Shown: in pieces, positions 1 to 64,000 of the stretch
Layout: every line of letters starts with the position of its first letter
Position numbering within the stretch: position 1 is the stretch's first letter
Virus record (IMG/VR): IMGVR_UViG_3300008267_013251
Location: 81,016-145,015 of that record
Reading direction: 5' to 3' (one strand)
Source: a virus
DNA length: 64,000 bases
The notes under the pieces: model-generated
The model's input: the letters and a program-made list of their open reading frames with translations, nothing else
Database searches by the model: none
What the model was told of the DNA's origin: nothing
Made by a program: the position numbers and the translations under genes

Positions 1-138
1 TTTTAAACAGGTATAGGTAAACAAAGTTCTGTCGGTTGGATTTTGTTTGTTTGAACAAACGGCATCAGCCTTTATGAAAGGCAAAGACAATTCTGTTGGT
101 TTAGTCTGCGCCATTAGTAAGAACAAACAAAATAACAT
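1..138 (-). CDS. hypothetical protein, runs off window edge (MLFCLFLLMAQTKPTELS...)
   Basis: ATG at 138 preceded by GGAG SD; frame open to position 1; not in ORF track. Confidence 0.5.
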   Translation of the reverse strand, partial: MLFCLFLLMAQTKPTELSLPFIKADAVCSNKQNPTDRTLFTYTCLK

Positions 139-156
139 GGTGTTCTCCTATAAAAG

Positions 157-193
157 AAAAAGGGGCAAGCTCATAATAAGAGCTTGCCCCTTT
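157..193 (-). terminator. intrinsic terminator
   Basis: 14-bp stem AAAGGGGCAAGCTC/GAGCTTGCCCCTTT followed on the minus strand by TTCTTTT, directly after ORF 211-549. Confidence 0.8.
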
Positions 194-210
194 GAATGCA
201 AGAAATTAAA

Positions 211-549
211 TTACTTGCAAGAAACGCAATCAACAACGCTTGCGGTTGCGCCACGAACACGGCCACGAAGGCGACCATCAAACAGAGGACGGCGAGCAGC
301 AACAGCGCAATCACAGCTGGTGCAGCACTCGGCAACCTTCACAGGGACCAAAACAGTCTCCTTCTTCACAACAGTCTTGGGAACCATGACGGTTTCCTTC
401 TTGTAGACCGTGGTGGGAACGAGAACAGTCTTGGGTTCAGCCTTAGCAACAGGCTTGACAGGAGCTTGTGCGGGAGCAGACTTCTCGCCTGCGCTCGAAG
501 AAGCAACAAGAACCAAACCTGCCACAGCAGCCATAACGAAACTCTTCAT
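211..549 (-). CDS. small secreted Cys-rich protein with KKETV(L/M)VP repeats
   Basis: Signal-peptide-like N-terminus, internal repeats, CCxxCxC and CxxC motifs; own promoter and terminator. Confidence 0.7.
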   Translation of the reverse strand: MKSFVMAAVAGLVLVASSSAGEKSAPAQAPVKPVAKAEPKTVLVPTTVYKKETVMVPKTVVKKETVLVPVKVAECCTSCDCAVAARRPLFDGRLRGRVRGATASVVDCVSCK

Positions 550-602
550 AACTCATCTTCCTTTCGTGAATACAGAAATGCTGAATTGCATCTCATGCTT
601 AG

Positions 603-631
603 AGTATGCCAAAAGCCAAGTAGAAAGTCAA
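603..631 (-). promoter_or_regulatory. sigma70-type promoter TTGACT-17-CATACT
   Basis: Near-consensus -35/-10 with 17-nt spacer upstream of ORF 211-549. Confidence 0.6.
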
Positions 632-713
632 TCCCTTGGCAACAAGTTAATTATAGAAGCATTAGGGGAAAAACTACATGAAAATTTTTCTATTTTTTGT
701 AAACTCTACAAAA

Positions 714-1076
714 CTAAATCATACTTAAAGCCACAAGTCCTTGTTTTTTACCACCGTGATATTCTACTCCAATATTGCTTTCAATTAAATACTCAGTTAA
801 ATCTTTTCCATTAGACAACTCTATCCCGGCCCTTGCTCTGCCGTACTTTTCCGCTCCTTCATCAGTCACCATGACTGATTTTCCTTCAATCAAATCCTTC
901 ACAAATTCTTTGACTTGTCGGCCTTTTACAGTTGAAATTTCAGGAGTATCAATGCCATCCAGTCTTACATGAAACTTTTGTGTAACGCCAAATCCAAGAT
1001 CGATCATCATTTCAAAAGTATCTCCGTCAATAACTCTTAGCACTTCTGCATGATATCTATTTGTATTTTTAGCCAT
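714..1076 (-). CDS. thermonuclease (SNase-like) family protein
   Basis: VIDGDT, VRLDGIDTPE and EKYGR motifs. Confidence 0.9.
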   Translation of the reverse strand: MAKNTNRYHAEVLRVIDGDTFEMMIDLGFGVTQKFHVRLDGIDTPEISTVKGRQVKEFVKDLIEGKSVMVTDEGAEKYGRARAGIELSNGKDLTEYLIESNIGVEYHGGKKQGLVALSMI

Positions 1077-1084
1077 AAAACACC

Positions 1085-1474
1085 TTATTTCAAGTTTTTA
1101 AGTTTATATAATGTTTGATATAACAATCCAGCAATTTCATCTATAATGTTATGCAAATGGGTATCTTTCTTCTCTAGTGCGCTGTGAGATTCCAAGATAA
1201 ATTTAGCAGAATCTTCTAAATATTTGACAATATCAATATCAGAGGAGTCTACACCCTGAATTTCAAACTTTTGTAATCCATACTGTCCTTGGTAAGTTTC
1301 AATAAATTGATCTGCTAAACCTAAAACATCATCATAAAAAGAACCTAGGGCCTTATGTTGGGCATAGGATTTCGTTCTCAAATGTGCGTAATGAGCAGTA
1401 TCTCTCATATGAAATAACTTGGAAAAAACATTGCTAACATTTGATGCATTTTTAAATTCATTCAGACTAATCAT
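1085..1474 (-). CDS. ferritin/Dps-like phage protein (DUF5856-like)
   Basis: H..H..TKSYAQHKALG.FYD....AD.FIE.YQG pattern; start moved to ATG 1474 (GAGG SD). Confidence 0.7.
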   Translation of the reverse strand: MISLNEFKNASNVSNVFSKLFHMRDTAHYAHLRTKSYAQHKALGSFYDDVLGLADQFIETYQGQYGLQKFEIQGVDSSDIDIVKYLEDSAKFILESHSALEKKDTHLHNIIDEIAGLLYQTLYKLKNLK

Positions 1475-1530
1475 TTTTGAACCTCGAATTCTAAATAATA
1501 TATTAGTATTTAGTGGAAACATAAAAAGAA

Positions 1531-4500
1531 ATGATTGATTTTATAAGCTGGAAAAGAAATTTAATCGAATCTGAACAAGATCAAAAAAGTTCTGATATTG
1601 AAATGCTTTTGAAACTAGCATATGATATATTAACAAGGACTGCTATTCCAGATAACGAAAAAACTTATGTTGAAGAAACAATTCTAAAAGATGGTAAAAT
1701 AAAATCTCCGAGCGATCTTGTAGGACTAGAAATCAGCAAACTATTAGGTATAATTGAAAAATATAAACCTCAAGCTAAAACTAACAATGCTTATCTAGCC
1801 ATTAAAAGAAGACTGGGAAGCCCTGTAATCAATCCTACTTTCACTTTACAACCATTTAAAAGAAAAACCAGAATATTTGGACCCGTCAGCCTGTCAGAAC
1901 CAGAGCAGCCAAAAAAGCTAGCTTCAGCTGCCGAAGTTACAGAAGTTACCATCGGAAAAACAGAAAAGCCATCTAAGCACATGTCGATTTTTGAGGTAAT
2001 TGTTCCTAAAGATGCGGAAATACCTTTCAAAGCCCTCACACAAAGATTTCCAAAATTACTTGAAAAATCAAATGAACAAGAGAGAACTTTTGTTTTCAAA
2101 CTGAATAATTCTGACCCAACAATTATTGATAACTTTATTGAAATCATACGAACTCTAAATTCGGCAAAAGTAAATTACGAAAAGTTTTTACATGTAGTAA
2201 ATGATCAAAAGGCTTTGGCTACTTTAATTCCCAATCCATCAAAACCATTTTCTGGACAACTTCCCTTATGGGTAGAAAATGGTCTTGGAGCTTCAGCAGT
2301 AATAAAACTTCCTTATTTGTTGAACAAAGAAAAAACCGATCAAGCAAAAAAAGAAATTAAATGGCTTTTTTATAACCATCCTGAAGTAAAAGATGGAATT
2401 GAATATAAACCACCTGTGTTCTCTGGAGATGGTACTATCTCTGTTTATGGCAACAGAGTACAGTACTTTAATATAATACAAGAACTCAAGAAGCTAGGAT
2501 TCAATACCAAACAGTTAGAAGATGTATACGAAAGTAAAGTTTCTGATGTTTTCTTAGAATCGAAAGATAATCCAGAGATTTATGGAAGTATCAAAAACGC
2601 CAAAAGTGGACAAGAAAAAAGCGTTGCCTTATCACAATTCAAAAAAATGGTTTTTGCTAAAATCCCGTACTTGAAACAACTTGAAGAACTGAAAAAATCA
2701 AATCTGCCAAAAGGGCTAAAGTTATTCCCCAAGCAATGGGAAGGAATAGCACATTTATATTCACGCAGCAACGCAATCAATGGTGACGAGACTGGCGTTG
2801 GTAAAACCATTCAGTTTTTAGTTGCATCTAAACTTAGAATGATCGACTCAGGCAAAAAATGCTTAGTAGTAACATTATCTGACCTAAAAACACAGCTTCT
2901 TCAGAGTATCGAAGAATTATTTGGATCACAAGAAGCATCCCAAGTTAGTTTTGATATAGAAAAACCAAAGAACTGGACTATTGTCAATTACGAAACATTC
3001 CAATCACCGAAATTCATGATTCGTGCTGGCGTTCCCGATGACAAGAAAATTGATGATTTTATTCAAAAAAATATTGTTGGAAATTACGAGGTCATGGTTT
3101 TAGATGAAGCACACAAGGTAAAAATAGCACAATCGATAAGAAGTATTGTAATAGCTAAAATATCTAAATTCATCCCAGTAAAATACAACATGACAGCAAC
3201 ACTATCAGCTAACAAACCAATCGATATTAAAAATCAATTACAAGTAGTTGGGCATCAATTCGGCAAAATGTCTGATGAAGATTTTACTCATAATTTCATC
3301 GAACATACGGCACTAATTGCAAACACACCTGCATTCAATAAAAAATATAATTTATACAATAAAAAAGTATCAATAATAGATGGAAATAAAAACAAACTCG
3401 CACCTCAACCAGTTGCTTATGAAGATGCTCTGAAACTACTTGCTGCATCCCAAGAGGGAACCACTCTTTTTATGTACGATGATACTACTGATCCCATGAC
3501 ATTAATGTTAGCAGACAGAGATAAGTTTTTGGCAAACGATAAGTTTAATAAAGCACAAGAAATGAATAGGCTTTTGCATGTTACTGGGGTTTACGATAAG
3601 AAAACAAAAAATCAAATTAATAAAAAGCTGCCAAAACTTCAGAAGAAAATTGTTGGCATGAAAATCAATCAAGAAAAATTCTGCCAGCAAGTCAGGAATA
3701 TCAGTAGGCAAAAAATACTTTTTGATAAACTTCCTATTCAGAAAAATCTGAACTTAGAGTCTGTAACAGGCTGGCTCAACAACATTACTATGCCATCCAC
3801 TAAAGATGTTATGATTAGTAATTTTTTGGCTAACAAATCAACAATAAGCCAGAATGTGATGGCATCACAAGAATATAATCAAACCACAGATCAAAACGCA
3901 AAAAATATTTTAGCCAAGTTTGGAATTAATAATGCTGATGATTATGGAATCTTTTTTGCATACCTTTTTGGCAAGAGTAGCGCCAAGCCATTAACCGCTG
4001 CCGAAAAACAAAAAACTAATATAACCACTATTAGAAGACTAATAGCTATGTCCAAGGTTCCAATCACAATAAACAAAGTTAAGCAACTTCTGAAAAATAA
4101 TGCCAAGCAAATAAAAGAAGAATCTCAAAAGATTTCTGTTGCCGATGATAAAATGCAAAAAGATACAAAAATTGTCATATTTACAAATTTTAAACCAGTA
4201 GCCAGAGAAATCATCAAGAAAACACAAGATGCCTTAAATGAATTTTGCAAACAAAATAAAATGCCAAAATGTGGCCTTGAAGTTTTAGGATACTATGGAG
4301 ATATAACCGATAAGCAACTTGAAACAAATAAATACAGGTTTAAGACCGATCCTAAAGTGCGTGTCATTGTCATGACTATGCAAAAGGGAGGAACGGGAAT
4401 AGACTTCCCAAATATCGCTAGAAACATGATTATCAACGATGTTTTTTATACCCCTGAATCTGCGGATCAAGCCGAAGGTAGGATTTACAGAATAAACACC

Positions 4501-4812
4501 TTAACTAGTCCAGAAGTTTATTATCCTGTAGCGAAAAACTTGGAAATTGATAAAAACATTTTTGAAACGCTGAGAGAAAGAAGAAAACTTGCAAGCATAA
4601 TACAAAGATCACAAGAAGACTATATCAAAAATAATGATGTTTCAAATCTGGAAAAAATTAAATCCGCTGAACAAGAATCGCAAAATATGGAAAAAAACTT
4701 AGAGGCTAGTATAGTTGATCAAATAGATAACATCTGCAAAGAAGTTAAGGTTTTTGATAATTACAACATCAGCTTGCGTTTCCGTGATTTTATTCATTTT
4801 AGTGATATATAA
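1531..4812 (+). CDS. SNF2-family helicase/ATPase with long N-terminal extension
   Basis: GDETGVGKT Walker A, LDEAH, TAT, GGTGID and QAEGRIYR motifs. Confidence 0.9.
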   Translation: MIDFISWKRNLIESEQDQKSSDIEMLLKLAYDILTRTAIPDNEKTYVEETILKDGKIKSPSDLVGLEISKLLGIIEKYKPQAKTNNAYLAIKRRLGSPVINPTFTLQPFKRKTRIFGPVSLSEPEQPKKLASAAEVTEVTIGKTEKPSKHMSIFEVIVPKDAEIPFKALTQRFPKLLEKSNEQERTFVFKLNNSDPTIIDNFIEIIRTLNSAKVNYEKFLHVVNDQKALATLIPNPSKPFSGQLPLWVENGLGASAVIKLPYLLNKEKTDQAKKEIKWLFYNHPEVKDGIEYKPPVFSGDGTISVYGNRVQYFNIIQELKKLGFNTKQLEDVYESKVSDVFLESKDNPEIYGSIKNAKSGQEKSVALSQFKKMVFAKIPYLKQLEELKKSNLPKGLKLFPKQWEGIAHLYSRSNAINGDETGVGKTIQFLVASKLRMIDSGKKCLVVTLSDLKTQLLQSIEELFGSQEASQVSFDIEKPKNWTIVNYETFQSPKFMIRAGVPDDKKIDDFIQKNIVGNYEVMVLDEAHKVKIAQSIRSIVIAKISKFIPVKYNMTATLSANKPIDIKNQLQVVGHQFGKMSDEDFTHNFIEHTALIANTPAFNKKYNLYNKKVSIIDGNKNKLAPQPVAYEDALKLLAASQEGTTLFMYDDTTDPMTLMLADRDKFLANDKFNKAQEMNRLLHVTGVYDKKTKNQINKKLPKLQKKIVGMKINQEKFCQQVRNISRQKILFDKLPIQKNLNLESVTGWLNNITMPSTKDVMISNFLANKSTISQNVMASQEYNQTTDQNAKNILAKFGINNADDYGIFFAYLFGKSSAKPLTAAEKQKTNITTIRRLIAMSKVPITINKVKQLLKNNAKQIKEESQKISVADDKMQKDTKIVIFTNFKPVAREIIKKTQDALNEFCKQNKMPKCGLEVLGYYGDITDKQLETNKYRFKTDPKVRVIVMTMQKGGTGIDFPNIARNMIINDVFYTPESADQAEGRIYRINTLTSPEVYYPVAKNLEIDKNIFETLRERRKLASIIQRSQEDYIKNNDVSNLEKIKSAEQESQNMEKNLEASIVDQIDNICKEVKVFDNYNISLRFRDFIHFSDI

Positions 4813-4834
4813 GTTATATTAATTGGAGAACAAC

Positions 4835-5491
4835 ATGAAGACAAGACTCGAATTGCAATACGATGTAGCTTTAAATGCTCTTTCCAACGGTTTGACAGAA
4901 GCTGGAATAACAGTTGGTGATATAAACACTTTGCGAGTAAAAGGTCAAAGATTAGTTGAAACCAATCGCAACCAATATAATAGCGTATTCGGAATGCTTG
5001 AAAATCTTGTCGCACAAAGAATTAATGAAGAACAAGCGCCAGCAACAGCGCCAGCTTCTCCAGCAGCAGCCAGCAAGGAACAGCAAGCATTTGCTGCTAA
5101 AAGCACACAATTACAAACTGCAATAAGAAATTACTTCGCAAGTATATTCAAGCTAGGTGGCGGTCCAAGCGTACAAGAACAAATGAAAAAGATGATTGGA
5201 ACTGTTAATAGCTTCACTAATCAAGTACTACAAAAGAAGTTTGGCGTAGGAGGAAAGCCAGCTGTTGATCCTATGGCAGCAAAAATGGCCCAGTCTTCTG
5301 CTAAACCACCAGCTGGAAAACCTCAAGGCGCACCCGCACCAGCTGGAACCCCAGCCAAACCTGCTTCTGGTCAGCCACAATACAATCCATTAGCTACACA
5401 ATCAGTAGCTACAACTGATATCAAAGCAGGCCAGCAACAAGCTGCACAGCCTCAATATAATCCATTTGCAGCACAATCAGTAATAGCCTAA
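4835..5491 (+). CDS. hypothetical Ala/Pro/Gln-rich protein
   Basis: GGAG SD before ATG 4835; duplicated QPQYNP(L/F)A.QSV motif at C-terminus. Confidence 0.7.
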   Translation: MKTRLELQYDVALNALSNGLTEAGITVGDINTLRVKGQRLVETNRNQYNSVFGMLENLVAQRINEEQAPATAPASPAAASKEQQAFAAKSTQLQTAIRNYFASIFKLGGGPSVQEQMKKMIGTVNSFTNQVLQKKFGVGGKPAVDPMAAKMAQSSAKPPAGKPQGAPAPAGTPAKPASGQPQYNPLATQSVATTDIKAGQQQAAQPQYNPFAAQSVIA

Positions 5492-5492
5492 T

Positions 5493-6560
5493 CTATATCT
5501 GAGAATTATCGTGAACTCTGTTCACTCTTATGAAAGTTGTACATTTAGAGAGGTCTTTTAGCTTTGTCGTACCAACATAGGTGCAAGTGCTTCTTAGACC
5601 TCCTAGTATTTGCTCCATAGTTTCAGATACTAGACCCTTGTAAGGAACTTCAATCACACGGCCTTCACTCGCTCTGTATTGTGCTTTACCACCGTAGTGT
5701 TTTTCCATAGCCATGCTACTGCTCATGCCATAGAAAACCATTTTTTGTTTTTTACCGTTTGCATCACACACAAATTTGCCACCGCACTCATCATGCCCTG
5801 CAAGATATCCACCAAGCATAACAAAGTCTGCTCCAGCACCAATTGCTTTAGAAATGTCTCCCGGCATACGAACACCACCATCTGAACAGATATGGCCACC
5901 GACTCCATGGGCAGCATCAGCACACTCAATAATCGCTGATAGTTGGGGCATCCCAACACCTGTTACCAAACGAGTCGTACAAGATTTCCCACCGCCAATT
6001 CCAACCTTAACTATGCTCACTTTGCCTACTAACAGCAATTCAAGCGTCTGCTCTGGTGTACAAACATTTCCGGCCATAATAATGCTGCTGGGAAACCAAT
6101 CCCGCACTTCTTTACATTTTTCAACAAATGACTGTGTGTATCCATTCGCAACATCAATACAAATCTTGGGAAATCGAACCTGTCGATTTTGCAGAATCCT
6201 AAGCTTCTCATAATCTGCATCGCTCGTTCCAATCGTATAAAATACTTTATCTACAACATTAGGGTCTTCATCTTTATAAAATTTTTCAAGTTCAGATAAA
6301 GAATAGAACTTATGAAGAGCAGTATGGCAGTTATACTTGGCCAAAGCCTTAGCCATTTCCATAGTGCCAATTGTGTCCATGTTGGCAGCAATTATCGGGA
6401 CACCAACATCAACGGCAACAGCATCTTTCGGATTCGTATCGCAATTTAAAAAACGAAAACTTCTGTTAAGATCAACATCGGCTCGACTAACAGCTTGACT
6501 TCTTTTTGGCTTGATGAGAACATCACTAAAATCAAGCTTGATATCATTTTCAATTTGCAT
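5493..6560 (-). CDS. guaC: GMP reductase
   Basis: LDFSDVLIKPKRS, PIIAANMD, IDVANGY, KVGIGGG.SCTTR, FYGMSS and YRASEG; no CBS domains. Confidence 0.92.
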   Translation of the reverse strand: MQIENDIKLDFSDVLIKPKRSQAVSRADVDLNRSFRFLNCDTNPKDAVAVDVGVPIIAANMDTIGTMEMAKALAKYNCHTALHKFYSLSELEKFYKDEDPNVVDKVFYTIGTSDADYEKLRILQNRQVRFPKICIDVANGYTQSFVEKCKEVRDWFPSSIIMAGNVCTPEQTLELLLVGKVSIVKVGIGGGKSCTTRLVTGVGMPQLSAIIECADAAHGVGGHICSDGGVRMPGDISKAIGAGADFVMLGGYLAGHDECGGKFVCDANGKKQKMVFYGMSSSMAMEKHYGGKAQYRASEGRVIEVPYKGLVSETMEQILGGLRSTCTYVGTTKLKDLSKCTTFIRVNRVHDNSQI

Positions 6561-6598
6561 GTTGCCTCCAAATCTCTCCATGCAATTATAGGTATTTT

Positions 6599-7198
6599 TT
6601 ATTCAAATAGGAATGTCTCAGAGGCTAATGTCTCGTTAATTTCGTTGAGTGTATCAATACGCATTTCAATTTTCATGCCTAAAGTATAATACGGCGCAGC
6701 GTAGTATTCCATGCTCTTTTTAGCTTCCTCTATAGAAGTAAAATATACAATTGATTTTTTATCTTTAGGAATATCTAAGCTTGCGTTGTCAAGCTCTTTA
6801 TTGTTAGTAATATCAACTATTTTAAAATATTTTGGTAGCTGTCTTCTTTCAAGAAGCAAAGCAACCTGTTCGACAACAAGTTTAGAAATGAAATAATATT
6901 TTACATAGAAGTCATATTTGTTTTGATTATATGGCTTTTTAAAAAATGGATTTATCTCTTTAATGAAAGAATCAATCTCTCCCTCATCAATAAGCTCTTT
7001 TATTTCCTGTTCTTTTCCTGAAATAAATGATATGTCAAAATATGAGGAAAGCTTGTAGTTTGTAAGCAACCTAAAAATATTGAATATATCAATTTTATCT
7101 ATGTATGTATTTTTTTTAGACTTCGAAGTTTTTTTCTTACCTACAAAGTTTCTAAGAATATATTCAGATATACCATTAATAGCAACAACATCAATCAT
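6599..7198 (-). CDS. hypothetical protein
   Basis: 199-aa ORF coupled to neighbours. Confidence 0.65.
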   Translation of the reverse strand: MIDVVAINGISEYILRNFVGKKKTSKSKKNTYIDKIDIFNIFRLLTNYKLSSYFDISFISGKEQEIKELIDEGEIDSFIKEINPFFKKPYNQNKYDFYVKYYFISKLVVEQVALLLERRQLPKYFKIVDITNNKELDNASLDIPKDKKSIVYFTSIEEAKKSMEYYAAPYYTLGMKIEMRIDTLNEINETLASETFLFE

Positions 7199-7388
7199 CA
7201 GTATTATTTAGAGTAACTTCGGCAGCTTTATTCAGCCCAAAGTTGACTAATTTCTTGTGTAAGGAAGACTCTCCAAAAAATGACAACACTAAATCATCTG
7301 CCATTTTGAGAACTTCTTCTTGAGTCACAGTTTGTGGAAATTTTCTGATTTCCAAAATCCTGTAAAACCACTCATTTTGATCAATCAT
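7191..7388 (-). CDS. small hypothetical protein
   Basis: ATG at 7388 overlaps the helicase stop. Confidence 0.55.
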   Translation of the reverse strand: MIDQNEWFYRILEIRKFPQTVTQEEVLKMADDLVLSFFGESSLHKKLVNFGLNKAAEVTLNNTDD

Positions 7389-9453
7389 TGGATTTGATCC
7401 TGTTGAAAAGAACCTCGTACCTTCCAACAATAAGGCAAAGTGCTTTCAAATACAAGGAGTCTGTAGAATACTTTTCAATCAAATTTTTCAAAGCCTTTAC
7501 ATCGGTTCGAGATATCAAAGGATAAGCCGTATCTTCAGGTTTTGCATTAATGATTAACTGTGCTTTTTCAACAGCTTCATTTTCTGTGAATGTGGGGATT
7601 ACACCATTTGACCTCGCAGATTCGTATTCACAAATGACTTCAACATAATTCCTACCATTCTTGACTGGAACCTTTTCTGGCTCTACAGCTTGATGTGCCT
7701 CTTTCTCAAAAGTCTGGGCAATCAAAGTTTCTTTCTGATCCAGAAGTTCAAACAGCCGACGATCAAGAGGATGATCTGAAATAAATCGGATAATTTCTAC
7801 TTTATTGCTCTTCTGACCAAACCGGCACACACGATCCTCTGACTGCTTGTTGAGAGCAGGCACCCAATCCAAATCAACGAACAGCACTTTCCAAGCACGG
7901 GTCATATTGAAACCTGTGCCACCAGAATAAATGGTGGATGCGATTCCTTTGATTTTTCCACTATCAAAATCATCAATAATCATCTGCCTCTCATGAGGTT
8001 TGGTGTCCTTATCAATAATGCCCCATCCCTTCTGCAAACGCAGAGCATCAAGGGGTGCCCTGTGTGCAGAGAAAATAACCAGAGGAACCTCTTGCTCTTC
8101 ACATTCATTTACATATTCCATCATCGCTGGAATACGGCTTTTCGCAATCTCTGTGCGAATACTGCTAAAAGCATGAAGTGGAGGCAAAGAGCCCCGGCTT
8201 AAGATAGAGGCATACTCCTTTTCCAGATTATCGAGTGTCTTCTTGATGACCTCTCCAGAAGATGAGTCAAGAGAGACAAGAATGTTTGTGTAAATCTTGT
8301 CTGGCAGTTGAGGCAAAACATCTTTGCGCTTTCTTGCAAGCCTTACTCTTGAAATCAAATCTGGCAATTCTGGGGAAGGTGTTCCCCACTCAACTCCAAA
8401 ACGAGCCTTACGACCATTAAATAATTCGAAGAAATAATCATAAGGCCTTGTGCCATATTTGTTGAATACAATCTTTTCAAGATTGCAAGCAGCAAAGACA
8501 CCCCACAAGTCTTCGGGCCGACTCAACAATGGAGTACCAGTAAGAGCCCAAGTGCTCTTGGTGTTTCTAGAAAGAGTACGCAGCTTTTTGTGACCGCTGG
8601 TTTTTGTACCTTTATACTGGTGAGCTTCGTCAACGATAAGATAAGTCTCATTGAGGACATTTTTGAAATTGTCCTCAAGGGCACAGACAGGGTACTGGCT
8701 ATCTTCTGTTTTTTTCGGCAGAAGAAAATCAGGCAAAAGTTCCCTGTTAACAATTAGAATCTCGTTCTTATTAGGCAGACGGAATTTGTCTTTGCCAACT
8801 AGAACTTCAACCTCGTACTCCGAAACAGCTTTGGTGCTGTTAAGTACAGAAACCTTGTAGTCAGGCCTCCATTTGTTTGATTCCTTTACCCAGTTAAACT
8901 TCAAGCTTGATGGGCAAACAATCAAAACCCTCGCCTCCATCGGCAAGGCGCAAAGGGTTTGAATTGTCTTGCCAGTACCCATTTCATCACCAAGCAAAGC
9001 TGCGCTGTGGCTGGCAAGAAAATTGGCCCCTTCTTTTTGATAGTCAAAAAGTTTGTTGAAGTTTCTACATTTAGGCTGCTCAACAAACTCCGAAAGAAGC
9101 GACTCCGCAATTTTGATGTTCAATATTTTCCCAACTTCGACTGCTCGTTGAATCGAAGCTTTAGTCAAAGGAAATTTCCAGCATCCCTGCTGCTTGTCCC
9201 AAGAACGATTGGGAATCGTTTTAATAAGTTCTACATGTCCAGCGTTGAAAGGAATGAAGATGCAACCATCCTCCGTAATTTCAGAAGGACGGTTGACATC
9301 TTTTTTTACTGATTGATTCTGAAATTCAGCAGGCACACAATCATTGTGATAGGTGTACCATTCATCGCTATAGTTAACGGCAACTCCCTCACCAGCAAAA
9401 ACAGTTTTCTGGCAAGCCGAGCAGTTCTTTTCGAATTTGTTAACAATAGCCAT
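7381..9453 (-). CDS. SNF2-family (HARP/SMARCAL1-like) helicase
   Basis: GDEMGTGKT, VDEAH, LTGTP and QSEDRVCRFGQ; N-terminal CxxC..H.xC; GGAGG SD before ATG 9453. Confidence 0.92.
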   Translation of the reverse strand: MAIVNKFEKNCSACQKTVFAGEGVAVNYSDEWYTYHNDCVPAEFQNQSVKKDVNRPSEITEDGCIFIPFNAGHVELIKTIPNRSWDKQQGCWKFPLTKASIQRAVEVGKILNIKIAESLLSEFVEQPKCRNFNKLFDYQKEGANFLASHSAALLGDEMGTGKTIQTLCALPMEARVLIVCPSSLKFNWVKESNKWRPDYKVSVLNSTKAVSEYEVEVLVGKDKFRLPNKNEILIVNRELLPDFLLPKKTEDSQYPVCALEDNFKNVLNETYLIVDEAHQYKGTKTSGHKKLRTLSRNTKSTWALTGTPLLSRPEDLWGVFAACNLEKIVFNKYGTRPYDYFFELFNGRKARFGVEWGTPSPELPDLISRVRLARKRKDVLPQLPDKIYTNILVSLDSSSGEVIKKTLDNLEKEYASILSRGSLPPLHAFSSIRTEIAKSRIPAMMEYVNECEEQEVPLVIFSAHRAPLDALRLQKGWGIIDKDTKPHERQMIIDDFDSGKIKGIASTIYSGGTGFNMTRAWKVLFVDLDWVPALNKQSEDRVCRFGQKSNKVEIIRFISDHPLDRRLFELLDQKETLIAQTFEKEAHQAVEPEKVPVKNGRNYVEVICEYESARSNGVIPTFTENEAVEKAQLIINAKPEDTAYPLISRTDVKALKNLIEKYSTDSLYLKALCLIVGRYEVLFNRIKSND

Positions 9454-9514
9454 TTCAGAATCCTCCATTAGTAAGTAAATCTGCAATTAGGCATGATCAG
9501 AAAAAGATTCGCCA

Positions 9515-10372
9515 TCATGCATTCTTGACAATAATTTGATATTGCTGAATGTCTTCACTAGCTACAATATCTTTGAGCCTTTCAATAATCTTGTTAAATC
9601 GTTTGTGAATTGCCCATCGGCAATACTTCTTTCCAGTACGAGGACTTGGATTGTCATCGATAAACTTTTCTACCCATTTTTTACGATTTTGAAGATAACA
9701 CCGAATGATTTTTCGATCTGTTTCATCATAGCATGCATTATTAATAAGATACTCAAAGCTAACATTTTTTTCTAGACTGCCCAAAAGACTAAACTGCTTA
9801 TTATTTTTTTTGGATTTGGCATCCAAACTTTCCAAGCTGTTACGGTTATTATCATTTGCAAATGACTCATCAATTGGCAGAGAACTATATTCACAAACGG
9901 TATTCTTTTGCTTTTGCTGCATACGAAGTACCCTTTTGAATTCTTGCAGTTTTGACTTAACAGCAATATAGGCATAGGTAGTGAACAAAACATCTGGCTT
10001 GGTGTAGTACCAGATTGCATTCCTGAATGCCATCAATCCAATCGCATATGCATCTTCTTGATTCTTTTCTTCAATCTTCAGTTTATGAATCAAATTGTAA
10101 ATAATTCGGTTGGAATTTTTAATTAATTCCTCTTCCATAACAAGCGGAATCAACATGCTAGGTAGATCATTATAGAATTGCAACTTAATATCTTCCGAAA
10201 CTTCATTTAATAGCGACTCTGGGTCTTTGGACAACTTTCCAACAAAACTGATGAATGTGCCCTTTTTTTGATTCAGAGCCTTGAACCATTGTTTACTCAA
10301 ATTATTAGCTTGAGCTATCACTTGAAAATCACTTTTGTCAGCAATGTCATAAAGATTAACTACAGTACTCAC
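9515..10372 (-). CDS. divergent sigma-70-like protein
   Basis: Region-2-like EDAYAIGLMAFRNAIWYY...FTTYAY; GGAGG SD before GTG 10372. Confidence 0.6.
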   Translation of the reverse strand: MSTVVNLYDIADKSDFQVIAQANNLSKQWFKALNQKKGTFISFVGKLSKDPESLLNEVSEDIKLQFYNDLPSMLIPLVMEEELIKNSNRIIYNLIHKLKIEEKNQEDAYAIGLMAFRNAIWYYTKPDVLFTTYAYIAVKSKLQEFKRVLRMQQKQKNTVCEYSSLPIDESFANDNNRNSLESLDAKSKKNNKQFSLLGSLEKNVSFEYLINNACYDETDRKIIRCYLQNRKKWVEKFIDDNPSPRTGKKYCRWAIHKRFNKIIERLKDIVASEDIQQYQIIVKNA

Positions 10373-10411
10373 TAATATATCCTCCATAATTACTATTGAT
10401 AACACCGAATT

Positions 10412-10440
10412 ACCATAGAGCCTGTTAAGGCCTATGTCAA
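10412..10440 (-). promoter_or_regulatory. sigma70-type promoter TTGACA-17-TATGGT
   Basis: Consensus -35 with 17-nt spacer upstream of the sigma-like gene. Confidence 0.6.
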
Positions 10441-10480
10441 CCTATGTTAATAGCAGCTAAGAATGGTTTCGCCGGATTGG

Positions 10481-10615
10481 CTACTGTACTTTACGAACTT
10501 TGACTTTAATTTTTTCATGCCTTAAATCCATAATAGCACGAAGAATGTTGAATACCTCCGCTGGCTTGGCCTTGCGAAGATCGATAGTTTTGATTCTAGA
10601 AGACTTTGATTTCAT
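10481..10615 (-). CDS. 44-aa basic microprotein (MKSKSSRIKTIDLRKAKPAEVFNILRAIMDLRHEKIKVKVRKVQ)
   Basis: GGAGGT SD, ATG...TAG; fills the gap; below the ORF-track length cutoff. Confidence 0.55.
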   Translation of the reverse strand: MKSKSSRIKTIDLRKAKPAEVFNILRAIMDLRHEKIKVKVRKVQ

Positions 10616-10711
10616 ATAAAAGTATTACCTCCAATTTGCTATTTACGCTCTACGCAAAGAAATATCTTGGAAATTCTATATAATAGTGCCTCAACAAGAC
10701 TAAAATATCAT

Positions 10712-11416
10712 ATGGAAAAGTCAAGAGTCACAATCCAGTATGGTTCCAAACCATATTTATTGATCGCACCTCATGGATACCATGGAGACGATTACAATAC
10801 TGATATCATAACAGAAAGAATAGCCAGCGTACTAAATTGCAACGCCATTATTAATCATGGATGGCAAAAATCAGAACGCTTAGACATCGATAAAGACAAA
10901 GCTAATTGCAACAATGTTTCACACATGAGAGATGTTGTGGCAGACGAATTTCTATACCCCGTCTTAAGAACTGCAAACACGATAGCAAAAAGAAATGGAA
11001 TTTGTATTGTAGTCTGGATACATGGGATTGCTAACCAGATCAGACAGATTACGAACGAAAAGAATCTAGACATGATTTTTGGAAATGGCGCAGGCAAAAA
11101 TTATAACAGCTTTAGTTGCCCGCTTTCTTTAAAAGAATATGTCATTTATATGCTTCACCAAAATGGTATGAAATGCTACGACAGCGCTCCGGGTAGCATG
11201 TATTCTGGATTTGGCCATAACAACATGAACCAACTTTGGGTCAGACACTACCCAGATATAAAGATACATTCTTTTCAAATGGAAATTATAAAAGAACTTA
11301 GAGAAGATGAAACTATTAGCCTTTTAACCGCCGAATATATGGCTGATGCTTTTAAAAACATGGTGAACTATAAAACATGGGTAAGGCCATCACATGTGTT
11401 TTACAAAAAGGTTTGA
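10712..11416 (+). CDS. N-formylglutamate amidohydrolase-like Zn hydrolase
   Basis: LIAPHG, WIHG and FQMEI motifs. Confidence 0.55.
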   Translation: MEKSRVTIQYGSKPYLLIAPHGYHGDDYNTDIITERIASVLNCNAIINHGWQKSERLDIDKDKANCNNVSHMRDVVADEFLYPVLRTANTIAKRNGICIVVWIHGIANQIRQITNEKNLDMIFGNGAGKNYNSFSCPLSLKEYVIYMLHQNGMKCYDSAPGSMYSGFGHNNMNQLWVRHYPDIKIHSFQMEIIKELREDETISLLTAEYMADAFKNMVNYKTWVRPSHVFYKKV

Positions 11417-11417
11417 A

Positions 11418-11678
11418 TTACACAACTTTTGAAGACACATTTCCTAAGTTGTATTCCTCAATAAAATTTAAAAGTGTTGCCATAGTATCATAATGAATTG
11501 GACAAGTAAAATAGAGATTTCTATGTTCGTTGATGTAACAAACTAGTTTTAAAGTATTGACATTTAAAATTTTCCAAACAGTATCCCCAAAGCCAGCAAT
11601 ACTTCCGTCACATTTTTTGATTAGGAAAAGCTCAGAAATTTCTGTTCTACCAAACTTAGCGTTGATTGATTTAGGCAT
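11418..11678 (-). CDS. hypothetical protein
   Basis: GGAGG SD, 86 aa. Confidence 0.65.
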   Translation of the reverse strand: MPKSINAKFGRTEISELFLIKKCDGSIAGFGDTVWKILNVNTLKLVCYINEHRNLYFTCPIHYDTMATLLNFIEEYNLGNVSSKVV

Positions 11679-11764
11679 GACAATCCTCCATGAATCATAG
11701 TCAAAATATTATCATCCATGATAAAAAAGTCAAGAAAAAACCACATAGTTACAATAAATAAAGT

Positions 11765-12076
11765 ATGCCAAGCGTATCCAAATCACAACAAAGATTTTTC
11801 GGGGCTGTAAAAAAATGCCAAGACACAGGCGTTTGCCTGAGCAAAAAAATAAAACAAGTAGCAAAATCTATGAGTAAAAAAGCTGTTAAAGATTTTGCTA
11901 AGACAAAACACAAAAAGCTCCCTGAGAGATTCGGGGAAGGATTTTTGTCGTTCGGTGAGTTCGTTCTATTAAGAGAGGGTAAAAATATGTGTGAGTGCAA
12001 ATGCTCCGGTTGCAAAACAGATTGCAAATTATGTGATTGCAAAAACTGCTCTTGCAAGGGATGTAAGTGTAAATAA
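11765..12076 (+). CDS. small phage protein (MPSVSKSQQRFFG, DUF3008-like) with metallothionein-like Cys-rich tail
   Basis: N-terminal SK.QQRF.G and KDFA.TKHK.LP pattern; 11 Cys in the last 28 aa. Confidence 0.7.
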   Translation: MPSVSKSQQRFFGAVKKCQDTGVCLSKKIKQVAKSMSKKAVKDFAKTKHKKLPERFGEGFLSFGEFVLLREGKNMCECKCSGCKTDCKLCDCKNCSCKGCKCK

Positions 12077-12095
12077 AAAAAATATTTTAAAATTT

Positions 12096-12133
12096 AAAAA
12101 ATAAGACCCTCACTATGAGGGTCTTATTTTTTT
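12096..12133. terminator. bidirectional intrinsic terminator
   Basis: AAAAAATAAGACCCTCA-CTA-TGAGGGTCTTATTTTTT between convergent genes. Confidence 0.85.
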
Positions 12134-12474
12134 TATTCACTTAAGAATCTAATATAGCACTCCCCATAAACTTCTATTTTACCAACTATTGCCTGATATT
12201 CTTTTTGAGTCATGTCCAAGTCAACTGCTTTCATCAATTCTTTATACTTAGTTTTGCAAAGTTTTTTTGCCTGCTGAAGGCCTTCCTCCTTAAGAGTATT
12301 AATTACCTCGGCATATGGCTGATCCTTTGCAGCAAAGTGGTAGTAAGAAACGATTGCATCTCCACCTTTCTCCTTAGCCTTAGATGCTGATTCTTTCGCA
12401 CCAGCTTTTCTATTCTTTAAAAAAACCATAACATCTTCTGATTGCTTATTATTTGTAGCTTCTGAAAAATTCAT
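12133..12474 (-). CDS. hypothetical protein
   Basis: 113-aa ORF, 4-bp overlap with upstream gene. Confidence 0.7.
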   Translation of the reverse strand: MNFSEATNNKQSEDVMVFLKNRKAGAKESASKAKEKGGDAIVSYYHFAAKDQPYAEVINTLKEEGLQQAKKLCKTKYKELMKAVDLDMTQKEYQAIVGKIEVYGECYIRFLSE

Positions 12475-13229
12475 AAGTCCCCCTTAGTTGTAACATCATT
12501 CTGTTTAATCAAAAAATCAAGACATCCAGCCATAGAAAGACCATGCATTCTTTTTGGCTTTTTAACAAAGTCACTCAAACAAGCTGGTGGTTTACATTTG
12601 AAATTCTGCATCCAGAAATTTGAATTCAAAATCTCCTTCATATAATCCTTGATACATGCCTCATGAGTGAATAATCCCATACTGACAACTTGATTCCATA
12701 TTTTTTTTATAATCTGTTTTGCAGTTGGAATCAAATCAACATCTATAAAACCAAACATAATATTCTCTTCAAACTTTTCAATATTTACCTCAATTATCCC
12801 CGGCACGAAAATGCAACTATCAATCTTGCCGTACTTACTGACATATGACTTTGTGTTTTCTAGCGTGGATGCAAACTGACCTTTTTGAAACTTCCCTAGA
12901 TGACTATATTTTTGATCATAAGTTTCATATTCAGCAGACTCCAGAAGACCACAAAACGAATCAAAAACATAATATTTTTTATTTAAATGATGAGCCAAAT
13001 GAGAAAGCTTTGCTGTCATGCCACCAGCATAACACCCAAATTCAACCATCGCTCCGTCTGTATTTTTATACCTAAGTATATAGTCTGCCATATACAAAGC
13101 ATCGGGCAAAAAATGCCCGCACGGAATATTTTCCTGTGCCTTTTTGAATTCATCCAGCAGATAGCTTCGAAACTCTTTCGTATCGATGCCATCATCAAAA
13201 GATTTAGACAAAAATATTTCTTCATCCAT
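12471..13229 (-). CDS. TylF/MycF-family O-methyltransferase
   Basis: GAMVEFGCYAG, FDSFCGL and FIDVD motifs. Confidence 0.8.
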   Translation of the reverse strand: MDEEIFLSKSFDDGIDTKEFRSYLLDEFKKAQENIPCGHFLPDALYMADYILRYKNTDGAMVEFGCYAGGMTAKLSHLAHHLNKKYYVFDSFCGLLESAEYETYDQKYSHLGKFQKGQFASTLENTKSYVSKYGKIDSCIFVPGIIEVNIEKFEENIMFGFIDVDLIPTAKQIIKKIWNQVVSMGLFTHEACIKDYMKEILNSNFWMQNFKCKPPACLSDFVKKPKRMHGLSMAGCLDFLIKQNDVTTKGDL

Positions 13230-13232
13230 GAC

Positions 13233-14144
13233 TTATATATTGCCAACGGATAGACTTAATTTGCCACCTATAATTTCTGCCTTTAAATACTTAATTGAAT
13301 TTTCTCGTATTTGCCTTACTCTCTCCTTGGTCAATTTTAAATCTTTACTTATTTCTTTCAAAGTCCTCTTACTCTGCCCAAGCAAACCAAAACAATTTAC
13401 TAGAACAAAATATTCACGCTCATCCTTTTCCTTGATGATTTGCAAAATTTTCTTTATGTCCGTATTAACTCCTTCAGCATTTTCAAATGAAACTGAAGCG
13501 TTAAAATCATTTTCATCTATTTTTTCACCGAAAAAACCACTATCTAAATTTGTTGAGAAAGATTCATAAAACTTTTTATCCGAAGCATGCTCTCTGAGAG
13601 TATTGTTCATTAACACCCAAATGCAGTAGGTGGAAAATTTAAAACCCCTTCTGAAATCAAAGCCATCAACAGCTTTAATAATATTGATAAAACAATCACT
13701 TATAAGATCGTTTATATTATCACCATAGTAGTCTTTTCTTTTTTTCAAGACTTTAGCAGCCAAGCGTGTATTACAACGCACTAAGAAGTTTCTTAATGAT
13801 ATAGATTTTTGATGATAATATAATGTTTTTTGTTCGTTTTCAGATGTTTGATCTAACTCATATGCTTTGTAATGTTTAAAAGACATGTACTTGAAATAAT
13901 TGAATTTCCTGAAAATGAAAAACTCTTGTTCTTTGCTAAGCAGAGGCTCACAATAAAACTGTCTAAGCTCTGGTGTGACTTTTTGTATTTGCTTGTCAAT
14001 TTGATCTTTCTTTTTATCGAAGTCTTGAATGCTTGGCATTTCTCCAGTAATTTCATCTATCATCGTATTGTCATCAAAAATGTCAAGATGCCAAAACTTG
14101 TAATTTTTCTTATTTATCTCTTGTTGGATTTCAGATATGCTCAT
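13233..14144 (-). CDS. RNA polymerase sigma-70 family factor
   Basis: PLLSKEQE, NTRL, KAVDGFDFRRGFKFSTY (region 2) and TLKEI..L.LTKERVRQI (region 4). Confidence 0.92.
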   Translation of the reverse strand: MSISEIQQEINKKNYKFWHLDIFDDNTMIDEITGEMPSIQDFDKKKDQIDKQIQKVTPELRQFYCEPLLSKEQEFFIFRKFNYFKYMSFKHYKAYELDQTSENEQKTLYYHQKSISLRNFLVRCNTRLAAKVLKKRKDYYGDNINDLISDCFINIIKAVDGFDFRRGFKFSTYCIWVLMNNTLREHASDKKFYESFSTNLDSGFFGEKIDENDFNASVSFENAEGVNTDIKKILQIIKEKDEREYFVLVNCFGLLGQSKRTLKEISKDLKLTKERVRQIRENSIKYLKAEIIGGKLSLSVGNI

Positions 14145-14227
14145 GTTTTCCTCTAAGATAAATTCAAAACAAATGTTTGAATATTAAAATTATTATTTAT
14201 CTTAGATGTATTTGCGTCAACTAAAAT

Positions 14228-15478
14228 TTATGATTTTAGTATTTTTTTCCAACTTCTTTCAACATCTTGTTCTGTTATTTTCAAATTCTGTCCTTTGTAC
14301 TTGTCTATATTGAAACTAAAGTCAAACAAAACTTTTTCGATGACTTGCTTTAATCCTCTTGCTCCTGTTTCGAACCCATATGCAATTTTTGCAATCTTTT
14401 CTAATGCCAGACGATCAAAATCCAAATCTACATCATCATACTTGTAGGACTTTTTATATTGGTTGACTAACGAATTTTTTGGCTCCAACAATACATGCAA
14501 TAAATCATCAACTTGCAACTTTTCTAGCTTCTGAATTAATGGGAATCTACCCACGAACTCTGGAATCATGCCGAAGTACACCAAATCTTCTGGCAAGACT
14601 TCCAATTCTTCATCGGCCTTATGAACCGTACCAAACCCCATTCTTTGGCCATTTCTTCTTTGTACAATATCTTCTAAGCCAACGAATGTTCCACCCACTA
14701 TAAAAAGTATATTTGATGTATCAATCTGCAAAAACTTTTGTTCTGGATGTTTACGGCCCCCTTGAGGCATCACATTACATACTGTTCCTTCTATGATTTT
14801 AAGCAGACCCTGCTGCACACCCTCTCCACTAACATCCTTGGTTATTGAAACATTATTCCTACTTTTTGCTATCTTATCAATTTCATCGATGTAAATTATA
14901 CCTTTTTCGGTCTTTTTTATATCATATTCTGAGTTTCTGTAAAGTGATGTAATAAGGCTTTCAACATCCTCTCCGACATAACCTGCTTCTGTTAATGATG
15001 TTGCATCTCCTATTGCCAAGGGCACATCAAGAAATTCTGCTAGTTTTTTGATGAGTAAAGTCTTTCCTGATCCTGTTGGCCCAACCAAAAGAACATTGCT
15101 TTTTTCAATCTTTACATCTTTGAATGGGCACAACTTGTCGCTTTTAGGGGAAAATATTCTTTTATAATGGTTTGCGACAGATATAGCTAGCGCACACTTC
15201 GCATTGTTTTGACCAATTACATGTTGGTCTAAATGTTCTTTTATCTGCCGTGGTACAATTTGTGATAATTTCTTGGTAACAGACTGTGAAGAAAAAGACT
15301 TTTTCTCTCGATCAAATTTGTAAGTAAAAATATGCTCACATGTATTATGGCAAACAGAACATATACAAACGGAATTGCCTAAAGCATTTCCTTCAATTAG
15401 AAAGCCAACTTCTTTGGTTGTTTTGCCACAAAAAGCACAACGAGGGGGTGCTTTCTTGATTGTTTTTCTCTTTTGCAT
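14228..15478 (-). CDS. clpX: ATP-dependent Clp protease ATP-binding subunit ClpX
   Basis: C4 zinc finger, [43 protein letters not shown] loop and TGARGL. Confidence 0.97.
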
Positions 15479-15523
15479 AAATCAAATTTAATTCGTAACT
15501 TTGACATATGCAACTAAATTTAT

Positions 15524-15898
15524 TCATCGCAATTTGAAAGTTAAATCATTGTCTTCCTTTACGATGAGCCCTTGTGTTTTCAAACAACTCAATCTGGATT
15601 TCAACATGCTACGAAAAACTTTTTGCGATGCCATCGACTTATATCCAGAGTTTAAAACAAACAACATAATCGATGAAAAAGTTAAACCATCAGGTGAACT
15701 TTTTAATGCATTTAAAATTGTGCTATCAAGGCTGTCTGGGTTCTTTGCTCCTTTCGGACGACCCGGACCTTTTCTTGTATTCACCTCAACTGTGCATGGA
15801 TAGAAAGTATCAATAAGAGAATGAATTGTTGCCAACTCGCTCTCCAGCTGATTCTTCTTATTCATCAAGTAAGAAAAGGATAACCCTATCTGCTTCAT
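15524..15898 (-). CDS. putative DNA-binding protein (AT-hook plus winged-helix-like)
   Basis: RKGPGRPKG AT-hook-like motif followed by a helical basic domain. Confidence 0.55.
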   Translation of the reverse strand: MKQIGLSFSYLMNKKNQLESELATIHSLIDTFYPCTVEVNTRKGPGRPKGAKNPDSLDSTILNALKSSPDGLTFSSIMLFVLNSGYKSMASQKVFRSMLKSRLSCLKTQGLIVKEDNDLTFKLR

Positions 15899-15902
15899 TT
15901 TT

Positions 15903-16694
15903 TTATCCTACTATCCTAGCAAATTCTGGAATTGCTTGCGGATTATCCACTATGAACTGTTTGATCTTCTTTTTAGCCATGTTGAGAGTTCTGAAATCCG
16001 TAGGCCTGCTTTTCTTTATTGCAACAAAGTTGTTAATTTCAAACATCTGCTTTTCCGTAATTTTTGCTTGCGGAGCAATTGTTTGCAAAAAATCAACAAT
16101 GCTTATCGTTACCTCATTCATTCTTGGGTCTATGATAGAATTTTCAAAAGAATCCTTGAACAGCGACCCGCTAGAACCAGAAGAATTGCAGTCGCTAAAT
16201 AAGGAGATTTTACTCCACTTGCTATCCTTCTTTTCTCTAGAAACTCGTTTTTTATAAATAGTAATATTATTTCTGATTCCATTGATAGCAAAAGTTGTGA
16301 ATTTTATATCTTCTCTTGTATATTTCCACACGCTATTTCGCAACCCTTCCATGCAGAATTGCTTTAACTCAGCCATACTATCGATCTTGCCTTTCTTTTT
16401 ACCTATCTCATGATATATTGCAGGTACATATTGTCTAATTAAAAATGATTCAACAGATGCCGGATAAAGCATCTTGTCCCTATTTTCTGTATAAAATTTA
16501 CCTAAAAACTTTTGTGCTAGTTTTTGTTTTTCTGTCAAAAATTTGACAAAATAGAAGAATCCATAACGATATCCAACATTATGCTCGTTGAGTAACAACT
16601 TATTCTTTTTGTCTTTCCTGATCCTCTTAATTTTCTCTGTACATGCAGCAATAAGCCTGTTTGCTTCTGCCAGCTTGATATAGTCAACATCCAT
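15903..16694 (-). CDS. divergent sigma-70 region-2-like protein
   Basis: ELKQFCMEGLRNSVWKY...KFTTFAINGIRN, similar to the 9515-10372 product. Confidence 0.5.
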   Translation of the reverse strand: MDVDYIKLAEANRLIAACTEKIKRIRKDKKNKLLLNEHNVGYRYGFFYFVKFLTEKQKLAQKFLGKFYTENRDKMLYPASVESFLIRQYVPAIYHEIGKKKGKIDSMAELKQFCMEGLRNSVWKYTREDIKFTTFAINGIRNNITIYKKRVSREKKDSKWSKISLFSDCNSSGSSGSLFKDSFENSIIDPRMNEVTISIVDFLQTIAPQAKITEKQMFEINNFVAIKKSRPTDFRTLNMAKKKIKQFIVDNPQAIPEFARIVG

Positions 16695-16816
16695 GTTTAC
16701 ACCTCCTTTGACTTGCTAGAATAATTTACTAAATCACCAACGAAATGGCAACTTGAAGAAAAAACTTGTCTTGCTCAAATATTTGAATAAAATGGTTAAT
16801 CAAGGGAGGATTGACA

Positions 16817-17023
16817 ATGCTTGTGTTGACCAGAAAAGAAGATGAAAAAATTACTATTCGCTGCCCAGATGGCTCATTTATCAACATAACAATTTGTAGG
16901 ATAGATGATAACAGAAAAGTCAGAATAGGTATCGATGCAGACAATCGATATAAAATTACTAGGACCGAACTCATAAAAAGGTCTAATCAGACAGAAACAG
17001 AATTCTTCAAAAAATACGAATAG
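16817..17023 (+). CDS. csrA: carbon storage regulator CsrA/RsmA
   Basis: MLVLTRK..E.I.I, KVRIGIDA and I.RTEL; GGAGG SD. Confidence 0.9.
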   Translation: MLVLTRKEDEKITIRCPDGSFINITICRIDDNRKVRIGIDADNRYKITRTELIKRSNQTETEFFKKYE

Positions 17024-17028
17024 CTAGC

Positions 17029-17076
17029 AAAATAAAAACCCTTGTTAGGCAACGACAAGGGTTTTTATTTTTTTTT
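17029..17076. terminator. intrinsic terminator downstream of csrA, probably bidirectional
   Basis: AAAATAAAAACCCTTGT...ACAAGGGTTTTTATTTT with T-run. Confidence 0.75.
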
Positions 17077-17332
17077 CAAATTCTTGCAAAGTTAAGCAAT
17101 CAATTTCATACGCTTCTAATATTATTTCAAAGTCTGCATCATCAAGTTGCATTTCAAATTTGAATTGCTTTAGGTTGGTGTATTGCTTTTTTTTCAAGAT
17201 TTTATAAGCAGCTAAAAGTATATTTTTTCTTGAACTTTCTATTATTTTATTACATTTTGGGCACAATATAAACCCATCTATAAGTCTTTCAGGTAAAATA
17301 TCTGCACAAAATGGACAGTATGATATCATCAA
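17045..17332 (-). CDS. zinc-ribbon hypothetical protein
   Basis: CPFC...CPKC. Confidence 0.65.
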   Translation of the reverse strand: MMISYCPFCADILPERLIDGFILCPKCNKIIESSRKNILLAAYKILKKKQYTNLKQFKFEMQLDDADFEIILEAYEIDCLTLQEFEKKIKTLVVA

Positions 17333-17347
17333 AATTATTTATACAAC

Positions 17348-17388
17348 GGCAAACAAATGTGCAGAAAAAATCTGCACATTTGTTTGCC
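17348..17388. repeat. perfect 18-bp inverted repeat
   Basis: GGCAAACAAATGTGCAGA-AAAAA-TCTGCACATTTGTTTGCC. Confidence 0.9.
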
Positions 17389-17399
17389 AAAAAAACCAA

Positions 17400-18626
17400 T
17401 TATATGACTAAGCCTTTGTTCTCAAAGACACCATTCCATCTATTCAGGAAAGACTCACAATCTTCTTGGTTTTCAATTACAGCGTTCAGCAGTTCCTTAG
17501 CAAAGTCTAAAACTATTGGCTGGACTACTGAATTTTTTTCTAAAAGCATCTTCTCCATGGGCTGAATCCATTTAGATACGATATCTGTATAGGATACACC
17601 ATGCTCATCAATTGATACTTTCTCAGAAGATTTGCTAGGTTTGCTGTTCCTTTTGCCAATGTTGCTTTTAGCTGGAGGAGGAACAACATTTCTACCAGAC
17701 ACCCTAGTTTCAATATGATTAATTGCTTCTTTCTGCTTTTCCTCTTGCTGTCGATAGTTTTCGATCAAAGCATCAGCAGCTTCCTCTGCCGATTCATCTC
17801 CACTATGGCTTGCCTGCGCTTTTTCAGCCAAGGCATTCTCGATCTTCTTTTTTGTGGAAATAATACTTCGAGCTTGTTTTTGCTTTTTAACTAGGCTTTC
17901 TTGTTCAGCTTTGGTATAAGCTTCTTTGAAAGCAGCTAATCGCTCGGCTCTTGTTTCGAACATAGACAGCTTCTTGGCAGCAGAAATATTCATTCTGTTG
18001 CTAAACAAAGCATCTAAAATATCAAAATCTTCTGCTAACTTATCAAGTAAAGACCTGACATTATCAAGCCATTGTTGGTTATTTCCAGTCATTTCAAGGA
18101 TTTTGTTGTCGGGAATTTCTTTCTCTCGACAATATTGAACAAATTTGTATTCAGTACCAGCACCAAACTTCACCTTGGTTTTATCTTCTTCAAATGCCAT
18201 GACATAACAGTCAAGCTCATCAATATCTTCATATAAACGGATAAACACTTGGGAGTAAAGTTCATCGGCAGGTACCTTGGACCCAATAGCCTGATCATAA
18301 CAATCGGCCTGTTCAGCAATCAGTTCTTTGATTGCAAGCAACCTTCTATGACCATTAATCAGGTGAATCTTGTTGTTCTTGATTCTGCCTATGAGCGCCG
18401 TCAGCAACCCCCGCTCTTGAATTGACTTCTTCAGAGCGTTTATTTCCTCAACGGAACAGCCGTTGGCTGAGTACTCAAATGTTTCTGTAAAAGAACGAGG
18501 ATTGATGAATGTCAAATCTGACGCATGTCCCTCTGCGTCCATTTCATCGGAAGTTTTTTCTATGATTATATTGTTGATATCAACTTTATAAAAATTATCA
18601 GCTAACTTCAAAGCTCCGTCCATCAT
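17400..18626 (-). CDS. ParB/Srx N-terminal domain protein
   Basis: NPR, L..SI..RGLL..L and LINGHRRL motifs; coiled-coil C-terminal half. Confidence 0.75.
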   Translation of the reverse strand: MMDGALKLADNFYKVDINNIIIEKTSDEMDAEGHASDLTFINPRSFTETFEYSANGCSVEEINALKKSIQERGLLTALIGRIKNNKIHLINGHRRLLAIKELIAEQADCYDQAIGSKVPADELYSQVFIRLYEDIDELDCYVMAFEEDKTKVKFGAGTEYKFVQYCREKEIPDNKILEMTGNNQQWLDNVRSLLDKLAEDFDILDALFSNRMNISAAKKLSMFETRAERLAAFKEAYTKAEQESLVKKQKQARSIISTKKKIENALAEKAQASHSGDESAEEAADALIENYRQQEEKQKEAINHIETRVSGRNVVPPPAKSNIGKRNSKPSKSSEKVSIDEHGVSYTDIVSKWIQPMEKMLLEKNSVVQPIVLDFAKELLNAVIENQEDCESFLNRWNGVFENKGLVI

Positions 18627-18683
18627 TGTGTCCTCCTTGATGAATTAAAACCCCGTTTTAAAATACCGGACCAAAAAAAATAG

Positions 18684-19460
18684 TCAACTCACCAAGAATT
18701 TTTTACGGTCCTGTTCATAAACCTTCAAGTTATTTTTTAGCAACTCCATGTAAGAGTTATTTTCATTGACCAGCTTAGTAATAGTTGACCCGCCCTCATG
18801 ATATACAAAGCTAGAGTTGCTGTAAAATTGTGGAAACCCAGCTTTTCTACATTTGTCTCCAAATAACTCATGTTCGTACCAACAAAGTGGATATTCCGGG
18901 AGACCGCCTAATATGTTAAAAATTTGCTTGTTTATTAAAGTACAAATGAAAGGCGAGTTGGTATCGGTAAATTTTTCTGGAGGTAATTCAGCTGATTGGT
19001 TTTTCTGTAAGAATTTCAATCTAGAATTCATAGGATTATTTGTTACACTACAGATAGTTGCTATGTTTTCATTTCTTAATTTATAAAAATCATTGCACAA
19101 ATTCCAAAGAAAATTAGGCTCAACAACTTTGGTATCGCTATGCATCACACAAGCTACACTTGATTTGGATTGGCGTATTCCTTCGTTAACTGCTGCCCCA
19201 AATCCAACAGGTCTGTCAAACTGAATTAAATGGACACCTGTAGTTTTTGTAAAGTTCGTAATAAATGATTTGTTTTTGGAGGCATCATCTACAAGGTATA
19301 TTTCGCATCTAGGTTTTTTTACTTTTTCAAAAATAGATTGCAACAATTCAATAACTCTTGAATTCTCGTCACGAAATGGAATGATAATATCAACAAAAAA
19401 ATCTGTAACACTAAACCTAGCCTGATACTTAAATGTTTTACCCTTCAAATTGTCTTGCAT
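18684..19460 (-). CDS. glycosyltransferase family 2
   Basis: DIIIP, LVDDAS, GFGAAVN.G, HSD and VYHEG. Confidence 0.8.
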   Translation of the reverse strand: MQDNLKGKTFKYQARFSVTDFFVDIIIPFRDENSRVIELLQSIFEKVKKPRCEIYLVDDASKNKSFITNFTKTTGVHLIQFDRPVGFGAAVNEGIRQSKSSVACVMHSDTKVVEPNFLWNLCNDFYKLRNENIATICSVTNNPMNSRLKFLQKNQSAELPPEKFTDTNSPFICTLINKQIFNILGGLPEYPLCWYEHELFGDKCRKAGFPQFYSNSSFVYHEGGSTITKLVNENNSYMELLKNNLKVYEQDRKKFLVS

Positions 19461-19848
19461 AAATTTCCAAGTTGCCTTTCCAGTTCGGTGAGTTCATATC
19501 ACACAGATAATATCCAAGGTCACCAAATTGCTTCTTATCTTTTTCGGATAATGCGTAAAATAATAAAATTTTGGGGCAGTCTATTAGAGTCTTTGTCTTA
19601 ATTCTTAACTGCGGAAAGAATTTAGCTGGATCGAAATCAAATCTTGAATTCGTCAAAGACCTTGTTATGCCTTCTAACTTTACTTCCTTAATTTCTTCGG
19701 TATCAATCAAAACAAAATTTGGCTGGGGAAATAACTTTTTAAAACTTTGACTGAAGTCAACTGCATCCTTCAATTTAATTTTATTGTAAGCAAAACATGC
19801 CAAAATAAAATTTTTTGGAACAATTTCTTCAATCATGTGATCGTGCAT
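19438..19848 (-). CDS. hypothetical protein
   Basis: 136-aa coupled ORF. Confidence 0.6.
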   Translation of the reverse strand: MHDHMIEEIVPKNFILACFAYNKIKLKDAVDFSQSFKKLFPQPNFVLIDTEEIKEVKLEGITRSLTNSRFDFDPAKFFPQLRIKTKTLIDCPKILLFYALSEKDKKQFGDLGYYLCDMNSPNWKGNLEIYARQFEG

Positions 19849-19849
19849 A

Positions 19850-20539
19850 TTAATTTTGATTCTCTAATTCAACATTCCAGTAAGCTGAATCTAGCCATTG
19901 TTTCCAAGATTCATAATAAATATTCATCCTTAAATCTCTCAACCTCGGCTTGATTGGCGTTTTATTGAGTGCCATTCCATGTGGAAATCGTGCGTGAGTC
20001 ACCTCATGAAGTGAACGATTACCTTTAATTGAGTTACAAAGCGTACAAGAAAGGACACAATTTTCCCATGTAGTTTTGCCACCCTTAGATTTGGGAACGA
20101 TATGATCTATGGTTAACTCTTCACTTCCCGGTCGAATACCACAATACTGACACTTGTAATCATCTCTTTTGAAAATATTGGCTCTAGAAAAAATCACAAT
20201 TTGCTTGGGGAATTTATCGTATTTAGTAAGCCTTATAATTTGAGGTATTTTAAATGAAAATGATACAGTTTTAATAGCATCATTTTCATTTTCTGGCTTA
20301 ATCTGAGACCATTCTTCCCAAGTATAAGGCACACAAGACTCATCTATAATCAAAGCCTTTTTTTTACCATTTTTATCGGCTGAAAACAAAAGATTCAACG
20401 CCTTATAAACAGGACTAGTCCCTATAACTGTCCAGCTTTTGTTTAGCACCAAAACAGGCTTGGTAAGTTTTTCAAGCATTAACATATTTATAAATCTCGA
20501 CAATTGTTCTAAAAATATATATTTATATTTATTCGTCAA
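19850..20539 (-). CDS. HNH endonuclease (McrA-like)
   Basis: VLVLN, RDDYKCQYCG, TIDHIVPKSKGG.TTWEN.V..C..CN..K; true start may be ~20484. Confidence 0.9.
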   Translation of the reverse strand: MTNKYKYIFLEQLSRFINMLMLEKLTKPVLVLNKSWTVIGTSPVYKALNLLFSADKNGKKKALIIDESCVPYTWEEWSQIKPENENDAIKTVSFSFKIPQIIRLTKYDKFPKQIVIFSRANIFKRDDYKCQYCGIRPGSEELTIDHIVPKSKGGKTTWENCVLSCTLCNSIKGNRSLHEVTHARFPHGMALNKTPIKPRLRDLRMNIYYESWKQWLDSAYWNVELENQN

Positions 20540-20999
20540 ACCATTTAGTGGTTCTTAAGTAGAACGACCTGAATGGTATCACATATGAATTGCCATCACT
20601 AAAAATAATATGATGCTCATAGAAATCCTTCTTCAGATGAAACTCATCATAAAGCCAAACTGCCGGTTCTTCTGAAGAAAAACCCATGCCTGAAAATAAA
20701 TCAAGTTCAGGCTGATATGGCATATCGTATGAAATGTATAAAATTTGATTATCGGATTGCTTGCCAATCACAAAAAAGTATTCTTCTGTTTTATAGTTAT
20801 TTGCTCTACAGAAAACGGGGCAACCAAGAAGAGTATGATGCTCGTAGAAATATACTACATTTTCAGGCAGTCTTTCTCTGATTTCATCAAAGTTATCTTG
20901 CAAAGAATCCATTCTTTGATTCCATGTTTTTTCAAATTGATCAGTTTGGCTGTCAATATCGTTCATGGAATTAATAATATCTGCCGTTATGAATCGCAT
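20529..20999 (-). CDS. hypothetical protein
   Basis: GGGAG SD, 156 aa. Confidence 0.65.
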   Translation of the reverse strand: MRFITADIINSMNDIDSQTDQFEKTWNQRMDSLQDNFDEIRERLPENVVYFYEHHTLLGCPVFCRANNYKTEEYFFVIGKQSDNQILYISYDMPYQPELDLFSGMGFSSEEPAVWLYDEFHLKKDFYEHHIIFSDGNSYVIPFRSFYLRTTKWFDE

Positions 21000-21058
21000 T
21001 GCTTACTCCCTTTTAATTCATAATTATTATATCCTTATTTCGAGCTTATGCCATAATA

Positions 21059-21310
21059 CTAATGTCTATTTTTATAATTACGGCCTGATCGATTCTTAAG
21101 GCGATTATTTGATTTCATAAAACGACTGCCACATTTGTCACAAAGGCACTTTACACCCATTGGATTATTTGGACCTTTAGCACTATCTCCAAGATATTCA
21201 GCATGAATTAAACCGCCACAATTACACTTAACAGGATATCCCTGCCAGCATTCATCACAGCGACAATTACCTCTACTATGTTTTCCCGTGTTAATTTCCA
21301 AGATGTCCAT
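21059..21310 (-). CDS. small Cys-rich zinc-binding protein
   Basis: C.CDEC, C.CGG.IH and C.CDKCG. Confidence 0.65.
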   Translation of the reverse strand: MDILEINTGKHSRGNCRCDECWQGYPVKCNCGGLIHAEYLGDSAKGPNNPMGVKCLCDKCGSRFMKSNNRLKNRSGRNYKNRH

Positions 21311-21324
21311 CTTTCCACCATTTC

Positions 21325-21561
21325 TTATTCTTCGTCTTGGTTATCATTTTGCAAATTGTTATTTTTTTGAGAAACATCACCAAAACTGTGGTTCAACAAA
21401 ATTTTCTGATATGATAATACGAGAGAAAATGCCTCTTCTCTCGTAAATCCAGAATTCATCAATAATTCAAAATATGTACCAAGCATCGTAGCCATGGTAT
21501 TGAAACCAGTTGATGCTTGATCAAAAGAATGAATTCTCTTTAAAAAATCAGGGTCGTTCAT
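21325..21561 (-). CDS. hypothetical protein
   Basis: L..SGFTREEA pattern seen in small phage proteins. Confidence 0.65.
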   Translation of the reverse strand: MNDPDFLKRIHSFDQASTGFNTMATMLGTYFELLMNSGFTREEAFSLVLSYQKILLNHSFGDVSQKNNNLQNDNQDEE

Positions 21562-21611
21562 ATAAGCCTTTATTTGACAATAATATTATAACAATCAATC
21601 ATAAATATTGC

Positions 21612-22073
21612 ATGAAATCTTTTTATGAATTTTACACAAAGCTCACGGAAGGCAGAACATCTGGGAAAACTGGTCTATATCCTTTAGGATATGGAGGCAT
21701 AGGCAATTATCCTCCAGAATACCTTATTCCACAAAGCGCAGACGCAATTTACTATGTTTCGGCTGACGAAAGATTGCAGAAATGCTGGGAAAAAGAACCT
21801 TTCAAAATAGATCATCTTAAACCGCATCCTCTTTGGACAAAGCCACATGGTAAAAAACTATATGTTGCAGCAACTGCCAAATTACCTCCGGGAACAGTCA
21901 TTCCTCCTAAACCGTTACCCCCGGTGAAGGCAGAAAAGCCATTTAAGATAACGAAAAACAATAAACAAAAATGCATGGTTTCAGAACCAAAATGCTTGCC
22001 GGGAAATCTATCAGACAAAAAGGCAGAAAAGTTTGGCGACCCCTGTCCAAAAACATTCAAAATGCCAGATTAA
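21612..22073 (+). CDS. hypothetical protein, probable late/virion protein
   Basis: ATAAATA 4 nt upstream of ATG 21612; N-terminus MKSFYEF. Confidence 0.65.
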   Translation: MKSFYEFYTKLTEGRTSGKTGLYPLGYGGIGNYPPEYLIPQSADAIYYVSADERLQKCWEKEPFKIDHLKPHPLWTKPHGKKLYVAATAKLPPGTVIPPKPLPPVKAEKPFKITKNNKQKCMVSEPKCLPGNLSDKKAEKFGDPCPKTFKMPD

Positions 22074-22411
22074 TCAAAAGAAATCGTTTCTTTTTCAATT
22101 GGCTTATCACTTGGCTGATTGATGGACTTTATTTGTGTAATATTCTTCTTCAAAGAATCATTTTCTGCTACTAATTCAACGATTTGTTTTTTAACAGCTT
22201 TATCTTCAGGTGGATTTTTTAGGACAATCCCCATGCCAGTCATTATGCCAATAAAAAACAAGCCAACATATTTGAAGAAGGCAACTACAATCTTAACTAC
22301 AGACATCAGTCTGGCTCTTGCTCTGGATGCCGGTGTGTCTGCCTGCAAATCTTCAGACATTTTACTCCAATTGTGTTTAATGTTAGCCAAACAATTTTGG
22401 CATTTGCACAC
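22070..22411 (-). CDS. membrane protein with coiled coil
   Basis: Hydrophobic segment VVAFFKYVGLFFIGIMTGMGIVL. Confidence 0.6.
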   Translation of the reverse strand: MCKCQNCLANIKHNWSKMSEDLQADTPASRARARLMSVVKIVVAFFKYVGLFFIGIMTGMGIVLKNPPEDKAVKKQIVELVAENDSLKKNITQIKSINQPSDKPIEKETISFD

Positions 22412-22425
22412 AATGCCTCCTAAAC

Positions 22426-22803
22426 CTATATAGGAACAGCGTCATTTTTATCCACAATATTTATTTTCATTTTTTGACCCAAAAAATGACCTATATAATA
22501 ATCTTTATCTTTATATTTTGCTTTATCACCACGATATCCATGGCAAAACCCTAAAATCCATTTTGCGGATACACCCAAAGATTGCTGAAGATCATAAATT
22601 TTATTTCCAGTAAATTTATGGCTTCTGATTAATGCAATTTCCAAAAGATGACAAGATGGATTATATTGGTCTGCTAATTTATAGCATCCATCCTCAAATA
22701 CAAGCTTAAAATCGTCGCTAAAATCAATAAACAAACGATTAGCTAAATCTACTAGGCTTCGTAGCATTCGTGCCCCAAAAACGAAAATCAGAAGTGTTTG
22801 CAA
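22426..22803 (-). CDS. hypothetical protein
   Basis: 125-aa ORF. Confidence 0.6.
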   Translation of the reverse strand: MQTLLIFVFGARMLRSLVDLANRLFIDFSDDFKLVFEDGCYKLADQYNPSCHLLEIALIRSHKFTGNKIYDLQQSLGVSAKWILGFCHGYRGDKAKYKDKDYYIGHFLGQKMKINIVDKNDAVPI

Positions 22804-23534
22804 ATACCTGTCAAAACATCACAGTATATTTTTGTACGCTTGTCAAGAGGCAAACGACTAGGCAACTCCAAAGTAATATTGGGAATTTTTCTTTTTTCAA
22901 AGAAAAATTCCATCGATTTATGATGCTTAGGTTTATTAACATTTGGATTGCTGACTATGCCGTTTTTTACTGGGTCTCCATGGATTGACCCATCTTCGAT
23001 TGGCTCCAGATGTTTCTTCAATATAGAAACAGTCTTTTTCAACAAACCATCTGAAAATCCTTTGCTCGGATACAAATAAAATCCATCAACCGATTCATCT
23101 TCATGTAATGAAAGTAAAGCATTTGGGGAGAATTTCAAAATCATTTTTTTAGTTTTAGCAACAATTTTACGATCATTCGAGTCCCATTGCCTGTTCAAAT
23201 CTTTATTAGCAGAATCTCTCCGAATGTGTCGCTCAATACCATGTGGGTTCAAAACTGGTATAGATAATAAATTTATATTTTTATAATTGTTTTTATCAAG
23301 CAAAAATTTGAGTATACCGTGTGGCCCTCCCGGCTCATCTCCATGTAAACCTGAAAGTATTGCAAGTTTAGGGAAAGAATCTCCCGCTTCATGGGTACAT
23401 CTGAAAATATCATTATTTTTTGAGTCTTTGCAAAAAACTTTAAACTCACAGTTATTATCTACACAAGCTTTTTCAAACCCAAGCTTCAAGAGTTTGTATT
23501 TGTTTTTTTCTGAAAAGAATTCTAATAGGTTCAT
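22788..23534 (-). CDS. M14-family zinc carboxypeptidase (AstE/MpaA-like)
   Basis: GLHGDEP, NPHG, DLNR, SLHED and TLELP. Confidence 0.85.
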   Translation of the reverse strand: MNLLEFFSEKNKYKLLKLGFEKACVDNNCEFKVFCKDSKNNDIFRCTHEAGDSFPKLAILSGLHGDEPGGPHGILKFLLDKNNYKNINLLSIPVLNPHGIERHIRRDSANKDLNRQWDSNDRKIVAKTKKMILKFSPNALLSLHEDESVDGFYLYPSKGFSDGLLKKTVSILKKHLEPIEDGSIHGDPVKNGIVSNPNVNKPKHHKSMEFFFEKRKIPNITLELPSRLPLDKRTKIYCDVLTGICKHF

Positions 23535-23548
23535 AAATTATTTATAAG

Positions 23549-24136
23549 TCAGTTGTAGAAATAATGATGAAACCAATTACAAAAGTAATCACAATAATCT
23601 CTTTGGAAATATTTTGACCAAGAATTATGCATATCAGGAAAATTTTCTTTCATATATGCAATAAATTCTTTTTTATTCCTATGTCTGTACTCGAATGACT
23701 GCGCTTCATTTAAACTTTCAAGAAAAGAACTAGGCATTTTTGTGAAATGCACAGAAAACCACGAATCGTTGATAATCACAAAACTCTTCCAAATCAAATA
23801 ATCTGCTTCGTCAACTGTTTCCGCTATATTGTATGATTCAGCATTTTTTATATTATTTTTTAAATCATAAATCGTATCAAAAAACTTTTCCCAATCTACC
23901 TCATGATTTCTAGATGATATATCATTATTACTACTTCCGGGCTTCATTTCTACATTAGTAAATTTAAAATTATAAGTGCTCAAACTATTTCGTACATTTT
24001 CCATACTAAAGAATATAAAGTTTATAGAACTTACTTTTTTTTCGGTTTTTTGATAAGCAATAAAACCTTTTCCATGGGGAACCGGGAAATCATGGAAGCC
24101 TTTTGCTTTAGAAAGAAAATTTTGGAATGCCAACAT
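23549..24136 (-). CDS. hypothetical protein
   Basis: 195-aa coupled ORF. Confidence 0.6.
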   Translation of the reverse strand: MLAFQNFLSKAKGFHDFPVPHGKGFIAYQKTEKKVSSINFIFFSMENVRNSLSTYNFKFTNVEMKPGSSNNDISSRNHEVDWEKFFDTIYDLKNNIKNAESYNIAETVDEADYLIWKSFVIINDSWFSVHFTKMPSSFLESLNEAQSFEYRHRNKKEFIAYMKENFPDMHNSWSKYFQRDYCDYFCNWFHHYFYN

Positions 24137-24372
24137 TAAAATAAATTCCCTTGAGTCAATTGACTCTCAATCAATACTGTTGCTTCCCATTTACCAGTTT
24201 CATAGTTATAAGTAATTGGATATTCAAAATCAAACTCTTCCATATTATCAAAAGCATTACCAAGATTTTTGGTAAAATCTATTGTTTTAAAAATTATTAA
24301 ATCATTTATATGAGGATATCTTTTTTTAAAACCCTCATATGTATTCAATTTATTTGAGTCAATAATTGTCAT
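24136..24372 (-). CDS. hypothetical protein
   Basis: Stop/start coupling on both sides. Confidence 0.6.
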   Translation of the reverse strand: MTIIDSNKLNTYEGFKKRYPHINDLIIFKTIDFTKNLGNAFDNMEEFDFEYPITYNYETGKWEATVLIESQLTQGNLF

Positions 24373-24707
24373 GAATCTATATTGCCTCTAGGACGATATC
24401 CTAAAAATTCACCTAGTCTCGAAGAGTAAATTTGTTGCTGAGCAACTAAGTTGAATATTTTTTGGGAATTGTTGTTTTCAAGTTCAACCATTTTTTCAAG
24501 AGTGTTTTCAGTCCAAGTTTGCATGTTCTGATGTTGTTCACTATTATTATCAAATGTTTTTGTGAGGTAATTCATCACAAGCTTCATAGCCTCTGCATGA
24601 TCTTGAGCATAGGCACGGGTTCTGTAAAAAATAAATATACAAAACATAAGATTAAAGCACAACAACACAGTTAAAACAATAAAAAAAATAAGATTAATAT
24701 TTTCCAT
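24369..24707 (-). CDS. membrane-anchored hypothetical protein
   Basis: N-terminal transmembrane segment. Confidence 0.65.
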   Translation of the reverse strand: MENINLIFFIVLTVLLCFNLMFCIFIFYRTRAYAQDHAEAMKLVMNYLTKTFDNNSEQHQNMQTWTENTLEKMVELENNNSQKIFNLVAQQQIYSSRLGEFLGYRPRGNIDS

Positions 24708-24736
24708 AATCTATTTTATGTTGCACGGAATATTAA

Positions 24737-25687
24737 TCAAGTAGCTGGTGCTGATGTGATATTCAATATTCCATTTTGTTTCCAACCAACAGAGTTAAAC
24801 AACTCAATTCTATCATCTATGAAGACATTAGGTAAATTTGTTGTTCTGTTTGCTAAACAAGTAGCAGTTTGAATATTCACAAGCAAGCTAAATTCAACCG
24901 AATTAGCAACATATGAAGGGCAGAATATATTTTGTGGCATCCAAACTTGTACATTTGTATTAAGAGCAGCATCTGTGCCAAGATATCTCTTAATAAGTAT
25001 ATTCAATGTCCATATAAACTCTTGATTAAAGTTATCTAAATCATTATTACAATTTATATTAACTATTATTGTCCATTTTTCTGTTGTGCTGCCATCTGCG
25101 TTTCTTCCTTGAAGGTGCGTAGTATGAATGAAATTACCTGATGCTTGATCGTAATAACATGTCAAATTAGGATTGAACGCAATATTGCTGCGTTGACAAA
25201 AACTCGTCAATGCAGAACTTGTATTGAGGTTTGTTTGCAAAGTGAACTTCAAAGGCAAGTTCTTGCAGCCACATTGAGCAATAGATGATGTAGTACTGAG
25301 TGGGTTCAATGCCTGACCGCTGGTGGGAGTGAAGTATGGAACAAAATAGAATATATCACCTATAAATGTACTCGATTGTTCTTGCTCTCCCAAATATGCT
25401 GGCAAATAGGCAGAACCAGATATAAGCATCCCACCAGAACCTGTATAGTATGTTGTTTTTGCTACATCGACTGTTGTAACAGTAGCAACACCACTAACAA
25501 TTGGGCCTCCAAGTATGTTATATAAAGTATATGGAGCATATGGGCTTGCAGATAATAGAGAATATGTACCTATATCAATATCGCCAACGCTTCCTGTATA
25601 AGATGTTATATCTGTGCTGTAAGATAAAAGATATGTTATTGAAGACAAGCCGATTGTTGAGCCTCCAGTAAAATAGCCTTTATAACC
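24737..25687 (-). CDS. C-terminal part of the giant fibre-like protein (frameshifted continuation)
   Basis: Frame open from 25687 reads [26 protein letters not shown], the same repeat as the upstream ORF; also shares the Y.GSG.L...GSA motif. Confidence 0.65.
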
Positions 25688-28600
25688 TCAGTACCGTAAT
25701 TTAATTTTTCAGTTGATGCAATAAAACCACTTGCACCTTGGCCTGCTGTCATATAGCCAACAAAGAAATTACCATGACAAGAAGCTGAAAAAGCCCTTGG
25801 TATTTTCAAATCTGCTGATGTAACACCACCAACAGTTTCTACACTATATGTAATTTTATCTGTTGTAACATATACTGAAAACAACCCTGTATATCCTGCC
25901 GAAAAATATCCTCTCGCATCGTTGCCGTCTAGACTGCATATGCCATAACGAGCAGGGCTAGACAAATTAGCGCCAGCAAGAGATGCTATCCCATCTGTTG
26001 TGTAATTTATTCTTTCAAAAGATGAGAATATTGTTGATCCAGCGATGTCCAAACCGCCAGCTATATACCCAAAAGAACTTCCTTGAGATACTGCTCCCGG
26101 TCCAAATCTACTTGTCAACATATTACTAGAATTTGCAGAAAAAGTTCCAGTTGAATATAGTATTTTGTCTGCTCTGTTTGATGATATTGATACACCACCA
26201 ATACCACCTAACATATATCCTTTAGTTTGGTTGCCCGTGCAGCCTACACCACCATATCTAGCTTGTGACAAAGAATTAGATGTATATGCGTCCATCACAT
26301 TTGTTGCGTATATTATTTTATAAATACTGGATACTTGTGTTGTGTTATAGTTTGATCCAGTCGATCCCCCTGCAAAGTAACCTGCCGTTGCACCACTACC
26401 CGGATTTATTTTCGGATAATGCAAATAATCTCCATATATGCTGCCAAGATAATTTGCAGAACCGAAAACGATCAAGGAGCCGGAACCTACATATTCAGAA
26501 TTTTCAAGTATAGCAGTACCAACTAAAGATATATTTTCAACTATGTCATACGCAAGGCAGTAGTCGGCACATTCACTATCAAAACAAAACGGAGTCTCTT
26601 CCAACTGAGGACAAGATTCATTTAAAATTCCTTGCTCTATCAAATACTGTTCATCATTTTTATAGACTGGTTTTGTGAACTTTTGGAACTTCTTAATTGG
26701 CCAATTCCAGTTTTGTTTTTTCAATTGTTCGCAAGCCTCACGGGGACTTCTCGCAATCAAGGTTACAATAGACCTTTTCCTACATTCGGGAGATTCTTCA
26801 TTGAATGGACCATTACAGTTAGTTAAGTCTAAGCACTCTCCTTCGATTCTATAACCATAATAAATTTCTTGTGCAATACTGTAAAATATAGGCAGGGAAA
26901 CATTTATAACTGCTAATACTTTATAAGTTATCGGCAAAGAAAGTGTAAAGCTATAATTATTATAAGTGCCACCTAAAGTCACTCCACCTGAAGATGTATA
27001 TGCATATGAATTACATGAAAAAGTTGCAGAGCCATATATTATTATTGTTCCCTGTGTGTCTATATTTGTATTAATTATGAATTGAGCATTTCCAGAAATT
27101 AATATGTTGCCTTGTGATAAGTATATTGGTTGCGGAACTGTGATCTGAGAAACCGCAGCCAAAGCATATCTTGCTTGAGACAAAACAACAGGCGATAAAG
27201 ATGAAATTACATCTGTGGAAAATATAATTTTATCAATTACATCCGAAATAGTAGAAGAACTCCTTCCTCCACCTATAAAACCTTTTGCGTTAGAGTATCC
27301 ACCTTTGGTTAAATTAACCCCAGCCAACGCATATCTTCCAGAACTAAGCACATTTGTCAGAGCAGATGTTGTGTCAACAGCAAAAGCTATGGTATCAACG
27401 GAATCATAATTTTCTCCAATCCCACCTAAAAAGTAACCCTTATCGAATCTGTTTCCTATACCAGTTAAATATCTCTTGCCATCTGTCAAGCTTGCTGATT
27501 CAGTATTTCTACTTATTTCAGTAGTATAGTAGAATATTTCTGTCAACCTTGTGCCGAAGCCTGCTTCAATGCTGCCTCCACCAACATATCCCTTGTAACT
27601 ATTTCCATCTATCGTACCCATGGCATTTCTTGCTGTCTCCAAGTTCGCACTTGTCAACGCAAGTTTTGTTTCTGTGGCAAACAATACTTTGATAGTATTT
27701 TCTGTTTCACTACCTGTGAAACCGCCAACGAAGTAACCTTTAGATATACCTTGTGATATTCCACCTAGTGTGTCAGTAACAGTATCTAAATCCAAACTTG
27801 TCACTAAATCAACTACATCTGTAGAATATGTGAGCCTTTCTGTAGAAAGAATGTAAGCACCAGTATTGCCACCAGAAAAGTAACCAACCGTTATGTTTTC
27901 TGATAAACCCGCTTGTTTTTCTCTGGCAACATTAAATGCTGCTGTCGTACTTACCAAAGCCTCAGTCGTATAATCTATTTTATCAAAAGTTGACACTACG
28001 GTTCCGGCGACCGAACTTCCTCCAGCAAAGTACCCATAATCTCCATCTCCAATTAGAGGTGGAAAATCAAATTCAACAAAAACCCTGCTCACAGCTGAGA
28101 GGCCTGCCCTTGGCTGATCAAGAGCTTGATCTGATAGTAGCGATAAGGCATTAGTAGCAAAATCAAGTCTATATGTAGTGTCAACTATCGTGTTTTCTTG
28201 ATTTCCTCCTGAAAAATAACCTCTACTGTAATAATCCGATGCGCCAGCAGAACTTGATACTCTTTGCTGTAAATTTACAGTAGTCAAAAGACTTGTTACT
28301 TGTGTATTATAATTTACCTCATAAATCCTATTAGACAAAATTGCAGCGCCTGTGTCTCCACCAGCAAGATATCCTTTATTGTTGTTTCCATCTATGCTTA
28401 TCATAGCGGATGTGGCAATTTCAATCTTTGCCGTGGTAACAGCATTTAGCGTATCGTTCGAGTAATTCAAAAACTCTGCTGTTTGCAGCATGGTCCCGCT
28501 ACTGTAACCACCTATAAAATATCCGTCCAACCAAGCGTGAGATACTGATCCCATGTATCTTTTTTGTTCGGATAATACAGGAGATGTAAGAGAATTAGTT

Positions 28601-31600
28601 GTGTCAATTGAATAGTCTATCTTATCAAAAGTATCTACCTGAGCAGAGGAATAGCCTCCAGCGTAATAGCCGTATGCGCTGTTGCCATGCAAAGATGCCA
28701 TTCCCGATCTTATAGTAGATAAATCTGCTGTAGTGACAGCAGCAATAGTATCATCTGCATATGCGATGCGATCTGTTGTATTTACAGATGCTCCTGTGTA
28801 GCCTCCTGAAATATATCCTTTAGAATAGGAGTTTGTAGTGCCCGCTGAGTAAACCCTTGCCTGCGACAGGGTGGCCACAACAGCCGACATAGTTTCTGTG
28901 TAGTAGAGCATCCTGTCTACTTTGTTACTAGCTGATGTCTGTATTCCACCTGCGAAATAAGCAGAAGCTCCAAATGTGTTTATAGGACTAGGAACTGGAC
29001 TAGGTTCAGGTGCTGGCGCTGGGCTCGGAGATGGTGATGGGCTCGGAGACGGTGATGGGCTCGGAGATGGTGATGGGCTCGGAGATGGTGATGGGCTCGG
29101 AGATGGCGATGGGCTCGGAGACGGTGTTGGGCTCGGAGACGGTGTAGGTGTGGGTGTCGGTGTCGGGACGGGCACAGGAGTCGGAGGAGTACCATATAAA
29201 GCTAAAAATCCGTTCTGAAAAGTACTAATTTCAGTCCATTGAGTAGTAATGTCTGCAACAGTATTGACAGGGGAAGTATATTGTAACTGATTGTCTGTTC
29301 CCAAAGCACCGTAATATCCACTTCCCCAAACCCAAAGAGAGCCATCAGACTTTATAGCGCAAGCATTTGAAGAATTGACTCCATATTTTACTTGCACCCA
29401 TGTATTACCTCCGATGTATGTTTGAACTGGCGATGATTTACTTGAAGTAGTACCATCACCCAAAACACCGCTTGCCCCAGCCCCCCAACAAAATAATTGT
29501 CCATTATTTCTAATAGCTGCCGTATTTGAAAAACCACAAGACACATAGACCCATTGCTCACCTGCGACCAACAAGTCTGGAATAATTCTGTCTGCTGTGT
29601 CGTTTAATCCAAGCTGACCTTGGTCATTTCTTCCCCAAACATATAATTCATTCGAAGGATAAGCAATCGCAGCAGCATGATAGTAGCCACACGAAACTTG
29701 GCTCCATTGTGAATTTGTTGCTTCTTGCACAGGAGAACTCTGACTTACTCCATGACCACTAGGCAGAAGGATACCATTGCCTAATTGCCCCCAGTAATTA
29801 TCTCCCCAGAGCCAAAGACTTTTGTCACTAGCTTTTATTGCAGCTGTAAAATTTGCTCCAGCTGAAACAAATTTCCAATCATATGAAGTATCTAAAAGAC
29901 TCGGACTTAATACATTTGTTGTATATCCATTTCCACATTGTCCGAAATAATTGTAGCCCCATGTCCACAAAGACTGATCGTTCCCTATTCCAGTAGTATG
30001 AAATCCACCACAAGATATCATACTCCAATTAGAAGCGCCAGTAGTTACATTGACAGGACTATTAACAAAAGGACCGAAATTACCACCTAACTGACGAGAA
30101 CCATTTGCTCCCCACATCCACAACTTATCGTAGGAATCTATTGCTCCAGCATGTAAGTTGCCAGAAGATATACCTTTCCATGATGATCCCGCTGCTATAT
30201 TTTGAACAGGGGAACTTCTACTAACTATTGTTCCATCACCTAAAGTTCCATTTTGATTGTAACCAGAACCCCAAATATTACTTCCTTCTGTCGGGGTCGG
30301 AGTAGGAGTCGGAGATGGAGAAGGTGTTGGCAAGGGCAAAATGCCCAAGCCTGCTGAACCATAGGCATTTCCAGAAACTTTAAACCATTGATTGCCACCA
30401 GCAATAGTCTCGACAGGAGAGTCATAAGAAACATTATTATTTGTTCCAAGCTGCCCAAAATTATTTTGACCCCAATTCCAGAGACTATTATCAGTCTTCA
30501 AGGCTCCAGTCCAATTGCTGCCAGCATCAACAGCAGTCCAGTTATATCCTCCCGCTTGGGTCTGTACCGGAGAACTAAAAGCTAATGTAGAGCCAGTATA
30601 ATTAACCCCACACGCTCCATAAATGTTACTTCCCCAACACCATAGTTGTCCTGTTCGGGTAATTGCAGCTAAGTGTGCATCTCCAGCAGCAATAGTACTC
30701 CAAGGCCCAGTCAAAATAGCCACATTTATTGGTGAACTTTTACTAACAACAGAATCATCTCCAAGTTGACCTATGTAGTTGTATCCCCAAGTGTAAAGAG
30801 TGCCGTCTGTCTTAAGAGCAGCACTAAACCTATCTCCAGCTGCAACATATTGCCAATCTGTATCTATGCCAATTTGAACAGGGCTGCTTCTATTCGTGGT
30901 TGTCGAATCACCAAGGGCTCCAAATTCATTGATTCCCCATGCCCATAATTTACCAAAGACATCAACAGCCAAAGTGTGATTTTTGCCAACTGAAACATCA
31001 GCAATATCAACTTTTGTTGAAGAAAGTAAATTTACTGGATTTGTATTATTTCTACCGCATTCACCAAATGTATTGTTACCAGCCATGTAAAGAATGGCTG
31101 TGTTTGAAATAGCAGCAAAATTCGTATCCCCAGCTGATATTTTATTGAATTTCAAGCCACCAAGCTGAATTGGAATAGAAGAGTTTGTAGGACCAAGTGC
31201 GCTATAACCATAAACTGGATATCCCCACCCATACAGGTATCTGTTGGAATCAAGAGCAATTTTGTATGAGTTTCCTACATCTACATCAACCCAATCTTGT
31301 ATGAGTCCTCCAACCTGTACTGGTGAGCTTCTTGCAATTACGCCCGAAGCTGCGCTAGTATTATCTCCAAGCTCTCCATTTAAATTTGTTCCCCAAGTAT
31401 AAATCTGATATGTTGGTGTTGGTTCTGGTGGTGCGGGAGTTGATTCTGGCTCAGGGGCTGGTGTTGGTGTTGGTACTGGAACAGGTGCGGGCACAGGTGA
31501 GGGAGATGGACTAGGTGATGGAGAAGGGCATGTGTAAATTGTTCCAATTACACCAACTCCAATTCGATATCCCGGTGGCACCTCTCGCAACATACTGCTG

Positions 31601-32136
31601 TATGTTACCCGTAATTTTCGTGTTTCCTCATTGAAAAAAATCGGAGGGTCACCAAATTTCTCACGATTGCGTCTTAATGTTTCTCCCCTTTCAGGTTCAG
31701 GCACTCTTTGACATAAAAGTTGCCCTAAAAGCCAACCTTCGCAAACCTTGGTTCCTTCTTCTGTCCATATTGGATACCCACCTGACTGAGTTGGCTCCAA
31801 CCTACTTACTCTCAATAAGGAAGTAGTTCCCCCTCGACACGATGGATAAGGCTCTAATCCCTCAAGATTGCATTCTCTTGGACCAATCTCGTATAACTGA
31901 ATACATCCACAACAATTATTGTCAAAAGTTATGTCAAAACCTACACTCGTTGCATCATCACCTAATGGAAATATTTCCCATAGTTCACGGGTACCGCTGG
32001 GCACAATGTTAAGACTGGAACACGCCGGTTCATTAATAAGAGTTTCTGGATTAGGGCTATAATTTGGATTCAGTTGTGCCCGAAAAGTACGGACTTCATT
32101 AAAGAATTCTCCAAAATAAAAACCATTGCAAGCCAT
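25636..32136 (-). CDS. giant fibre/adhesin-like protein: two RCC1-repeat blocks, Pro/Ser/Thr linkers, kelch-like GYF.GG repeats
   Basis: Repeated LW.WG.N..GQLG....SSPVQ units and ~46-aa GYFAGG...D.I.Y.T units. Confidence 0.85.
29021..29190. repeat. 18-bp tandem repeat GGGCTCGGAGA(T/C)GGTGAT encoding a (Ser-Pro)n/(Thr-Pro)n linker
   Basis: About 7 near-identical units followed by PT codons. Confidence 0.9.
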
Positions 32137-32239
32137 TTTTTCTCCAATAAACCTCTTATACTATTAACTTTTCATAAATCAAAAACTCACATAATTTTTG
32201 AAATTATTTCCCAATCCAATTTTTTACCAACGCCAAATC

Positions 32240-33685
32240 CTAGTTATTAGGAGGTGCAAACTGAATCTCTCCCAATCCAGCTGTAAAACTATAACCAGCA
32301 GAAACATTTGTCCAAATTCCACCTGTAGCTAATGTTTGTACTGGAGAAAATTGAATGCCATAAGTGTTATTACCGATTTGTCCACTACTTCCTAGCCCCC
32401 ATGTCCATAAAAGGCCATCATCTGTAATACCTGCTGCATGATTACTACCCGCTGCAACCTTAGTAAAAAAACCACCAACTATATTTTGTACTGGAGAGCT
32501 TCTTGGTAATAAATCTGGGGAAGCAAGCTGTCCGAAGGTATTATTTCCAAAAGCCCATATTTTGCCATCATAATCAACGACTTGTGTGTGTGAATTTCTT
32601 GTGTCTACATAAACCCAAGATTGAGTTGCCATGACTGTTTGAACAGGGCTGCTTCTATTAACAGTATCATTTGTGCCTAGCTGTCCATATGAATTATTTC
32701 CCCATACCCATAGCTCTGCTCCTGTTGAACTATTATTTTTCAAGGCAGCAACAACGAACTTTCCGCATGCAACTTGATGCCAGTCAGTATCAGCACCAAC
32801 TTGAATAGGAGATTTTTCGTATTTTTGAGTTAATAAAGGCAACGCAAAATAACCATCATTATTATTTCCAAGCTGGCCGTATGAGTTATTTCCCCACACC
32901 CAAAGCGTCCCGTCCGTTTTTATGGCAGCAGTATTTAAATATCCACACGAAACACTAGACCAAGTTGTATCCGAACCAACCTGCGTAGGACTACTCCTCG
33001 TATCCGTATCATTCTGTCCTAAAATACCAGCTATATTATAACCCCAAGTAAAAAGTGTATTGTCGCTCTTTATTGCAGCTGTATGAAATGTTCCACAAGA
33101 TATTTCAGACCAATTATTTGCAGTTCCTATTAAAACAGGAGATGTACGAGTAATATTTGTACCATCTCCAAGCTGTCCGTTGTCATTCATCCCCCACATC
33201 CACAAATAGCCATCTGTGGTAATTGCCCCAAAATGATTTCCACCAGCAGAAATTTTAGAATAGTAAAAATTACTATCGATAGTTTGTACGGGGTAACCAT
33301 ATGATGGTGGAAATCCATATGGAAAATTAAAATTACCAAGTTGCCCATAACTGTTATCACCCCACAACCAGAGATTCTTAAATACTGCTGGAATAGGTGG
33401 CGGTATCGGGACTAAAGGAGTCGGTGTCGGAACAGGAACCGGGGCAGGTGTGGGCGTAGGCGTTGGTGTCGGCGTTGGTGTCGGCCCCGGAGGAGTCGGA
33501 GTCGGTACAGGCACAATAGGTGCTCCGGGGCTAAAAGGAGCAATTGGAGAAACGGATGGAGTCTGTGCAATTATCGTATCATCAGGTATGCGAACGCCAC
33601 CATCCTTTTTTTCGAAAAGGATGTCAGGTGTTTGAATTCCATAATGATTTATAATATCATCTTGAACTTTTCGTTTTGATGGCAT
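32240..33685 (-). CDS. RCC1-repeat beta-propeller protein with PT linker
   Basis: About 7 LW.WG.N.YGQLG...SP repeats. Confidence 0.9.
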   Translation of the reverse strand: MPSKRKVQDDIINHYGIQTPDILFEKKDGGVRIPDDTIIAQTPSVSPIAPFSPGAPIVPVPTPTPPGPTPTPTPTPTPTPAPVPVPTPTPLVPIPPPIPAVFKNLWLWGDNSYGQLGNFNFPYGFPPSYGYPVQTIDSNFYYSKISAGGNHFGAITTDGYLWMWGMNDNGQLGDGTNITRTSPVLIGTANNWSEISCGTFHTAAIKSDNTLFTWGYNIAGILGQNDTDTRSSPTQVGSDTTWSSVSCGYLNTAAIKTDGTLWVWGNNSYGQLGNNNDGYFALPLLTQKYEKSPIQVGADTDWHQVACGKFVVAALKNNSSTGAELWVWGNNSYGQLGTNDTVNRSSPVQTVMATQSWVYVDTRNSHTQVVDYDGKIWAFGNNTFGQLASPDLLPRSSPVQNIVGGFFTKVAAGSNHAAGITDDGLLWTWGLGSSGQIGNNTYGIQFSPVQTLATGGIWTNVSAGYSFTAGLGEIQFAPPNN

Positions 33686-33745
33686 GCCCTCTCTCGTACT
33701 TTCATTATTGACCTAGTTTATATAGGCAAAAACCACGACTAAATA

Positions 33746-34435
33746 TCATAATTTTTCCAACATAGTCTTAATCAGAGGATGCCTTACAATTGCATTGTCA
33801 CTAAACCTAATAACAGCTATTCCCGGAGTTCCCTCCAGTCGTTTTACGATATCCATCAAGGCAACAGGGCCTCTTAGGTCCGATTGAGCGGGGTCACCAT
33901 TGATAATCAGCTTAGCATTACTTCCAATTCTGGTTAAAAACAGTTTTAATCCCATGTAAGTAGCATTTTGGGCTTCGTCAAAAAGGCAAATAGCGTCTTT
34001 ATGCGTCCTACCTCTTTGATATGCGATAGGTGAAACCTCAATACTGTGGTTGATAATGTCTCTTTGCAAGCCAGCTTTGCCAACCAAATCATCGAGAGAA
34101 TCATACATCGGCATCAAATATGGCGCTACTTTTTCAGAAAATGATCCCGGCAAATATCCAAGACTTTCTTGACTTTCAATAATTGGCCTTGTCAAAGTAA
34201 TTTTTTTCTTACTTTTAGTCAAAATTGCTTGGCAAGCGTAGGCTGTACTCAAAAAAGTTTTACCAGAACCAGCTGCACCGAGGCAAAAGATAATGTCATT
34301 TTCTTCGAATGTTTTCCATGCATTTTTTTGCTCAGAATTCAAAAATTCTATATGGAATGTGCCTGATTTTTTTTCTCTGGTTTCTGTAATTCTTGGTTGG
34401 CTTTTTGGTTGTCTGACAGTTTTTTTCTTGCTCAA
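33746..34435 (-). CDS. phoH: PhoH-family ATPase
   Basis: GAAGSGKT, LTRP, LGYLPG, RGRT, DEAQN, GDPAQSD and IVRHPL. Confidence 0.95.
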   Translation of the reverse strand: MSKKKTVRQPKSQPRITETREKKSGTFHIEFLNSEQKNAWKTFEENDIIFCLGAAGSGKTFLSTAYACQAILTKSKKKITLTRPIIESQESLGYLPGSFSEKVAPYLMPMYDSLDDLVGKAGLQRDIINHSIEVSPIAYQRGRTHKDAICLFDEAQNATYMGLKLFLTRIGSNAKLIINGDPAQSDLRGPVALMDIVKRLEGTPGIAVIRFSDNAIVRHPLIKTMLEKL

Positions 34436-34466
34436 TTTATCCCCCGTTGATAGGTTTATAATCTAT

Positions 34467-35201
34467 CTATAATGCTCTTGCATGAACTTGCTGATAAACC
34501 TTTGGAAGTAATTTATAAGCTTTTTCCGTAAGCTCCTCATAATCATTTACATCGACTCCAAAAATGCTGTAATGATGAGCTACATTATTTTGCATAACTT
34601 GTGGCCTTAAACCGCTCAATTGGGCCTTGATAGTCATAATAAACGAATGGCCTATCAAAGGTAAATTATTTGGCCATGGAGCTATTTTGTTGTAACCATC
34701 TCTTGACAAAAGCATGCACCATTCCTGAATGAAATCAACTTTTTGATTTCCCATCTGGTACGATCCCATCTGCAATCCTACCATGCCAGATTGATTTGCT
34801 TCCGCAACATTTACAAACACATCAATCCAAGATGGATTCAGAATTACTACATCTGAATGCATGAATATTAAATACTTTGATCGAGGGTCTGAAGCTTGTA
34901 CCCCCAGATTGGCTGCTTCGGACCAATAAAGATTCTTGGGATTTCTAACAACCTTTACTTGTTCTTGTATTTCATCAAGAAATAATTGAGTTTCTGGACC
35001 AGAAGCGTTATCAACTACAATTACTTCATAAGAATTATTCCTTGAATTTACAGCTATCGACTGCAAGCATAAGTTCAAGTAAGACGGTCTGTCTTTGTGG
35101 ATTATGATGATGCTTACTGCTTCACCAACACAATCATCAAGATTAAAAACGAGATCAGGTTTATTACCTTCTAATGGATTGTGAACATGTGGTGTTTTCA
35201 T
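34467..35201 (-). CDS. glycosyltransferase family 2
   Basis: SIIII, EVIVVDNAS, A.N.G and FMHSDV. Confidence 0.75.
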   Translation of the reverse strand: MKTPHVHNPLEGNKPDLVFNLDDCVGEAVSIIIIHKDRPSYLNLCLQSIAVNSRNNSYEVIVVDNASGPETQLFLDEIQEQVKVVRNPKNLYWSEAANLGVQASDPRSKYLIFMHSDVVILNPSWIDVFVNVAEANQSGMVGLQMGSYQMGNQKVDFIQEWCMLLSRDGYNKIAPWPNNLPLIGHSFIMTIKAQLSGLRPQVMQNNVAHHYSIFGVDVNDYEELTEKAYKLLPKVYQQVHARAL

Positions 35202-35410
35202 GCGTCTTCAACCTCTAGTTCGTGAGGATGTCTCTCACAAGCAAAACTGAGCTCTCCTTCTGGAGTTGTAATTTTTTCAACCCAAGAAGCTTTTTCCTTA
35301 GACATAAAACTCTCTACGACATCCTTTGATTTAGATGCCTTGTCCACTCTGACAAATAAATTACGGCCATCAATTTCCTGTGCGACAGTTAAACAAATAA
35401 ATACTTTCAT
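35198..35410 (-). CDS. hypothetical protein
   Basis: GGAG SD before ATG 35410, overlapping the dut stop. Confidence 0.6.
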   Translation of the reverse strand: MKVFICLTVAQEIDGRNLFVRVDKASKSKDVVESFMSKEKASWVEKITTPEGELSFACERHPHELEVEDA

Positions 35411-35886
35411 AAAGCTCCTGTTGAACCAAAACCACCTAAATTTCTTTTTGTGACACTCAAAATATTGACAACAGACCAATCAACTTCGTTGTTTTTTTCG
35501 AGTAAAAACTGAGCTATTCTCTCTTTTGGCTGTATTGTTATTTCGTTCGATGAAATATTCATCAAAATCACCTTAATTTCATCTCTGTAATCTGAATCAA
35601 TTATTCCGGGAGCATTTGGGATAATCAGTCCTTTTTTACCCATAGAACTTCTGATGCAAATCTTCCCGTGATACCCATGTGGAATTTCAACCTTGATTCC
35701 AGTACCTACCAGCATAGGAATAAAAGATTTCAGAACTAAAGGTTCTGTTATTGATGCCCTCAAATCGTACCCAGCTGCCCCATCAGTTTGTCTCTGAGGA
35801 AAATAGTCACAATTATCAACAACAATGTTGACAACAACTTTTTTTTCTTTCTTCTGTTTCAGCTTCTCAAGAATTCGCTTGATCAT
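35407..35886 (-). CDS. dut: trimeric dUTPase
   Basis: AAGYDL, RSS, GIIDSDYR, RIAQ and R..GGFGSTG. Confidence 0.96.
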   Translation of the reverse strand: MIKRILEKLKQKKEKKVVVNIVVDNCDYFPQRQTDGAAGYDLRASITEPLVLKSFIPMLVGTGIKVEIPHGYHGKICIRSSMGKKGLIIPNAPGIIDSDYRDEIKVILMNISSNEITIQPKERIAQFLLEKNNEVDWSVVNILSVTKRNLGGFGSTGAL

Positions 35887-36277
35887 CTTGTTTCTCCGAA
35901 AGAACGCCTTGTTCCATCTGCTCTTGTAATTCTAAGATATCCTGTTTTGCAATGACAGGGGTAGGATCAGTTTTATTTTCTTTGAGTAGAAACTCCTTGT
36001 TTTTTCTCTCGCTATTGATTTTGATACAATCATTCAAAATGCTTTCAAAACGAGAAAAAAAATTCTTCAGGGCTGAATGAGGATATTTTTTAGCTCTTTG
36101 CAACATCATATTTTTGATTGTTACATCTTCAATTTTTGCTTCAATATAATTGATTATTTGACTCAAATAAATTGGTGTCAAATCCGTTGTCTCTCTAAGC
36201 CTTTTTTCTCTGTCAGACAGTCTATTTTTGACTGAATCAGAGTTTGATATCTTGAAATTCGTATTTTCTGCCGTCAT
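35867..36277 (-). CDS. hypothetical protein
   Basis: 136-aa coupled ORF. Confidence 0.6.
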   Translation of the reverse strand: MTAENTNFKISNSDSVKNRLSDREKRLRETTDLTPIYLSQIINYIEAKIEDVTIKNMMLQRAKKYPHSALKNFFSRFESILNDCIKINSERKNKEFLLKENKTDPTPVIAKQDILELQEQMEQGVLSEKQDDQANS

Positions 36278-36518
36278 AGTCTTCCTTCATTTTATCGAAC
36301 TGTTGTTGTATATCTTGTGTCTCCGCATATTCAACTGGGCCGACAACTTGAATTGGTGCGTAGATATCCTTGTTTATTTGTTCCAATACTTGTTTTTTTT
36401 CATCATCAGTCATTTCTGAAGCAGTTATTATGTCATTTGATTCTTGATCATAAAAACATATTATCTTTTTTCCATCTATATCAACAAGAAAAGACAATAA
36501 ACTTTTTACTGTTATCAT
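36237..36518 (-). CDS. hypothetical protein
   Basis: 93-aa ORF. Confidence 0.55.
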   Translation of the reverse strand: MITVKSLLSFLVDIDGKKIICFYDQESNDIITASEMTDDEKKQVLEQINKDIYAPIQVVGPVEYAETQDIQQQFDKMKEDYDGRKYEFQDIKL

Positions 36519-36525
36519 ATAAATA
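36518..36525 (+). promoter_or_regulatory. T4-like late promoter TATAAATA
   Basis: Exact octamer 8 nt upstream of ATG 36534; also exact at 23539-23546 and 17336-17343 (minus strand). Confidence 0.6.
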
Positions 36526-36533
36526 AGATAGTA

Positions 36534-36989
36534 ATGAGATTTTCAGGGTTCAAAAAATTCATCGAATCTATCGGTGGAGGCAGTTTTCTTCCAACGACTT
36601 GGACTGGCACAGAAGCCGATCCAAGTTCTTCCCTTGCTGGGCATCCTACATTTCTACCGGGGACAGATGTTGCAATCAGTTATTCTCCCATGGAAATTCC
36701 CAACACTCAAGTAGACGGCGTAGTCAAACATTTCAGCTACCGCACTAATCCAATTACTATTGAATTGGAAAACGGAACTAAACTAGCGATGGATGTAAAA
36801 CAATATAATAATATTGTAGGGGATTTGCCAATTGTTCCAAAGCTTACATCACTTGTAATTCATTTTCAAAGAAGACCAGATGACAACAAGTCTGAAGTAT
36901 CACAGATTGTCAAATGTATAGCTAAGTTTATTGGACCAGAGTACCTTAAAGCAAGTTACGGAATTAAGAATAAAAATCAGATGCCATGA
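36534..36989 (+). CDS. hypothetical protein, probable late/virion protein
   Basis: TATAAATA upstream; N-terminus MRFSGFKKFIE. Confidence 0.65.
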   Translation: MRFSGFKKFIESIGGGSFLPTTWTGTEADPSSSLAGHPTFLPGTDVAISYSPMEIPNTQVDGVVKHFSYRTNPITIELENGTKLAMDVKQYNNIVGDLPIVPKLTSLVIHFQRRPDDNKSEVSQIVKCIAKFIGPEYLKASYGIKNKNQMP

Positions 36990-37930
36990 GCAACTAAGAA
37001 TTTTCTCACTTCATCTGGATTACTAAATCCTTGTGGCATGTCTACTATGACATTCGCAATAATGTCGCCTCGTTTGAGGTTGTTTCTGATGTCATACATG
37101 CCTTTATTCTTCACTCGTAGTTTAGTCAAACATTCTGTTTTAGCAGGCATTTCAATTTCAACGACATCATTTTCTGCTGTTGGTATTTCTATCTTTCCAC
37201 CAAATAACATGGTACTAAATTTGGCCCTTACATTACAAAGAAGATTTAATCCATCAATTTTAAAAGTTTCGTCAGGTTCGAAAACACATTGCACATAAAG
37301 ATTGCCAATTCTACCGTTATTTCCTATATTTCCTTGCCCATTTAGGCACAGAGTCATATTATTCTGTATTCCTTTAGGAACCATAAAACCAATTGTTTGT
37401 TCGTCCGAATTGGTTTTTTTGGAACCAAAACATTTTTCACATTTATTTAAAGCAATCTTCCCGTGACCCAAGCACCGACCACAAAGGGTTTGAAACTGGA
37501 AGATAGAGTTCAAAGCATTAACGACATGTCCTGAGCCATGACAAGCATCACAAGGCCTAAAGGATGTTGCTCCGAACCCCCTGCAAGTACCGCATGGTAA
37601 TTTCTTGCTAATGCGTAAACTTTTTTCACCGCCATGGATACTGTCTTGTATTGTTATCTTGTAAATAATTTTTATATCTAAATTTTCTTGATCAAATATA
37701 TCAAAAACTAAATTGTTATTTCCACCTTGTAAACTGAAATCGTATTGTTGTCTTTTTTCTTTGTTTTTCAAAGTATCATAAGCATTTTGTATTTCAACAA
37801 ACTTAGAATGCACTTCAGTATTACCCGGATTTCTATCAGGGTGATACTGAAGTGCTTTTTTGCGATAAGCTTTTTCTATTTCATCTTGAGAAGCAGCATG
37901 GCTAACTTCCAAGATTTCATAAAAGTTCAC
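36977..37930 (-). CDS. dnaJ: DnaJ chaperone
   Basis: J domain with HPD, four CxxCxG repeats and C-terminal domain; GTG start. Confidence 0.93.
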   Translation of the reverse strand: MNFYEILEVSHAASQDEIEKAYRKKALQYHPDRNPGNTEVHSKFVEIQNAYDTLKNKEKRQQYDFSLQGGNNNLVFDIFDQENLDIKIIYKITIQDSIHGGEKSLRISKKLPCGTCRGFGATSFRPCDACHGSGHVVNALNSIFQFQTLCGRCLGHGKIALNKCEKCFGSKKTNSDEQTIGFMVPKGIQNNMTLCLNGQGNIGNNGRIGNLYVQCVFEPDETFKIDGLNLLCNVRAKFSTMLFGGKIEIPTAENDVVEIEMPAKTECLTKLRVKNKGMYDIRNNLKRGDIIANVIVDMPQGFSNPDEVRKFLVAHGI

Positions 37931-37932
37931 GA

Positions 37933-38271
37933 TTAGACTAAAACACCTTTAATGCAATGTGGCTCCATCAAAACACGATCTCTCTCTGAATCATCAAAAT
38001 TTGGCACAGGCACACCACTACCAGAAAGAATAACACGATCACCAATCTTGAATCCCCAGTTTTCTGGATTCAAGTTTGGCCCCAAATCCTTTACAAACGC
38101 TTGGTATTCATTTGTAGGCTTGTTGTTGTTCAAATGCAGCTTGGTGTTCATAATCTCTTGTGCTGTAAGCAGTTCAAGAAGTACTTGAGAGCCAACAGGC
38201 TTGCAGCCCTTAACTTCCTTAACTTCGAAATTAGCACAAGCCTTAGTCTCACAATTTTTCTTACACGCCAT
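37933..38271 (-). CDS. groES: GroES-like co-chaperonin
   Basis: KPVGSQVLLE, V..LGP, FKIGDRVI and IKGVL. Confidence 0.7.
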   Translation of the reverse strand: MACKKNCETKACANFEVKEVKGCKPVGSQVLLELLTAQEIMNTKLHLNNNKPTNEYQAFVKDLGPNLNPENWGFKIGDRVILSGSGVPVPNFDDSERDRVLMEPHCIKGVLV

Positions 38272-38280
38272 TCTAAACTC

Positions 38281-38658
38281 CTAATTTGTTGAATCTGTTG
38301 TAGTAACTACGGAAATTGTGTTCGTAGTTGCCAAACTATAATTATTATAGTTACCAAAGTGCGGTAGTGAATCGCTGAAAGGCAAAGGAACATAATTTGA
38401 AACAAAATCCTCTTGGAAACTAACTGTATTCCAAGTAGTATTGTTATATGTTGTCGGACACAAAGTTGTATCTGTTTTAACCTTATCATCATTAATGATC
38501 AAGCTTGCTGTAAAAGGTTTCTTTTTTTGATTTATGAATTCTGCTATTGCTTGTTCTGCAATTATTTCTGATAAATCATGGTAAGAATTTACAGCCTTCT
38601 TATAAACAGAAACTAAAAGCTCTTTTAAGTCTGCAAGATTAAATTCAACCTTATCCAT
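38281..38658 (-). CDS. hypothetical protein
   Basis: GAGG SD, 125 aa. Confidence 0.6.
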   Translation of the reverse strand: MDKVEFNLADLKELLVSVYKKAVNSYHDLSEIIAEQAIAEFINQKKKPFTASLIINDDKVKTDTTLCPTTYNNTTWNTVSFQEDFVSNYVPLPFSDSLPHFGNYNNYSLATTNTISVVTTTDSTN

Positions 38659-38660
38659 TT

Positions 38661-39617
38661 TTATTCCTCGATGATGTAGCTGATGAAATACGATCTGGTG
38701 TCTATTTCACCAATTAAAATGGTAAACTCCGCATTTTTCCATGTAAGTTCGGCATAATGGTCGAATATCGGTCCTTGCCAGTCTTTCCCATGTGGAAATG
38801 CTTCACATAAGCGTATGAATTTATAAGCATCCGTACCAGATAATGATTCCATATATGTGATAGGTTTAACATTTATTGCATCACAATGAACATAATCAGA
38901 AAGACATCTTAAAAGTTTCGATATTGTTACCCTTTGAAAACCATGTCTTTTTAAAGAAATTGATTCTTCTATGCTTTTTATTGTTGAACAAATTTCTTTA
39001 GAAATATTTGTACATCCCATTTTATACATGACATCTTTTTTATTTTGCAAATCATCTTTCAAATTATCAATCAAATTTGAGTTGTGATAATAATTTTCTA
39101 TATTGAATATATTCGAAGAACTTGATATTGTTGTATTGTTTTTAATATGTATCGACTGATTTTTCTTATTTGTTCTTGAAAGCCATCTGGTCTTTTCTGG
39201 AAGAAAGCGAGTATACACTTTAGTAACTTCTGGATTACCTACAAAATTCAAAAAATCTGGTTGTATTTCATCTATGATAACTTTCGATAGCGATGTTAAA
39301 TCCTTTTTGAGCGAAAAAGCTTTTTCTTCACAAAATTGTATGATTGAATTAATTTCATGACACTTTTGAAAAAAAGCAGGTGTAAAAACAGTTTCCAAAA
39401 AACCAGATAATCCTTTATGGTTTAAATCAATTGCATTAAAAAATTCATGAATCCTAGCAAAAGGATTATTGTAATTTTTAGACACAGGGCTACTTAATAG
39501 TGCTAATAAATTTTTCAAGCAAGATACAGAGCTAAATGTATCTATTTCTTGTTTTGTTTCACACAAGATTGAAGAATACAAAAAATTATTAGCTTGTTTA
39601 ATTTGTTCTAGATTCAT
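38661..39617 (-). CDS. hypothetical protein
   Basis: 318-aa ORF. Confidence 0.7.
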   Translation of the reverse strand: MNLEQIKQANNFLYSSILCETKQEIDTFSSVSCLKNLLALLSSPVSKNYNNPFARIHEFFNAIDLNHKGLSGFLETVFTPAFFQKCHEINSIIQFCEEKAFSLKKDLTSLSKVIIDEIQPDFLNFVGNPEVTKVYTRFLPEKTRWLSRTNKKNQSIHIKNNTTISSSSNIFNIENYYHNSNLIDNLKDDLQNKKDVMYKMGCTNISKEICSTIKSIEESISLKRHGFQRVTISKLLRCLSDYVHCDAINVKPITYMESLSGTDAYKFIRLCEAFPHGKDWQGPIFDHYAELTWKNAEFTILIGEIDTRSYFISYIIEE

Positions 39618-40143
39618 TTTTTTGTCCCACAGGACTTATCGTGCAGCACAGTTTTTGCCCCGCAAACTTCAAAACACCGTCAACTTGTCCATAATCTTTA
39701 GTTACTAAGAACAATTTTTCAAATGTTTGAAAACCAATATCCTTGTGGTTCATTTCTCTATGAGTAAATTTCATACTCACTAGAACCTTTTTTTCTTCTT
39801 GCAGAAACCTTACAGCCATCTTGGCTTTGGTTTCCAAATCATGATCTGTAATTGATGGTGTCAGACGAATTTCTTTCAGAACGACCATCGTCTTTTTCTG
39901 TTTTTTACGAGCTTCTTTCTCTCGCAACTTATTTTCATATTTAAACTTACTAAAATTTTCAATTATACAAACGGGAGGATTTGCTCCCGGTACCGTTTCT
40001 ATAAGGTCTAAACCTTGTGTTTGTGCATATTGCCTAGCTTTATCAACAGTCATGATACCTAGCTGATTATTATCATGACTAACTCTTACTGTATTTGCCC
40101 GAATTTGAAAATTTATTCTGTATCTTTTATGATCAAAACTCAT
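39598..40143 (-). CDS. infC: translation initiation factor IF-3
   Basis: RIN.QIR...VR, GLDLI, PPVC.I...KFKYE, KEIRL.P.I..HD...K. Confidence 0.92.
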   Translation of the reverse strand: MSFDHKRYRINFQIRANTVRVSHDNNQLGIMTVDKARQYAQTQGLDLIETVPGANPPVCIIENFSKFKYENKLREKEARKKQKKTMVVLKEIRLTPSITDHDLETKAKMAVRFLQEEKKVLVSMKFTHREMNHKDIGFQTFEKLFLVTKDYGQVDGVLKFAGQKLCCTISPVGQKNESRTN

Positions 40144-40160
40144 CAGATTTATTTAGCTCC

Positions 40161-40880
40161 TCATTCTGCTGTGGGTGAATCTAAAACCTCAATCAAAAAA
40201 CCTTCTCTGTCATTTGGAAATCTTCTTGCCCAACAAACATTGTCACCCAAATAGCAATGATAGTTCGGAACATTTGATGCTATAGGTGCTGGTGCAGTTG
40301 CACATATTTCCAACAACTTAAATTCTAGGAAGTATTTTCCTGAAAGACAAGTGTCATCAGGCATCCATTCATATATAAGAGTACTTCTTATTAATTGATT
40401 TTCTAATGTTGTTCCATCTAGTTGCTCAATATCTTGAAATTCCATTTCTCCGATAGCAGAATTATTCAAAAATCTTAAAAGTCGTATGCCTGTTCCTTTC
40501 TTCCAACTGTATATTTCTGTATTCATTTGACCACGAAATACATTTACAGTTTTATTTTCTTCGTCTATTGATTCTACAAGCATTCTTTCAAATGCACGAC
40601 CATTACCAACTTGGATAATAGTATCCATATTAATTTGCTCAAATCCAATATTATCTGCAAATTGAATAGTCGATGTTAGTGTCGTTATATTAGACTTCAA
40701 TTTAGCGTTAACCCACATACTTGCTTCAACAACGAGGTTGGTCAAGTTTATTGGCTGCTCACAGTCTGTCACATCTACTTTGAAAACTGGTCTGGTATCA
40801 TGCCTTTTTATCGTAAAATCAGCACAATCTACCGGAACACCATGACAGTCGTACTGAATTTGATTGCTATAGTTTATCAT
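40161..40880 (-). CDS. BppU-like (baseplate upper) structural protein
   Basis: F.IKR.DT.P, INLT, YEW...DT...G.Y..EF and FPN; ATAAATA upstream. Confidence 0.55.
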   Translation of the reverse strand: MINYSNQIQYDCHGVPVDCADFTIKRHDTRPVFKVDVTDCEQPINLTNLVVEASMWVNAKLKSNITTLTSTIQFADNIGFEQINMDTIIQVGNGRAFERMLVESIDEENKTVNVFRGQMNTEIYSWKKGTGIRLLRFLNNSAIGEMEFQDIEQLDGTTLENQLIRSTLIYEWMPDDTCLSGKYFLEFKLLEICATAPAPIASNVPNYHCYLGDNVCWARRFPNDREGFLIEVLDSPTAE

Positions 40881-40939
40881 ACTATTATTTATGCTGTCTA
40901 AGGAATTTTGTACTTTGAACTGTATTTGTATGTTTTACA

Positions 40940-41323
40940 TCAATTACTAGATTTCATATAAACTTGAAAAACTTCTAATTGACAATCATAATTGATCTTT
41001 TTCAATTCATCAATTCTAGCTCTTTCGTTTTTAGTCAAAGATTTGGTTATGTGTTCAAATGGTACTGGAAGAAGCCGTTCCAGTTGATTGGACTCATTCA
41101 TTTCCAAGCTGACTATAAAATTATAAGTTTTTATTTTTTCAATTTGATTGGCATGAAAAACGAACGAGTTATTTGTGTGGTCTATGAGTGCAGGGTTCAA
41201 AGGAATAAAGTTATTAGTAGGAATATTTAAGCGACGATTGCTAAAAAACTCTGCGTATTTAAACACAAAGTATACTTCAGTAACGCCTTTTATTTTTTTT
41301 AAGTTGAAATACTTTTTGTACAT
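40940..41323 (-). CDS. hypothetical protein
   Basis: 127-aa ORF. Confidence 0.55.
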   Translation of the reverse strand: MYKKYFNLKKIKGVTEVYFVFKYAEFFSNRRLNIPTNNFIPLNPALIDHTNNSFVFHANQIEKIKTYNFIVSLEMNESNQLERLLPVPFEHITKSLTKNERARIDELKKINYDCQLEVFQVYMKSSN

Positions 41324-41358
41324 TACAAAAACTCATCCGGTAACAAATTATACCAGAA

Positions 41359-41571
41359 TTATTTTTTCTTTTTGTTTTTTTTCTTCTTTTTCTTGGGAAC
41401 AAGAATCTTGGGAAATTCCTTATTCATCTTTTCCCATGCAAAAGGAGGTGAAGAGGAATGTGATGTAAAGCCAGCACTAGGTGGATATGCCCCATATCGA
41501 GCCCACGCTTCTCTAGCCCTTGTAGTAGCTGATGATTCTCTTGTTTTTAACCACTCTGCAAATTTCTTCAT
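41359..41571 (-). CDS. small basic protein (MKKFAEWL..RE, poly-Lys tail)
   Basis: Capsid-targeting-like N-terminus. Confidence 0.6.
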   Translation of the reverse strand: MKKFAEWLKTRESSATTRAREAWARYGAYPPSAGFTSHSSSPPFAWEKMNKEFPKILVPKKKKKKNKKKK

Positions 41572-41584
41572 GCAATATATATGT

Positions 41585-41905
41585 TCAATAAAATCTTTTT
41601 GGCATTCTAACTTTTTTAGTGGTTATTTTTGTCAACAAATCAAGGTCCATATTTTTTTTTGCTTCTGCGAACATGTCCATCAAAAAATAAAACTTATTCG
41701 ATAATTTACTTAAATTTGGTATAGTTGTATAATACCCTGTATGTTCTACAAAATGTTTGGCCGTTCTAGTAGTATAAAAATACTTTAAAAAAACTGATTG
41801 AAGCTTAGTTTTAAAATATCTCTTGATCCAAACATGTTCTTTAGGTAAATCAAATTTATGATAACCTTGATTTATAAAATACAAATTTCTTTCGAAATAA
41901 TTCAT
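41585..41905 (-). CDS. hypothetical protein
   Basis: Coupled ORF. Confidence 0.6.
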   Translation of the reverse strand: MNYFERNLYFINQGYHKFDLPKEHVWIKRYFKTKLQSVFLKYFYTTRTAKHFVEHTGYYTTIPNLSKLSNKFYFLMDMFAEAKKNMDLDLLTKITTKKVRMPKRFY

Positions 41906-42105
41906 CTTTCTATATTGATTTTATAGCCTGCTTTAGCTAAAGTCCTCATTACTTTTTGCTCTTCTCCAGCAGCAAGTAATTGACGGCCATATTTATCCTC
42001 ATACTTAATTTTATAAATCTCCGCTTCTGGCAAGGTGATAGAATTGTCTTTTTGGGACAATCCCATATTATCAACAGCAAGCAAACTCTTTTCAAAAACT
42101 TTCAT
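41902..42105 (-). CDS. hypothetical protein
   Basis: GGAG SD. Confidence 0.6.
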   Translation of the reverse strand: MKVFEKSLLAVDNMGLSQKDNSITLPEAEIYKIKYEDKYGRQLLAAGEEQKVMRTLAKAGYKINIER

Positions 42106-42115
42106 CTAGAAACTC

Positions 42116-42445
42116 CTATCTGAGGTCATCCATTAAAGAATTTCTCAATTCTTCAATTTGTATCCTTAGCAATTCAATGTCTTCTGACTGTTTATTTTGA
42201 ACTTCCAAAAGCTTCATGTTAGCTTGCTTGTAAAAATTCAAATCATCCAAAAGATTCTTCAAATCGGCTTTCGAGTTAGCAAAAAACTCATGGACCGCAA
42301 AGTCATATTCTGGTTCCCAGTCTCCTCCAGCCCACATCAAGTAGTTTTTAGCACCTATACTGGTGACTGAAAAATCTCCTTGAGGAAGACTGTTGAGTCT
42401 TTTTTTTATTGCTTCCAGATCGGCCTTACACCTTATATTTAACAT
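42116..42445 (-). CDS. hypothetical coiled-coil protein
   Basis: GGAGG SD. Confidence 0.65.
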   Translation of the reverse strand: MLNIRCKADLEAIKKRLNSLPQGDFSVTSIGAKNYLMWAGGDWEPEYDFAVHEFFANSKADLKNLLDDLNFYKQANMKLLEVQNKQSEDIELLRIQIEELRNSLMDDLR

Positions 42446-42463
42446 GAGGCCTCCTGTAACATT

Positions 42464-42886
42464 CTAGTTGTAATAACAGTAGCGAACCAGCAAAATTAAA
42501 AATCCCGGCTTGTAATGATGTGGTACTTTACAATCAATTAATTGATTCATGCAAGTAACGATAATTTGAGAGTCTCTGGTCACAGAGCCATCAAACTCAT
42601 CATCATCATCAACAATCTTTTCGTACTCTTGGTGCGAAAATTTTTCAAGCAATCGCAAACAAACATCAACCGACTTTTCAAAAGATTTTTCATTGGTAAA
42701 AGAATTTACAATATTAAAATCTTTTTGTGTGATGTTTTCTGTAGGTTTGAAATGGGGATAAAACTCAAATATTTTATGAAAACATTCATTGATTTTATCG
42801 TATGCAGTAGTTTCAGTCACAAAACTGCTATCTTTAGATAACTCGGCATCAAAAACATCAGTAGCACGGATTTTCATAAAGCTCAT
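42464..42886 (-). CDS. hypothetical protein
   Basis: AGGAGG SD before ATG 42886. Confidence 0.65.
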   Translation of the reverse strand: MSFMKIRATDVFDAELSKDSSFVTETTAYDKINECFHKIFEFYPHFKPTENITQKDFNIVNSFTNEKSFEKSVDVCLRLLEKFSHQEYEKIVDDDDEFDGSVTRDSQIIVTCMNQLIDCKVPHHYKPGFLILLVRYCYYN

Positions 42887-42957
42887 AAATCCTCCTTGAA
42901 AAAAGTGACATCCTGTCAACCCAAGAGCAAGATACCAAAAAAAAGAACTCTGTCAAC

Positions 42958-43224
42958 TCAATCTTTTTTTTGATCGTAACCTACTACTGCATGATGTAAA
43001 ACTGGGTAACCGGGGCAATTGTCACCCAAAGGCACACGGTCATCTGAAAAATCAGTTCGCAAATGGTCAGCAACAGCCTCATCAATTTGCTTCTTCTGTC
43101 CTGTCAGTTTGAGGCAATGATACACACCGGATTTCAAAGAATCCTCTGATAAATATCTGCACCCATCATTGGCCTTAGCCATCAAGTTACAAACATGAAC
43201 TACATGCAAATTAGATAACGGCAT
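42958..43224 (-). CDS. small Cys-containing hypothetical protein
   Basis: VC...CRYL...CLK...GDNC.G. Confidence 0.65.
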   Translation of the reverse strand: MPLSNLHVVHVCNLMAKANDGCRYLSEDSLKSGVYHCLKLTGQKKQIDEAVADHLRTDFSDDRVPLGDNCPGYPVLHHAVVGYDQKKD

Positions 43225-43232
43225 ACAAACCC

Positions 43233-43775
43233 CTAATTAACTACCTCAACTTCTTTACCGTGGTCAGAAATCAAAATTCCATTGTGATGATCAATCTCAT
43301 GTTGACATACTACGCTAAACAATCCTGAAAAAGTCTCGCTGATATCGTTAACAGTAGCATTACTCTCATTAATGGATAATTCCTTGCCTTTAAACAAAGC
43401 GTTGTTGTATCGCTTAACCAAAAATCTACGCATACCGCCATTTTTGTCCTTGATACTCAAACAGCCCTCTAATGAATCTTGTTTAGCCTCTTCACTTGTG
43501 TATTCCATATCAACAAAACACCTGTAATTCATGCCATCCTTACTGGCTATAAAAAACTTGAGTGGAATACCACATTGAACAGCAGAAAGTCCAACTCCAT
43601 GATTTTTCATGCATAGTGAAATCATGTGTTTTGCTAGCAACGACAGAAATGCCACATCCTCGCTTGATGCTTCAGCAATCTTGCTGGGATGTGGCATTTC
43701 TGCAATCTCAACAATTTTTAATGGGAACCATTTTTGAAATGTTGCATGAGTGCTTGCACTTTCGTGTTGAGCCAT
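43233..43775 (-). CDS. def: peptide deformylase
   Basis: GVGLSAVQ, EGCLS and QHEIDH. Confidence 0.93.
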   Translation of the reverse strand: MAQHESASTHATFQKWFPLKIVEIAEMPHPSKIAEASSEDVAFLSLLAKHMISLCMKNHGVGLSAVQCGIPLKFFIASKDGMNYRCFVDMEYTSEEAKQDSLEGCLSIKDKNGGMRRFLVKRYNNALFKGKELSINESNATVNDISETFSGLFSVVCQHEIDHHNGILISDHGKEVEVVN

Positions 43776-43984
43776 TTTTCAAGACTTTCTGCATTAGAAA
43801 CGATAGAATTTGGGATGTTTAAAACAACTTTAACAGAATCTGGCTCCGCTGACAATTGCTTGTCAACATAGTCTCTAATAACTTGACTAATTGATACTCC
43901 ACGCTTGTCCGCATGTTTCTTCAAAATTTCTTTATAACGAGTATCAACAACCAAATTCAGTATTCTATCTTTTCTTGTTGCCAT
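43718..43984 (-). CDS. ribbon-helix-helix (CopG-like) protein
   Basis: LNLVVD....L...A...GVSISQVIR.YV. Confidence 0.7.
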   Translation of the reverse strand: MATRKDRILNLVVDTRYKEILKKHADKRGVSISQVIRDYVDKQLSAEPDSVKVVLNIPNSIVSNAESLEKWLNTKVQALMQHFKNGSH

Positions 43985-43988
43985 GATA

Positions 43989-44273
43989 TTATCTTCTTTC
44001 TTCCTTTTTCTTTTTCTTCTTAGGAGCCTTTTCAATAAAAGATTCCTTAAGTTTCAACTTAAGGAGAGTTGCATCCTTTTCTCTCTGCTTTCTTCGGGCA
44101 ATTTGACTTTTTGATTCATAGTACTCAAGCCTTTTGATTTCCTTCATAATGCCTGCTTTGTTACAAGCTTGCCTGAAGGATGACAATAAATTCCTGAAAT
44201 TCCTTTCCCGTTCCTCGAAAGAGGCATTCATGGGCAAGTCTCTAGCTTCAACTTTTACATTACACTTCCGCAT
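43989..44273 (-). CDS. rpsU: ribosomal protein bS21-like
   Basis: LL..FR......GI..E.K..EYYE.KS...RRK. Confidence 0.75.
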   Translation of the reverse strand: MRKCNVKVEARDLPMNASFEERERNFRNLLSSFRQACNKAGIMKEIKRLEYYESKSQIARRKQREKDATLLKLKLKESFIEKAPKKKKKKEERR

Positions 44274-45399
44274 TTTTTAACCCTTTTATCTTAAGTAATT
44301 TGCCAAAAAACTTGGGAGTTGTTAATTTAATAATTTCCGAAAAATTAACATTCTTATGTTTAATAGCAAATTTATCCGAATTTTGCCTTTCATCAAAAAA
44401 TTGATTAAGACATGAAATTATATTATTGAAATAGTAAGCATTCAATGTACTATCATCCATGTTATTGAAATTTAAGAATGAAAAATAGTTTTTCATCCTA
44501 TTTCCAGAATTGTATACCTCGAACTCTTGAATCTTTTTACCCTCGAACCATGTCAATCTTTCAAGTACCGACAGACACTTGGACTGACTTAGGGCACCAA
44601 CGAAAAATGAATTACCAAAATAATCAATATAGCTTCCAATTAAATGGCATATCGTTAGTATTTTCTGAAAATCGCTTTCCTTAATAAACAATAAATTTTT
44701 ATGTTCTAATCTCATGCTCAAATCAAAAGTAAAATCATTTTGAATACAGATTACGCCTATGCCATTATCCAAAAAACTTTTGATTATACTTTGATATAAA
44801 AATTCATAATGCTCGATTGCATGATTTTTACCGTATTGAAAACTAATGGATTTCTTAAATGGCATTATTACAACTTTATTTTGTGGTAAATCTGGCAATT
44901 TTTCATTTAAGAATGTAGGCAAATGTGCTCTTGAAAAGAAGGGTGGAAAAGTTACAAGAATCTCTGGGTGTTTTTGAATAAATTCATCAGTCAAATAACT
45001 TTTAAAAAATTTATTATACTCATGAGCGTGTTTTACATTGAAAAATACTTCGTTCAGACTACGAGATAAGACTCTTAATAATGTAGATTCATTATTTATA
45101 CCATCCGTATGTCTATACAATTCATCGGTATTATGACCATTTCCTAAATACCAAAACTCATCAGCTTTACCAAAAAAGCATCGTAATCCATTCCAAGAAA
45201 TTACGATGTTGTACGAATTGTCATCTGCAACTTCATAGTCATAAACAGTCTTGGCAAAGAAAACTGTTTGTGCAAGCTCTCCAACTATTACGAAAATTTT
45301 TACGGACCTTATATCAGCAAGGCTCTTTTGTGTGATTTTTTCTCGTTGTAAACCTGTTTTGTTTACATATCTGATGAGATATTCTTCAGGACCATTCAT
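44260..45399 (-). CDS. hypothetical protein, possibly GT-B glycosyltransferase-like
   Basis: Shares GE..., ADEFW layout with the adjacent 45386-46543 product. Confidence 0.45.
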   Translation of the reverse strand: MNGPEEYLIRYVNKTGLQREKITQKSLADIRSVKIFVIVGELAQTVFFAKTVYDYEVADDNSYNIVISWNGLRCFFGKADEFWYLGNGHNTDELYRHTDGINNESTLLRVLSRSLNEVFFNVKHAHEYNKFFKSYLTDEFIQKHPEILVTFPPFFSRAHLPTFLNEKLPDLPQNKVVIMPFKKSISFQYGKNHAIEHYEFLYQSIIKSFLDNGIGVICIQNDFTFDLSMRLEHKNLLFIKESDFQKILTICHLIGSYIDYFGNSFFVGALSQSKCLSVLERLTWFEGKKIQEFEVYNSGNRMKNYFSFLNFNNMDDSTLNAYYFNNIISCLNQFFDERQNSDKFAIKHKNVNFSEIIKLTTPKFFGKLLKIKGLKNAEV

Positions 45400-46543
45400 T
45401 ATTTTGTCTATCTATTATATTTTGAACATAATCGGCATCATCAACAAGACCAATCTTGATACTTGTGTCAGACCTTAACAACTCATTTGTTGCTTCATGA
45501 ATAATTGAATTAAATTCTGCAATATTTTCACAAACTTTTTTATAATTACACAAAACAATTTTCTGCTTAGTGTTCGCAACATTCAATAATCGCAATCGCA
45601 GCCCTTCCTGTCCAGCCCCATAAAGTTGATCAGGGCTTTCAACAAGCAAATATGGACAATTTGCAGCCATGCTCAAACGAGTGGAGGCCGTCCAAAATTG
45701 AATCGTAAATTCAAAATGTTTTAAAAAAGCAATAACATTTTCTAAATTTCTCGATTCGGGCATCAAAGTCAAATCAAGTATATCATCTACTGGACACTTA
45801 TGTACGCTTTGTTTTTCTCCCATCCAAACTGGATTGAAACCTTTTTCCTTAAGATCATGTATTAATTGAACATAAAAATCTTGACTCAAATTTCTTCCAT
45901 AAGACTTTCTTGATCTCGCAAATATTCCAACCATTCTTGGCAGTTTGTTTTTTTCGGCCCACTCCAAAGATGCTATCGACGGTTTTGGCAAAGGCAGAAA
46001 ATGCCTTTTGTTTTTTTCAGGAGCAGAAAAAAAAGATCGTCTTATATTATCTTTCAAACAAACTGGACAAACTTGTCTTGAGTCTCTACTGCCAAATGCT
46101 TTGCCACATTCAAGGCATCTTGATTCCATAAGCATGTTACCTAAAAAATGGCTTGGCAGAACCTCTCCAAAATTTTTCAAGTATAATTCTAGTTTTTTTA
46201 TTGTCTTAGAATGATGATGCAGAGCCCTCACGGTTTCTCTAAGACCCATACAGTTTTCACTCAGTTCCCAAAATTCATCTACTAAATGTTTATATAAAAA
46301 TTCCCTTCCATACCAACCAACTACAACTATGTTTTTGTCTTTGTTCCTTTTAGCTATTTTCGGTAACAGATAATGAGGAATCAGCCATTCACAACCGAAC
46401 TCAACTAAAGCAATTATAAAAATAGTTTTATTTTTTTTATACTGATTATAAACATTTCTATAAAACTCTATATTTTTGAGCTTCTGCTCTTGAACAAATT
46501 CTTTTCCATCCAAATTGTCGTATCCGACATTTAGAAAGATCAA
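45386..46543 (-). CDS. putative glycosyltransferase (GT9-like) with zinc-ribbon insert
   Basis: EFGCE, GREFLY.HLVDEFW, YGRNL...FY..LI..L; CxxC...CxxC. Confidence 0.5.
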   Translation of the reverse strand: MIFLNVGYDNLDGKEFVQEQKLKNIEFYRNVYNQYKKNKTIFIIALVEFGCEWLIPHYLLPKIAKRNKDKNIVVVGWYGREFLYKHLVDEFWELSENCMGLRETVRALHHHSKTIKKLELYLKNFGEVLPSHFLGNMLMESRCLECGKAFGSRDSRQVCPVCLKDNIRRSFFSAPEKNKRHFLPLPKPSIASLEWAEKNKLPRMVGIFARSRKSYGRNLSQDFYVQLIHDLKEKGFNPVWMGEKQSVHKCPVDDILDLTLMPESRNLENVIAFLKHFEFTIQFWTASTRLSMAANCPYLLVESPDQLYGAGQEGLRLRLLNVANTKQKIVLCNYKKVCENIAEFNSIIHEATNELLRSDTSIKIGLVDDADYVQNIIDRQNNEWS

Positions 46544-46722
46544 GTTGCTACCCTTGTCATCGTAGCTGGCTTACCACACTTCGGGCAACGAAATTGTCTT
46601 TTTTTTCCACAAGTAGAGCAATGATTTTTAAGCTCATACAAATCTTTCAAATCCTCTGAGGTTCCTGTGGATGTTCTCCCCCAACGGCATTTCAAACACC
46701 TAATCATGTATTGCTTTTCCAT
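46540..46722 (-). CDS. small zinc-ribbon protein
   Basis: Three CxxC pairs. Confidence 0.65.
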   Translation of the reverse strand: MEKQYMIRCLKCRWGRTSTGTSEDLKDLYELKNHCSTCGKKRQFRCPKCGKPATMTRVAT

Positions 46723-46744
46723 AGAGATATTATAGTTAAAAACA

Positions 46745-46777
46745 AAAAAGCCCATGCAAAAAATTGCATGGGCTTTT
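46745..46777. terminator. intrinsic terminator
   Basis: AAAAGCCCATGCAA-AAAA-TTGCATGGGCTTTT, with T-run on the minus strand. Confidence 0.8.
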
Positions 46778-46793
46778 AATTATTATTTTATTA

Positions 46794-47501
46794 TTAAGCG
46801 TGGTATTGACCGTCTTTAAAACTTCCACCTAAAGAATTACTAATCTTTTCAATTTGGTTTCTCAAATTCTCAAATTTCTTTTTGAAAGAACTAGCCTTTT
46901 TCTCGTTGAGGCCAGTTTTAGTATTCATTTCAACTTCAAGATTGTATAGGTCACGCTTGAGTTTTTCCAGTTTTGGATACGCTGGATGAGCAGCTAAACC
47001 CGCTGTCACCTTCACTTTATTTTCTTTATCAACAGCATCTGGACCAACTGTATCAGGGTAAATAGGATTGGGATTATTGGCTAATCCTACGGCTTTTTCG
47101 CCGTTGTCTAGTTTGCCAGCTTTTTCAAGTGATGTCTTAACTAAATCATTGAGAGGCTTGCCTCCATCAACTTGATATTGTCCAGCTTTTTTTTCTACTT
47201 TACCAGTTCCATCTTTTGCCTTCTTAGCTTTTTTCTTTGCTTTGGCTTCATTCAAAGCAGCTTCCATAAGCACAGTTGTCTCGTCGGGGAACATCTTGCC
47301 ACTTCTGGTAATAACATCAGTCCAATAACTGGCATCGTCAGAGCTTAGTGATTTTTCTTGGACAGCATAATTACCAAAGAAGTCACTCTTAGGAGTTTGA
47401 TCAACCTCTGTAGCCTTAAATATGCCTTTATTCTGGGCACTATCCCATAAATCACAAAGCCTGTTGAACTCATCTTTTTGTTGTTGCCATGAATCAGTCA
47501 T
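46794..47501 (-). CDS. hypothetical protein
   Basis: GGAG SD, 235 aa. Confidence 0.7.
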   Translation of the reverse strand: MTDSWQQQKDEFNRLCDLWDSAQNKGIFKATEVDQTPKSDFFGNYAVQEKSLSSDDASYWTDVITRSGKMFPDETTVLMEAALNEAKAKKKAKKAKDGTGKVEKKAGQYQVDGGKPLNDLVKTSLEKAGKLDNGEKAVGLANNPNPIYPDTVGPDAVDKENKVKVTAGLAAHPAYPKLEKLKRDLYNLEVEMNTKTGLNEKKASSFKKKFENLRNQIEKISNSLGGSFKDGQYHA

Positions 47502-47531
47502 GAATTATCTCCATTTAGACCTTATTATATA

Positions 47532-48098
47532 TCATGGTTTCAGCAATTTTTTGCATTCTTCAATTGTCAAACCCTTAAATTGCTTGTACCAACCGTCATG
47601 TTTGCCAACATATTTGTTGCGCCCTGCAATTATGAGTCGCAAAGCATTCCTCGTATCATGCAAATACTTGCATTTATTGATAATAGTAATATCGAAAGTA
47701 TCCAAACTATTGTAGGCTGCTGCCCTTACTAATAAAGTAAACAAACCGAACAAGCATTTGTCTCTCCAATAAGGAGACAAAACTACGAGCATGGCAGTTT
47801 TTTTAGCAGTTTTGTATATCTTGCTTTTTCTCTTAATGAAAAGTTTGGATTCAAGAGATTGAATAAAAACTTTTAACTTTTGAAACTTATATTTCTTATG
47901 GTTTATAAAAATATGATTAGGCTTGGGGTAATCTGCATGAAATATTTCTCTACAGTCATACCAACACGGTACACAAACTTTATTTCTGAACTCTTCTGCT
48001 ACCGAAAACGCTATATTGCAGCAATTGTATAAGATGGGTATTTCACAAATATCATCCCTCACAAATTGCATCAACACATTTTTCGTTATCTTCAGCAT
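47532..48098 (-). CDS. hypothetical protein
   Basis: 188-aa ORF. Confidence 0.6.
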   Translation of the reverse strand: MLKITKNVLMQFVRDDICEIPILYNCCNIAFSVAEEFRNKVCVPCWYDCREIFHADYPKPNHIFINHKKYKFQKLKVFIQSLESKLFIKRKSKIYKTAKKTAMLVVLSPYWRDKCLFGLFTLLVRAAAYNSLDTFDITIINKCKYLHDTRNALRLIIAGRNKYVGKHDGWYKQFKGLTIEECKKLLKP

Positions 48099-48549
48099 CT
48101 TTTATATATTCTATATTTTTTTTACTATTTATATCTGTTTTTTCAAAATACTGATCTAAGTTATTTATTTTCACTATTTCCCAATGCATATCATCCTTCG
48201 GCACATATTCTTCTTTTGTATAATAAAAAATTTCAAACAAATATTCATATGTCTTTGCTATAACCATAGGTTTCGTCATACCATTGTATAAGTCCATAAA
48301 TATTTTTCTAACTAATCTTATTGCTTCTTTTCGAGGAGCTTTCCCCAACTTTGTCATCAAGGTTACAGCTTTTTTTGGCCCTATGTTTTCTAAGAACAGA
48401 GCCTCAACTATTTGTTCCTTCAAATCTCCATCTCTAAGTTCCGCTATGGCTTTATAACATGCCATAACATCGCCTTTTTGAGGCCTATGAGTCAATACAT
48501 CCTTAAAGTATTCATGAAAATTTGAATCATCAATAACAAGTTCACTCAT
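48052..48549 (-). CDS. hypothetical protein
   Basis: Coupled to the dnaE C-half stop. Confidence 0.65.
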   Translation of the reverse strand: MSELVIDDSNFHEYFKDVLTHRPQKGDVMACYKAIAELRDGDLKEQIVEALFLENIGPKKAVTLMTKLGKAPRKEAIRLVRKIFMDLYNGMTKPMVIAKTYEYLFEIFYYTKEEYVPKDDMHWEIVKINNLDQYFEKTDINSKKNIEYIKDAEDNEKCVDAICEG

Positions 48550-51073
48550 CTTTTTTACTTTCTTCTATCAATACGAGTCGATAATCCATACTTTTTTCTT
48601 TTGGGAGTTCATACCTTTTATGCCTTGGAGGAGACTTAAAGGTATAAGTCGAAAACCCATTAGATGGTGGACAAACCTGTATACTAATTAAGTTGCCTTT
48701 TTTTAATTCTGATTTAAATCTTTGGTAATCATCATCCCAAATCGTTATCCTTCCCATCTCAAAATTATCATCCATAACAGACAAGCTAGCAAAAGAGCCT
48801 TTGCCACTTTTGAACTTTTTAATATTTACTTCGAGTATCTCACAAATTACTGTTGACCATAAAACGCCTGCTTCATCTTGTAGTTTGAGATTGTTAAAGT
48901 TTTTGTTCGGCTGATAACCTGCTGCATTTCTAATACGGTTATCCCATGGATAACCATAATATGTCTCCTGAGCCAGCCTACTATTATTTAGTAAAGGCAA
49001 AACCTTCGCATCGTCAATTTTTACTTCCTCGCTGACGAATGTTTCCAAAGTTGGCTTAACAGGAGCCTTATCAGCAAATCGTTTAAGTGCTGCTTCAGCT
49101 TTTTTCTTAGCACCTGCTAACAATGAAATATATTGATCTTTATTTTCAAAATCCTTTCTTTCGATATAATCAGATAATATCTGTATATTTTTGGGTGTCG
49201 CAAGCTTTATGACATGCAGTTGCTCTGGCAATGCTTCCTTGATGACTTCGGCAAGTTTAGTCAAAGAGGCTTCAAATCTTTTTTGTCTATCCTTCACTAT
49301 CTTTTGATAATCTGCAAATAATAACCAAAATTTATAGAGTTCAACCGGATTGTTTTCCTTGAAAACTCCTAAAGGGATCAAAGCCCTTAGAACAGTTGCC
49401 TCGGTTCCAAAACGGGAAAGAAAGTCTTCAAAGCCATCGTATGGCTGGAGTTCAACAATTCGCTTGGCTTTATCCTCACCTATACCTTTGATGTTAGAAA
49501 AACCTATGTAAATCTTACCATCAAATATGCTAAATGTTTCCTTAGACAAATTAATATCTAATGGACAAACTTCAACCCCATGATTAATTGCCTCGGAGAT
49601 ATAGTCCCTTAGCTTTTCGTCATCACTTTCACATTGTAGAGTTGCTGTGTAGAATTCTAAAGGATAATGTGCTTTTAAATACAACTGCCTAGCAGAAATA
49701 TATGAATAAGCTACGGAATGGCTTAGATTAAAACCGTATTCAGCGAAAGATTGTATCTGATCAAAAAGTTTTGTTACCTCTTCTTTAGTAGTTTCCAAAA
49801 CAAGCTGGCCATTCTCAATAAACTTGTCTTTATATTTCCCAAACGCTTCTATTTTCTTTTTAGAAATAGCTTTTATAACGACATAACAATCACGAAGAGG
49901 AATCTTGCCTACAGCAGCAAGAATTTTCATAACATCCTCTTGGAAAATCATAATGCCATAAGTTTTACCTAAAATTGGTTCTATAACAGGATGCAATTTA
50001 TATTCCTGTTTGCCACGCTTTCTGAGTGTGTATGTCTCATCCATTCCTTGATTCAAAGGGCCGGGACGATACAGAGCTACAAGGTTAACTAAATCATCAA
50101 AGCAATCCATTCCACATTTTCTAGCTAATTTTCTGATACCTTCAGAGTCATACTGGAAAACACATTTAAGATCACCAGCATTAGCCATTTCCATGCATTT
50201 TGCATCATTCAAGTAAGACAAATCACTCCAATCCCATTGACCTTCTAATGCAGAAATGTTTTTCAAACTGTGCCGTTGTTTTACCATCTTTACTGTTAAT
50301 GCAATTTGCCAAAGACTACTTACAACCAACAAGTCAAATTTGATCAAGCCAACTGGGCCAAGGTCTTGACCACTCAAGCCTTCAACCCACGCAGAAACAG
50401 CTTCTCCTTCGGAGCCTTTGACCAACGGCACAAATTTATCAATGGGTTGATTGCAGAGTATCAATCCACCAGCATGTTTTCCCATGCTTCTATTGCGATG
50501 TAATAATTTTTGAACTGCTGCTGCCACATCAGGATGCTTTTGACAATATGCATTCAATTCAGGATACAACTCCAAAGCTTTCTGATAAGTTAAAGCCTCC
50601 CCCTCATCATCTTTAAGTCGCAAATTTGTTGTGATTTGAAGAATTTCTGATCTGTCAAGCCCATGAACACGGGCCATATCAATAAAAGTGCTTTTGAGTC
50701 CAAAAGTACCATAGTTTCCAATATTGCATACTTTGTCTTCGCCAAAAGTTTGAGGAGCCCAAGTATTCTTCAGATAATCACGAACTATTGGCAAATAATC
50801 TACATCAACATCTGGATATTCCCCATTTTTTGTCGATGGTTCCTCATCAAGATTTACATAATCAACAATATCAAGAAGCTTACATATTAAAAGATTGTTT
50901 TCGTTATTTGGATATTTTTTACCTTCATAAAACATTTTGATAAAATATTCTTCTAGGTCTTGAACCTCAACCTCGATTAACTCCCATTTGAGTCTTTTTT
51001 CAAAATTCTTATGAAGACACAATTCAGGATAAAGATGCTTCCTTTCAAGAAGTAGGGATTTCAATTTTTCCAT
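48542..51073 (-). CDS. dnaE: DNA polymerase III alpha, C-terminal half (palm, fingers, HhH, OB)
   Basis: PDVDVD, HAGG, GLIKFDLL, ALYRPGP, YGFN.SHSVAY and IKGIG; no PHP domain and no GRGS. Confidence 0.95.
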   Translation of the reverse strand: MEKLKSLLLERKHLYPELCLHKNFEKRLKWELIEVEVQDLEEYFIKMFYEGKKYPNNENNLLICKLLDIVDYVNLDEEPSTKNGEYPDVDVDYLPIVRDYLKNTWAPQTFGEDKVCNIGNYGTFGLKSTFIDMARVHGLDRSEILQITTNLRLKDDEGEALTYQKALELYPELNAYCQKHPDVAAAVQKLLHRNRSMGKHAGGLILCNQPIDKFVPLVKGSEGEAVSAWVEGLSGQDLGPVGLIKFDLLVVSSLWQIALTVKMVKQRHSLKNISALEGQWDWSDLSYLNDAKCMEMANAGDLKCVFQYDSEGIRKLARKCGMDCFDDLVNLVALYRPGPLNQGMDETYTLRKRGKQEYKLHPVIEPILGKTYGIMIFQEDVMKILAAVGKIPLRDCYVVIKAISKKKIEAFGKYKDKFIENGQLVLETTKEEVTKLFDQIQSFAEYGFNLSHSVAYSYISARQLYLKAHYPLEFYTATLQCESDDEKLRDYISEAINHGVEVCPLDINLSKETFSIFDGKIYIGFSNIKGIGEDKAKRIVELQPYDGFEDFLSRFGTEATVLRALIPLGVFKENNPVELYKFWLLFADYQKIVKDRQKRFEASLTKLAEVIKEALPEQLHVIKLATPKNIQILSDYIERKDFENKDQYISLLAGAKKKAEAALKRFADKAPVKPTLETFVSEEVKIDDAKVLPLLNNSRLAQETYYGYPWDNRIRNAAGYQPNKNFNNLKLQDEAGVLWSTVICEILEVNIKKFKSGKGSFASLSVMDDNFEMGRITIWDDDYQRFKSELKKGNLISIQVCPPSNGFSTYTFKSPPRHKRYELPKEKSMDYRLVLIEESKKDE

Positions 51074-51124
51074 TGTGTCCTCAAAAACAAATTCACAATA
51101 ATAAATAGAATACGAGGTTTAATC

Positions 51125-51703
51125 ATGGCACTTACCAATTTTAGAGAATATCTGAACTCCAAAGGCAAAACAATAGAAAAAGCCGAAGATATTATGGATT
51201 TGCAAATGGATAAGTCACCAGATGCACCAGAAAAATATGCTACCCATGGGAAAAACTATGCGTTTTCGGCAGCATTAGATAGCAAGCCATTGCCGTACTC
51301 AGCCAAAACAATTGATGTAGCTCAAGGTAAGGAAGATCAAGCTGGTTTAGGTTTCTTTGGAACTCCCGGCATCGAGTACACAGACACCAGAACAAATGTT
51401 GTTAATTTTTCTGAATTGAAGGAACATTGTGGATGCGAAAGCAAAAAGGCACCATTTGTTGTTGCTTACTCATCAGGAGCATTCCATCCTGATCCAATTC
51501 AAGCAATCAAATATATTGTGTATCTGACCAATGAGAATGAAAATATTCTAAAAGCTTTGATGCACGAAGCAAGGAAAATGGGATGCCTTGAAAAGTATAC
51601 CGATTATCTAACAAGATTCCCAGAAGTATATCGAAGTCTTGGAAAGCGTTATGGCGGTGATGATGGGATTCATCACTTAGCTCATAAAATAAGTTCTATT
51701 TAA
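51125..51703 (+). CDS. hypothetical protein, probable late/virion protein
   Basis: ATAAATA and GAGG upstream; N-terminus MALTNFREYL. Confidence 0.65.
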   Translation: MALTNFREYLNSKGKTIEKAEDIMDLQMDKSPDAPEKYATHGKNYAFSAALDSKPLPYSAKTIDVAQGKEDQAGLGFFGTPGIEYTDTRTNVVNFSELKEHCGCESKKAPFVVAYSSGAFHPDPIQAIKYIVYLTNENENILKALMHEARKMGCLEKYTDYLTRFPEVYRSLGKRYGGDDGIHHLAHKISSI

Positions 51704-51965
51704 AATCATCTAAATCTATATCATCTTCGAATATTATCGGAGTATTTTCTCCAACATATGCGCCAGCTATGTTGAAATTAAAATACTCTATTGCATCCTC
51801 ATAATCCATATCATTACACAATTTTTGAAGTATCTTCTTCTTGCTGTAAACAACTGATAATTGATGAAACTTGGTCCCCGTCCCCATGATTGCATCATCG
51901 AAACCATCCATAAAAAGAACATTGCACCCGAATTCTTCACACATATTCGCAATTTTTTCTCGCAT
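51696..51965 (-). CDS. conserved small phage protein
   Basis: DGFDDAI.G...EDAIEYFNFNIAGAYVGENTP; GGAG SD. Confidence 0.75.
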   Translation of the reverse strand: MREKIANMCEEFGCNVLFMDGFDDAIMGTGTKFHQLSVVYSKKKILQKLCNDMDYEDAIEYFNFNIAGAYVGENTPIIFEDDIDLDDFK

Positions 51966-52034
51966 GTTTTGTCTCCTAAACTTAAATATAATAGATGAAG
52001 ATGAATGCAAGTCAACAGGGTGTTAAAATTTAAT

Positions 52035-52637
52035 ATGTATGAAATAGTAGTAGCCAGATTTGAAGAAGACTTGTCATGGCTTAATGGCATTAAACATAAA
52101 ATCAAAATTTATAATAAAGGTCAAAACAACATCAATCGAGATTTTATTCCTCTTGCAAATATTGGAAGAGAAGCGACCACAATTCTTTATCACATAATAA
52201 CTCAATATGACAACTTAAGTGAATACACTATTTTCTTACAGGGAAATCCATTTCAACACTATACAAAAACAAAAGAACTTTTACACGGCATACCAGAAAG
52301 CATAGAACCACTTTACAAATTCAGCGATGGCTGCTGGGCAATCGCAGATAAAATACTAAATGAAACTCAAGAGAAAATTAGTCCGATGCGAGTCTATCCA
52401 GCAGATTTTCACGACACATTTTTTAGAGTTCCAAAGAAAAATTTTCTATACGCTTCTGGAGCACAGTATATTGTTCATAAAAATAATATTCGAAACAAGC
52501 CAATCACATTCTATAAAAAAATCATGAGTTCATTTTCTTGGAAAGGACACGAACCATGGAGTATAGAAAGAGTTTGGCCTTCTATATTTGATAAAGAAAA
52601 CAAATATAAAATAAGAACAAAAGATATGTTTCTTTAA
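52035..52637 (+). CDS. DUF3431-like protein
   Basis: IVVARFEEDL.W, IYNKG, NIGREA, FLQGNPF.H, GAQY.V and ERVW. Confidence 0.8.
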   Translation: MYEIVVARFEEDLSWLNGIKHKIKIYNKGQNNINRDFIPLANIGREATTILYHIITQYDNLSEYTIFLQGNPFQHYTKTKELLHGIPESIEPLYKFSDGCWAIADKILNETQEKISPMRVYPADFHDTFFRVPKKNFLYASGAQYIVHKNNIRNKPITFYKKIMSSFSWKGHEPWSIERVWPSIFDKENKYKIRTKDMFL

Positions 52638-53476
52638 GACTGTTTTGTTCCATCATGCTCTCTGAACCATTTCGTAATAATTACCTTTTCACCACGCTCG
52701 ACAGGCATGCCCCAATGTTCTGTCCAAGGATTACCATCCCCATTTGGTAAAATGTTATTCCAGAATAAAGCGGTCCTTTTCTTGGGGGCAAAATCTATCC
52801 CGATCTTAGTAAACTTGGTATGTCCACCCGCCGTGACATCATTCAAATAAACCATAAATGTCCAAGTCCTTTGTCCCTTATCTAAATGAACTTGATTATA
52901 TGCAGAGTTTTTATCAAACCAATCATTATGTGGCTTGAACTCTTGTCCCACTTCATATAACTGTCCTTGCGGTTCTTCAGAATTCCCATAGGGAATTCTT
53001 AAAAAATCATGAACATATTTGTTCATTTCCATATTTTCTGGTGTTTCGTGCAATCTAAGATAAGAAGTTCTACTTGTTCTTACGGTGGCTTCTGCCTCTG
53101 GGTTAGTCACCAAAGACTTGGTCAAATTACCTTTGATAATTTGCACAAACCTATCACATTGCTCATCAGTAAAAAAGTCTTCGACTTCATAAAGCTCTAC
53201 ATAGTTATTATCTATTCTATGTGCTCTTGGGTTATCAGCTAAAGGCTTGTAAAGAGGGAAAATAATAGGCTTTTCATCATTATCCAAAATTTTTTGTGTT
53301 TGTCTTCTGATCAAAGTTTTAACATTGGAAGGCATGAAATTTAATTCTTTGGCTATTGCATCCCAACAGAAGCCATGATTCAGGAGAATCACGAATAGAT
53401 TCTCTTTATTCTTTTCTGCTTTCACATGATTCCAAATCCACCACTTCCAATCATCGCTAAATGTTTTAAGAAGCAT
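52634..53476 (-). CDS. prolyl 4-hydroxylase-like 2OG-Fe(II) oxygenase
   Basis: RTS, Y.VGQEFKPH.D, GQRTWT.MVYLN...GG.T.F, H...PV..GEK..ITKWFR. Confidence 0.88.
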   Translation of the reverse strand: MLLKTFSDDWKWWIWNHVKAEKNKENLFVILLNHGFCWDAIAKELNFMPSNVKTLIRRQTQKILDNDEKPIIFPLYKPLADNPRAHRIDNNYVELYEVEDFFTDEQCDRFVQIIKGNLTKSLVTNPEAEATVRTSRTSYLRLHETPENMEMNKYVHDFLRIPYGNSEEPQGQLYEVGQEFKPHNDWFDKNSAYNQVHLDKGQRTWTFMVYLNDVTAGGHTKFTKIGIDFAPKKRTALFWNNILPNGDGNPWTEHWGMPVERGEKVIITKWFREHDGTKQS

Positions 53477-53972
53477 TTGTAAATCTCCAATGATAAAATG
53501 ATTGTATTACCATTTGATGTTTTTCGCATTGCAGATCATCTCTCCAATGGTTCATCGTTGTTCCCAATATTAAAGCACCATCGCCAACTCTTGTCTCAAA
53601 TCCTTTGATGCCGTCTACAGTTTCAACATATAAAGGCCATGGCTTGTTGATATTACTGAATGTGCAAACAGTTAAAGTTATATCAAGACCTTCTCTATCT
53701 TTATGCTTTTTTAGCTTCGATCCATCATAATAAATTCTTGTATAACTGTTTTCTTCTTTGATGTTATTAAATCCAGTTGCCTGTTTAATTTGGGGAGTCA
53801 AATCATGCAAAAGCTTTTCATATAACGGAATCCTTGCTGTCCCATAACTGTTGCCATAATGTGAGTTATCGACCTCATGACTCAATCTATTCTCCATCAT
53901 CATACGGAGAGCAGCTTGATTCAATTCATCGCATTGTTTTTGATTTAAAAGCTTTTCAAAGAAAATATACAT
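53466..53972 (-). CDS. phage 2OG-Fe(II) oxygenase
   Basis: SYTRIY, LKKH.DR, WPL, GD, HWR and Q.FYHW. Confidence 0.8.
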   Translation of the reverse strand: MYIFFEKLLNQKQCDELNQAALRMMMENRLSHEVDNSHYGNSYGTARIPLYEKLLHDLTPQIKQATGFNNIKEENSYTRIYYDGSKLKKHKDREGLDITLTVCTFSNINKPWPLYVETVDGIKGFETRVGDGALILGTTMNHWRDDLQCEKHQMVIQSFYHWRFTNAS

Positions 53973-54010
53973 AATAGCCTACTTTTAAACTATTATAGTA
54001 TATTTTTATC

Positions 54011-55432
54011 CTAATTTGAAAATTTTAACTTAATTTGTTTTCCACCTCTAGCCTCGCTCAAAAATCTTGAGAAAAGCAAACCATGTCGTATCGGATCAAC
54101 ATCGGTGACACCCAATAAATAAAGAATCAAAGACCCACCACCAGAACCTCTTCCGGGGCCAACAGCCTCCCTTCCATCTCCCCAACCCAAAAGCTCAGGA
54201 CAAACTCTTCTGGCCTCATCGGTCATCATCTTCTGGACTAGAAAGTAACTAGCAAACCCCTTTCGTGTGATTATATCAAATTCTTCCGCAACTCGTTTGC
54301 CGTATTCCCCTTGTGGCTTGATGTTTCTAAACCGCAATCCATCTGCGACAGCCTGCGCTAGAGCTTTCTTTTCTTCCTCTTGTAGTGGAAATTTTATGCT
54401 TCTGTCTAGTTCAACGCCCTTGGCTTTTTGACAAATAGCAACTGTAGTGGCCTTGGCTTCTTCAAATATTTCGAGTGGTATGACATCACTATATTTTTTT
54501 TGCCACATCTCATTAAGCTCTTCTTCTGTTTTCATCCACAAATTACTGTCTTGGAGTTCAAAAAAATCTTGATTTTCATTTTCTTCAATCATCTTTTGTA
54601 TTTCTGGCAAAGTTCTTTTTGTCTGAATCATCAGCATCAATCTTTGATAATGACTATCTTCCTGTTTGCAATAATGGCAGTCGTTAGTAAGAATAATTGG
54701 AAGATTATACTTATCTTTCATTTTCAAAATGAAAACATCATATGGTTTTTGCTTTTTGAAATCCAACATCATAATTTCTAAGTAAAACTGACCTTTGAAC
54801 ATGTTGATATATCTTACTAAAACTTCTTCAGCTGCTTCCTCCCCTTTTTTATCGAATGTTCTGCCTATTTCACTTGCATAACAGCAAGATGTAAAAATCA
54901 ATCCTTCTTTATGTTTTTGAAGCATCTCATAGTTTACACGGGGTTTCGCATAGAAACCCTTCAGAAAACCATAAGATGATAATTGAACAAGATTGGAATA
55001 ACCTTGTTTAGATGTGGCAATCGCAAGTAAGTGACTGCCTTTTACTTTGAATTCTTCAAGCTCTTCAGGACCAAGTTGGTCCATGAATTTCTTTCTACTC
55101 TCTTCATCAGGAGTAGGCTCGGAGTGCATGCGGTTGACATATAACTCACAGGCAAAAATTGCACTAAGCTTATTTTTTCCGTGTTGTTCACAAATTTGTT
55201 CACAAGCTTTTACTTGTCTGGGAACAGCACCGAGCATGCCATGATCACTTATGCAGAGAAACTGACCATGGTGGTGCCAATGCTCTGCGTATTCTTCAAC
55301 TTGGCCAAATCCATCTAAAAGACTATAGTTTTTTGCGCCCCCGGCATTAAATTATGCCGGGGGCAGTATGTCTGTGTGAAGATGTAGGTGTTCAAAACCT
55401 ACTATCTTCACACTTGACCCTTGGTTGGACAT
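54011..55432 (-). CDS. dnaE: DNA polymerase III alpha, N-terminal half (PHP domain to GRGS/palm start), interrupted by a 42-nt stop-containing insert
   Basis: ATG 55432 (or GTG 55411) gives MSNQGSSVKIVGFEHLHLHTD-[insert]-YSLLDG...ISDHG...CELY...HLL...TSCC...NDCHY...GPGRGS...DP...LLFSRFL, all in one frame with a single TAA at 55354-55352. Confidence 0.9.
55328..55369 (-). other. 42-nt hairpin insertion with in-frame stop (candidate translational bypass element)
   Basis: ATACTGCCCCCGGCATAATTTAATGCCGGGGGCGCAAAAAAC between codons GAC and TAT; 11-bp stem, 6-nt loop. Confidence 0.9.
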
Positions 55433-56415
55433 GATTTTACCTTAAAACCTTTTGATTGAAGCCAGTTTTCAAAAGCACAGGCATCATAGTTGTCATTTTT
55501 AACACAGTTCTCAACAACTGTCAATGGCTGTAAATTTTCCAAACAATTAATTAATTTAATGTCTCTAATGCCATAGTCTAAAAATGCTTTAATAGGAAAA
55601 ATATGATCAAGGTGCCATTTTTTTCCTATTAATTTATGCCAGTTTTTGTGATTAAATATGTGTTCCCGTAGTTGCACAGCGGTATAGCCCAACAATTCTT
55701 TTGTTTTTTTGTTTTTATTTATTTTTAAATATCTTATGCAAATGTTAATCATCGATCTGCATTTCTGTCTAAACAAATCATTAGTCCTTTTCTTTTCACG
55801 ATCAGATATCCATTCATAATGATGAGAACCACTTCTTCCTAACAAAGAACAAGCAGGACACCTAGGAACTTTTTGGAAATTATTTAAAGTTTTTTTATGA
55901 TTCTGTCCGCATTTACAAATAAATTCTACTGGCAGTCTTGCTTTTTTATATAAGCCAATTAATTTGCATCCTTGATCTTTGAAAAATTTTGCAACTTGAT
56001 CTTGTGATAAAGTTTGCTTCTTTGAATTTTTTATGTTACCACATTTTTTGCATCTATTACCTTTTCTAAAACTATCAAATACTATTTTAGATTTATTGCC
56101 ACACTCACAAATATAATCTAATTTAGCTCTGGCATTTATGTAATTTTCACTTAGAAGATAACAGTTCCTATCTTCAAAAAATTTTTTGACATAGTCATAT
56201 TTAAGTTTGAATTTATTTTTTAAACAATTTTTACATCTGCCTCCTTGCATAAAATTACTTAGTTTTATATAAGAAATATTTCTGCAAACACAAATATATT
56301 TTAATTTATTTTTTGCATTACAATACCTGTCCAATAATTTGCACCCAGCATCTTCAAAAACTTTGACAACAAAATCTTGATCATATTTTTTACCTTGCGC
56401 CACAACCCACCTCAA
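55408..56415 (-). CDS. free-standing HNH-type (putative homing) endonuclease with three Zn-finger repeats
   Basis: Three F...(G/N)C.L...Y..A.....IC.C....RC..C repeats plus WHLDHIFP...NLQPL...EN..K; start may be GTG 56403. Confidence 0.8.
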   Translation of the reverse strand: MRWVVAQGKKYDQDFVVKVFEDAGCKLLDRYCNAKNKLKYICVCRNISYIKLSNFMQGGRCKNCLKNKFKLKYDYVKKFFEDRNCYLLSENYINARAKLDYICECGNKSKIVFDSFRKGNRCKKCGNIKNSKKQTLSQDQVAKFFKDQGCKLIGLYKKARLPVEFICKCGQNHKKTLNNFQKVPRCPACSLLGRSGSHHYEWISDREKKRTNDLFRQKCRSMINICIRYLKINKNKKTKELLGYTAVQLREHIFNHKNWHKLIGKKWHLDHIFPIKAFLDYGIRDIKLINCLENLQPLTVVENCVKNDNYDACAFENWLQSKGFKVKSCPTKGQV

Positions 56416-56468
56416 ATAGATTAGCTTTTCATAATCTATCTAGTGAGCAGTAGTAAAATTTTAATTTA

Positions 56469-58079
56469 TCAACTTCTTGTCAAACCGAATTCCCTTTTAT
56501 ACTGTTCTCTTGTCAATTGAATTACATTTGACCCGTCATTCTCATCGCAATAAAACATGAGTTCTTCTTGGTTTTCATCTTTGGTGACCAGAAGAACTGA
56601 TTTGCCAGAAACAGCATTTAATGATTTCAAAGTTTCATCAAGGTACGGCATATACAAAGTTCTGCCTTCCCATTGATGCTCTAAAAGCATTATGTTCCTA
56701 CCAAGATGATTGTGGTCGGTCATCCTAATATCTGGTAAACCTCTGTTGGAATATCTTTGAATGAGCTTTTTCTTAATTTTCTTGGCATCCTTTGATTCAA
56801 TTACTACTTCACCATTAGGATACTTTTTCCATTCAAAGAACTGATACTTTTCGCAAAAATCCTGAGTAAAGAATTCATTGATCAAATTGACATCATCATA
56901 TATCTTTACAACTTCAAAAACTTTATTTTTACCCTCGCCAAGCTTCAAATCCCAGTTTTCTTTTTCTTTGAAACTAGCACAATTGTCGTAATCAGAACCA
57001 AACCTTCCTTTATCCCATCTTTCCTCAATATCTATCAACAAATTAAACCCAAGCTTATATGGGTTCATACTGTACTTACCACCAAGAACACCAGCCTTAT
57101 GAATCGAATACTCTACAATTCCTTCATCATGACTCTTTTGACCCAAAGCACAAAGCCCTTGTTTGGCTATCAAATGGTAGTCAACATAGCTGGCAAATCC
57201 TTCATTCGCCATTTTTGTCATGCCTTGTGGAGCAAAATAGTGTGCTTCGTCATAAAGCATACTCATGATGTCTGATTGCCAAGGCTTGAGATTGCAGTTA
57301 TCTTTTATCCATCCATAAATATCTCTTTCTGGAGACCGGGGTATTCCCAAATCTTCAATTTTTTCTTCTCTTTCAATACGATACTTCTCTGACTTAATAT
57401 ATTCTTTTGTATTGATCCAATCTTCCATATAATTTCTATCTTTGTCTATTTTAATCCTTTTTGGATAACGATATTTTCTTTCATCTCTAACAATAGGATT
57501 TTTTACTTGTCTAGTTTCCCAAGCTTTGGATGGATCAATCAAAGTTTCGATTCTTAATAAATTATCAATAAATTCAGTTACTTTTTCTTTCCCCCACCTT
57601 GCCATATACTTTCTGATTCTGCTGCCATGGTTAGCTAGCTCATTAATCATATTCTGGGATGTGTGTTTGAAATAGTGGTTATTCTTGAAAAAGTGGTTGT
57701 GCCCAGTAGCATGAGCAATAACAGTAACATTATCAAGAAGGGTATTGCTATTAAGGCAATAAATGTAGCAAGGATTTGTATTGAGAACCATTTCATAAAT
57801 GCGATGCATTCCATACATGTAACCTCGTTGCAGTTCTTCGTACTCCATACCCCAACGCCAATGGGGATATCTTACTGGAAACCCTCCATAAGCTGCAACT
57901 TCGGAAATTTCGTCATAGGTAAGCATTTGAACCACGGTGGGATAGAAATCCAATCCGAAGTCTGTGCATGCCTTTAAAATATCTGGAATTAAAACCTTCA
58001 ATTCATGTGGTATAGAAACACCGGGAGTGGTAGCACTCCCTTGCAGAATTGAAGAGCCATACATGAATTTGTCAGTCAT
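56469..58079 (-). CDS. spoVR: SpoVR/YcgB family protein
   Basis: GFPVRYPHWRWG.EY, IYEMV.N..P, HA.GHNHFFKNN, TKMANEGFASY and NPYKLG. Confidence 0.95.
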   Translation of the reverse strand: MTDKFMYGSSILQGSATTPGVSIPHELKVLIPDILKACTDFGLDFYPTVVQMLTYDEISEVAAYGGFPVRYPHWRWGMEYEELQRGYMYGMHRIYEMVLNTNPCYIYCLNSNTLLDNVTVIAHATGHNHFFKNNHYFKHTSQNMINELANHGSRIRKYMARWGKEKVTEFIDNLLRIETLIDPSKAWETRQVKNPIVRDERKYRYPKRIKIDKDRNYMEDWINTKEYIKSEKYRIEREEKIEDLGIPRSPERDIYGWIKDNCNLKPWQSDIMSMLYDEAHYFAPQGMTKMANEGFASYVDYHLIAKQGLCALGQKSHDEGIVEYSIHKAGVLGGKYSMNPYKLGFNLLIDIEERWDKGRFGSDYDNCASFKEKENWDLKLGEGKNKVFEVVKIYDDVNLINEFFTQDFCEKYQFFEWKKYPNGEVVIESKDAKKIKKKLIQRYSNRGLPDIRMTDHNHLGRNIMLLEHQWEGRTLYMPYLDETLKSLNAVSGKSVLLVTKDENQEELMFYCDENDGSNVIQLTREQYKREFGLTRS

Positions 58080-58086
58080 CGCAACC

Positions 58087-59268
58087 TCAAGATATCTTTG
58101 TTTTACCAAGCAAGTCTTTAATAGCTTTTAAAACGGCCTCGTTTCTTGCCTCACCACTTAGGTTGGAGGAAGAATTTTCTATTTCAGCCGTCTTTATATT
58201 TTCACCAAGTGTATCATCCTCTTTAGCATCTCTGACTGCCTCCAAAACTGATCCACGATAGTCGTATGCAAAAATCTGCGTAATTCCAACAAAATTGACG
58301 ACTTTTTCAGGGAATTCTTTTTTCAAAGTCTGAATAAAAACTTCGTTGTCATTTATTTGATTTTCACCATCGGTAAAGTAAAACACATAAATATTCCATT
58401 TATTTGGCGGGAACCTATTTTCAAATTGTTTGGCAATTAATTTTAGTGAGGAACTGCAAACTGTTCCACCACCAAATCTATATTTGTAAAATTTTTGTTC
58501 GTCAACTTCTTGTGCTTGTGTATCGTGCCATACAAACATTCTTTCAACACGCTTATAAAATCTCTTTATCCATACATCAATCCACCAAGCCATATCTGAA
58601 ACTATTTCGCATTTTGCAGTATCCATGCTGGCGCTTCCATCTCTTGCATAAATTATCAATGCATTAGTAGATGGGTTTTTGATCTCTTTGTATTGTCTAT
58701 ACCTCTTGTCACTATTAATTGGCAGAATCAAACGAACTGGGTCTTTATACCCCGGCACTTGATGCAACTGATTGATTTCCCCCGTGCTACACATTCTTTT
58801 CAACGCAGTAAGCATGGTTCTTCTAGTATGCCTAAGCGACTCTGGGCCAACTAAAGAAATATTATTGTATTTAATTTTTATATCTTCAAAAGTATTATCT
58901 TCTTTCGGATTTAAATCAGGAAGTTCCAATTCATCTTGTAAGAATTTAAGAATTTCTTCCAAATCTAAACTGATTGTGATGCCTTCTGCCTCTTCCGAGC
59001 CAGCTTTATTACCTTTGCCTTTTCCCTTTGGATCATCTCTTCCGATAACATCTCCCGGCTTTCCATCTCCTCGTCCAACACCTGTGCCGTTGTTACCGAA
59101 AACAATATGTGGAATGTCAATTTTTGGAATGGAAATTGAAATTTTCCCATTCTTCCCTCTGCTTCTAAAAATATTTCCCGATTTTATAAATTTTTTAAGC
59201 TCCTTACGAATTTTACCAGAAACAACATCTCGAAATTCTTTATGGTCTTCATTTATTCTACGAGGAAT
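58087..59268 (-). CDS. yeaH: YeaH/YhbH (DUF444) vWA-domain protein, probable AUU start
   Basis: Frame open from ATT 59268 (IPRRINEDHKEFRDVVSGKIRKEL, GVGRG.G..GD); L..ELELP.L.PK, DGSASM, GGGT..SS, WNIY.FYFTDGEN. Confidence 0.9.
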   Translation of the reverse strand: MPRRINEDHKEFRDVVSGKIRKELKKFIKSGNIFRSRGKNGKISISIPKIDIPHIVFGNNGTGVGRGDGKPGDVIGRDDPKGKGKGNKAGSEEAEGITISLDLEEILKFLQDELELPDLNPKEDNTFEDIKIKYNNISLVGPESLRHTRRTMLTALKRMCSTGEINQLHQVPGYKDPVRLILPINSDKRYRQYKEIKNPSTNALIIYARDGSASMDTAKCEIVSDMAWWIDVWIKRFYKRVERMFVWHDTQAQEVDEQKFYKYRFGGGTVCSSSLKLIAKQFENRFPPNKWNIYVFYFTDGENQINDNEVFIQTLKKEFPEKVVNFVGITQIFAYDYRGSVLEAVRDAKEDDTLGENIKTAEIENSSSNLSGEARNEAVLKAIKDLLGKTKIS

Positions 59269-59350
59269 AAGTCACCTCTCTTTCAGTTTCCTTTAAGTAT
59301 ACTTCTATGCAACCATGTTTTGCAAATTAATTTTCATCAAAATATATACG

Positions 59351-59388
59351 AAAAAACCAGAACCATTAGACAAATCTAACGGTTCTGG
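59351..59388 (-). terminator. intrinsic terminator
   Basis: CCAGAACCGTTAGA-TTTG-TCTAATGGTTCTGG-TTTTTT on the minus strand. Confidence 0.8.
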
Positions 59389-59407
59389 CTCTGTCCTAAA
59401 AATGCAC

Positions 59408-60220
59408 TCATTGAACAATATTAAAAAAGAAAAGCTGAACCAATCTGGCCTTACTTGCATCTTCGACAGATAAGCCCTCATAAGTGCTGGCAGAATGTAT
59501 CAGCTTTGCATCCCAAATTGCTAACCTATTATAAACAGCGCCGACCTTATCACATAGCTCCCAATTATCTGGATGTACAAAATTATATTGATTGTATATT
59601 TCTGAATCTGCTTTTTGAATCGCTTCTTGGTTGGCAAACTTGTGCGACTCTAGTGGATTAGCTGGAGGTCTACGGCATCCATGTTTCTTGCTTTTCCAGA
59701 AACTTGTGCCAGCAGTTATAGGGGCATCAGGTGTTAAGTATATTGCAGCTGCATAGTTTTGAGCATCACTATGGTATACCAAGGGGTCTTGAAAACCTGT
59801 GATTTGGAAACAGCCATTAGCAATCTGGAACAGCCAGCCCTCAATTTGTGTACCCAGAAGTCTTTCAAACTCTTCCTTTAAATAAGGCCACAAAAACCTT
59901 TCTGTGGTCCTTTTACCCTTATACCAACGAAGGTCTTCGTGAAACTCTTGTTCAAGAGCCATCCCTCTAATATCATCAGGATTTTTGTAAAAATTGTCAA
60001 CTACAAGCAAATGTGGATTTCTTTTGTTGAAAATATTATGATTTACCGAAAATGAACTAGAAAAATTTAAATCTTTTTCCAAGACCCACATAGGAAGATC
60101 GACATCTACTGGCCTGACATAATACTTAGGCAAACCATCTAGGCCTTGGCCAATCTTTTCAACTGTACAATCTTGTTTAGAAAACCGTACTTTTTGGCCT
60201 ACAGAAAATTTAGGATTCAT
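59408..60220 (-). CDS. DUF6445-like 2OG-Fe(II) oxygenase
   Basis: VVDNFY.NPD, H.D...AAAIYL.P, GTSFW, NRL...AKLIH and RLVQLFF. Confidence 0.78.
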   Translation of the reverse strand: MNPKFSVGQKVRFSKQDCTVEKIGQGLDGLPKYYVRPVDVDLPMWVLEKDLNFSSSFSVNHNIFNKRNPHLLVVDNFYKNPDDIRGMALEQEFHEDLRWYKGKRTTERFLWPYLKEEFERLLGTQIEGWLFQIANGCFQITGFQDPLVYHSDAQNYAAAIYLTPDAPITAGTSFWKSKKHGCRRPPANPLESHKFANQEAIQKADSEIYNQYNFVHPDNWELCDKVGAVYNRLAIWDAKLIHSASTYEGLSVEDASKARLVQLFFFNIVQ

Positions 60221-60239
60221 TATTTTTACCCTTTCGCTT

Positions 60240-60593
60240 CTAATTTGAATTAAATTCTAAAATTATGACAGAATCAACAACTATGACTTGCTTTCCAAGA
60301 ATATTAGTTATTTGACCAACTACTTTTACTGCTTTTTCTTGTTTTTCTGCTCGATCTAGCAAAACTTTTTGTTGTGGATTTGTAACAATTAACTGATGTT
60401 TATACATGACGGCATTCGGAAATTTTCCGACTGGCATATGACTAAGTGTTAAAATGTTCTTGTCATATTCAACATAGCCAGAAAAAGTTTTAGTTGGATA
60501 ATTTTCTGAATCGAATTGACTAAAAATATCAAGTGGGCGTTTTTGTAAATCTGCTGTATTAATAAAACAGGTCAGCAACAAAAACGCCCACAT
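60240..60593 (-). CDS. hypothetical protein with hydrophobic N-terminus
   Basis: MWAFLLLTCF. Confidence 0.6.
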   Translation of the reverse strand: MWAFLLLTCFINTADLQKRPLDIFSQFDSENYPTKTFSGYVEYDKNILTLSHMPVGKFPNAVMYKHQLIVTNPQQKVLLDRAEKQEKAVKVVGQITNILGKQVIVVDSVIILEFNSN

Positions 60594-60598
60594 TTTGA

Positions 60599-60826
60599 TT
60601 ACTCTCCAGAGTTAAAAGACAGATCAAAGCCTTTATCTGTCTCAAGCGGGGATGAGAACTTCATGTTCAAGAAAAAGTCTCGTAGCTCGTTGGGCAGGCT
60701 ATTGATTAGCTCACCCAAGGTTGCATCAGAGGCCCATCCGTTCATGATATGCTCATCGAGGTCTTCAAGCAACTGCCTAGATTTGGCAGAATTCAACCAA
60801 GGATTCTTCAAATTAGCTGCACTCAT
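60599..60826 (-). CDS. hypothetical protein
   Basis: AAGGAG SD. Confidence 0.65.
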   Translation of the reverse strand: MSAANLKNPWLNSAKSRQLLEDLDEHIMNGWASDATLGELINSLPNELRDFFLNMKFSSPLETDKGFDLSFNSGE

Positions 60827-60835
60827 GTTTGCTCC

Positions 60836-62905
60836 TTATTCTTCTGCTAAGTCACCACGGGCAAATATGGACCCAACATAATCTAGAACATCCCTTGCGG
60901 ATTGTTCGTTGTATCCATATTCTTTCATCCTCTCAATTATAGCATCAATCTTTTCCTGAATCTTCGGATCAACAACAGAACTTCCAGAAACATGCAAAGC
61001 AGATAACTTAATATGATCTTTAGTATCTTCAAACAACTTCATCTCGAAAGCTTTTTTCAGTAAAGGAGAAGAGTCCCAAGCAAAAGTTTTCTTCTTGTGG
61101 CTCAATTCACCGATGAAAGCAGCAATCATTCTTCTGAAATCATCGACTGCGTTTTCAGCAACATCAATTTTTGTTTCAATGTTACGCATCAGTCGCTCAT
61201 CAGGCTGCTCCTCACGGCCAGTATATGGATTCTTTACTTTAGACTTGTTGATATAAGCCATCAAGTTGTCTATATAGTTTGAACAAAGTCTAACAACTGC
61301 TTCCTCATCACCCACAAGTGCTTTTTGAACCTCCGCTTTCAGAATCTCATCAAGCTTATTCTTGGCCAAAGTAATACAGTTAGTATACTGTTTAATCTGG
61401 TCTTTGTTTGTAATCAAACTATGGTTTTCAAGACCATCCATCAAACTGTTAAGAACCATGAATGGGTTAATGTAATCATGCCTATCAGAAAGGCAATTAG
61501 CAATTTTATCTTGCACATACCTTGCGCTAACGCCACCAGCCATACCTTCATCTGGATACTTATCTCTTAGCTCTTTGACAGAGTCTTCGGTCCAGCCGGG
61601 GAGCATCTTATCATTGTATAGCTCGGCTTTTTCTACAAGACTTAGCTTACCGTCCTTATCGTCTTGAAGTCGAGTAAGAATTGCCCACAGCGCAGCAACC
61701 TCCAAAGTATGAGGTGCTACATGCTGACGAACTTTGCCGTTTGAGTAGTCTTGTTCTAAAACTTTAATTTCGTCATCCCACTTCAATAAATATGGGACAT
61801 CAATCTTAACAGTTCTGTCTCGCAAAGCTTCCATAAATGGATTGTTTTTGAGTTTTTCAAATTCAGGTTGATTAGTATGGCCAAGAATTGCCATATCAAC
61901 TCTAATCTGCGAAAACTTTTTGGGTTTGATTTGTCTTTCTTGCGATGCACCCAAAAGGTCATATAGGAAAGCTTGCTCTAATTTGAGCATTTCAATAAAT
62001 TCAACAACGCCACGGTTACCAACGCATAACTCTCCATCAAAGCTGAAAGCTCTGGGATCGGAGTCGCTTCCAAAATGTGGGATTTTTGCGAAGTTAATGT
62101 CACCAGTCAGTTCAGTTGAATCTTGATTCTTTTCATCTTTCGGCTGGAAAGTAGCAATTCCCACTCTATCACTTTCGGAATGTGTCAAGCGAATCACACG
62201 AATGTGATTAGTAACGACTTTAAGCCAATCACCATCATACTTCTTTAAAAGCCTTTGCATGAATAGCTTGCACCTTGGGTCAAGCTCTCCATCGACATTC
62301 AAAGAATACAAAGTAGCCAAATCTTTTTGGTCTGCTTGATCTCTGTGTATTTTGTTGAGATCAGCTAGCACCTCTTGTCGCATATCCTCTGGCATCAAGC
62401 GCAAAGGCTCTTCATGCATAGGGCAGCAGTCAGTATCGGAAGTGTAAATACCATCTTGTCCAGTTGGTAAATTGACCCACTTGAAAGAATACCAAGCTCC
62501 CTCATTTGTACGACTATATTTTTCTAACCCTTTTTTAAGCAATCTGCAAATGGTACTCTTGGATGAACCAACAGGACCATGTAGCAAGAGAATTCTTTTT
62601 TCTGTACCGTAAAACCCAGCAGCACCTTTAATATGTTTCATAAAACGGTCTAGAGTTTCCTCCAAACCAAAAATAGGAATATCCAGATCGTCAAAAAAGT
62701 TGTAATGTGTAAGTATGTTGCGATATCTTTCGACTTCTCTGGTGCCTTTTGCGACAACCATATCATAAAGTCTTTGATATGCAGTTCTTATCAGCTTGGG
62801 ATTTTCATAACACTTTTCGAGATACTCTTGAAAAGACATCTCTTCATTGATTGCTGCATATTCTGTTTTGTTAAATTTTTGTGCTACTTGTTCGAGTTTG
62901 CTCAT
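60836..62905 (-). CDS. prkA: PrkA/YeaG AAA+ ATPase (annotated serine kinase family)
   Basis: AYQRLYDM, GPVGSSKST, CPMHEEPL, PKDEKNQDSTELTG, SDPRAF.FDGE..V.NRG, EALRDR, H.APH.L and G.SARY. Confidence 0.96.
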   Translation of the reverse strand: MSKLEQVAQKFNKTEYAAINEEMSFQEYLEKCYENPKLIRTAYQRLYDMVVAKGTREVERYRNILTHYNFFDDLDIPIFGLEETLDRFMKHIKGAAGFYGTEKRILLLHGPVGSSKSTICRLLKKGLEKYSRTNEGAWYSFKWVNLPTGQDGIYTSDTDCCPMHEEPLRLMPEDMRQEVLADLNKIHRDQADQKDLATLYSLNVDGELDPRCKLFMQRLLKKYDGDWLKVVTNHIRVIRLTHSESDRVGIATFQPKDEKNQDSTELTGDINFAKIPHFGSDSDPRAFSFDGELCVGNRGVVEFIEMLKLEQAFLYDLLGASQERQIKPKKFSQIRVDMAILGHTNQPEFEKLKNNPFMEALRDRTVKIDVPYLLKWDDEIKVLEQDYSNGKVRQHVAPHTLEVAALWAILTRLQDDKDGKLSLVEKAELYNDKMLPGWTEDSVKELRDKYPDEGMAGGVSARYVQDKIANCLSDRHDYINPFMVLNSLMDGLENHSLITNKDQIKQYTNCITLAKNKLDEILKAEVQKALVGDEEAVVRLCSNYIDNLMAYINKSKVKNPYTGREEQPDERLMRNIETKIDVAENAVDDFRRMIAAFIGELSHKKKTFAWDSSPLLKKAFEMKLFEDTKDHIKLSALHVSGSSVVDPKIQEKIDAIIERMKEYGYNEQSARDVLDYVGSIFARGDLAEE

Positions 62906-62929
62906 GTCTTAATCCTCAAATGTGCAAAA

Positions 62930-63259
62930 TTACTCAACTTCTCCAAAGAACTGACCACTTTGAATGTCATCAATCTCACGATATGGTTGGCCACCCACAT
63001 GTGACGCTTCCTCCGCTTTACGGCGAAGGTCTTGCGCTTGTTCTAAATTATATCCAGCACGATAACCAAAGTTATCAAATTTACTTGTATCTTTCGGATT
63101 AGTAAATTTTATGTTGGAAATGAAAGTCACTTGTTGCTTCTTCCTCTTTGACCCACAGGATGGGCAAACAACATCTTTATATTTTCCAGAAGAATCAAAG
63201 TTTGTCAATGAGTCGTATTCTTTTTTACATTTCAAACAGGCAAAACTATATGTTGGCAT
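62930..63259 (-). CDS. FmdB-family zinc-ribbon protein
   Basis: MPTYSF.C.KC...CPSCGS. Confidence 0.85.
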   Translation of the reverse strand: MPTYSFACLKCKKEYDSLTNFDSSGKYKDVVCPSCGSKRKKQQVTFISNIKFTNPKDTSKFDNFGYRAGYNLEQAQDLRRKAEEASHVGGQPYREIDDIQSGQFFGEVE

Positions 63260-63268
63260 AATTACTCC

Positions 63269-63303
63269 AAAAAATTAACCGAAGGCATCGGCCTTCGGTT
63301 AAT
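63269..63303 (-). terminator. intrinsic terminator
   Basis: ATTAACCGAAGGC-CGAT-GCCTTCGGTTAAT followed by TTTTT. Confidence 0.75.
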
Positions 63304-63332
63304 AAAGTAAACACAAAAATAATTGTTACTAA

Positions 63333-63608
63333 TTAAAACAATTCGTTTACCATTTTTTTCAGATTCGAATAAATTTTCTTAATGATTGTCAGTTTGTTTT
63401 TCGTAGTACGAAACGACCATAGCCAATCTTTACTAGCAACAGATATTGCATCATGTAAAATTTTCTCATCAACATCGCTTCTGAGAATATCTGTCTGCTC
63501 TTGCTGTGCCATGATTATTTGATCCTCTATAGGCATGTCCTTTTTCTTTTTCTTGCCAGAATCATCATCAAAACTATCATCAAAAGGAAAATCAAATCTA
63601 TTTCCCAT
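63333..63608 (-). CDS. hypothetical protein
   Basis: GGGAGG SD, 91 aa. Confidence 0.65.
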   Translation of the reverse strand: MGNRFDFPFDDSFDDDSGKKKKKDMPIEDQIIMAQQEQTDILRSDVDEKILHDAISVASKDWLWSFRTTKNKLTIIKKIYSNLKKMVNELF

Positions 63609-63757
63609 AATCGGCCTCCCTCATGAGCTAAAAACAATCAATTCATTTTTTCTATCTTTTCATTCGCCCAATCTTGCTGAGTGCCAAAAGTATTTATTAA
63701 AACAACGAACACAGATTGTAACAAGATGTTACAATCGGTATTAATTGATATCGTATT

Positions 63758-63919
63758 TTATATTTTAAACAGGCTTTTTCTTTTTTTATACAGAGGACCG
63801 AAGTGTGGACTCACATGTTTAGTCTTTGATCTAGTAATCAAAGCACGATGCGTACTTCTATCCCCACCATGATTATTGAAATTCTTTTCACTTAAAACTA
63901 AAAATTCTTTAAATGTCAT
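63758..63919 (-). CDS. 53-aa basic protein (MTFKEFLVLSE...)
   Basis: GGGAG SD; capsid-targeting-like N-terminus; below the ORF-track cutoff. Confidence 0.5.
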   Translation of the reverse strand: MTFKEFLVLSEKNFNNHGGDRSTHRALITRSKTKHVSPHFGPLYKKRKSLFKI

Positions 63920-64000
63920 TGTGCTCCCATGACAAGATTTTGAAGAACCTTTTTTTGCCTTGGGTCTCTAACATATTTGTCAATAGCAAGCTGATTTTTA

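Follow-up and report, generated by a model that had tools for sequence, protein, structure and literature searches.

A full-length phage DnaE divided within its palm into two genes that each carry a copy of the junction module

The window, a 64,000-nucleotide stretch of viral DNA, encodes dnaE as two genes, both on the minus strand (N-half 55432-54011, C-half 51073-48542). A first-pass annotation had claimed such a split, with 2.9 kb and five genes between the halves, and both claims hold: the ORFs and their translations match those it quoted, and the interval from 54011 to 51073 measures 2938 bp and contains five ORFs distributed over both strands. The features of the locus are as follows.

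54011..55432, minus strand: dnaE N-half, PHP domain and N-terminal palm subdomain
55328..55369, minus strand: 42-nt in-frame insert in PHP motif I, with an 11-bp GC stem (55337-55364) and a TAA
54014..54373, minus strand: N-half tail (residues 289-408), first palm-module copy, with GRGS, R391 and R397
54143..54154, minus strand: GRGS nucleotide-binding motif (G362-S365); R363, G364 and S365 invariant in 90 sequences
54014..54040, minus strand: short conserved C-terminal tail after RGG (residues 400-408), pLDDT below 50
53466..53972, minus strand: gap ORF 1, 168 aa, phrog_2954
52634..53476, minus strand: gap ORF 2, 280 aa, 2OG-Fe(II) oxygenase
52005..52637, plus strand: gap ORF 3, 210 aa, DUF3431
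51696..52010, minus strand: gap ORF 4, 104 aa, phrog_13182
51125..51703, plus strand: gap ORF 5, 192 aa, conserved divergent neighbour of the C-half
48542..51073, minus strand: dnaE C-half, 843 aa, with GS-less palm copy, DxD, thumb, fingers, HhH and OB
50816..51073, minus strand: C-half head (residues 1-86), second, GS-less palm-module copy
50894-50908, minus strand: Asn-rich motif (N56-N60), in place of GRGS in the C-half head
50798..50815, minus strand: catalytic P-D-V-D-V-D strand (P87-D92); P87, D88, D90 and D92 invariant

The N-half is listed as an ORF of 408 aa (55237-54011). Its reading frame begins at ATG 55432 and meets an in-frame TAA at 55354-55352, inside the 42-nt GC hairpin, so the shorter ORF starting at 55237 is a gene-caller artefact; PHP motif I lies upstream of this stop. 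The PHP domain is recognized by Pfam (PF02811, E 1.6e-20), and its residues H69, C118, C119, D186 and H188 are invariant in the N-half alignment. The AF2 model of the N-half (pLDDT 82.6) aligns to residues 46..397 of E. coli alpha with Z 20.3, and residues 392-408 are the low-confidence part of this otherwise good monomer model. Residues 351-399 form the best-conserved block of the protein, with a majority-residue frequency of 0.84. The final residues, 400-408, could act as a docking strand or could be what is left of a second DxD strand after decay; a dead strand is something we infer only tentatively, since MAFFT does not align this short tail with the DxD strand. An HNH gene in the window sits upstream of the N-half, outside the gap.

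The C-half has its own GAGGA ribosome-binding site and carries the fingers and HhH (HHH_6) regions (PF17657 at 1e-36 and PF14579 at 1.2e-15 in Pfam), followed by residues 718-843, which match OB folds with Z 9-10 in structure comparison. Its AF2 model (pLDDT 86.2) aligns to residues 289..910 of E. coli alpha with Z 21.7. Within this otherwise good monomer model the DxD strand (residues 82-93) is of low confidence, with pLDDT below 50 at P87-D92.

The Pfam DNA_pol3_alpha profile is shared out between the two proteins, with positions 3-98 on the N-half and 98-259 on the C-half. Since one half ends and the other begins at profile position 98, the cut is clean and lies inside the palm, as the annotation had placed it; the break point falls between N-half R397 and C-half D88, equivalent to E. 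coli 396/401. Residues R363, G364, S365, R391 and R397 of the N-half are invariant and correspond to E. coli R362, G363, S364, R390 and R396, and D88, D90, K245 and D247 of the C-half are likewise invariant and correspond to D401, D403, K553 and D555 (counts drawn from 79-90 relatives, numbering checked on enterobacterial DnaE). These invariant residues substantiate the proposal that nucleotide-binding residues and catalytic carboxylates reside on different chains. The enzyme thus has the signature of a C-family, DnaE-type polymerase on two chains, RGS on the N-half and the D88, D90, K245 and D247 set on the C-half, and the one-polypeptide organization of DnaE is replaced by two ORFs with opposite-strand genes between them. 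Absence of an intein at the split had also been noted, correctly: Hint/intein families gave no Pfam match at either end of the break, and an Rfam scan of 47500-56500 matched zero families. Promoter and terminator scans did not rise above shuffled expectation, and transcription units were judged solely from gene orientation.

The segment next to the break is truly present twice. The resemblance of the C-half head to the N-half tail without GRGS, suggested from the letters, is upheld by profile and structure methods and not by pairwise BLASTP, in which head against tail gives a non-significant E of 0.83. Alignment of 116 heads against 116 tails with hhalign yields P 1.1e-5 over 41 columns, and an HMM of the head scores E 1e-4 to 1e-6 at the collinear position in 12/12 fused DnaEs and in most N-halves. 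In addition, tblastn places head and tail on one and the same stretch of the intact DnaE from the uncultured phage LR756511.1, and in E. coli alpha a single region, about residues 289-397, is where both AF2 models superpose. A Pfam search with the 91-aa head alone found nothing, even at E 10. With phmmer, the head retrieved 37 proteins among 1.84 billion representatives; it is N-terminal in every one, and 0/37 matches are internal in a fused DnaE. The head lacks about 15-18 residues at the expected position of the strand and GS loop, and the C-half AF2 model has no strand at that position. It had been called degenerate, a description that does not fit: the head is not decaying but conserved (majority-residue frequency 0.60), with E31, N57, N60 and L67 invariant.

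The split is the standard state of a large clade and not peculiar to this phage; it is old, conserved and common to hundreds of uncultured relatives. A survey of related phages for this split point had been suggested: the same two-gene layout is found in 7 loci, with a gap of 1.5 kb to over 10 kb, and each half is represented by over 100 protein clusters that cover its full length and stem from separate JGI, ENA and Logan assemblies. Clusters of the C-half reach down to 45% identity and those of the N-half to 59%; genuinely fused forms are confined to 53% identity or below and come from phages of about 590-620 kb. In the tree of the N-part the split rows need 2 changes, and the AU test gives p 0.41 for one clade. 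A search of viral contigs with the C-half returned zero relatives.

The gap itself bears on how the split arose. Gap ORF 3, inverted in the window, is co-oriented with dnaE in two other loci (L011 and L013). Gap ORF 5 has a homologue in LR756511.1, where that gene lies upstream of the intact dnaE; the N-half is located beyond this divergent ORF, adjoining SpoVR. This part of the stretch between the halves is an ancestral neighbour and not inserted cargo. Because the divergent neighbour of the C-half matches the gene upstream of the LR756511.1 dnaE, duplication followed by reciprocal loss is preferred to cassette insertion. To this extent the earlier proposal of duplication and reciprocal loss is strengthened by synteny, the origin itself being still a matter of reconstruction. 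No endonuclease family occurs in the gap of the window, of L005, L007, L009, L011 or L013, or of a 670-kb contig.

Inserts homologous to the stop-containing hairpin, with covarying stems, are found in L005, L011, L012 and L013, and none in L007; the hairpin is also absent from close relatives whose N-half is 94% identical. When the element is compared with translational bypassing of the T4 gene 60 type, the stem-loop and stop are present and the codon pairs are only near-cognate (GAC to AAC/GAA), in 4/5 loci. A second class of insert in relatives, of 7-8 nt, has exact His-His codon pairs.

What is established is that dnaE is split, that the split is old, that the module is present twice and that the invariant motifs of the two halves complement each other. 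Since each half keeps the same module with the opposite motifs lost, both chains most likely contribute to the active site, and we consider it probable that the enzyme is a non-covalent, obligate two-subunit polymerase with a composite active site, generated by partial duplication and reciprocal loss; its binding, geometry and origin we infer. The inteins of relatives, which interrupt the N-half precisely at GRG/S, also speak for this reading. In the proposed mechanism, the PHP exonuclease domain would come from chain 1, along with the N-terminal palm subdomain, which has the strand-GRGS-helix element and two arginines that would grip the incoming dNTP. Chain 2 would open with this subdomain in a second, helical version, from which strand and GS loop are presumed deleted, with an Asn-rich turn in their stead; the DxD strand, the K/D strand, thumb, fingers, HhH and OB would follow. 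Given the opposite-strand gene between the halves, each chain would come from its own transcript. On docking, the GRGS strand of chain 1 would most likely pair with the otherwise unsupported DxD strand of chain 2, which would rebuild one Pol-beta-like active site. As to origin, the 5' part of dnaE would have been duplicated, most likely once, a few kb upstream, after which complementary parts would have been lost from each copy. Four observations weigh on this two-subunit model. In the C-half model the head is confidently placed and overlies the place that the N-half tail requires, so either the head moves or the geometry is non-canonical. The invariant N57 and N60 could serve as a substitute phosphate-binding turn, which counts against a two-chain site. 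The in-frame stop in the N-half of this phage, which may keep the full N-half from being made, also counts against it, as do the 2 changes that the split rows need in the N-part tree.

Combined differently, some of these observations suggest that the C-half core is self-sufficient, with the Asn-rich turn replacing GS, and that the N-half works apart from it as a PHP proofreading subunit, with a palm fragment for docking only. The confident folding of the head at the canonical place and the invariance of both asparagines agree with this, as does the presence in this genome of PHP-less Pol III alpha-like proteins with the same start boundary (571 aa, L002); the 571-aa paralogue, however, retains its own RGS motif. 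Furthermore, a pure docking module would be expected neither to hold R363, G364, S365, R391 and R397 invariant nor to be the best-conserved block of the N-half, and strand, GS loop and both arginines are gone from the C-half, whose DxD strand stands unsupported in the monomer model. We regard a self-sufficient C-half as unlikely. Similarly doubtful is a more elaborate form of the two-chain enzyme, in which the head is a placeholder that keeps the core folded but catalytically dead until the N-half supplies GRGS in trans and heterodimerisation switches on activity; throttling of N-half supply by a recoding element in PHP motif I, either the hairpin with its stop or a short hop site, belongs to the same proposal and shares its low probability.

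Intein, intron and misassembly were each considered as the cause of the split and rejected. Post-transcriptional or post-translational joining of the products, through a trans-splicing intein or intron, would accord with the inteins common in this gene family among relatives (at GRG/S and TND/C of N-halves and GFN/S of C-halves) and with the precedent of cyanobacterial DnaE with its split intein (PMC3919608), but it is highly improbable: there is no Hint/intein family at either end and no Rfam intron, the N-half continues for just 9 residues past RGG, the head is a palm copy of helical build rather than an intein C-fragment, and opposite-strand genes lie between the halves. Equally hard to credit is a broken or decaying gene, or an assembly error, with another polymerase replicating the phage, for which the in-frame stop, a second Pol III alpha-like gene in the record and the completeness of the record (merely about 33%) might speak, because the same split with conserved ends recurs in hundreds of independent assemblies at 45-100% identity, with catalytic residues invariant and head and tail conserved.

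Placed among known systems, the two-subunit DnaE has its closest published precedent in the split minimal DNA polymerase III alpha of group 2.2 jumbo phages (Iyer et al. 2021, Viruses 13:63, PMC7824862). There, too, the palm is divided into an NTP-binding protein and a Mg/DNA-binding protein, with no intein and with predicted reassembly, and the break lies between the same two subdomains as here. That enzyme, however, is a minimal module without PHP or other domains that accompanies a family B replicase, its genes are far apart and no duplicated overlap is reported, whereas the present one is a full-length DnaE, from PHP to OB, with the junction module in both pieces, and is apparently the main replicase of the phage. 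In the literature searched, no full-length split DnaE of a huge or jumbo phage is described. Single-chain DnaE (E. coli 2HNH, T. aquaticus 2HPI/3E0D, M. tuberculosis 5LEW, and LR756511.1) has the same domains and catalytic residues in collinear order, and the intact phage enzyme of LR756511.1 is 41-49% identical; structural Z against E. coli alpha is 20-22. Unlike these, the present enzyme comes as two polypeptides, the cut lying between R396 and D401 (E. coli numbering), and has an extra, GS-less copy of E. coli residues about 289-397.

Other replication enzymes in pieces offer partial parallels. Among T4-like phages, Aeromonas phages 25/44RR have gp43A/43B, Aeh1 has an nrdA that mobE splits, and topoisomerase is encoded by genes 39/60 (Edgell et al. 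2010, PMC2988022; Crona et al. 2011, PMC3045599). These are likewise essential replication enzymes split in a critical region, and their products reassemble without splicing; gp43A+B and NrdA were shown to be active. Their splits are recent, confined to particular lineages and linked to either a homing endonuclease or an untranslated insert; the present one, in contrast, is ancient and common to the whole clade, its junction is duplicated, and its gap is without endonuclease in 7/7 loci. In PhiKZ, the family B DNAP-N and DNAP-C fragments form a stable 1:1 complex (Basu et al. 2026 preprint, PMC13648687), similarly a jumbo-phage replicase in two fragments but of another polymerase family and fold. 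Cyanobacterial dnaE (Ssp/Npu) also occupies two genes, with halves joined covalently by a split intein (PMC3919608); its break site differs, and no intein fragments flank the break here.

In textbooks, the catalytic subunit of a replicative C-family polymerase is a single chain. Huge phages of a large clade have the active site split between two proteins, with a complementary, half-dead junction copy on each, providing a natural case in which duplication and reciprocal degeneration have divided the gene of an essential enzyme and opening a way to study the in-trans assembly of a Pol-beta-like active site. The finding is also a warning for annotation, in which such halves are routinely labelled 'DNA polymerase III alpha' fragments or truncated genes. 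If the supply of the N-half is indeed gated by recoding, this would be a new control point for phage replication, and if the head is in addition a placeholder, replicase assembly would be a translationally gated step of huge-phage infection.

The polymerase III alpha gene of this virus, dnaE, is divided between two separate genes, and the division falls inside the palm. The source record of 145 kb, whose last 64 kb form the window, is only ~33% complete by CheckV, so the source is a huge phage. Both dnaE pieces lie on the minus strand of the window, and the 2.9-kb, five-gene gap described in the first-pass annotation measures 2938 bp and holds five ORFs, two of them on the opposite strand. The features concerned are as follows.

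54011-55432, minus strand: N-half, with PHP and the start of the palm including GRGS
48542-51073, minus strand: C-half, 843 aa
51125-51703, plus strand: gene X, conserved, 170-240 aa, in every case divergent from the C-half; its HPDPIQAIKY motif is invariant
52005-52637, plus strand: DUF3431 gene, inverted relative to relatives' loci L011 and L013

In Pfam searches, the N-half matches PHP and positions 3-98 of the DNA_pol3_alpha profile, and the C-half matches positions 98-259 followed by DNA_pol3_finger and HHH_6. The break is clean, with zero profile positions missing or overlapping, and lies between the GS motif and the DxD strand, which agrees with the earlier placement within the active-site palm. 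The C-half is preceded by a GAGGA ribosome-binding site of its own, 51 bp from a divergent gene.

Part of the palm is present in both halves. The N-half tail (residues 289-408) and the C-half head (residues 1-86) align to one and the same stretch of the intact DnaE of LR756511.1, a GenBank record of an uncultured phage. Pairwise BLASTP of head against tail was non-significant, and a Pfam search with the head alone gave no match. Profiles of 116 heads and 116 tails align over the first two helices (hhalign, 82% probability, P 1.1e-5), and the head HMM matches at the collinear position in all 12 fused (one-chain) enzymes, in most N-halves, and in the Moorella-phage and Salmonella DnaE. The AF2 fold of the N-half, at pLDDT 82.6, overlays residues 46-397 of E. 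coli alpha with Z 20.3, and that of the C-half (pLDDT 86.2) overlays residues 289-910, from its own residue 1 onward (Z 21.7), with collinear starts in other rows at 19->316, 30->327, 34->331 and 88->403. Since the two models cover the same region, about 110 canonical palm residues are present twice. Compared with the intact enzyme, the head lacks 15-18 residues at the strand and GS loop and carries an Asn-rich turn there instead. The resemblance noted in the first-pass annotation, to a tail that retains GRGS, is borne out. Judged from the alignments, the head is conserved and not in decay, with a majority-residue frequency of 0.60, on par with the C-terminal domains, and with E31, N57, N60 and L67 invariant. 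Among 1.84 billion representatives searched, the head occurs at protein N-termini only. The N-half ends with an invariant RGG and a short conserved tail where the DxD strand would start; MAFFT found no alignment of this tail with that strand, and it may be a decayed copy of it or may serve in docking.

The residues required for catalysis are distributed over the two chains, as the first-pass annotation had proposed. With numbering verified on enterobacterial DnaE, N-half R363 G364 S365, R391 and R397 correspond to E. coli R362 G363 S364, R390 and R396 and are invariant in 90 sequences; the best-conserved N-half block is residues 351-399. C-half D88, D90, K245 and D247 correspond to D401, D403, K553 and D555 and are invariant in 79 sequences. 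Intein insertion usually marks sites that are unable to vary, and inteins in relatives occupy three fixed sites: GRG|S in the N-half (exact), TND|C in PHP and GFN|S in the C-half fingers (P0307, P0190, P0210, P0216, P0242 and P0251; P0003, P0007 and others). An intein with a LAGLIDADG domain is also present in the SpoVR of locus L009. We propose that the halves form a non-covalent heterodimer, whose binding and geometry we infer. Proofreading by PHP and dNTP binding by the strand-GS-helix element and its arginines would fall to the N-half, and the C-half would bring the carboxylates that bind metal as well as thumb, fingers, HhH and OB. The head is probably a scaffold or docking partner of the N-half tail. 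Near the junction, poor prediction in the models of the single chains is confined to N-half 392-408 and the DxD strand (C-half 82-93), as would be expected if each requires the other chain. The main alternative, that the Asn turn suffices for activity of the C-half alone, leaving the N-half as a mere proofreading subunit, appears unlikely given the invariance of the RGS and arginines of the N-half.

The two-gene layout is common to all seven loci listed, with gaps of variable size: L007 has the shortest (1.5 kb), followed by L005 (3.3 kb), L011 (3.7 kb), a 670-kb contig (3.9 kb), L013 (4.2 kb) and L009 (4.9 kb), and L010 has the longest (>10 kb). In the protein collection, C-half-length proteins (about 820-920 aa) form >100 clusters with 45-100% identity and 96-100% query coverage, so the split point suggested for survey recurs widely; N-half-length proteins number 882 at E 1e-20 or better, the best 120 of which are 59-94% identical. 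Relatives of both halves come from JGI, ENA, NCBI and Logan assemblies, which makes a broken gene or misassembly very unlikely. Splicing is made very unlikely by the opposite-strand genes between the halves, an empty permissive Rfam scan of 47500-56500, and the lack of intein/Hint family matches at either dnaE end in Pfam, where none had been noticed by eye.

Longer N-half relatives with at least 54% identity are all intein-bearing N-halves. Enzymes that are truly fused, of 1176-1194 aa and with both finger and HhH domains, are at most 53% identical to the N-half and lie on contigs of 587-623 kb; LR756511.1 encodes one of 1179 aa. With DnaE of Salmonella and the Moorella phage as the root, a C-part tree groups the fused forms in one clade (support 99) and 49 of 50 split forms in another (97), and a single change of state is enough. 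The N-part tree again groups the fused forms (100); its base lacks resolution, and one split clade is compatible with the data (AU p 0.41).

Gene order bears on how the split arose. The fused clade has PrkA, DUF444, SpoVR, one ORF, X (reverse strand), AAA ATPase, a small membrane protein, YAcAr and dnaE; the split clade has PrkA, DUF444, SpoVR, dnaE-N, variable cargo, X (reverse strand) and dnaE-C, and in deep split lineages X and dnaE-C are further separated by AAA and YAcAr. The X of the window is homologous to that upstream of intact dnaE in LR756511.1 (hhalign, 95.9%, E 6e-9). The C-half is therefore in the place held by dnaE in the ancestor, whose neighbouring genes now lie downstream of the N-half. 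If a segment that began upstream of X and ended just beyond the DxD codons was duplicated in tandem, and the downstream copy then lost its PHP part, both this order and the double module would result; simple cassette insertion would fail to produce them. The earlier idea of duplication and reciprocal loss thus fits the synteny and the double module and stands as a proposal for the origin. Gap genes other than X (2OG-Fe(II) oxygenase, DUF3431, phrog_2954 and phrog_13182 proteins) turn over among close relatives. The gap is a hot spot of cargo turnover, with 2OG-Fe(II) oxygenases, DUF3431 and an HPAT-like gene, and an endonuclease gene is absent from every gap examined. A second Pol III alpha-like gene lies outside the window.

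G000:C1:31890-33605 (L002, from the window's own record, 1501-3216): 571 aa, palm and finger only, without PHP

This paralogue has its own RGS and DxD motifs intact and the same start boundary as the C-half head; the fused-dnaE phage LR756511.1 (595 kb) yielded no counterpart.

Cyanobacterial DnaE is split by an intein. Our literature search found no account of a full-length DnaE palm split with a duplicated, complementarily degenerate module. Split family B polymerases occur in T4-related phages (PMC2988022; PMC3045599) and PhiKZ (PMC13648687), and a minimal Pol III alpha described from T4-like jumbo phages is split at the same subdomain boundary as here (Iyer et al. 2021, PMC7824862).

The N-half frame, which starts at ATG 55432, is interrupted at PHP motif I.

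55369-55328, minus strand: 42-nt in-frame insert after HLHLH-T-D, with an 11-bp GC stem and TAA, followed by Y-S-L-L-D-G
55408-56415, minus strand: free-standing HNH endonuclease gene (phrog_559), between SpoVR and the dnaE-N start
L005 about 5290-5340; L011, L012 and L013 upstream of 6001: homologous inserts
L009 about 2150-2170; L018 and L019 about 6990-7010: second class of insert

The hairpin is the sole GC-rich hairpin in the window. Homologous inserts (39 nt in L011 and L012, 42 nt in L013, 48 nt in L005) contain TAA or TGA, and their stems covary. GAC precedes the insert, and in four of five loci the motif resumes directly after AAC or GAA, a near-cognate landing. No such insert is present in L007 or in a cluster at 94% identity to the window N-half. 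The HNH gene is missing at this place in the other insert-bearing loci (L005, L011, L012 and L013); it is thus a recent arrival and not co-inherited with the hairpin. Inserts of the second class comprise 7-8 nt (a His codon, a stop and a second His-like codon), with net frame changes of +2, +1 and +1 in L009, L018 and L019, and a short ribosomal hop would exactly restore the canonical motif. There is also a long stem between the start-codon region and the HLHLH codons (9 bp in the window). About half of the 120 N-half clusters listed have called starts inside or after this motif. From sequence, widespread recoding at PHP motif I is a plausible candidate. If it fails, neither N-half nor GRGS would be made from ATG 55432, and only in this sense might the enzyme be gated.

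Follow-up and report, generated by a model that had tools for sequence, protein, structure and literature searches.

Organization of the dnaE-N locus

The window, a stretch of 64,000 nt from the 145-kb record of an uncultured giant phage, was analysed on the minus strand, where a free-standing gene for an HNH homing-type endonuclease is followed by an interrupted dnaE-N gene (table 1; alleles other than that of the window are labelled L with a number). The TGA of the HNH gene overlaps the GTG start of dnaE-N (GTGTGA), and the minus strand then reads GTG (55411) AAG ATA GTA GGT TTT GAA CAC CTA CAT CTT CAC ACA GAC, insert, TAT AGT CTT TTA GAT GGA. The original prediction had placed a 42-nt stop-containing insert inside the dnaE PHP motif. 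The insert was found there, with the downstream frame resuming at YSLLDG, and both arms of the 11-bp stem and the in-frame TAA were located. Straight translation through it gives VKIVGFEHLHLHTD-ILPPA*FNAGGAKN-YSLLDG. As had also been claimed, the insert is GC-rich (52% GC versus 36% in the window) and the codon GCA recurs in frame after the hairpin; the AC direct repeat said to bound it exists, but is without evidential weight because it is only 2 nt long.

Table 1. Coordinates of the features at the interrupted dnaE-N gene (positions in the window).
Feature	Position	Strand	Description
HNH homing-type endonuclease gene, free-standing	55408..56415	-	335 aa, treble-clef zinc-finger repeats; phrog_559 match
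5' stem-loop	55370..55418	-	predicted; 16-19 bp in the window
5' stem-loop, 5' arm	55418-55397	-	spans HNH stop and dnaE start
5' stem-loop, loop	55396-55390	-	
5' stem-loop, 3' arm	55389-55370	-	H-L-H-L-H-T-D codons, ending in take-off GAC
dnaE-N mini-exon, 14 codons	55370..55411	-	(M)KIVGFEHLHLHTD; encodes PHP motif I (HxH)
Proposed take-off codon GAC	55372-55370	-	last mini-exon codon
42-nt coding gap	55328..55369	-	5-nt spacer ATACT, 11-bp GC-rich hairpin and A-rich 3' flank GCAAAAAAC
Gap hairpin arms GCCCCCGGCAT / ATGCCGGGGGC	55364-55354 / 55347-55337	-	11-bp stem
Gap hairpin loop AATTTA	55353-55348	-	
In-frame TAA	55352..55354	-	at stem-loop junction; would terminate ribosomes entering the hairpin
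Alternative landing codon GCA	55334..55336	-	21-nt hop from GCA (55357-55355) over TAA
Proposed landing triplet AAC	55328..55330	-	placed from the frame of conserved YSLLDG; 2/3 positions match GAC
Proposed resume codon TAT	55327-55325	-	
dnaE-N body, 438 aa	54011..55327	-	rest of PHP domain and first part of palm/NTPase domain

The dnaE-N body matched the Pfam families PHP (E = 1e-26) and DNA_pol3_alpha (positions 3-98, E = 8e-22), and the mini-exon motif was aligned with the N-terminus of Taq Pol III alpha (2hpi), where it corresponds to PHP motif I as in solved structures. The HNH protein matched phrog_559, 'HNH endonuclease' (E = 6e-24). A second DnaE paralogue, which is PHP-less, is encoded elsewhere in the genome.

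A 112-nt region around the gap folded at -46.7 kcal/mol, compared with -22.1 +/- 3.2 kcal/mol for shuffled sequences (z = -7.6), and none of 200 shuffles folded as well. The hairpin is single-copy in the 145-kb record. A dispersed mobile repeat was considered and rejected, as the hairpin is unique in the genome and the pattern matches in viral contigs were either this dnaE site or unrelated terminator-like hairpins. A search of both strands for an intrinsic terminator returned no terminator-like site; the sense-strand sequence just after the hairpin is GCAAAAAAC. The contig is metagenomic and the insert a GC-rich palindrome, which might suggest an assembly or sequencing artefact, or else a dead gene. 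The same insert is nevertheless common to three other independent assemblies (L121 with 42 nt, L084 and L085 with 40 nt) and is therefore no assembly error; variants of it occur in about ten more assemblies, and the full-length frames of dnaE-N and dnaE-C are intact, so that an artefact or dead gene is hardly credible.

Variation of the gap and of its flanks among relatives

The coding sequence is interrupted in 34 of 55 distinct dnaE 5' ends, the remaining 21 being gapless, and compensatory stem changes were found in the hairpins (C-G to U-A in L068, U-A to G-C in L074). The interruptions comprise other hairpins of the same layout (L068, 40 nt; L074, 41 nt; the L019 group, 40 nt; L120, 47 nt), gaps of 5-8 nt that begin with a stop codon, 6-nt gaps of the CTT-TAA-CTT type at a neighbouring site (CTT-TAA-CTT, CTT-TAA-CTA and CTC-TAA-CTT in L038, L042 and L043) and, in L045 and L057, a group I intron (Rfam, 91-102 bits), a kind of insert that is spliced out ahead of translation. 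All types fall within the same eight codons and the gap lengths occupy all three reading frames. L019 and L120 have stems of unrelated sequence, and all gap hairpins fold with z of -6 to -8. Stem and loop sizes differ by 1-2 nt among the hairpin relatives, with no sign of a frame constraint: the window and L084 are identical up to GCAA, yet have gaps of 42 and 40 nt, and the near-identical gene bodies L039 and L111 have gaps of 5 and 8 nt, respectively.

Stop codons are placed differently in the different types. The zero-frame stop is TAA in the window, L121, L084 and L085, and TAG within the 5' arm in the L019 group; in L120, TGA directly follows GAC and is included in a stem that begins at the same point, and the hairpins of L068 and L074 lack a stop in the zero frame. 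In the relatives with 5-8-nt gaps the stop stands directly 3' of the proposed take-off codon, which is a His codon. In 11 of 14 gap types, the landing triplet coincides with the first NAY downstream of the His codon. The 5' cassette of the window is 94-96% identical to those of L121, L084 and L085, compared with 70-76% for the gene bodies; the gene body of L068 is 87% identical to those of alleles with 8-nt gaps, and the gap classes are interleaved on the gene tree. No near-identical cultured phage was found, and the best relative in GenBank was an uncultured 595-kb phage with 50% identity and a gapless gene.

The intron at the same site, the compact structured RNA formed by the insert and the RNA ligases that large phages often encode are all compatible with removal of the 42 nt from the mRNA, by an endonuclease-and-ligase pathway or by a small ribozyme, followed by ordinary translation. 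We consider such excision improbable. A search of the insert against Rfam at E up to 10 gave only chance-level sRNA and miRNA matches and no known catalytic RNA; the hairpins of the window and L084 are identical, yet would need 3' boundaries 2 nt apart; and the excision of gaps of 5-8 nt is without precedent. That the 5-8-nt gaps all begin with a stop codon points instead to the ribosome.

Upstream of the gap, a 5' stem-loop of 12-20 bp, reaching from the region of the start codon to the last codon ahead of the gap, was predicted in all 34 gapped alleles and, in comparable form, in none of the 21 gapless ones, and in all 34 its 3' arm ends at most 2-3 nt from the first base of the gap. All eight core pairs are present in 19 of the 20 distinct alleles that are gapped directly after HLHLH (gapless mean 4.7), and the mean minimum free energy of the 5' region is -10.7 kcal/mol for the 34 gapped and -3.5 kcal/mol for the 21 gapless alleles (p = 2e-7). 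When these 20 alleles were aligned, 97% of cells in the stem were paired and two pairs covaried, with a covariation score reached by none of 500 shuffles, although these counts are inflated because the gapped alleles are related to each other. A closing helix (three-way junction) was predicted in the window and L120, was absent in L074 and L019, and was not relied on. No conserved 3' stem-loop of the kind that acts as a forward-slippage barrier in gene 60 was found past the landing site, where the gapped alleles are if anything less structured than the gapless ones (-9.0 versus -12.8 kcal/mol).

Directly upstream of dnaE-N, a homologue or remnant of the HNH gene is present in 13 of the 34 gapped alleles and in 1 of the 21 gapless ones (Fisher p = 0.009). 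The single gapless allele with the gene, L002, is the closest relative of the window and has the motif mutated to HLHCHSH; this change was counted as indirect support for the idea that the insert may protect the target from cleavage by the HNH enzyme. In L057, a homologous HNH gene upstream of dnaE accompanies a group I intron without an ORF in the same motif.

Both flanks of the gap are under selection as protein. Relaxed selection on the HLHLH codons in relatives with the insert had been named as evidence that would speak against a hop; instead, GFEHLHLH is invariant across the 34 gapped alleles except for two Phe-to-Tyr changes, and every one of its positions varies synonymously, with 2-5 synonymous codons each. 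The pattern extends into the loop of the 5' stem, which is free of RNA-pairing constraint. After the gap, (T/S)D(F/Y)SxLDG is conserved across the gapped alleles. No start codon is conserved after the gap among them, the first start-type codon usually lying 24-34 codons downstream; in the window, the first in-frame ATG, GTG or TTG is ATG 55237, beyond the LDG and DH metal-ligand motifs, and the 30 codons between the gap and this ATG show 83-90% protein identity with gapless relatives.

These data bear on the possibility that no joined protein is made, with termination in the gap and with a DnaE-N lacking the HxH strand produced by restart or from an internal promoter, or with a peptide of 14-19 residues acting in trans; on this view the mini-exon would be left as a leader ORF or as a relic of recent origin. 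Points in its favour are that the break comes after just 14 codons, that a TTCACA-18-CATAAT sequence of sigma-70-like form spans the junction, that the 3' hairpin arm of L084 and L085 includes an ATG in frame, and that Pol III alpha of the E. coli type works without its PHP metal ligands. Restart, even from an internal promoter, needs a start codon, however, and was rejected since the hairpin ATG is in frame in L084 and L085 alone and out of frame in the window. Given also the identity ahead of ATG 55237 and the synonymous nature of mini-exon change across 34 diverged gapped alleles, we judge the absence of a joined protein to be rather unlikely.

Decoding of the gap

Two routes across the gap remain to be compared, translation of the insert and its bypass. 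In the first, UAA would be read through in the window, which adds a 14-residue loop insertion, and the relatives would shift frame by +1, -1 or +2, with the A6 run and CAY-UAG as examples of sites, so that DnaE gains a few residues between HTD and YSLLDG. Readthrough had been mentioned as an alternative in the original prediction; it could account for the window taken alone, whose 42-nt insert is in frame, but gaps of 40, 41 and 47 nt cannot be explained by plain readthrough. The frame could be corrected in L068 (40 nt) and L074 (41 nt) if tRNA(Lys) slipped by +1 or -1 on AAAAAA, and the 7-nt gaps read AGY TAY (Ser-Tyr) in the +1 frame with apparently synonymous variation. In one distant relative without a gap this loop is longer by a single residue, and it might therefore tolerate small insertions. 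Against this, a separate event (readthrough, +1, -1 or +2) is required for each relative, even between near-identical gene bodies; L084 and L085 need readthrough plus a +1 shift and are without the A6 run; and the hairpins change in size by 1-2 nt with no frame constraint. No suppressor or unusual tRNA was found, the only tRNA of the record being tRNA-Ser(GCU), and translation of the insert leaves unexplained why the 5' stem ends exactly at the gap. Overall, it is an unlikely explanation.

We consider it probable that the 42 nt are a nuclease-immunity insert that is bypassed by ribosomes, in a manner analogous but apparently not homologous to that of T4 gene 60 and MobA. An untranslated coding gap hopped by ribosomes, as originally proposed, is favoured by lengths blind to frame, selected flanks, the want of a restart codon, the 5' stem-loop and the HNH neighbour. 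Two hops had been put forward. That from GAC to AAC (42 nt) fits the geometry of the family better; that from GCA to GCA suits the window and L121, but the second GCA is out of frame in the 40-nt gaps of L084 and L085, where the hairpin is identical and GCG, 2 nt before it, would have to serve for landing, and no comparable codon pair is present in the other hairpin types.

On this evidence we infer the following course of events. A homing-endonuclease cassette most likely brought in the gap as its immunity insert; the probable target of cleavage by the HNH enzyme is the highly conserved DNA encoding HLHLHTD(F/Y)SLLDG, a site which the insert would disrupt, and dnaE-N would stay functional because ribosomes bypass the gap. 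Initiation at GTG 55411 is probably coupled to termination in the HNH frame, and 14 codons would be translated. Once GAC occupies the P site, normal advance would be hindered by the highly stable hairpin of the gap, 5 nt downstream. The free 5' arm of the upstream stem-loop could then zip with the 3' arm behind the ribosome as that arm emerges from the exit channel. Such zipping would draw the mRNA forward, so that the take-off codon is detached from peptidyl-tRNA(Asp). The ribosome would slide over the hairpin, most likely land on AAC in the A-rich 3' flank and take up translation again at TAT 55327, and the product would read HTD-YSLLDG. Failed bypass would end at TAA, at the cost of a 19-residue peptide.

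Several observations do not sit easily with bypassing. The take-off and landing triplets are unmatched (GAC and AAC in the window, GAA or TTT in relatives). The codon after GAC in the window is ATA and not a stop, TAA coming five codons later, and a hungry A-site codon was rejected as ATA is common in the phage (34% of Ile codons). A nascent-peptide signal of the gene 60 type is unlikely since the nascent chain has only 14 residues, and initiation is expected to suffer from the 16-bp stem that covers the start codon. The PHP-less DnaE paralogue weakens, without removing, the argument that dnaE-N is essential. As for a possible mini-Shine-Dalgarno sequence before landing, GGGGG lies 10 nt before TAT in the window, within the stem, and in the L019 group GGAG stands 2 nt ahead of the resume codon.

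A broader reading, which we hold with somewhat less than even confidence, is that the cassette is a portable recoding module, independent of a nascent-peptide signal, in which zipping of the stem-loop drives the ribosome over 5-47 nt and which accepts interchangeable immunity inserts at one dnaE site. The ribosome-binding and start region may form the 5' arm, and the last base of the 3' arm may be that of the take-off codon; the A site may be blocked by a stop codon or by a hairpin further on; and a matched landing codon may not be needed. For the homing endonucleases of uncultured huge phages, hairpin gaps, mini-gaps and introns may be interchangeable as immunity inserts.

Relation to known bypass and homing systems

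Programmed translational bypassing is among the rarest of decoding events. As summarized in two sources (PMC10732093; bioRxiv 10.1101/2022.08.31.505936), the secure natural cases are T4 gene 60 with its homologues and the yeast mitochondrial byps, alongside one partly tested case in a Streptomyces phage. Our literature search found no report of bypassing in dnaE. If the present interpretation holds, an independent, non-homologous family exists in another essential gene and gene 60 is not a one-off; the dozens of natural variants, of 5 to 47 nt and all 12-20 codons from the start, would form a ready-made mutational series for the minimal needs of sliding (5' stem, A-site block and landing context), and the protective inserts of homing endonucleases would extend from introns and inteins to bypass elements. 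In practice, gene callers truncate such dnaE genes, and the PHP HxH motif is lost.

The 50-nt bypass of T4 gene 60 lies within a MobA HNH homing-endonuclease element (Manning & Atkins, bioRxiv 10.1101/2022.08.31.505936, citing Bonocora et al. 2011). The dnaE locus shares with it a coding gap of 40-50 nt in an essential phage replication gene, a stable hairpin and a stop codon within that gap, A/U richness towards its 3' end and a separate 5' stem-loop upstream of take-off, which is here specific to gapped alleles and covaries (55418-55370 in the window). As in the MobA-type cassette, a free-standing HNH gene whose target would be disrupted by the insert adjoins the gap, is co-distributed with it and belongs to a cassette that is mosaic with respect to the gene body; in both systems the gap often outlasts an endonuclease gene that has decayed or been lost. 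The differences are that the gene is dnaE and not a topoisomerase gene, and that no similarity to the gene 60 cassette or peptide was seen by inspection. Take-off in dnaE comes after only 14 codons, so that a long nascent-peptide signal is unlikely, and its codon stands 5 nt before the hairpin and not in the 5' arm; the stop is adjacent to take-off in L120 and in all 5-8-nt gaps but not in the window; and the landing triplet does not match that of take-off. In dnaE the 5' stem-loop includes the start codon and extends as far as the take-off codon, and the dnaE family includes versions of 5-8 nt.

Short non-coding inserts in an essential phage gene are also found in the terminase of Streptomyces phage Hau3, where bypass of 10-nt, UUA-led inserts has been proposed (Antonov et al. 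2023, PMC10732093). In Hau3 a rare sense codon, linked to the host cell cycle, acts as the trigger without participation of a homing endonuclease, whereas in dnaE the triggers would be stop codons or the hairpin. In the mitochondria of Magnusiomyces capitatus, as summarized in bioRxiv 10.1101/2022.08.31.505936, byps are bypassed GC-cluster inserts of 27-55 nt, with 81 copies per mitochondrial genome. Going by that summary, they resemble the dnaE insert in being GC-rich, hairpin-forming and of similar length, and in interrupting an essential gene of an AT-rich genome; byps are dispersed, in contrast to the dnaE hairpin, which is single-copy and was seen at this dnaE site alone in the collections searched.

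Low-level hops over stops in E. coli, such as CUU-UAG-CUA (+6), reportedly described by Weiss et al. in 1987, are unprogrammed and inefficient. The CTT-TAA-CTT-type sites of L038, L042 and L043 and the 5-8-nt gaps, with a stop after a His codon, are similar in form; in dnaE, however, the gaps are fixed in an essential gene and are accompanied by a dedicated 5' stem-loop. In cyanophage psbA, Zeng, Bonocora and Shub are said to have described in 2009 the collaborative homing of free-standing F-CphI with a group I intron lacking an ORF. L057, with its upstream HNH gene and ORF-less group I intron, has the same arrangement, whereas in the window the protective insert would be a 42-nt hairpin in place of an intron.

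Layout of the interrupted dnaE-N gene

The window covers positions 81016-145015 in an IMG/VR virus record of 145 kb that is about one third complete (CheckV), which points to a very large uncultured phage as the source. The gene for the N part of its split DNA polymerase III alpha, dnaE-N, reads from GTG 55411 as VKIVGFEHLHLHTD, then ILPPA-stop-FNAGGAKN, then YSLLDGFGQVEEY, and ends at the stop at 54011. The 42 extra bases that split this frame lie exactly where the original prediction had placed them, with the described 11-bp stem, a TAA at the stem-loop junction, and a GCA directly before the stop that recurs in frame right after the stem. The insert is GC-rich in AT-rich DNA, as had been claimed (52% against 36% for the window), and the fold is much more stable than that of shuffled sequence (z = -7.6). 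An assembly artefact was excluded, as the insert recurs in independent assemblies.

The 438 residues 3' of the gap form a PHP domain and the initial third of the Pol III alpha palm; dnaE-C encodes the remaining polymerase. The N part measures approximately 430-460 aa in all relatives, and the split is therefore ancestral to the phage group.

Coordinates of features in the window and in related loci (L numbers)
Feature	Location	Strand	Details
HNH endonuclease gene	55408-56415	-	TGA overlaps GTG at 55411
5' stem-loop	55418-55370	-	last three pairs made with the GAC codon
42-nt insert	55369-55328	-	5-nt spacer, 11-bp GC-rich stem with 6-nt loop, 9-nt A-rich tail
Sigma-70-like TTCACA-18-CATAAT	55351-55380	-	across junction of insert and preceding 14 codons
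Fold with more flank	55300-55428	-	three-way junction
dnaE-N	54011-55411	-	PHP + NTPase positions 3-98; DnaE split inside palm domain
Genes between dnaE-N and dnaE-C	51125-53972		2OG-Fe(II) oxygenase, ferrochelatase-like PHROG protein, DUF3431 protein
dnaE-C	48542-51073		843 aa; 2.9 kb downstream of dnaE-N
Second DnaE-like gene, outside window	L126:1501-3216 (G000:C1, about 31890-33605)		571 aa; palm/NTPase + finger domains only
Altered motif, gapless allele	L002:1269-1316		HLHCHSH-YSLLDG
ORF-less group I intron	L045:2767-2992		Rfam RF00028, 91-102 bits
ORF-less group I intron	L057:2769-2996		Rfam RF00028, 91-102 bits
dnaE-N with intein	L104:1807-4329		840 aa; LAGLIDADG domain, intein inside NTPase region
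tmRNA gene, full length	L045:6703-7061		Rfam RF00023, 112 bits

Gaps in related alleles

A protein-guided scan of viral contigs yielded 63 loci with related dnaE-N, more came from DNA-pattern scans that covered both viral and metagenome contigs, and identical sequences were merged to give 55 distinct dnaE-N 5' ends. The alignment of relatives that the original prediction had called for separates 21 gapless ends, whose 48 nt encode G-F-E-H-L-H-L-H-(T/S)-D-(F/Y)-S-x-L-D-G, from 34 that are gapped inside those same codons, in three classes. Class (a) gaps of 5, 6, 7 or 8 nt lie directly 3' of the last His codon of HLHLH, and their first triplet is always a stop, TAG (TGA once); examples are TAGTTAC, TAGTTTAC, TAGCTAAC, TGAAT and TAGCTT. 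Class (b) is a 6-nt gap between SVL and DG (CTT-TAA-CTT, CTT-TAA-CTA or CTC-TAA-CTT). In class (c) a hairpin gap follows (T/S)D: the hairpin of the window in 42 nt (window, L121) or 40 nt (L084, L085), a 10-bp variant in 40 nt (L068), a 41-nt variant that contains a G-U pair and has a loop of 5 nt (L074), an unrelated stem with TAG in its 5' arm in 40 nt (L019 group), and an 18-bp stem opening with TGA directly after GAC in 47 nt (L120).

In four further loci (L045-L047, L057) a group I intron (Rfam scores 91-102 bits) separates FSL from LDG. Because all three gap classes and these introns fall inside the same eight dnaE codons, these codons are an insert hot spot, and at least one insert kind, the intron, is known to be taken out ahead of protein synthesis. 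Intein-like C-terminal motifs were seen in L051 and L061 (…VHNC and …VSNC) besides the intein of L104; introns, gaps and inteins together indicate that dnaE of this phage group has gathered several kinds of selfish element. The tmRNA gene was found on a related phage contig.

Gap lengths are spread over all three frames. The window and L084 inserts are base-identical through GCAA and then diverge (AAAAAC against GAA; 42 against 40 nt), stem (10 or 11 bp) and loop (5 or 6 nt) lengths vary freely, and of two near-identical gene bodies the gaps may differ in length (5 and 8 nt; L039 and L111) or one may be gapped and the other gapless (L098 and L016). Frameshifting or stop readthrough, including readthrough of the window's UAA, would have to take a different form in almost every relative. 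RNA-level excision of the gap could not give identical hairpins 3' boundaries that differ and leaves the stop codon that opens the mini-gaps unexplained, and the insert matches no Rfam family.

The 14 codons 5' of the gap (55411-55370, the mini-exon) line up with the HxH strand at the N-terminus of Taq Pol III alpha (2hpi); in 3e0d, a deposited variant of that structure, Asn replaces Asp of the LLDG motif. Across the 34 gapped alleles G-F-E-H-L-H-L-H is protein-invariant except for two Phe-to-Tyr changes, with 2-5 synonymous forms at each of these codons, RNA-loop codons included. All dnaE-N bodies, excluding those cut by contig ends, are full length (428-463 aa, or ~840 aa with intein), and the earlier view that the gene is not decaying holds. 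No conserved start codon follows the gap in the (T/S)D(F/Y)SxLDG stretch; the first ATG, GTG or TTG is usually 24-34 codons downstream, and in the window it is ATG 55237, past the LDG and DH metal-ligand motifs. This shortage of start codons, together with the selection acting on either flank of the gap, contradicts a downstream restart or a truncated DnaE; the sigma-70-like element and an in-frame ATG in the hairpin 3' arm of L084 and L085 would favour a restart, but in the window no in-frame start lies behind the element. Given frame-free gap lengths, conserved flanks, full-length bodies and the lack of a restart codon, both pieces appear to be translated as parts of one protein.

The 5' stem-loop and the HNH cassette

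Every gapped allele has a long stem-loop, with the start-codon region as 5' arm and the H-L-H(-L-H-T-D) codons as 3' arm. Mean folding energy was -10.7 kcal/mol in the 34 gapped and -3.5 kcal/mol in the 21 gapless alleles (Mann-Whitney p = 2e-7). Core pairs were counted in alleles whose gap immediately follows HLHLH (20 distinct 5' ends, which give 14 distinct rows in the aligned stretch): all eight, GTG(A/G)AGAT with ATCT(T/C)CAC, are present in 19 and five in L095, against a mean of 4.7 of eight in gapless alleles. In this alignment 97% of cells are paired and two pairs covary, G-C to A-U (start codon with His third position) and A-U to G-C or G-U (codon 2 with Leu third position, without any A-C mismatch); the covariation score was reached by none of 500 shuffles, with counts inflated by relatedness of the sequences. 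With more flank, stems reach 12-20 bp, and in 34/34 no more than 2-3 nt lie between the end of the 3' arm and the first gap base; a perfect 17-bp stem takes in GAU and two gap bases in L019, and a 14-bp stem ends with the candidate take-off CAU in L091. The window's minimum-energy fold with more flank joins the 5' stem-loop and gap hairpin through GGUCAA with UUGGCC, a closing helix comparable in L120 and absent in L074 and L019.

The ORF upstream of dnaE-N matches PHROG 'HNH endonuclease' families. A homologue, full-length or a C-terminal remnant, lies immediately upstream in 13/34 gapped and 1/21 gapless alleles (Fisher p = 0.009), the 13 spanning all three classes, and also just upstream of dnaE in L057, where its pairing with an ORF-less intron resembles collaborative homing. 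The sole gapless allele with the gene belongs to the closest relative of the window, L002 (90% protein identity); here three residues of the most conserved stretch are changed, and these substitutions may have let the target site escape, another route to losing the nuclease recognition site.

In the dnaE-N tree, gap classes are interleaved with gapless alleles, and 5' cassette and gene body form a mosaic. Cassette and body identities to the window are 94-96% and 70-76% for L121, L084 and L085, and 86% and 65% for L068; between L068 and the 8-nt-gap alleles L110 and L100 they are 52% and 87%. Such mosaicism would be expected from homing with co-conversion, or from strong selection on the cassette.

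Proposed bypass and known systems

From these comparisons we infer a homing-endonuclease cassette whose protective insert would be bypassed by ribosomes. Take-off is placed at the last codon before the gap, mainly because stem geometry is constant across gap classes at different codons. The mini-ORF is so short that no second ribosome should yet occupy the start region at take-off, and each base of forward slippage would allow one further 5'-stem base pair, as has been proposed for the 5' stem-loop of gene 60 (Manning & Atkins 2022; bioRxiv 10.1101/2024.12.09.627546). The A site would be blocked by the stop codon in short gaps and L120; in other hairpin gaps the obstacle would be the very stable hairpin 4-6 nt downstream, and translation would resume within the A/U-rich 3' flank. 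As a caveat, a stem that covers the start codon should make initiation less frequent.

The proposed landing triplet in short gaps is the first NAY past the His codon in 11/14 gap types; in hairpin gaps, AAC, GAA or TTT would follow GAY, with partial pairing at best. Both originally proposed hops were weighed: GAC to AAC, a 42-nt bypass predicted to give HTD-YSLLDG, is favoured, and GCA-TAA to GCA (21 nt, HTD-ILPPA-KN-YSLLDG) is possible but less so, since L084 and L085 share the hairpin and would have to land on an overlapping GCG. In a distant gapless relative, the loop between the motif halves accommodates one extra residue, which is a further caveat. The DnaE paralogue in the same genome, which has no PHP, HhH or OB domain, is a caveat to the bypass reading.

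Topoisomerase genes are the only known setting of gene-60-type bypass according to Manning & Atkins (2022, bioRxiv 10.1101/2022.08.31.505936), and our literature search found no published dnaE case. Among known systems T4 gene 60 with MobA comes closest; it likewise combines an HNH cassette, a 5' stem-loop and a 40-50-nt gap that contains a hairpin, a stop codon and an A/U-rich 3' part; the long hairpin gap is the dnaE form closest to it in size. Unlike in gene 60, the window's take-off and landing codons are unmatched, the stop codon is not adjacent to take-off, the take-off codon lies outside the hairpin arm, and the host gene is dnaE. A long nascent-peptide signal is implausible, as the chain would be just 14 residues long at take-off. 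With three gene 60 features lacking and a different gene, the element would, by analogy, work like gene 60 without being a member of that family.

Follow-up and report, generated by a model that had tools for sequence, protein, structure and literature searches.

A candidate homing cassette of an HNH endonuclease gene and a 42-nt coding gap at the start of dnaE in uncultured giant phages

Programmed translational bypassing has one well-studied phage example, gene 60 of T4. Two further kinds of system bear on the locus described here. In collaborative homing, a free-standing endonuclease acts together with an ORF-less group I intron, as in cyanophage psbA with F-CphI and T-even nrdB with MobE. 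The mitochondrial 'byp' elements of Magnusiomyces interrupt coding DNA as short, GC-rich stretches that translation skips; we know of no link between the byps and a nuclease gene. The bypassed segment of T4 gene 60 is 50 nt long and lies inside the MobA HNH homing-endonuclease element (Manning and Atkins, bioRxiv 10.1101/2022.08.31.505936, citing Bonocora et al., 2011), and the same preprint terms the gene 60 cassette 'unique' (bioRxiv 10.1101/2022.08.31.505936). Pairing of the mRNA on the exit side of the ribosome has been put forward as a driver of bypassing (10.1101/2024.12.09.627546), and short tRNA hops over stop codons are among the events described in E. coli by Weiss et al. (1987).

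The locus considered here lies on the minus strand of a 64,000-nt stretch of viral DNA (hereafter, the window), where an HNH gene adjoins a 42-nt hairpin insert at the 5' end of dnaE. Judged from comparative sequence patterns, the gene and the hairpin probably constitute one homing cassette, the coding gap of which would be bypassed by ribosomes. The first-pass annotation had described an HNH gene with three zinc-finger repeats, its overlap with dnaE-N and the 42-nt insert; all of these were recovered on the minus strand, at the positions given below.

The dnaE-N body (54011..55327, minus strand) is an intact ORF that encodes the remainder of the PHP domain followed by the first third of the palm (Pfam PHP, E=1.6e-20; DNA_pol3_alpha, E=6.9e-22), and no further breaks were observed in the dnaE-N bodies of 63 relatives (49-90% identity). 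The rest of the palm, the fingers and the HhH region are assigned by Pfam to a separate ORF, dnaE-C, located approximately 2.9 kb downstream (48542..51073, minus strand). The dnaE-N 5' segment (55370..55433, minus strand) encodes MSNQGSSVKIVGFEHLHLHTD, starts at ATG 55433 or GTG 55411, and runs to the last pre-gap codon, GAC (55372-55370); the in-frame ATG is also present in the other four alleles with a hairpin of the window type. By translation, the 42-nt insert (55328..55369, minus strand) falls between the Asp and Tyr codons of the PHP motif, which it splits as HLHLHTD/YSLLDG.

Folding places a GC-rich hairpin within the insert (55337..55364, minus strand), with a C-rich 5' arm, a G-rich 3' arm, a stem of 11-12 bp and a 6-nt loop; it is the most GC-rich hairpin of the 145-kb contig. 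An in-frame TAA (55352..55354, minus strand) is located at the top of the hairpin. The last gap codon, AAC (55328..55330, minus strand), is near-cognate to GAC and represents the proposed landing codon, after which decoding would resume at TAT 55327. A second predicted structure, the 5' stem-loop (55374..55413, minus strand), is formed by the start region together with the (H)LHLH codons; a single nucleotide separates its 3' arm from the proposed take-off codon. The fold of the 141-nt region has an energy of -56.6 kcal/mol vs -30.0 ± 3.8 in shuffled sequences (z = -7.0). An Rfam search with the window and with the relative L001 returned no family match and no group I intron. A mobile repeat of the MITE or REP kind was rejected as a description of the hairpin, which occurs in a single copy in the 145-kb contig and was returned by a pattern scan of IMG/VR for the dnaE site only. 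No relatives were found among cultured phages, and the closest entry in GenBank, an uncultured phage of 595 kb, has the motif intact.

The free-standing HNH-type endonuclease gene (55408..56415, minus strand; 335 aa) was recognized from its ORF, a phrog_559 match and the family alignment. Its product combines three zinc-finger repeats (C-x-C...C-x2-C) with an H..N..N core at the C-terminal end. The match to phrog_559 'HNH endonuclease' (E=6e-24) covers the zinc-finger region, and a Pfam search with the ORF gave no family at the cut-off; below the cut-off, GmrSD_C (E=0.006) and HNH_4 (E=0.13) were each matched by one member of the HNH family. The alignment of seven family members contains the invariant residues D270, H271, N294 and N303 and the common pattern W-H-x-D-H-I-F-P ... 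N-L-x-P ... E-N-x-x-K. Weak fold matches of residues 196-325 are enriched for HNH/beta-beta-alpha-Me nucleases (Z 2.5-4.7) and include CAD, PacI, the HNH of Cas9 and the GVE2 HNH. A PDB sequence search with the protein returned no match, and Foldseek on the whole model gave polo-box rows only, which were discarded as spurious. A putative catalytic core of the beta-beta-alpha-Me type is assigned on the motif, together with the PHROG match and the weak fold matches. The HNHs adjoining dnaE form one clade. The ORF is more AT-rich than its flanks (GC of 0.24-0.31 vs 0.33-0.46) and overlaps the start of dnaE-N, its stop codon (55410-55408) sharing the sequence GTGA with GTG 55411; the distance from this stop to the insert is 38 nt. 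A quick check of other HNH family members, located near primase, clamp-loader, RecA and an unknown gene of 160-230 aa, revealed no gaps beside them.

The comparison set comprised 75 unique related alleles of the dnaE start, of which 35 are interrupted and 40 uninterrupted. The motif is broken by three unrelated hairpins (40-47 nt), by 18 stop-led inserts (5-8 nt), by CTT-TAA-CTT stop-hops (L038, L042, and L043), or by a group I intron (RF00028, 102 bits; matches in L045 and L057), the latter situated approximately 12 nt downstream, between the L codons of FSL/LDG. The length of the gap is not constrained to multiples of three, as the homologous hairpin gaps measure 42 nt in the window, 40 nt in L058, L068, and L017, and 41 nt in L008, and the short gaps measure 5, 6, 7, or 8 nt. 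The hairpin of L017 has a compensatory change from C-G to U-A and that of L008 a G.U pair; the entry-frame TAA is missing from both. HNH-bearing alleles contain the window-type hairpin, the hairpin of L130 (with a truncated HNH), short stop-led inserts, a stop-hop, or a group I intron, the last in L057, where both the HNH and the intron are found at dnaE. These varied breaks of one motif beside an HNH gene fit a nuclease site in that motif.

Gaps of 40, 41, and 42 nt rule out simple read-through: given the 40- and 41-nt homologues, stop read-through of an in-frame 42-nt insert cannot be the general solution. Quadruplet decoding and a single frameshift are incompatible with a site at which gaps of 5, 6, 7, and 8 nt all occur, and re-initiation was rejected on account of a downstream frame that has no consistently present start codon. 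The codons that border the gap follow a rule, in that the last gap codon can pair at two or more of three positions with the tRNA of the pre-gap codon in 26 of 27 unique variants, the random expectation being 0.25-0.28. Fully cognate take-off and last codons occur in four of the 27 variants, with His pairs in L077 and L157, and the wobble base differs independently between the two codons. This rule could in part reflect a repair scar in the form of a short direct repeat. A stop in the downstream frame of L130 confines resumption to the final three gap codons. All 18 short-gap types have a stop directly after the proposed take-off codon, as do the stop-hops and L130. In the window, GAC is followed by AUA, and UAA comes five codons later; neither a stop nor an evidently rare codon directly follows GAC, and AAC, which pairs at 2/3 positions, is near-cognate only, both of which we count against bypass. 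A fully cognate GCA/GCA pair is also present inside the gap.

Structures are predicted in the mRNA both 5' of the take-off codon and at the gap. For the 48-nt stretch that ends at the third His codon, the mean minimum free energy equals -21.3 kcal/mol for the 18 short-gap alleles and -16.1 for 6 hairpin alleles vs -5.9 for 39 intact ones (Mann-Whitney p=1.8e-9 and 1.1e-4, respectively, against intact alleles). The 5' stem-loop is confined to gapped alleles and is missing both from intron-bearing alleles and from uninterrupted alleles that carry the HNH. Where the gap is short, the stem terminates at the His codon; in hairpin alleles, it terminates at the Asp codon or next to it. Compensatory changes distinguish the 5' stem-loop of the window from those of L017 and L008, and its class B equivalent co-varies, with four pairs showing double changes and 0/500 shuffles reaching the observed score. 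As the nascent chain is only about 21 aa long at this point, an exit-tunnel signal of the gene 60 type is unlikely.

These patterns bear on the possibility that no recoding takes place, the insert being a scar or immunity mark at the DNA level and DnaE-N being produced by a downstream restart, either without its first beta-strand or with a separate peptide of 21-26 aa. We regard this as unlikely. Some DnaE PHP domains are catalytically inert, DnaE is already in two pieces here, and the AUG of the hairpin is in frame with the body in L058 and L068. The 5' motif of L074 has decayed and an ATG is present in its downstream frame, which suggests that loss of the N-terminal strand may be tolerated and which we count against bypass. 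However, the downstream frame has no consistent start, and the first one in the window, ATG 55237, would cost two further PHP motifs. The HLHLH segment is retained, with mostly synonymous differences, and a restart leaves unexplained both the last-codon rule and a 5' stem-loop that is specific to gapped alleles and tracks the gap.

The GCA/GCA pair inside the gap allows for a shorter hop in the same cassette, in which the ribosome would stall at UAA and tRNA-Ala would move from GCA (55357-55355) to a second GCA at the base of the hairpin on its 3' side (55336-55334). This pair is exactly cognate, with a stop directly after its first codon; GCG is found in the correct downstream frame of the 40-nt gaps of L058 and L068, and L008 has GCA twice. 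Nevertheless, we consider such a hop quite unlikely. The take-off position is occupied by GUA in L017, and a pair of this kind is missing altogether from L019 and L130. In every hairpin type, the Asp codon is where the 5' stem-loop terminates, and in L130 GAC is immediately followed by UGA. The product would contain a 7-residue insert, ILPPAKN, in the PHP motif, with the junction peptide HTDILPPAKNYSL rather than HTD-YSL, and thus seven additional residues between metal-binding residues of the motif.

The first-pass annotation had further proposed that the HNH gene and the insert are inherited together, and had suggested their co-occurrence across related genomes as a check. Their distribution is indeed not independent: an HNH or its remnant is located upstream of 17/35 interrupted vs 3/40 uninterrupted alleles (Fisher p=6.6e-5), although the 75 alleles are not independent samples. 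With phylogeny taken into account, among 14 independent pairs that differ in interruption, HNH presence was concordant in 6.9 and opposite in 0.0 (sign test, median p=0.016). At least 19 changes of interruption state and at least 15 of HNH presence are required on the DnaE tree; the HNH is present in 14 of the 75 unique alleles, reduced to a remnant in 6, and absent from 55, and sister alleles differ. The window-type hairpin is always accompanied either by an HNH just upstream (the window, L058, and L068) or by a decayed HNH 3' tail (L017 and L008, where the tail was recognized by eye and at weak score). The HNH of L058, beside the same hairpin, is 44% identical.

Mosaic identity profiles likewise support a jointly inherited cassette. 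The window and L017 are 83/77% identical over the cassette and 50-65% identical downstream, whereas L017 and its sister L009 share 85-92% identity downstream and 57% at the cassette; for the window and L068, the corresponding values are 97/90% against 58-77%. In these profiles, the 3' end of the HNH gene travels with the dnaE 5' segment and the hairpin from one divergent dnaE background to another. We count against the cassette the uninterrupted alleles with an HNH, namely L098 (canonical motif, HNH intact-looking) and L071 and L002 (substitutions only), as well as L070 and L075, in which the HNH accompanies an intact motif but dnaE is of a more distant type; many gapped alleles, in turn, have lost the HNH. 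Given that the HNH is missing from half of the gapped alleles and that three HNH-bearing alleles are gapless, the HNH and the hairpin might be unrelated neighbours, with the hairpin being a regulatory element or terminator, or dnaE a decaying pseudogene. We hold this to be very unlikely, because the association persists under phylogenetic control and HNH 3'-end remnants are found in HNH-less gapped alleles. The terminator reading was rejected for want of any terminator-like site or U-tract after the hairpin on either strand; the hairpin is located within the most conserved codons, and 35 unique gapped alleles retain an intact dnaE body. Excision of the insert from RNA, as a micro-intron or through hairpin processing and ligation, is hardly credible, for even though the hairpin is stable and a true group I intron is inserted about 12 nt downstream in relatives, the insert has no Rfam match, the gaps of relatives at the same motif are only 5-8 nt, which to our knowledge is below the size of any splicing, and the stop-first and last-codon patterns indicate the ribosome.

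According to the preferred reading, a homing cassette with a bypassed gap, the HNH would be a free-standing homing endonuclease that cleaves cassette-less dnaE alleles, the probable cut site lying within the approximately 21 bp that encode H/TD/FSx/LDG. Repair from a co-infecting, cassette-bearing genome would then copy the HNH gene together with the dnaE 5' segment and the gap. The gap would split the recognition site and so protect the carrier, and the polymerase would still be made because ribosomes, as the comparative patterns suggest, bypass the gap. A ribosome would reach GAC (55372-55370) after about 21 codons, and the GC hairpin, starting 6 nt beyond GAC, would block the mRNA entrance. 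Peptidyl-tRNA-Asp would detach from the GAC codon, the mRNA would slide forward, aided by the 5' stem-loop re-folding behind the ribosome, and the tRNA would re-pair at AAC (55330-55328), so that decoding could restart at TAT and restore HLHLHTD-YSLLDG. An equivalent scheme has been published for MobA and gene 60 of T4 (bioRxiv 10.1101/2022.08.31.505936).

On balance, and somewhat more guardedly, we favour the broader view that dnaE of giant phages carries a diverse, horizontally moving family of nuclease-linked bypass cassettes. Its members would be the short stop-led gaps of 5-8 nt (at least 18), the stop-hops, and three hairpin gaps of 40-47 nt that are unrelated to one another. Each would have a 5' stem-loop that arises from synonymous codon choice and ends at the take-off codon, and bypass would dispense with a long nascent-peptide signal. 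The family would represent a second natural phage bypass system, independent of gene 60 in its evolution and far more varied. The gap lengths of 40, 41, and 42 nt, the last-codon rule (26/27), and the co-varying 5' stem-loop limited to gapped alleles are new here. If this view is correct, the family, located in a further essential gene, provides dozens of naturally occurring variants that differ in gap length, in take-off codon, and in RNA structure, as well as a compact system of approximately 140 nt for studying how ribosome sliding is driven by folding of the mRNA on the exit side, with no nascent-peptide signal involved; evolution would then have arrived repeatedly at the combination of a homing nuclease and a coding gap. 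In genome annotation, gene callers shorten such dnaE genes or label them pseudogenes.

Among the described systems, the byps of Magnusiomyces resemble the dnaE gaps as short GC-rich inserts in coding DNA, the dnaE gaps differing in their link to an HNH gene. The CTT-TAA-CTT sequences (L038, L042, and L043) are built like the classical Leu stop-hop of E. coli; however, the E. coli hops are artificial or low-level, whereas the gaps in dnaE occur naturally, are conserved and HNH-linked, and go together with a 5' stem-loop. Collaborative homing shares with the dnaE locus a free-standing nuclease gene beside a conserved gene and a target-splitting element, function being restored after expression, and L057 is organized exactly in this way at dnaE; in the window, by contrast, the splitting element is a 42-nt hairpin and not a ribozyme. 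The T4 system differs from the one described here in several respects. The target is the PHP motif of dnaE in uncultured giant phages instead of a topoisomerase, the HNH gene lies upstream of the gene and does not split it, and the gap is only 12-21 codons into the ORF, which leaves no room for a long nascent-peptide signal. The dnaE gaps are 5-8, 6, or 40-47 nt long, take-off occurs at His, Asp, or Leu and not at Gly, landing is often near-cognate only, and the start region forms part of the 5' stem-loop, which directly adjoins the take-off codon. A BLASTP comparison of the HNH with T4 gp60.1, a defective mobA remnant, gave E=1.9, i.e., no detectable similarity. Nonetheless, in both systems an HNH gene adjoins a non-coding gap that interrupts a strongly conserved coding stretch of a replication enzyme gene, and the gap is retained in relatives without the nuclease and stays in place when the nuclease is swapped, as in L058. 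Both also have a stem-loop (predicted in dnaE) 5' of the take-off codon and a hairpin at or after it. Many dnaE variants have a stop at the start of the gap, and their proposed take-off and landing codons are related, in the window at two of three positions. The candidate dnaE cassette is thus an analogue of the T4 MobA/gene 60 element rather than its homologue or a member of it.

The whole region considered here lies on the minus strand and comprises SpoVR (58109-56469), an HNH ORF of 335 aa (56415-55408), and dnaE-N, which starts at ATG 55433 or at GTG 55411 in a GTGA overlap, with the HNH stop codon falling within this start region. The HNH ORF is higher in AT content than its flanks, encodes three C-x-C...C-x2-C zinc-finger repeats and an H..N..N core at the C-terminus, and matches phrog_559 'HNH endonuclease' (E=6e-24); a Pfam search with it returned no family above the cut-off. 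The dnaE frame reads MSNQGSSVKIVGFEHLHLHTD, followed by 14 codons including TAA, and then by YSLLDG and the remaining PHP domain; in silico deletion of 55369-55328 restores the canonical PHP motif. The overlap of the HNH gene with the dnaE-N start and the insert in a conserved motif, both described in the first-pass annotation, are thus confirmed by ORFs and translation. The insert contains a GC hairpin with an 11-12 bp stem (55364-55337), which is present in a single copy in the 145-kb contig and is the most GC-rich hairpin there. Since the record is estimated to be only about one third complete at this length, it represents a giant phage.

DnaE is split, its N and C halves being encoded 2.9 kb apart (48542-51073 and 54011-55433, minus strand), with the break inside the palm at position 98 of the Pfam DNA_pol3_alpha profile; no intein motifs were seen at this break. 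Four unrelated genes lie between the halves (two 2OG-Fe(II) oxygenase-like, DUF3431, and one unknown). Some related loci from other virus records (L-numbers) have an unsplit DnaE ORF of >800 aa (L071, L048/L090, and L098). A phage-encoded module of PrkA, DUF444 (YeaH-like), and SpoVR (56469-62905, minus strand; Pfam E=1e-81, 1e-47, and 4e-101) is kept upstream of dnaE in most relatives. SpoVR homologues are 940-1071 aa long in L013:1-3216, L022:1-2823, L064:392-3427, and others, and 525-546 aa elsewhere; the long ones carry insertions of ~380 aa near residue 310, which are probably inteins. Intein-like ends (…VHNC) also occur within dnaE-N of L051 and L061. Full-length tmRNAs (RF00023, 100-130 bits) are located a few kb downstream of dnaE-N in the related giant phages L008:6498-6850, L019:5887-6230, and L045:7703-8061; neither ARAGORN nor Rfam detected a tmRNA in the window. 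Elsewhere in the window, a 2166-aa protein (25636-32136, minus strand) has many RCC1 repeats (PF25390, E=2.5e-131), which is unusual for a phage.

A protein-seeded IMG/VR scan for dnaE 5' ends (63 loci), an HNH-seeded scan (80 loci), and a degenerate DNA pattern for GFEHLHLH (80 stretches) yielded, after removal of duplicates, 75 unique, classifiable dnaE 5' ends. The motif is uninterrupted in 40 of these alleles and interrupted in 35, always within one common 21-nt stretch, and the interruptions are of four kinds. Short inserts (22 unique alleles, 5-8 nt) directly follow the third His codon, begin invariably with TAG or TGA, and form 18 distinct types by take-off codon (the last before the gap) and landing codon (at the gap end). 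Hairpin inserts (8 unique alleles, 40-47 nt) directly follow the Asp codon and belong to three unrelated sequence types, namely those of the window, L019/L195, and L130; the window-type gap measures 42 nt in the window, 40 nt in L058, L068, and L017, and 41 nt in L008. Three alleles have stop-hops, CTT-TAA-CTT between FSxL and DG, and two have ORF-less group I introns between FSL and LDG (RF00028, 102 and 91 bits; L045:3767-3992 and L057:3769-3996). The intron site coincides with the position of the stop-hop insert in L038, L042, and L043, and in L057 the HNH gene lies directly upstream of the intron-split dnaE, a collaborative-homing arrangement. The intact L041 has the leader of the stop-hop cassette (compared with L038) without the 6-nt insert and without HNH; it represents either the state ancestral to the cassette or a form of it that has reverted.

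A full HNH gene or its remnant directly upstream of dnaE, detected with an HNH-family HMM, accompanies 17/35 interrupted and 3/40 uninterrupted alleles (75 unique alleles, Fisher's exact p=6.6e-5). The co-occurrence anticipated in the first-pass annotation is therefore borne out, and it holds when phylogeny is taken into account. The DnaE-N tree requires at least 19 changes of interruption state and at least 15 of HNH presence; among 14 phylogenetically independent pairs differing in interruption, HNH differed in the same way 6.9 times and in the opposite way 0.0 times (sign test, median p=0.016, or 0.008 with nucleotide-level remnants counted). Nucleotide comparison revealed additional HNH 3'-end remnants in HNH-less gapped alleles (e.g., L013/15 and L006/9), the remnant being weakly supported in L017 and read by eye in L008. 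The HNHs next to dnaE fall for the most part into a single clade inside a larger family, other members of which adjoin primase, clamp-loader, and RecA genes. Exceptions are L098, with an intact-looking HNH beside a canonical motif, and L071 (F to R) and L002 (HLHCHSH), where HNH is present and the motif is changed by substitutions only; in L070 and L075, the dnaE that HNH adjoins is of a more distant type, and its motif is intact.

Sliding identity profiles around the cassette (HNH 3' end, dnaE 5' segment, and hairpin) are mosaic. The window and L017 share 83/77% identity in the cassette and 50-65% in downstream dnaE, whereas L017 and its DnaE sister L009 share 57 and 85-92%, respectively. For the window and L068 the values are 97/90 and 58-77%, and L002, a sister of the window at 90% aa identity, differs from upstream to about +140 nt and is 82-92% identical in downstream dnaE. 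L058 keeps the hairpin of the window, yet its HNH is just 44% identical. As far as sequence comparison goes, these data support the first-pass annotation in its reading of HNH and the insert as one mobile cassette.

Three comparative patterns, in the last gap codon, in a 5' stem-loop, and in the way its stem tracks the gap, point to ribosomal bypassing. In 26/27 unique variants, the last gap codon offers the tRNA of the pre-gap codon at least two matching positions (random expectation, 0.25-0.28). With His take-off this last codon is xAY in 15/18 types, including the fully cognate CAY in L077 and L157 as well as TAY, whose first base would form a G.U pair. Take-off and landing codons vary independently at the wobble base, which fits a tRNA constraint better than exact DNA duplication. 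Hairpin gaps have GAY as take-off codon and end with AAC or GAA; in L130, UGA directly follows GAC, and a TAA in the downstream frame limits resumption to the last three gap codons.

Folding of the 48 nt ending at the third His codon gave, per unique allele, mean MFEs of -5.9 kcal/mol for intact (39 alleles), -21.3 for short-gap (18), -16.1 for hairpin-gap (6), and -7.5 for intron alleles (2); intact alleles differ from short-gap (Mann-Whitney p=1.8e-9) and hairpin-gap ones (p=1.1e-4). The predicted stem-loop is limited to gapped alleles, its two arms being the start region and the (H)LHLH codons. Since the intact L033 encodes the same MKVEI...HLHLH without pairing, the stem arises from synonymous codon choice. 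Its 14-bp helix is 88.7% paired in the 18 short-gap alleles, compared with 52% at equivalent columns in intact alleles, with double changes at four pairs and a covariation score reached by 0/500 shuffles. In the window the predicted fold spans 55413-55374 (minus strand), and comparison with L017/L008 reveals a compensatory A-U to G-C change. In short-gap alleles the 3' arm terminates at the His codon, and in each of the three hairpin types at or beside the Asp codon; stop-hop alleles have a different long-range stem, which stops immediately ahead of the Leu take-off codon. The 5' stem is absent from alleles that carry HNH but no translational gap (intron-bearing or uninterrupted), which ties it to the gap rather than the nuclease.

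Some lineages may do without the N-terminal strand of DnaE. In the short-gap allele L074:3304-3363, the 5' motif has decayed (GLELLHLH, TD to TH) and the downstream frame begins with an ATG; translation may simply restart there, and bypassing of the gap may have ceased. An alternative bypass, with a hop of 21 nt that leads from GCA-UAA onto the cognate GCA (55336-55334), is compatible with the window sequence but not with L017, L019, or L130. Neither stop read-through nor any single fixed frameshift accounts for every allele, since homologous gaps measure 40, 41, and 42 nt and the entry frame of L017 and L008 has no stop in the gap.

In the bypass proposed for the window, translation would initiate at 55433 and proceed through 21 codons. 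With GAC in the P site, the ribosome would meet the GC hairpin at the mRNA entrance, 6 nt beyond the codon, and peptidyl-tRNA-Asp would then unpair. The 5' stem-loop would re-fold as its 3' arm exits the ribosome, favouring forward mRNA movement, as proposed for gene 60 (10.1101/2024.12.09.627546). The tRNA-Asp would re-pair at AAC 55330-55328, and decoding would restart at TAT. In 3/3 hairpin types, the proposed landing codon is preceded by the G-rich 3' arm of the hairpin; speculatively, this arm could be the counterpart of the small Shine-Dalgarno element in gene 60.

The closest known system is the T4 MobA/gene 60 element, in which the gap protects against MobA, outlasts nuclease loss, and can have its nuclease replaced; this bypass cassette was called unique and restricted to the topoisomerase gene (bioRxiv 10.1101/2022.08.31.505936). 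No description of bypassing in dnaE emerged from our literature searches. The dnaE cassette is not homologous to the T4 element, given its different host gene and the BLASTP result for the window HNH against the T4 mobA remnant (E=1.9). The proposed dnaE cassette has the logic and several signals in common with the T4 element, but it occupies another host gene, has its gap right where the ORF begins, and occurs in many gap forms.
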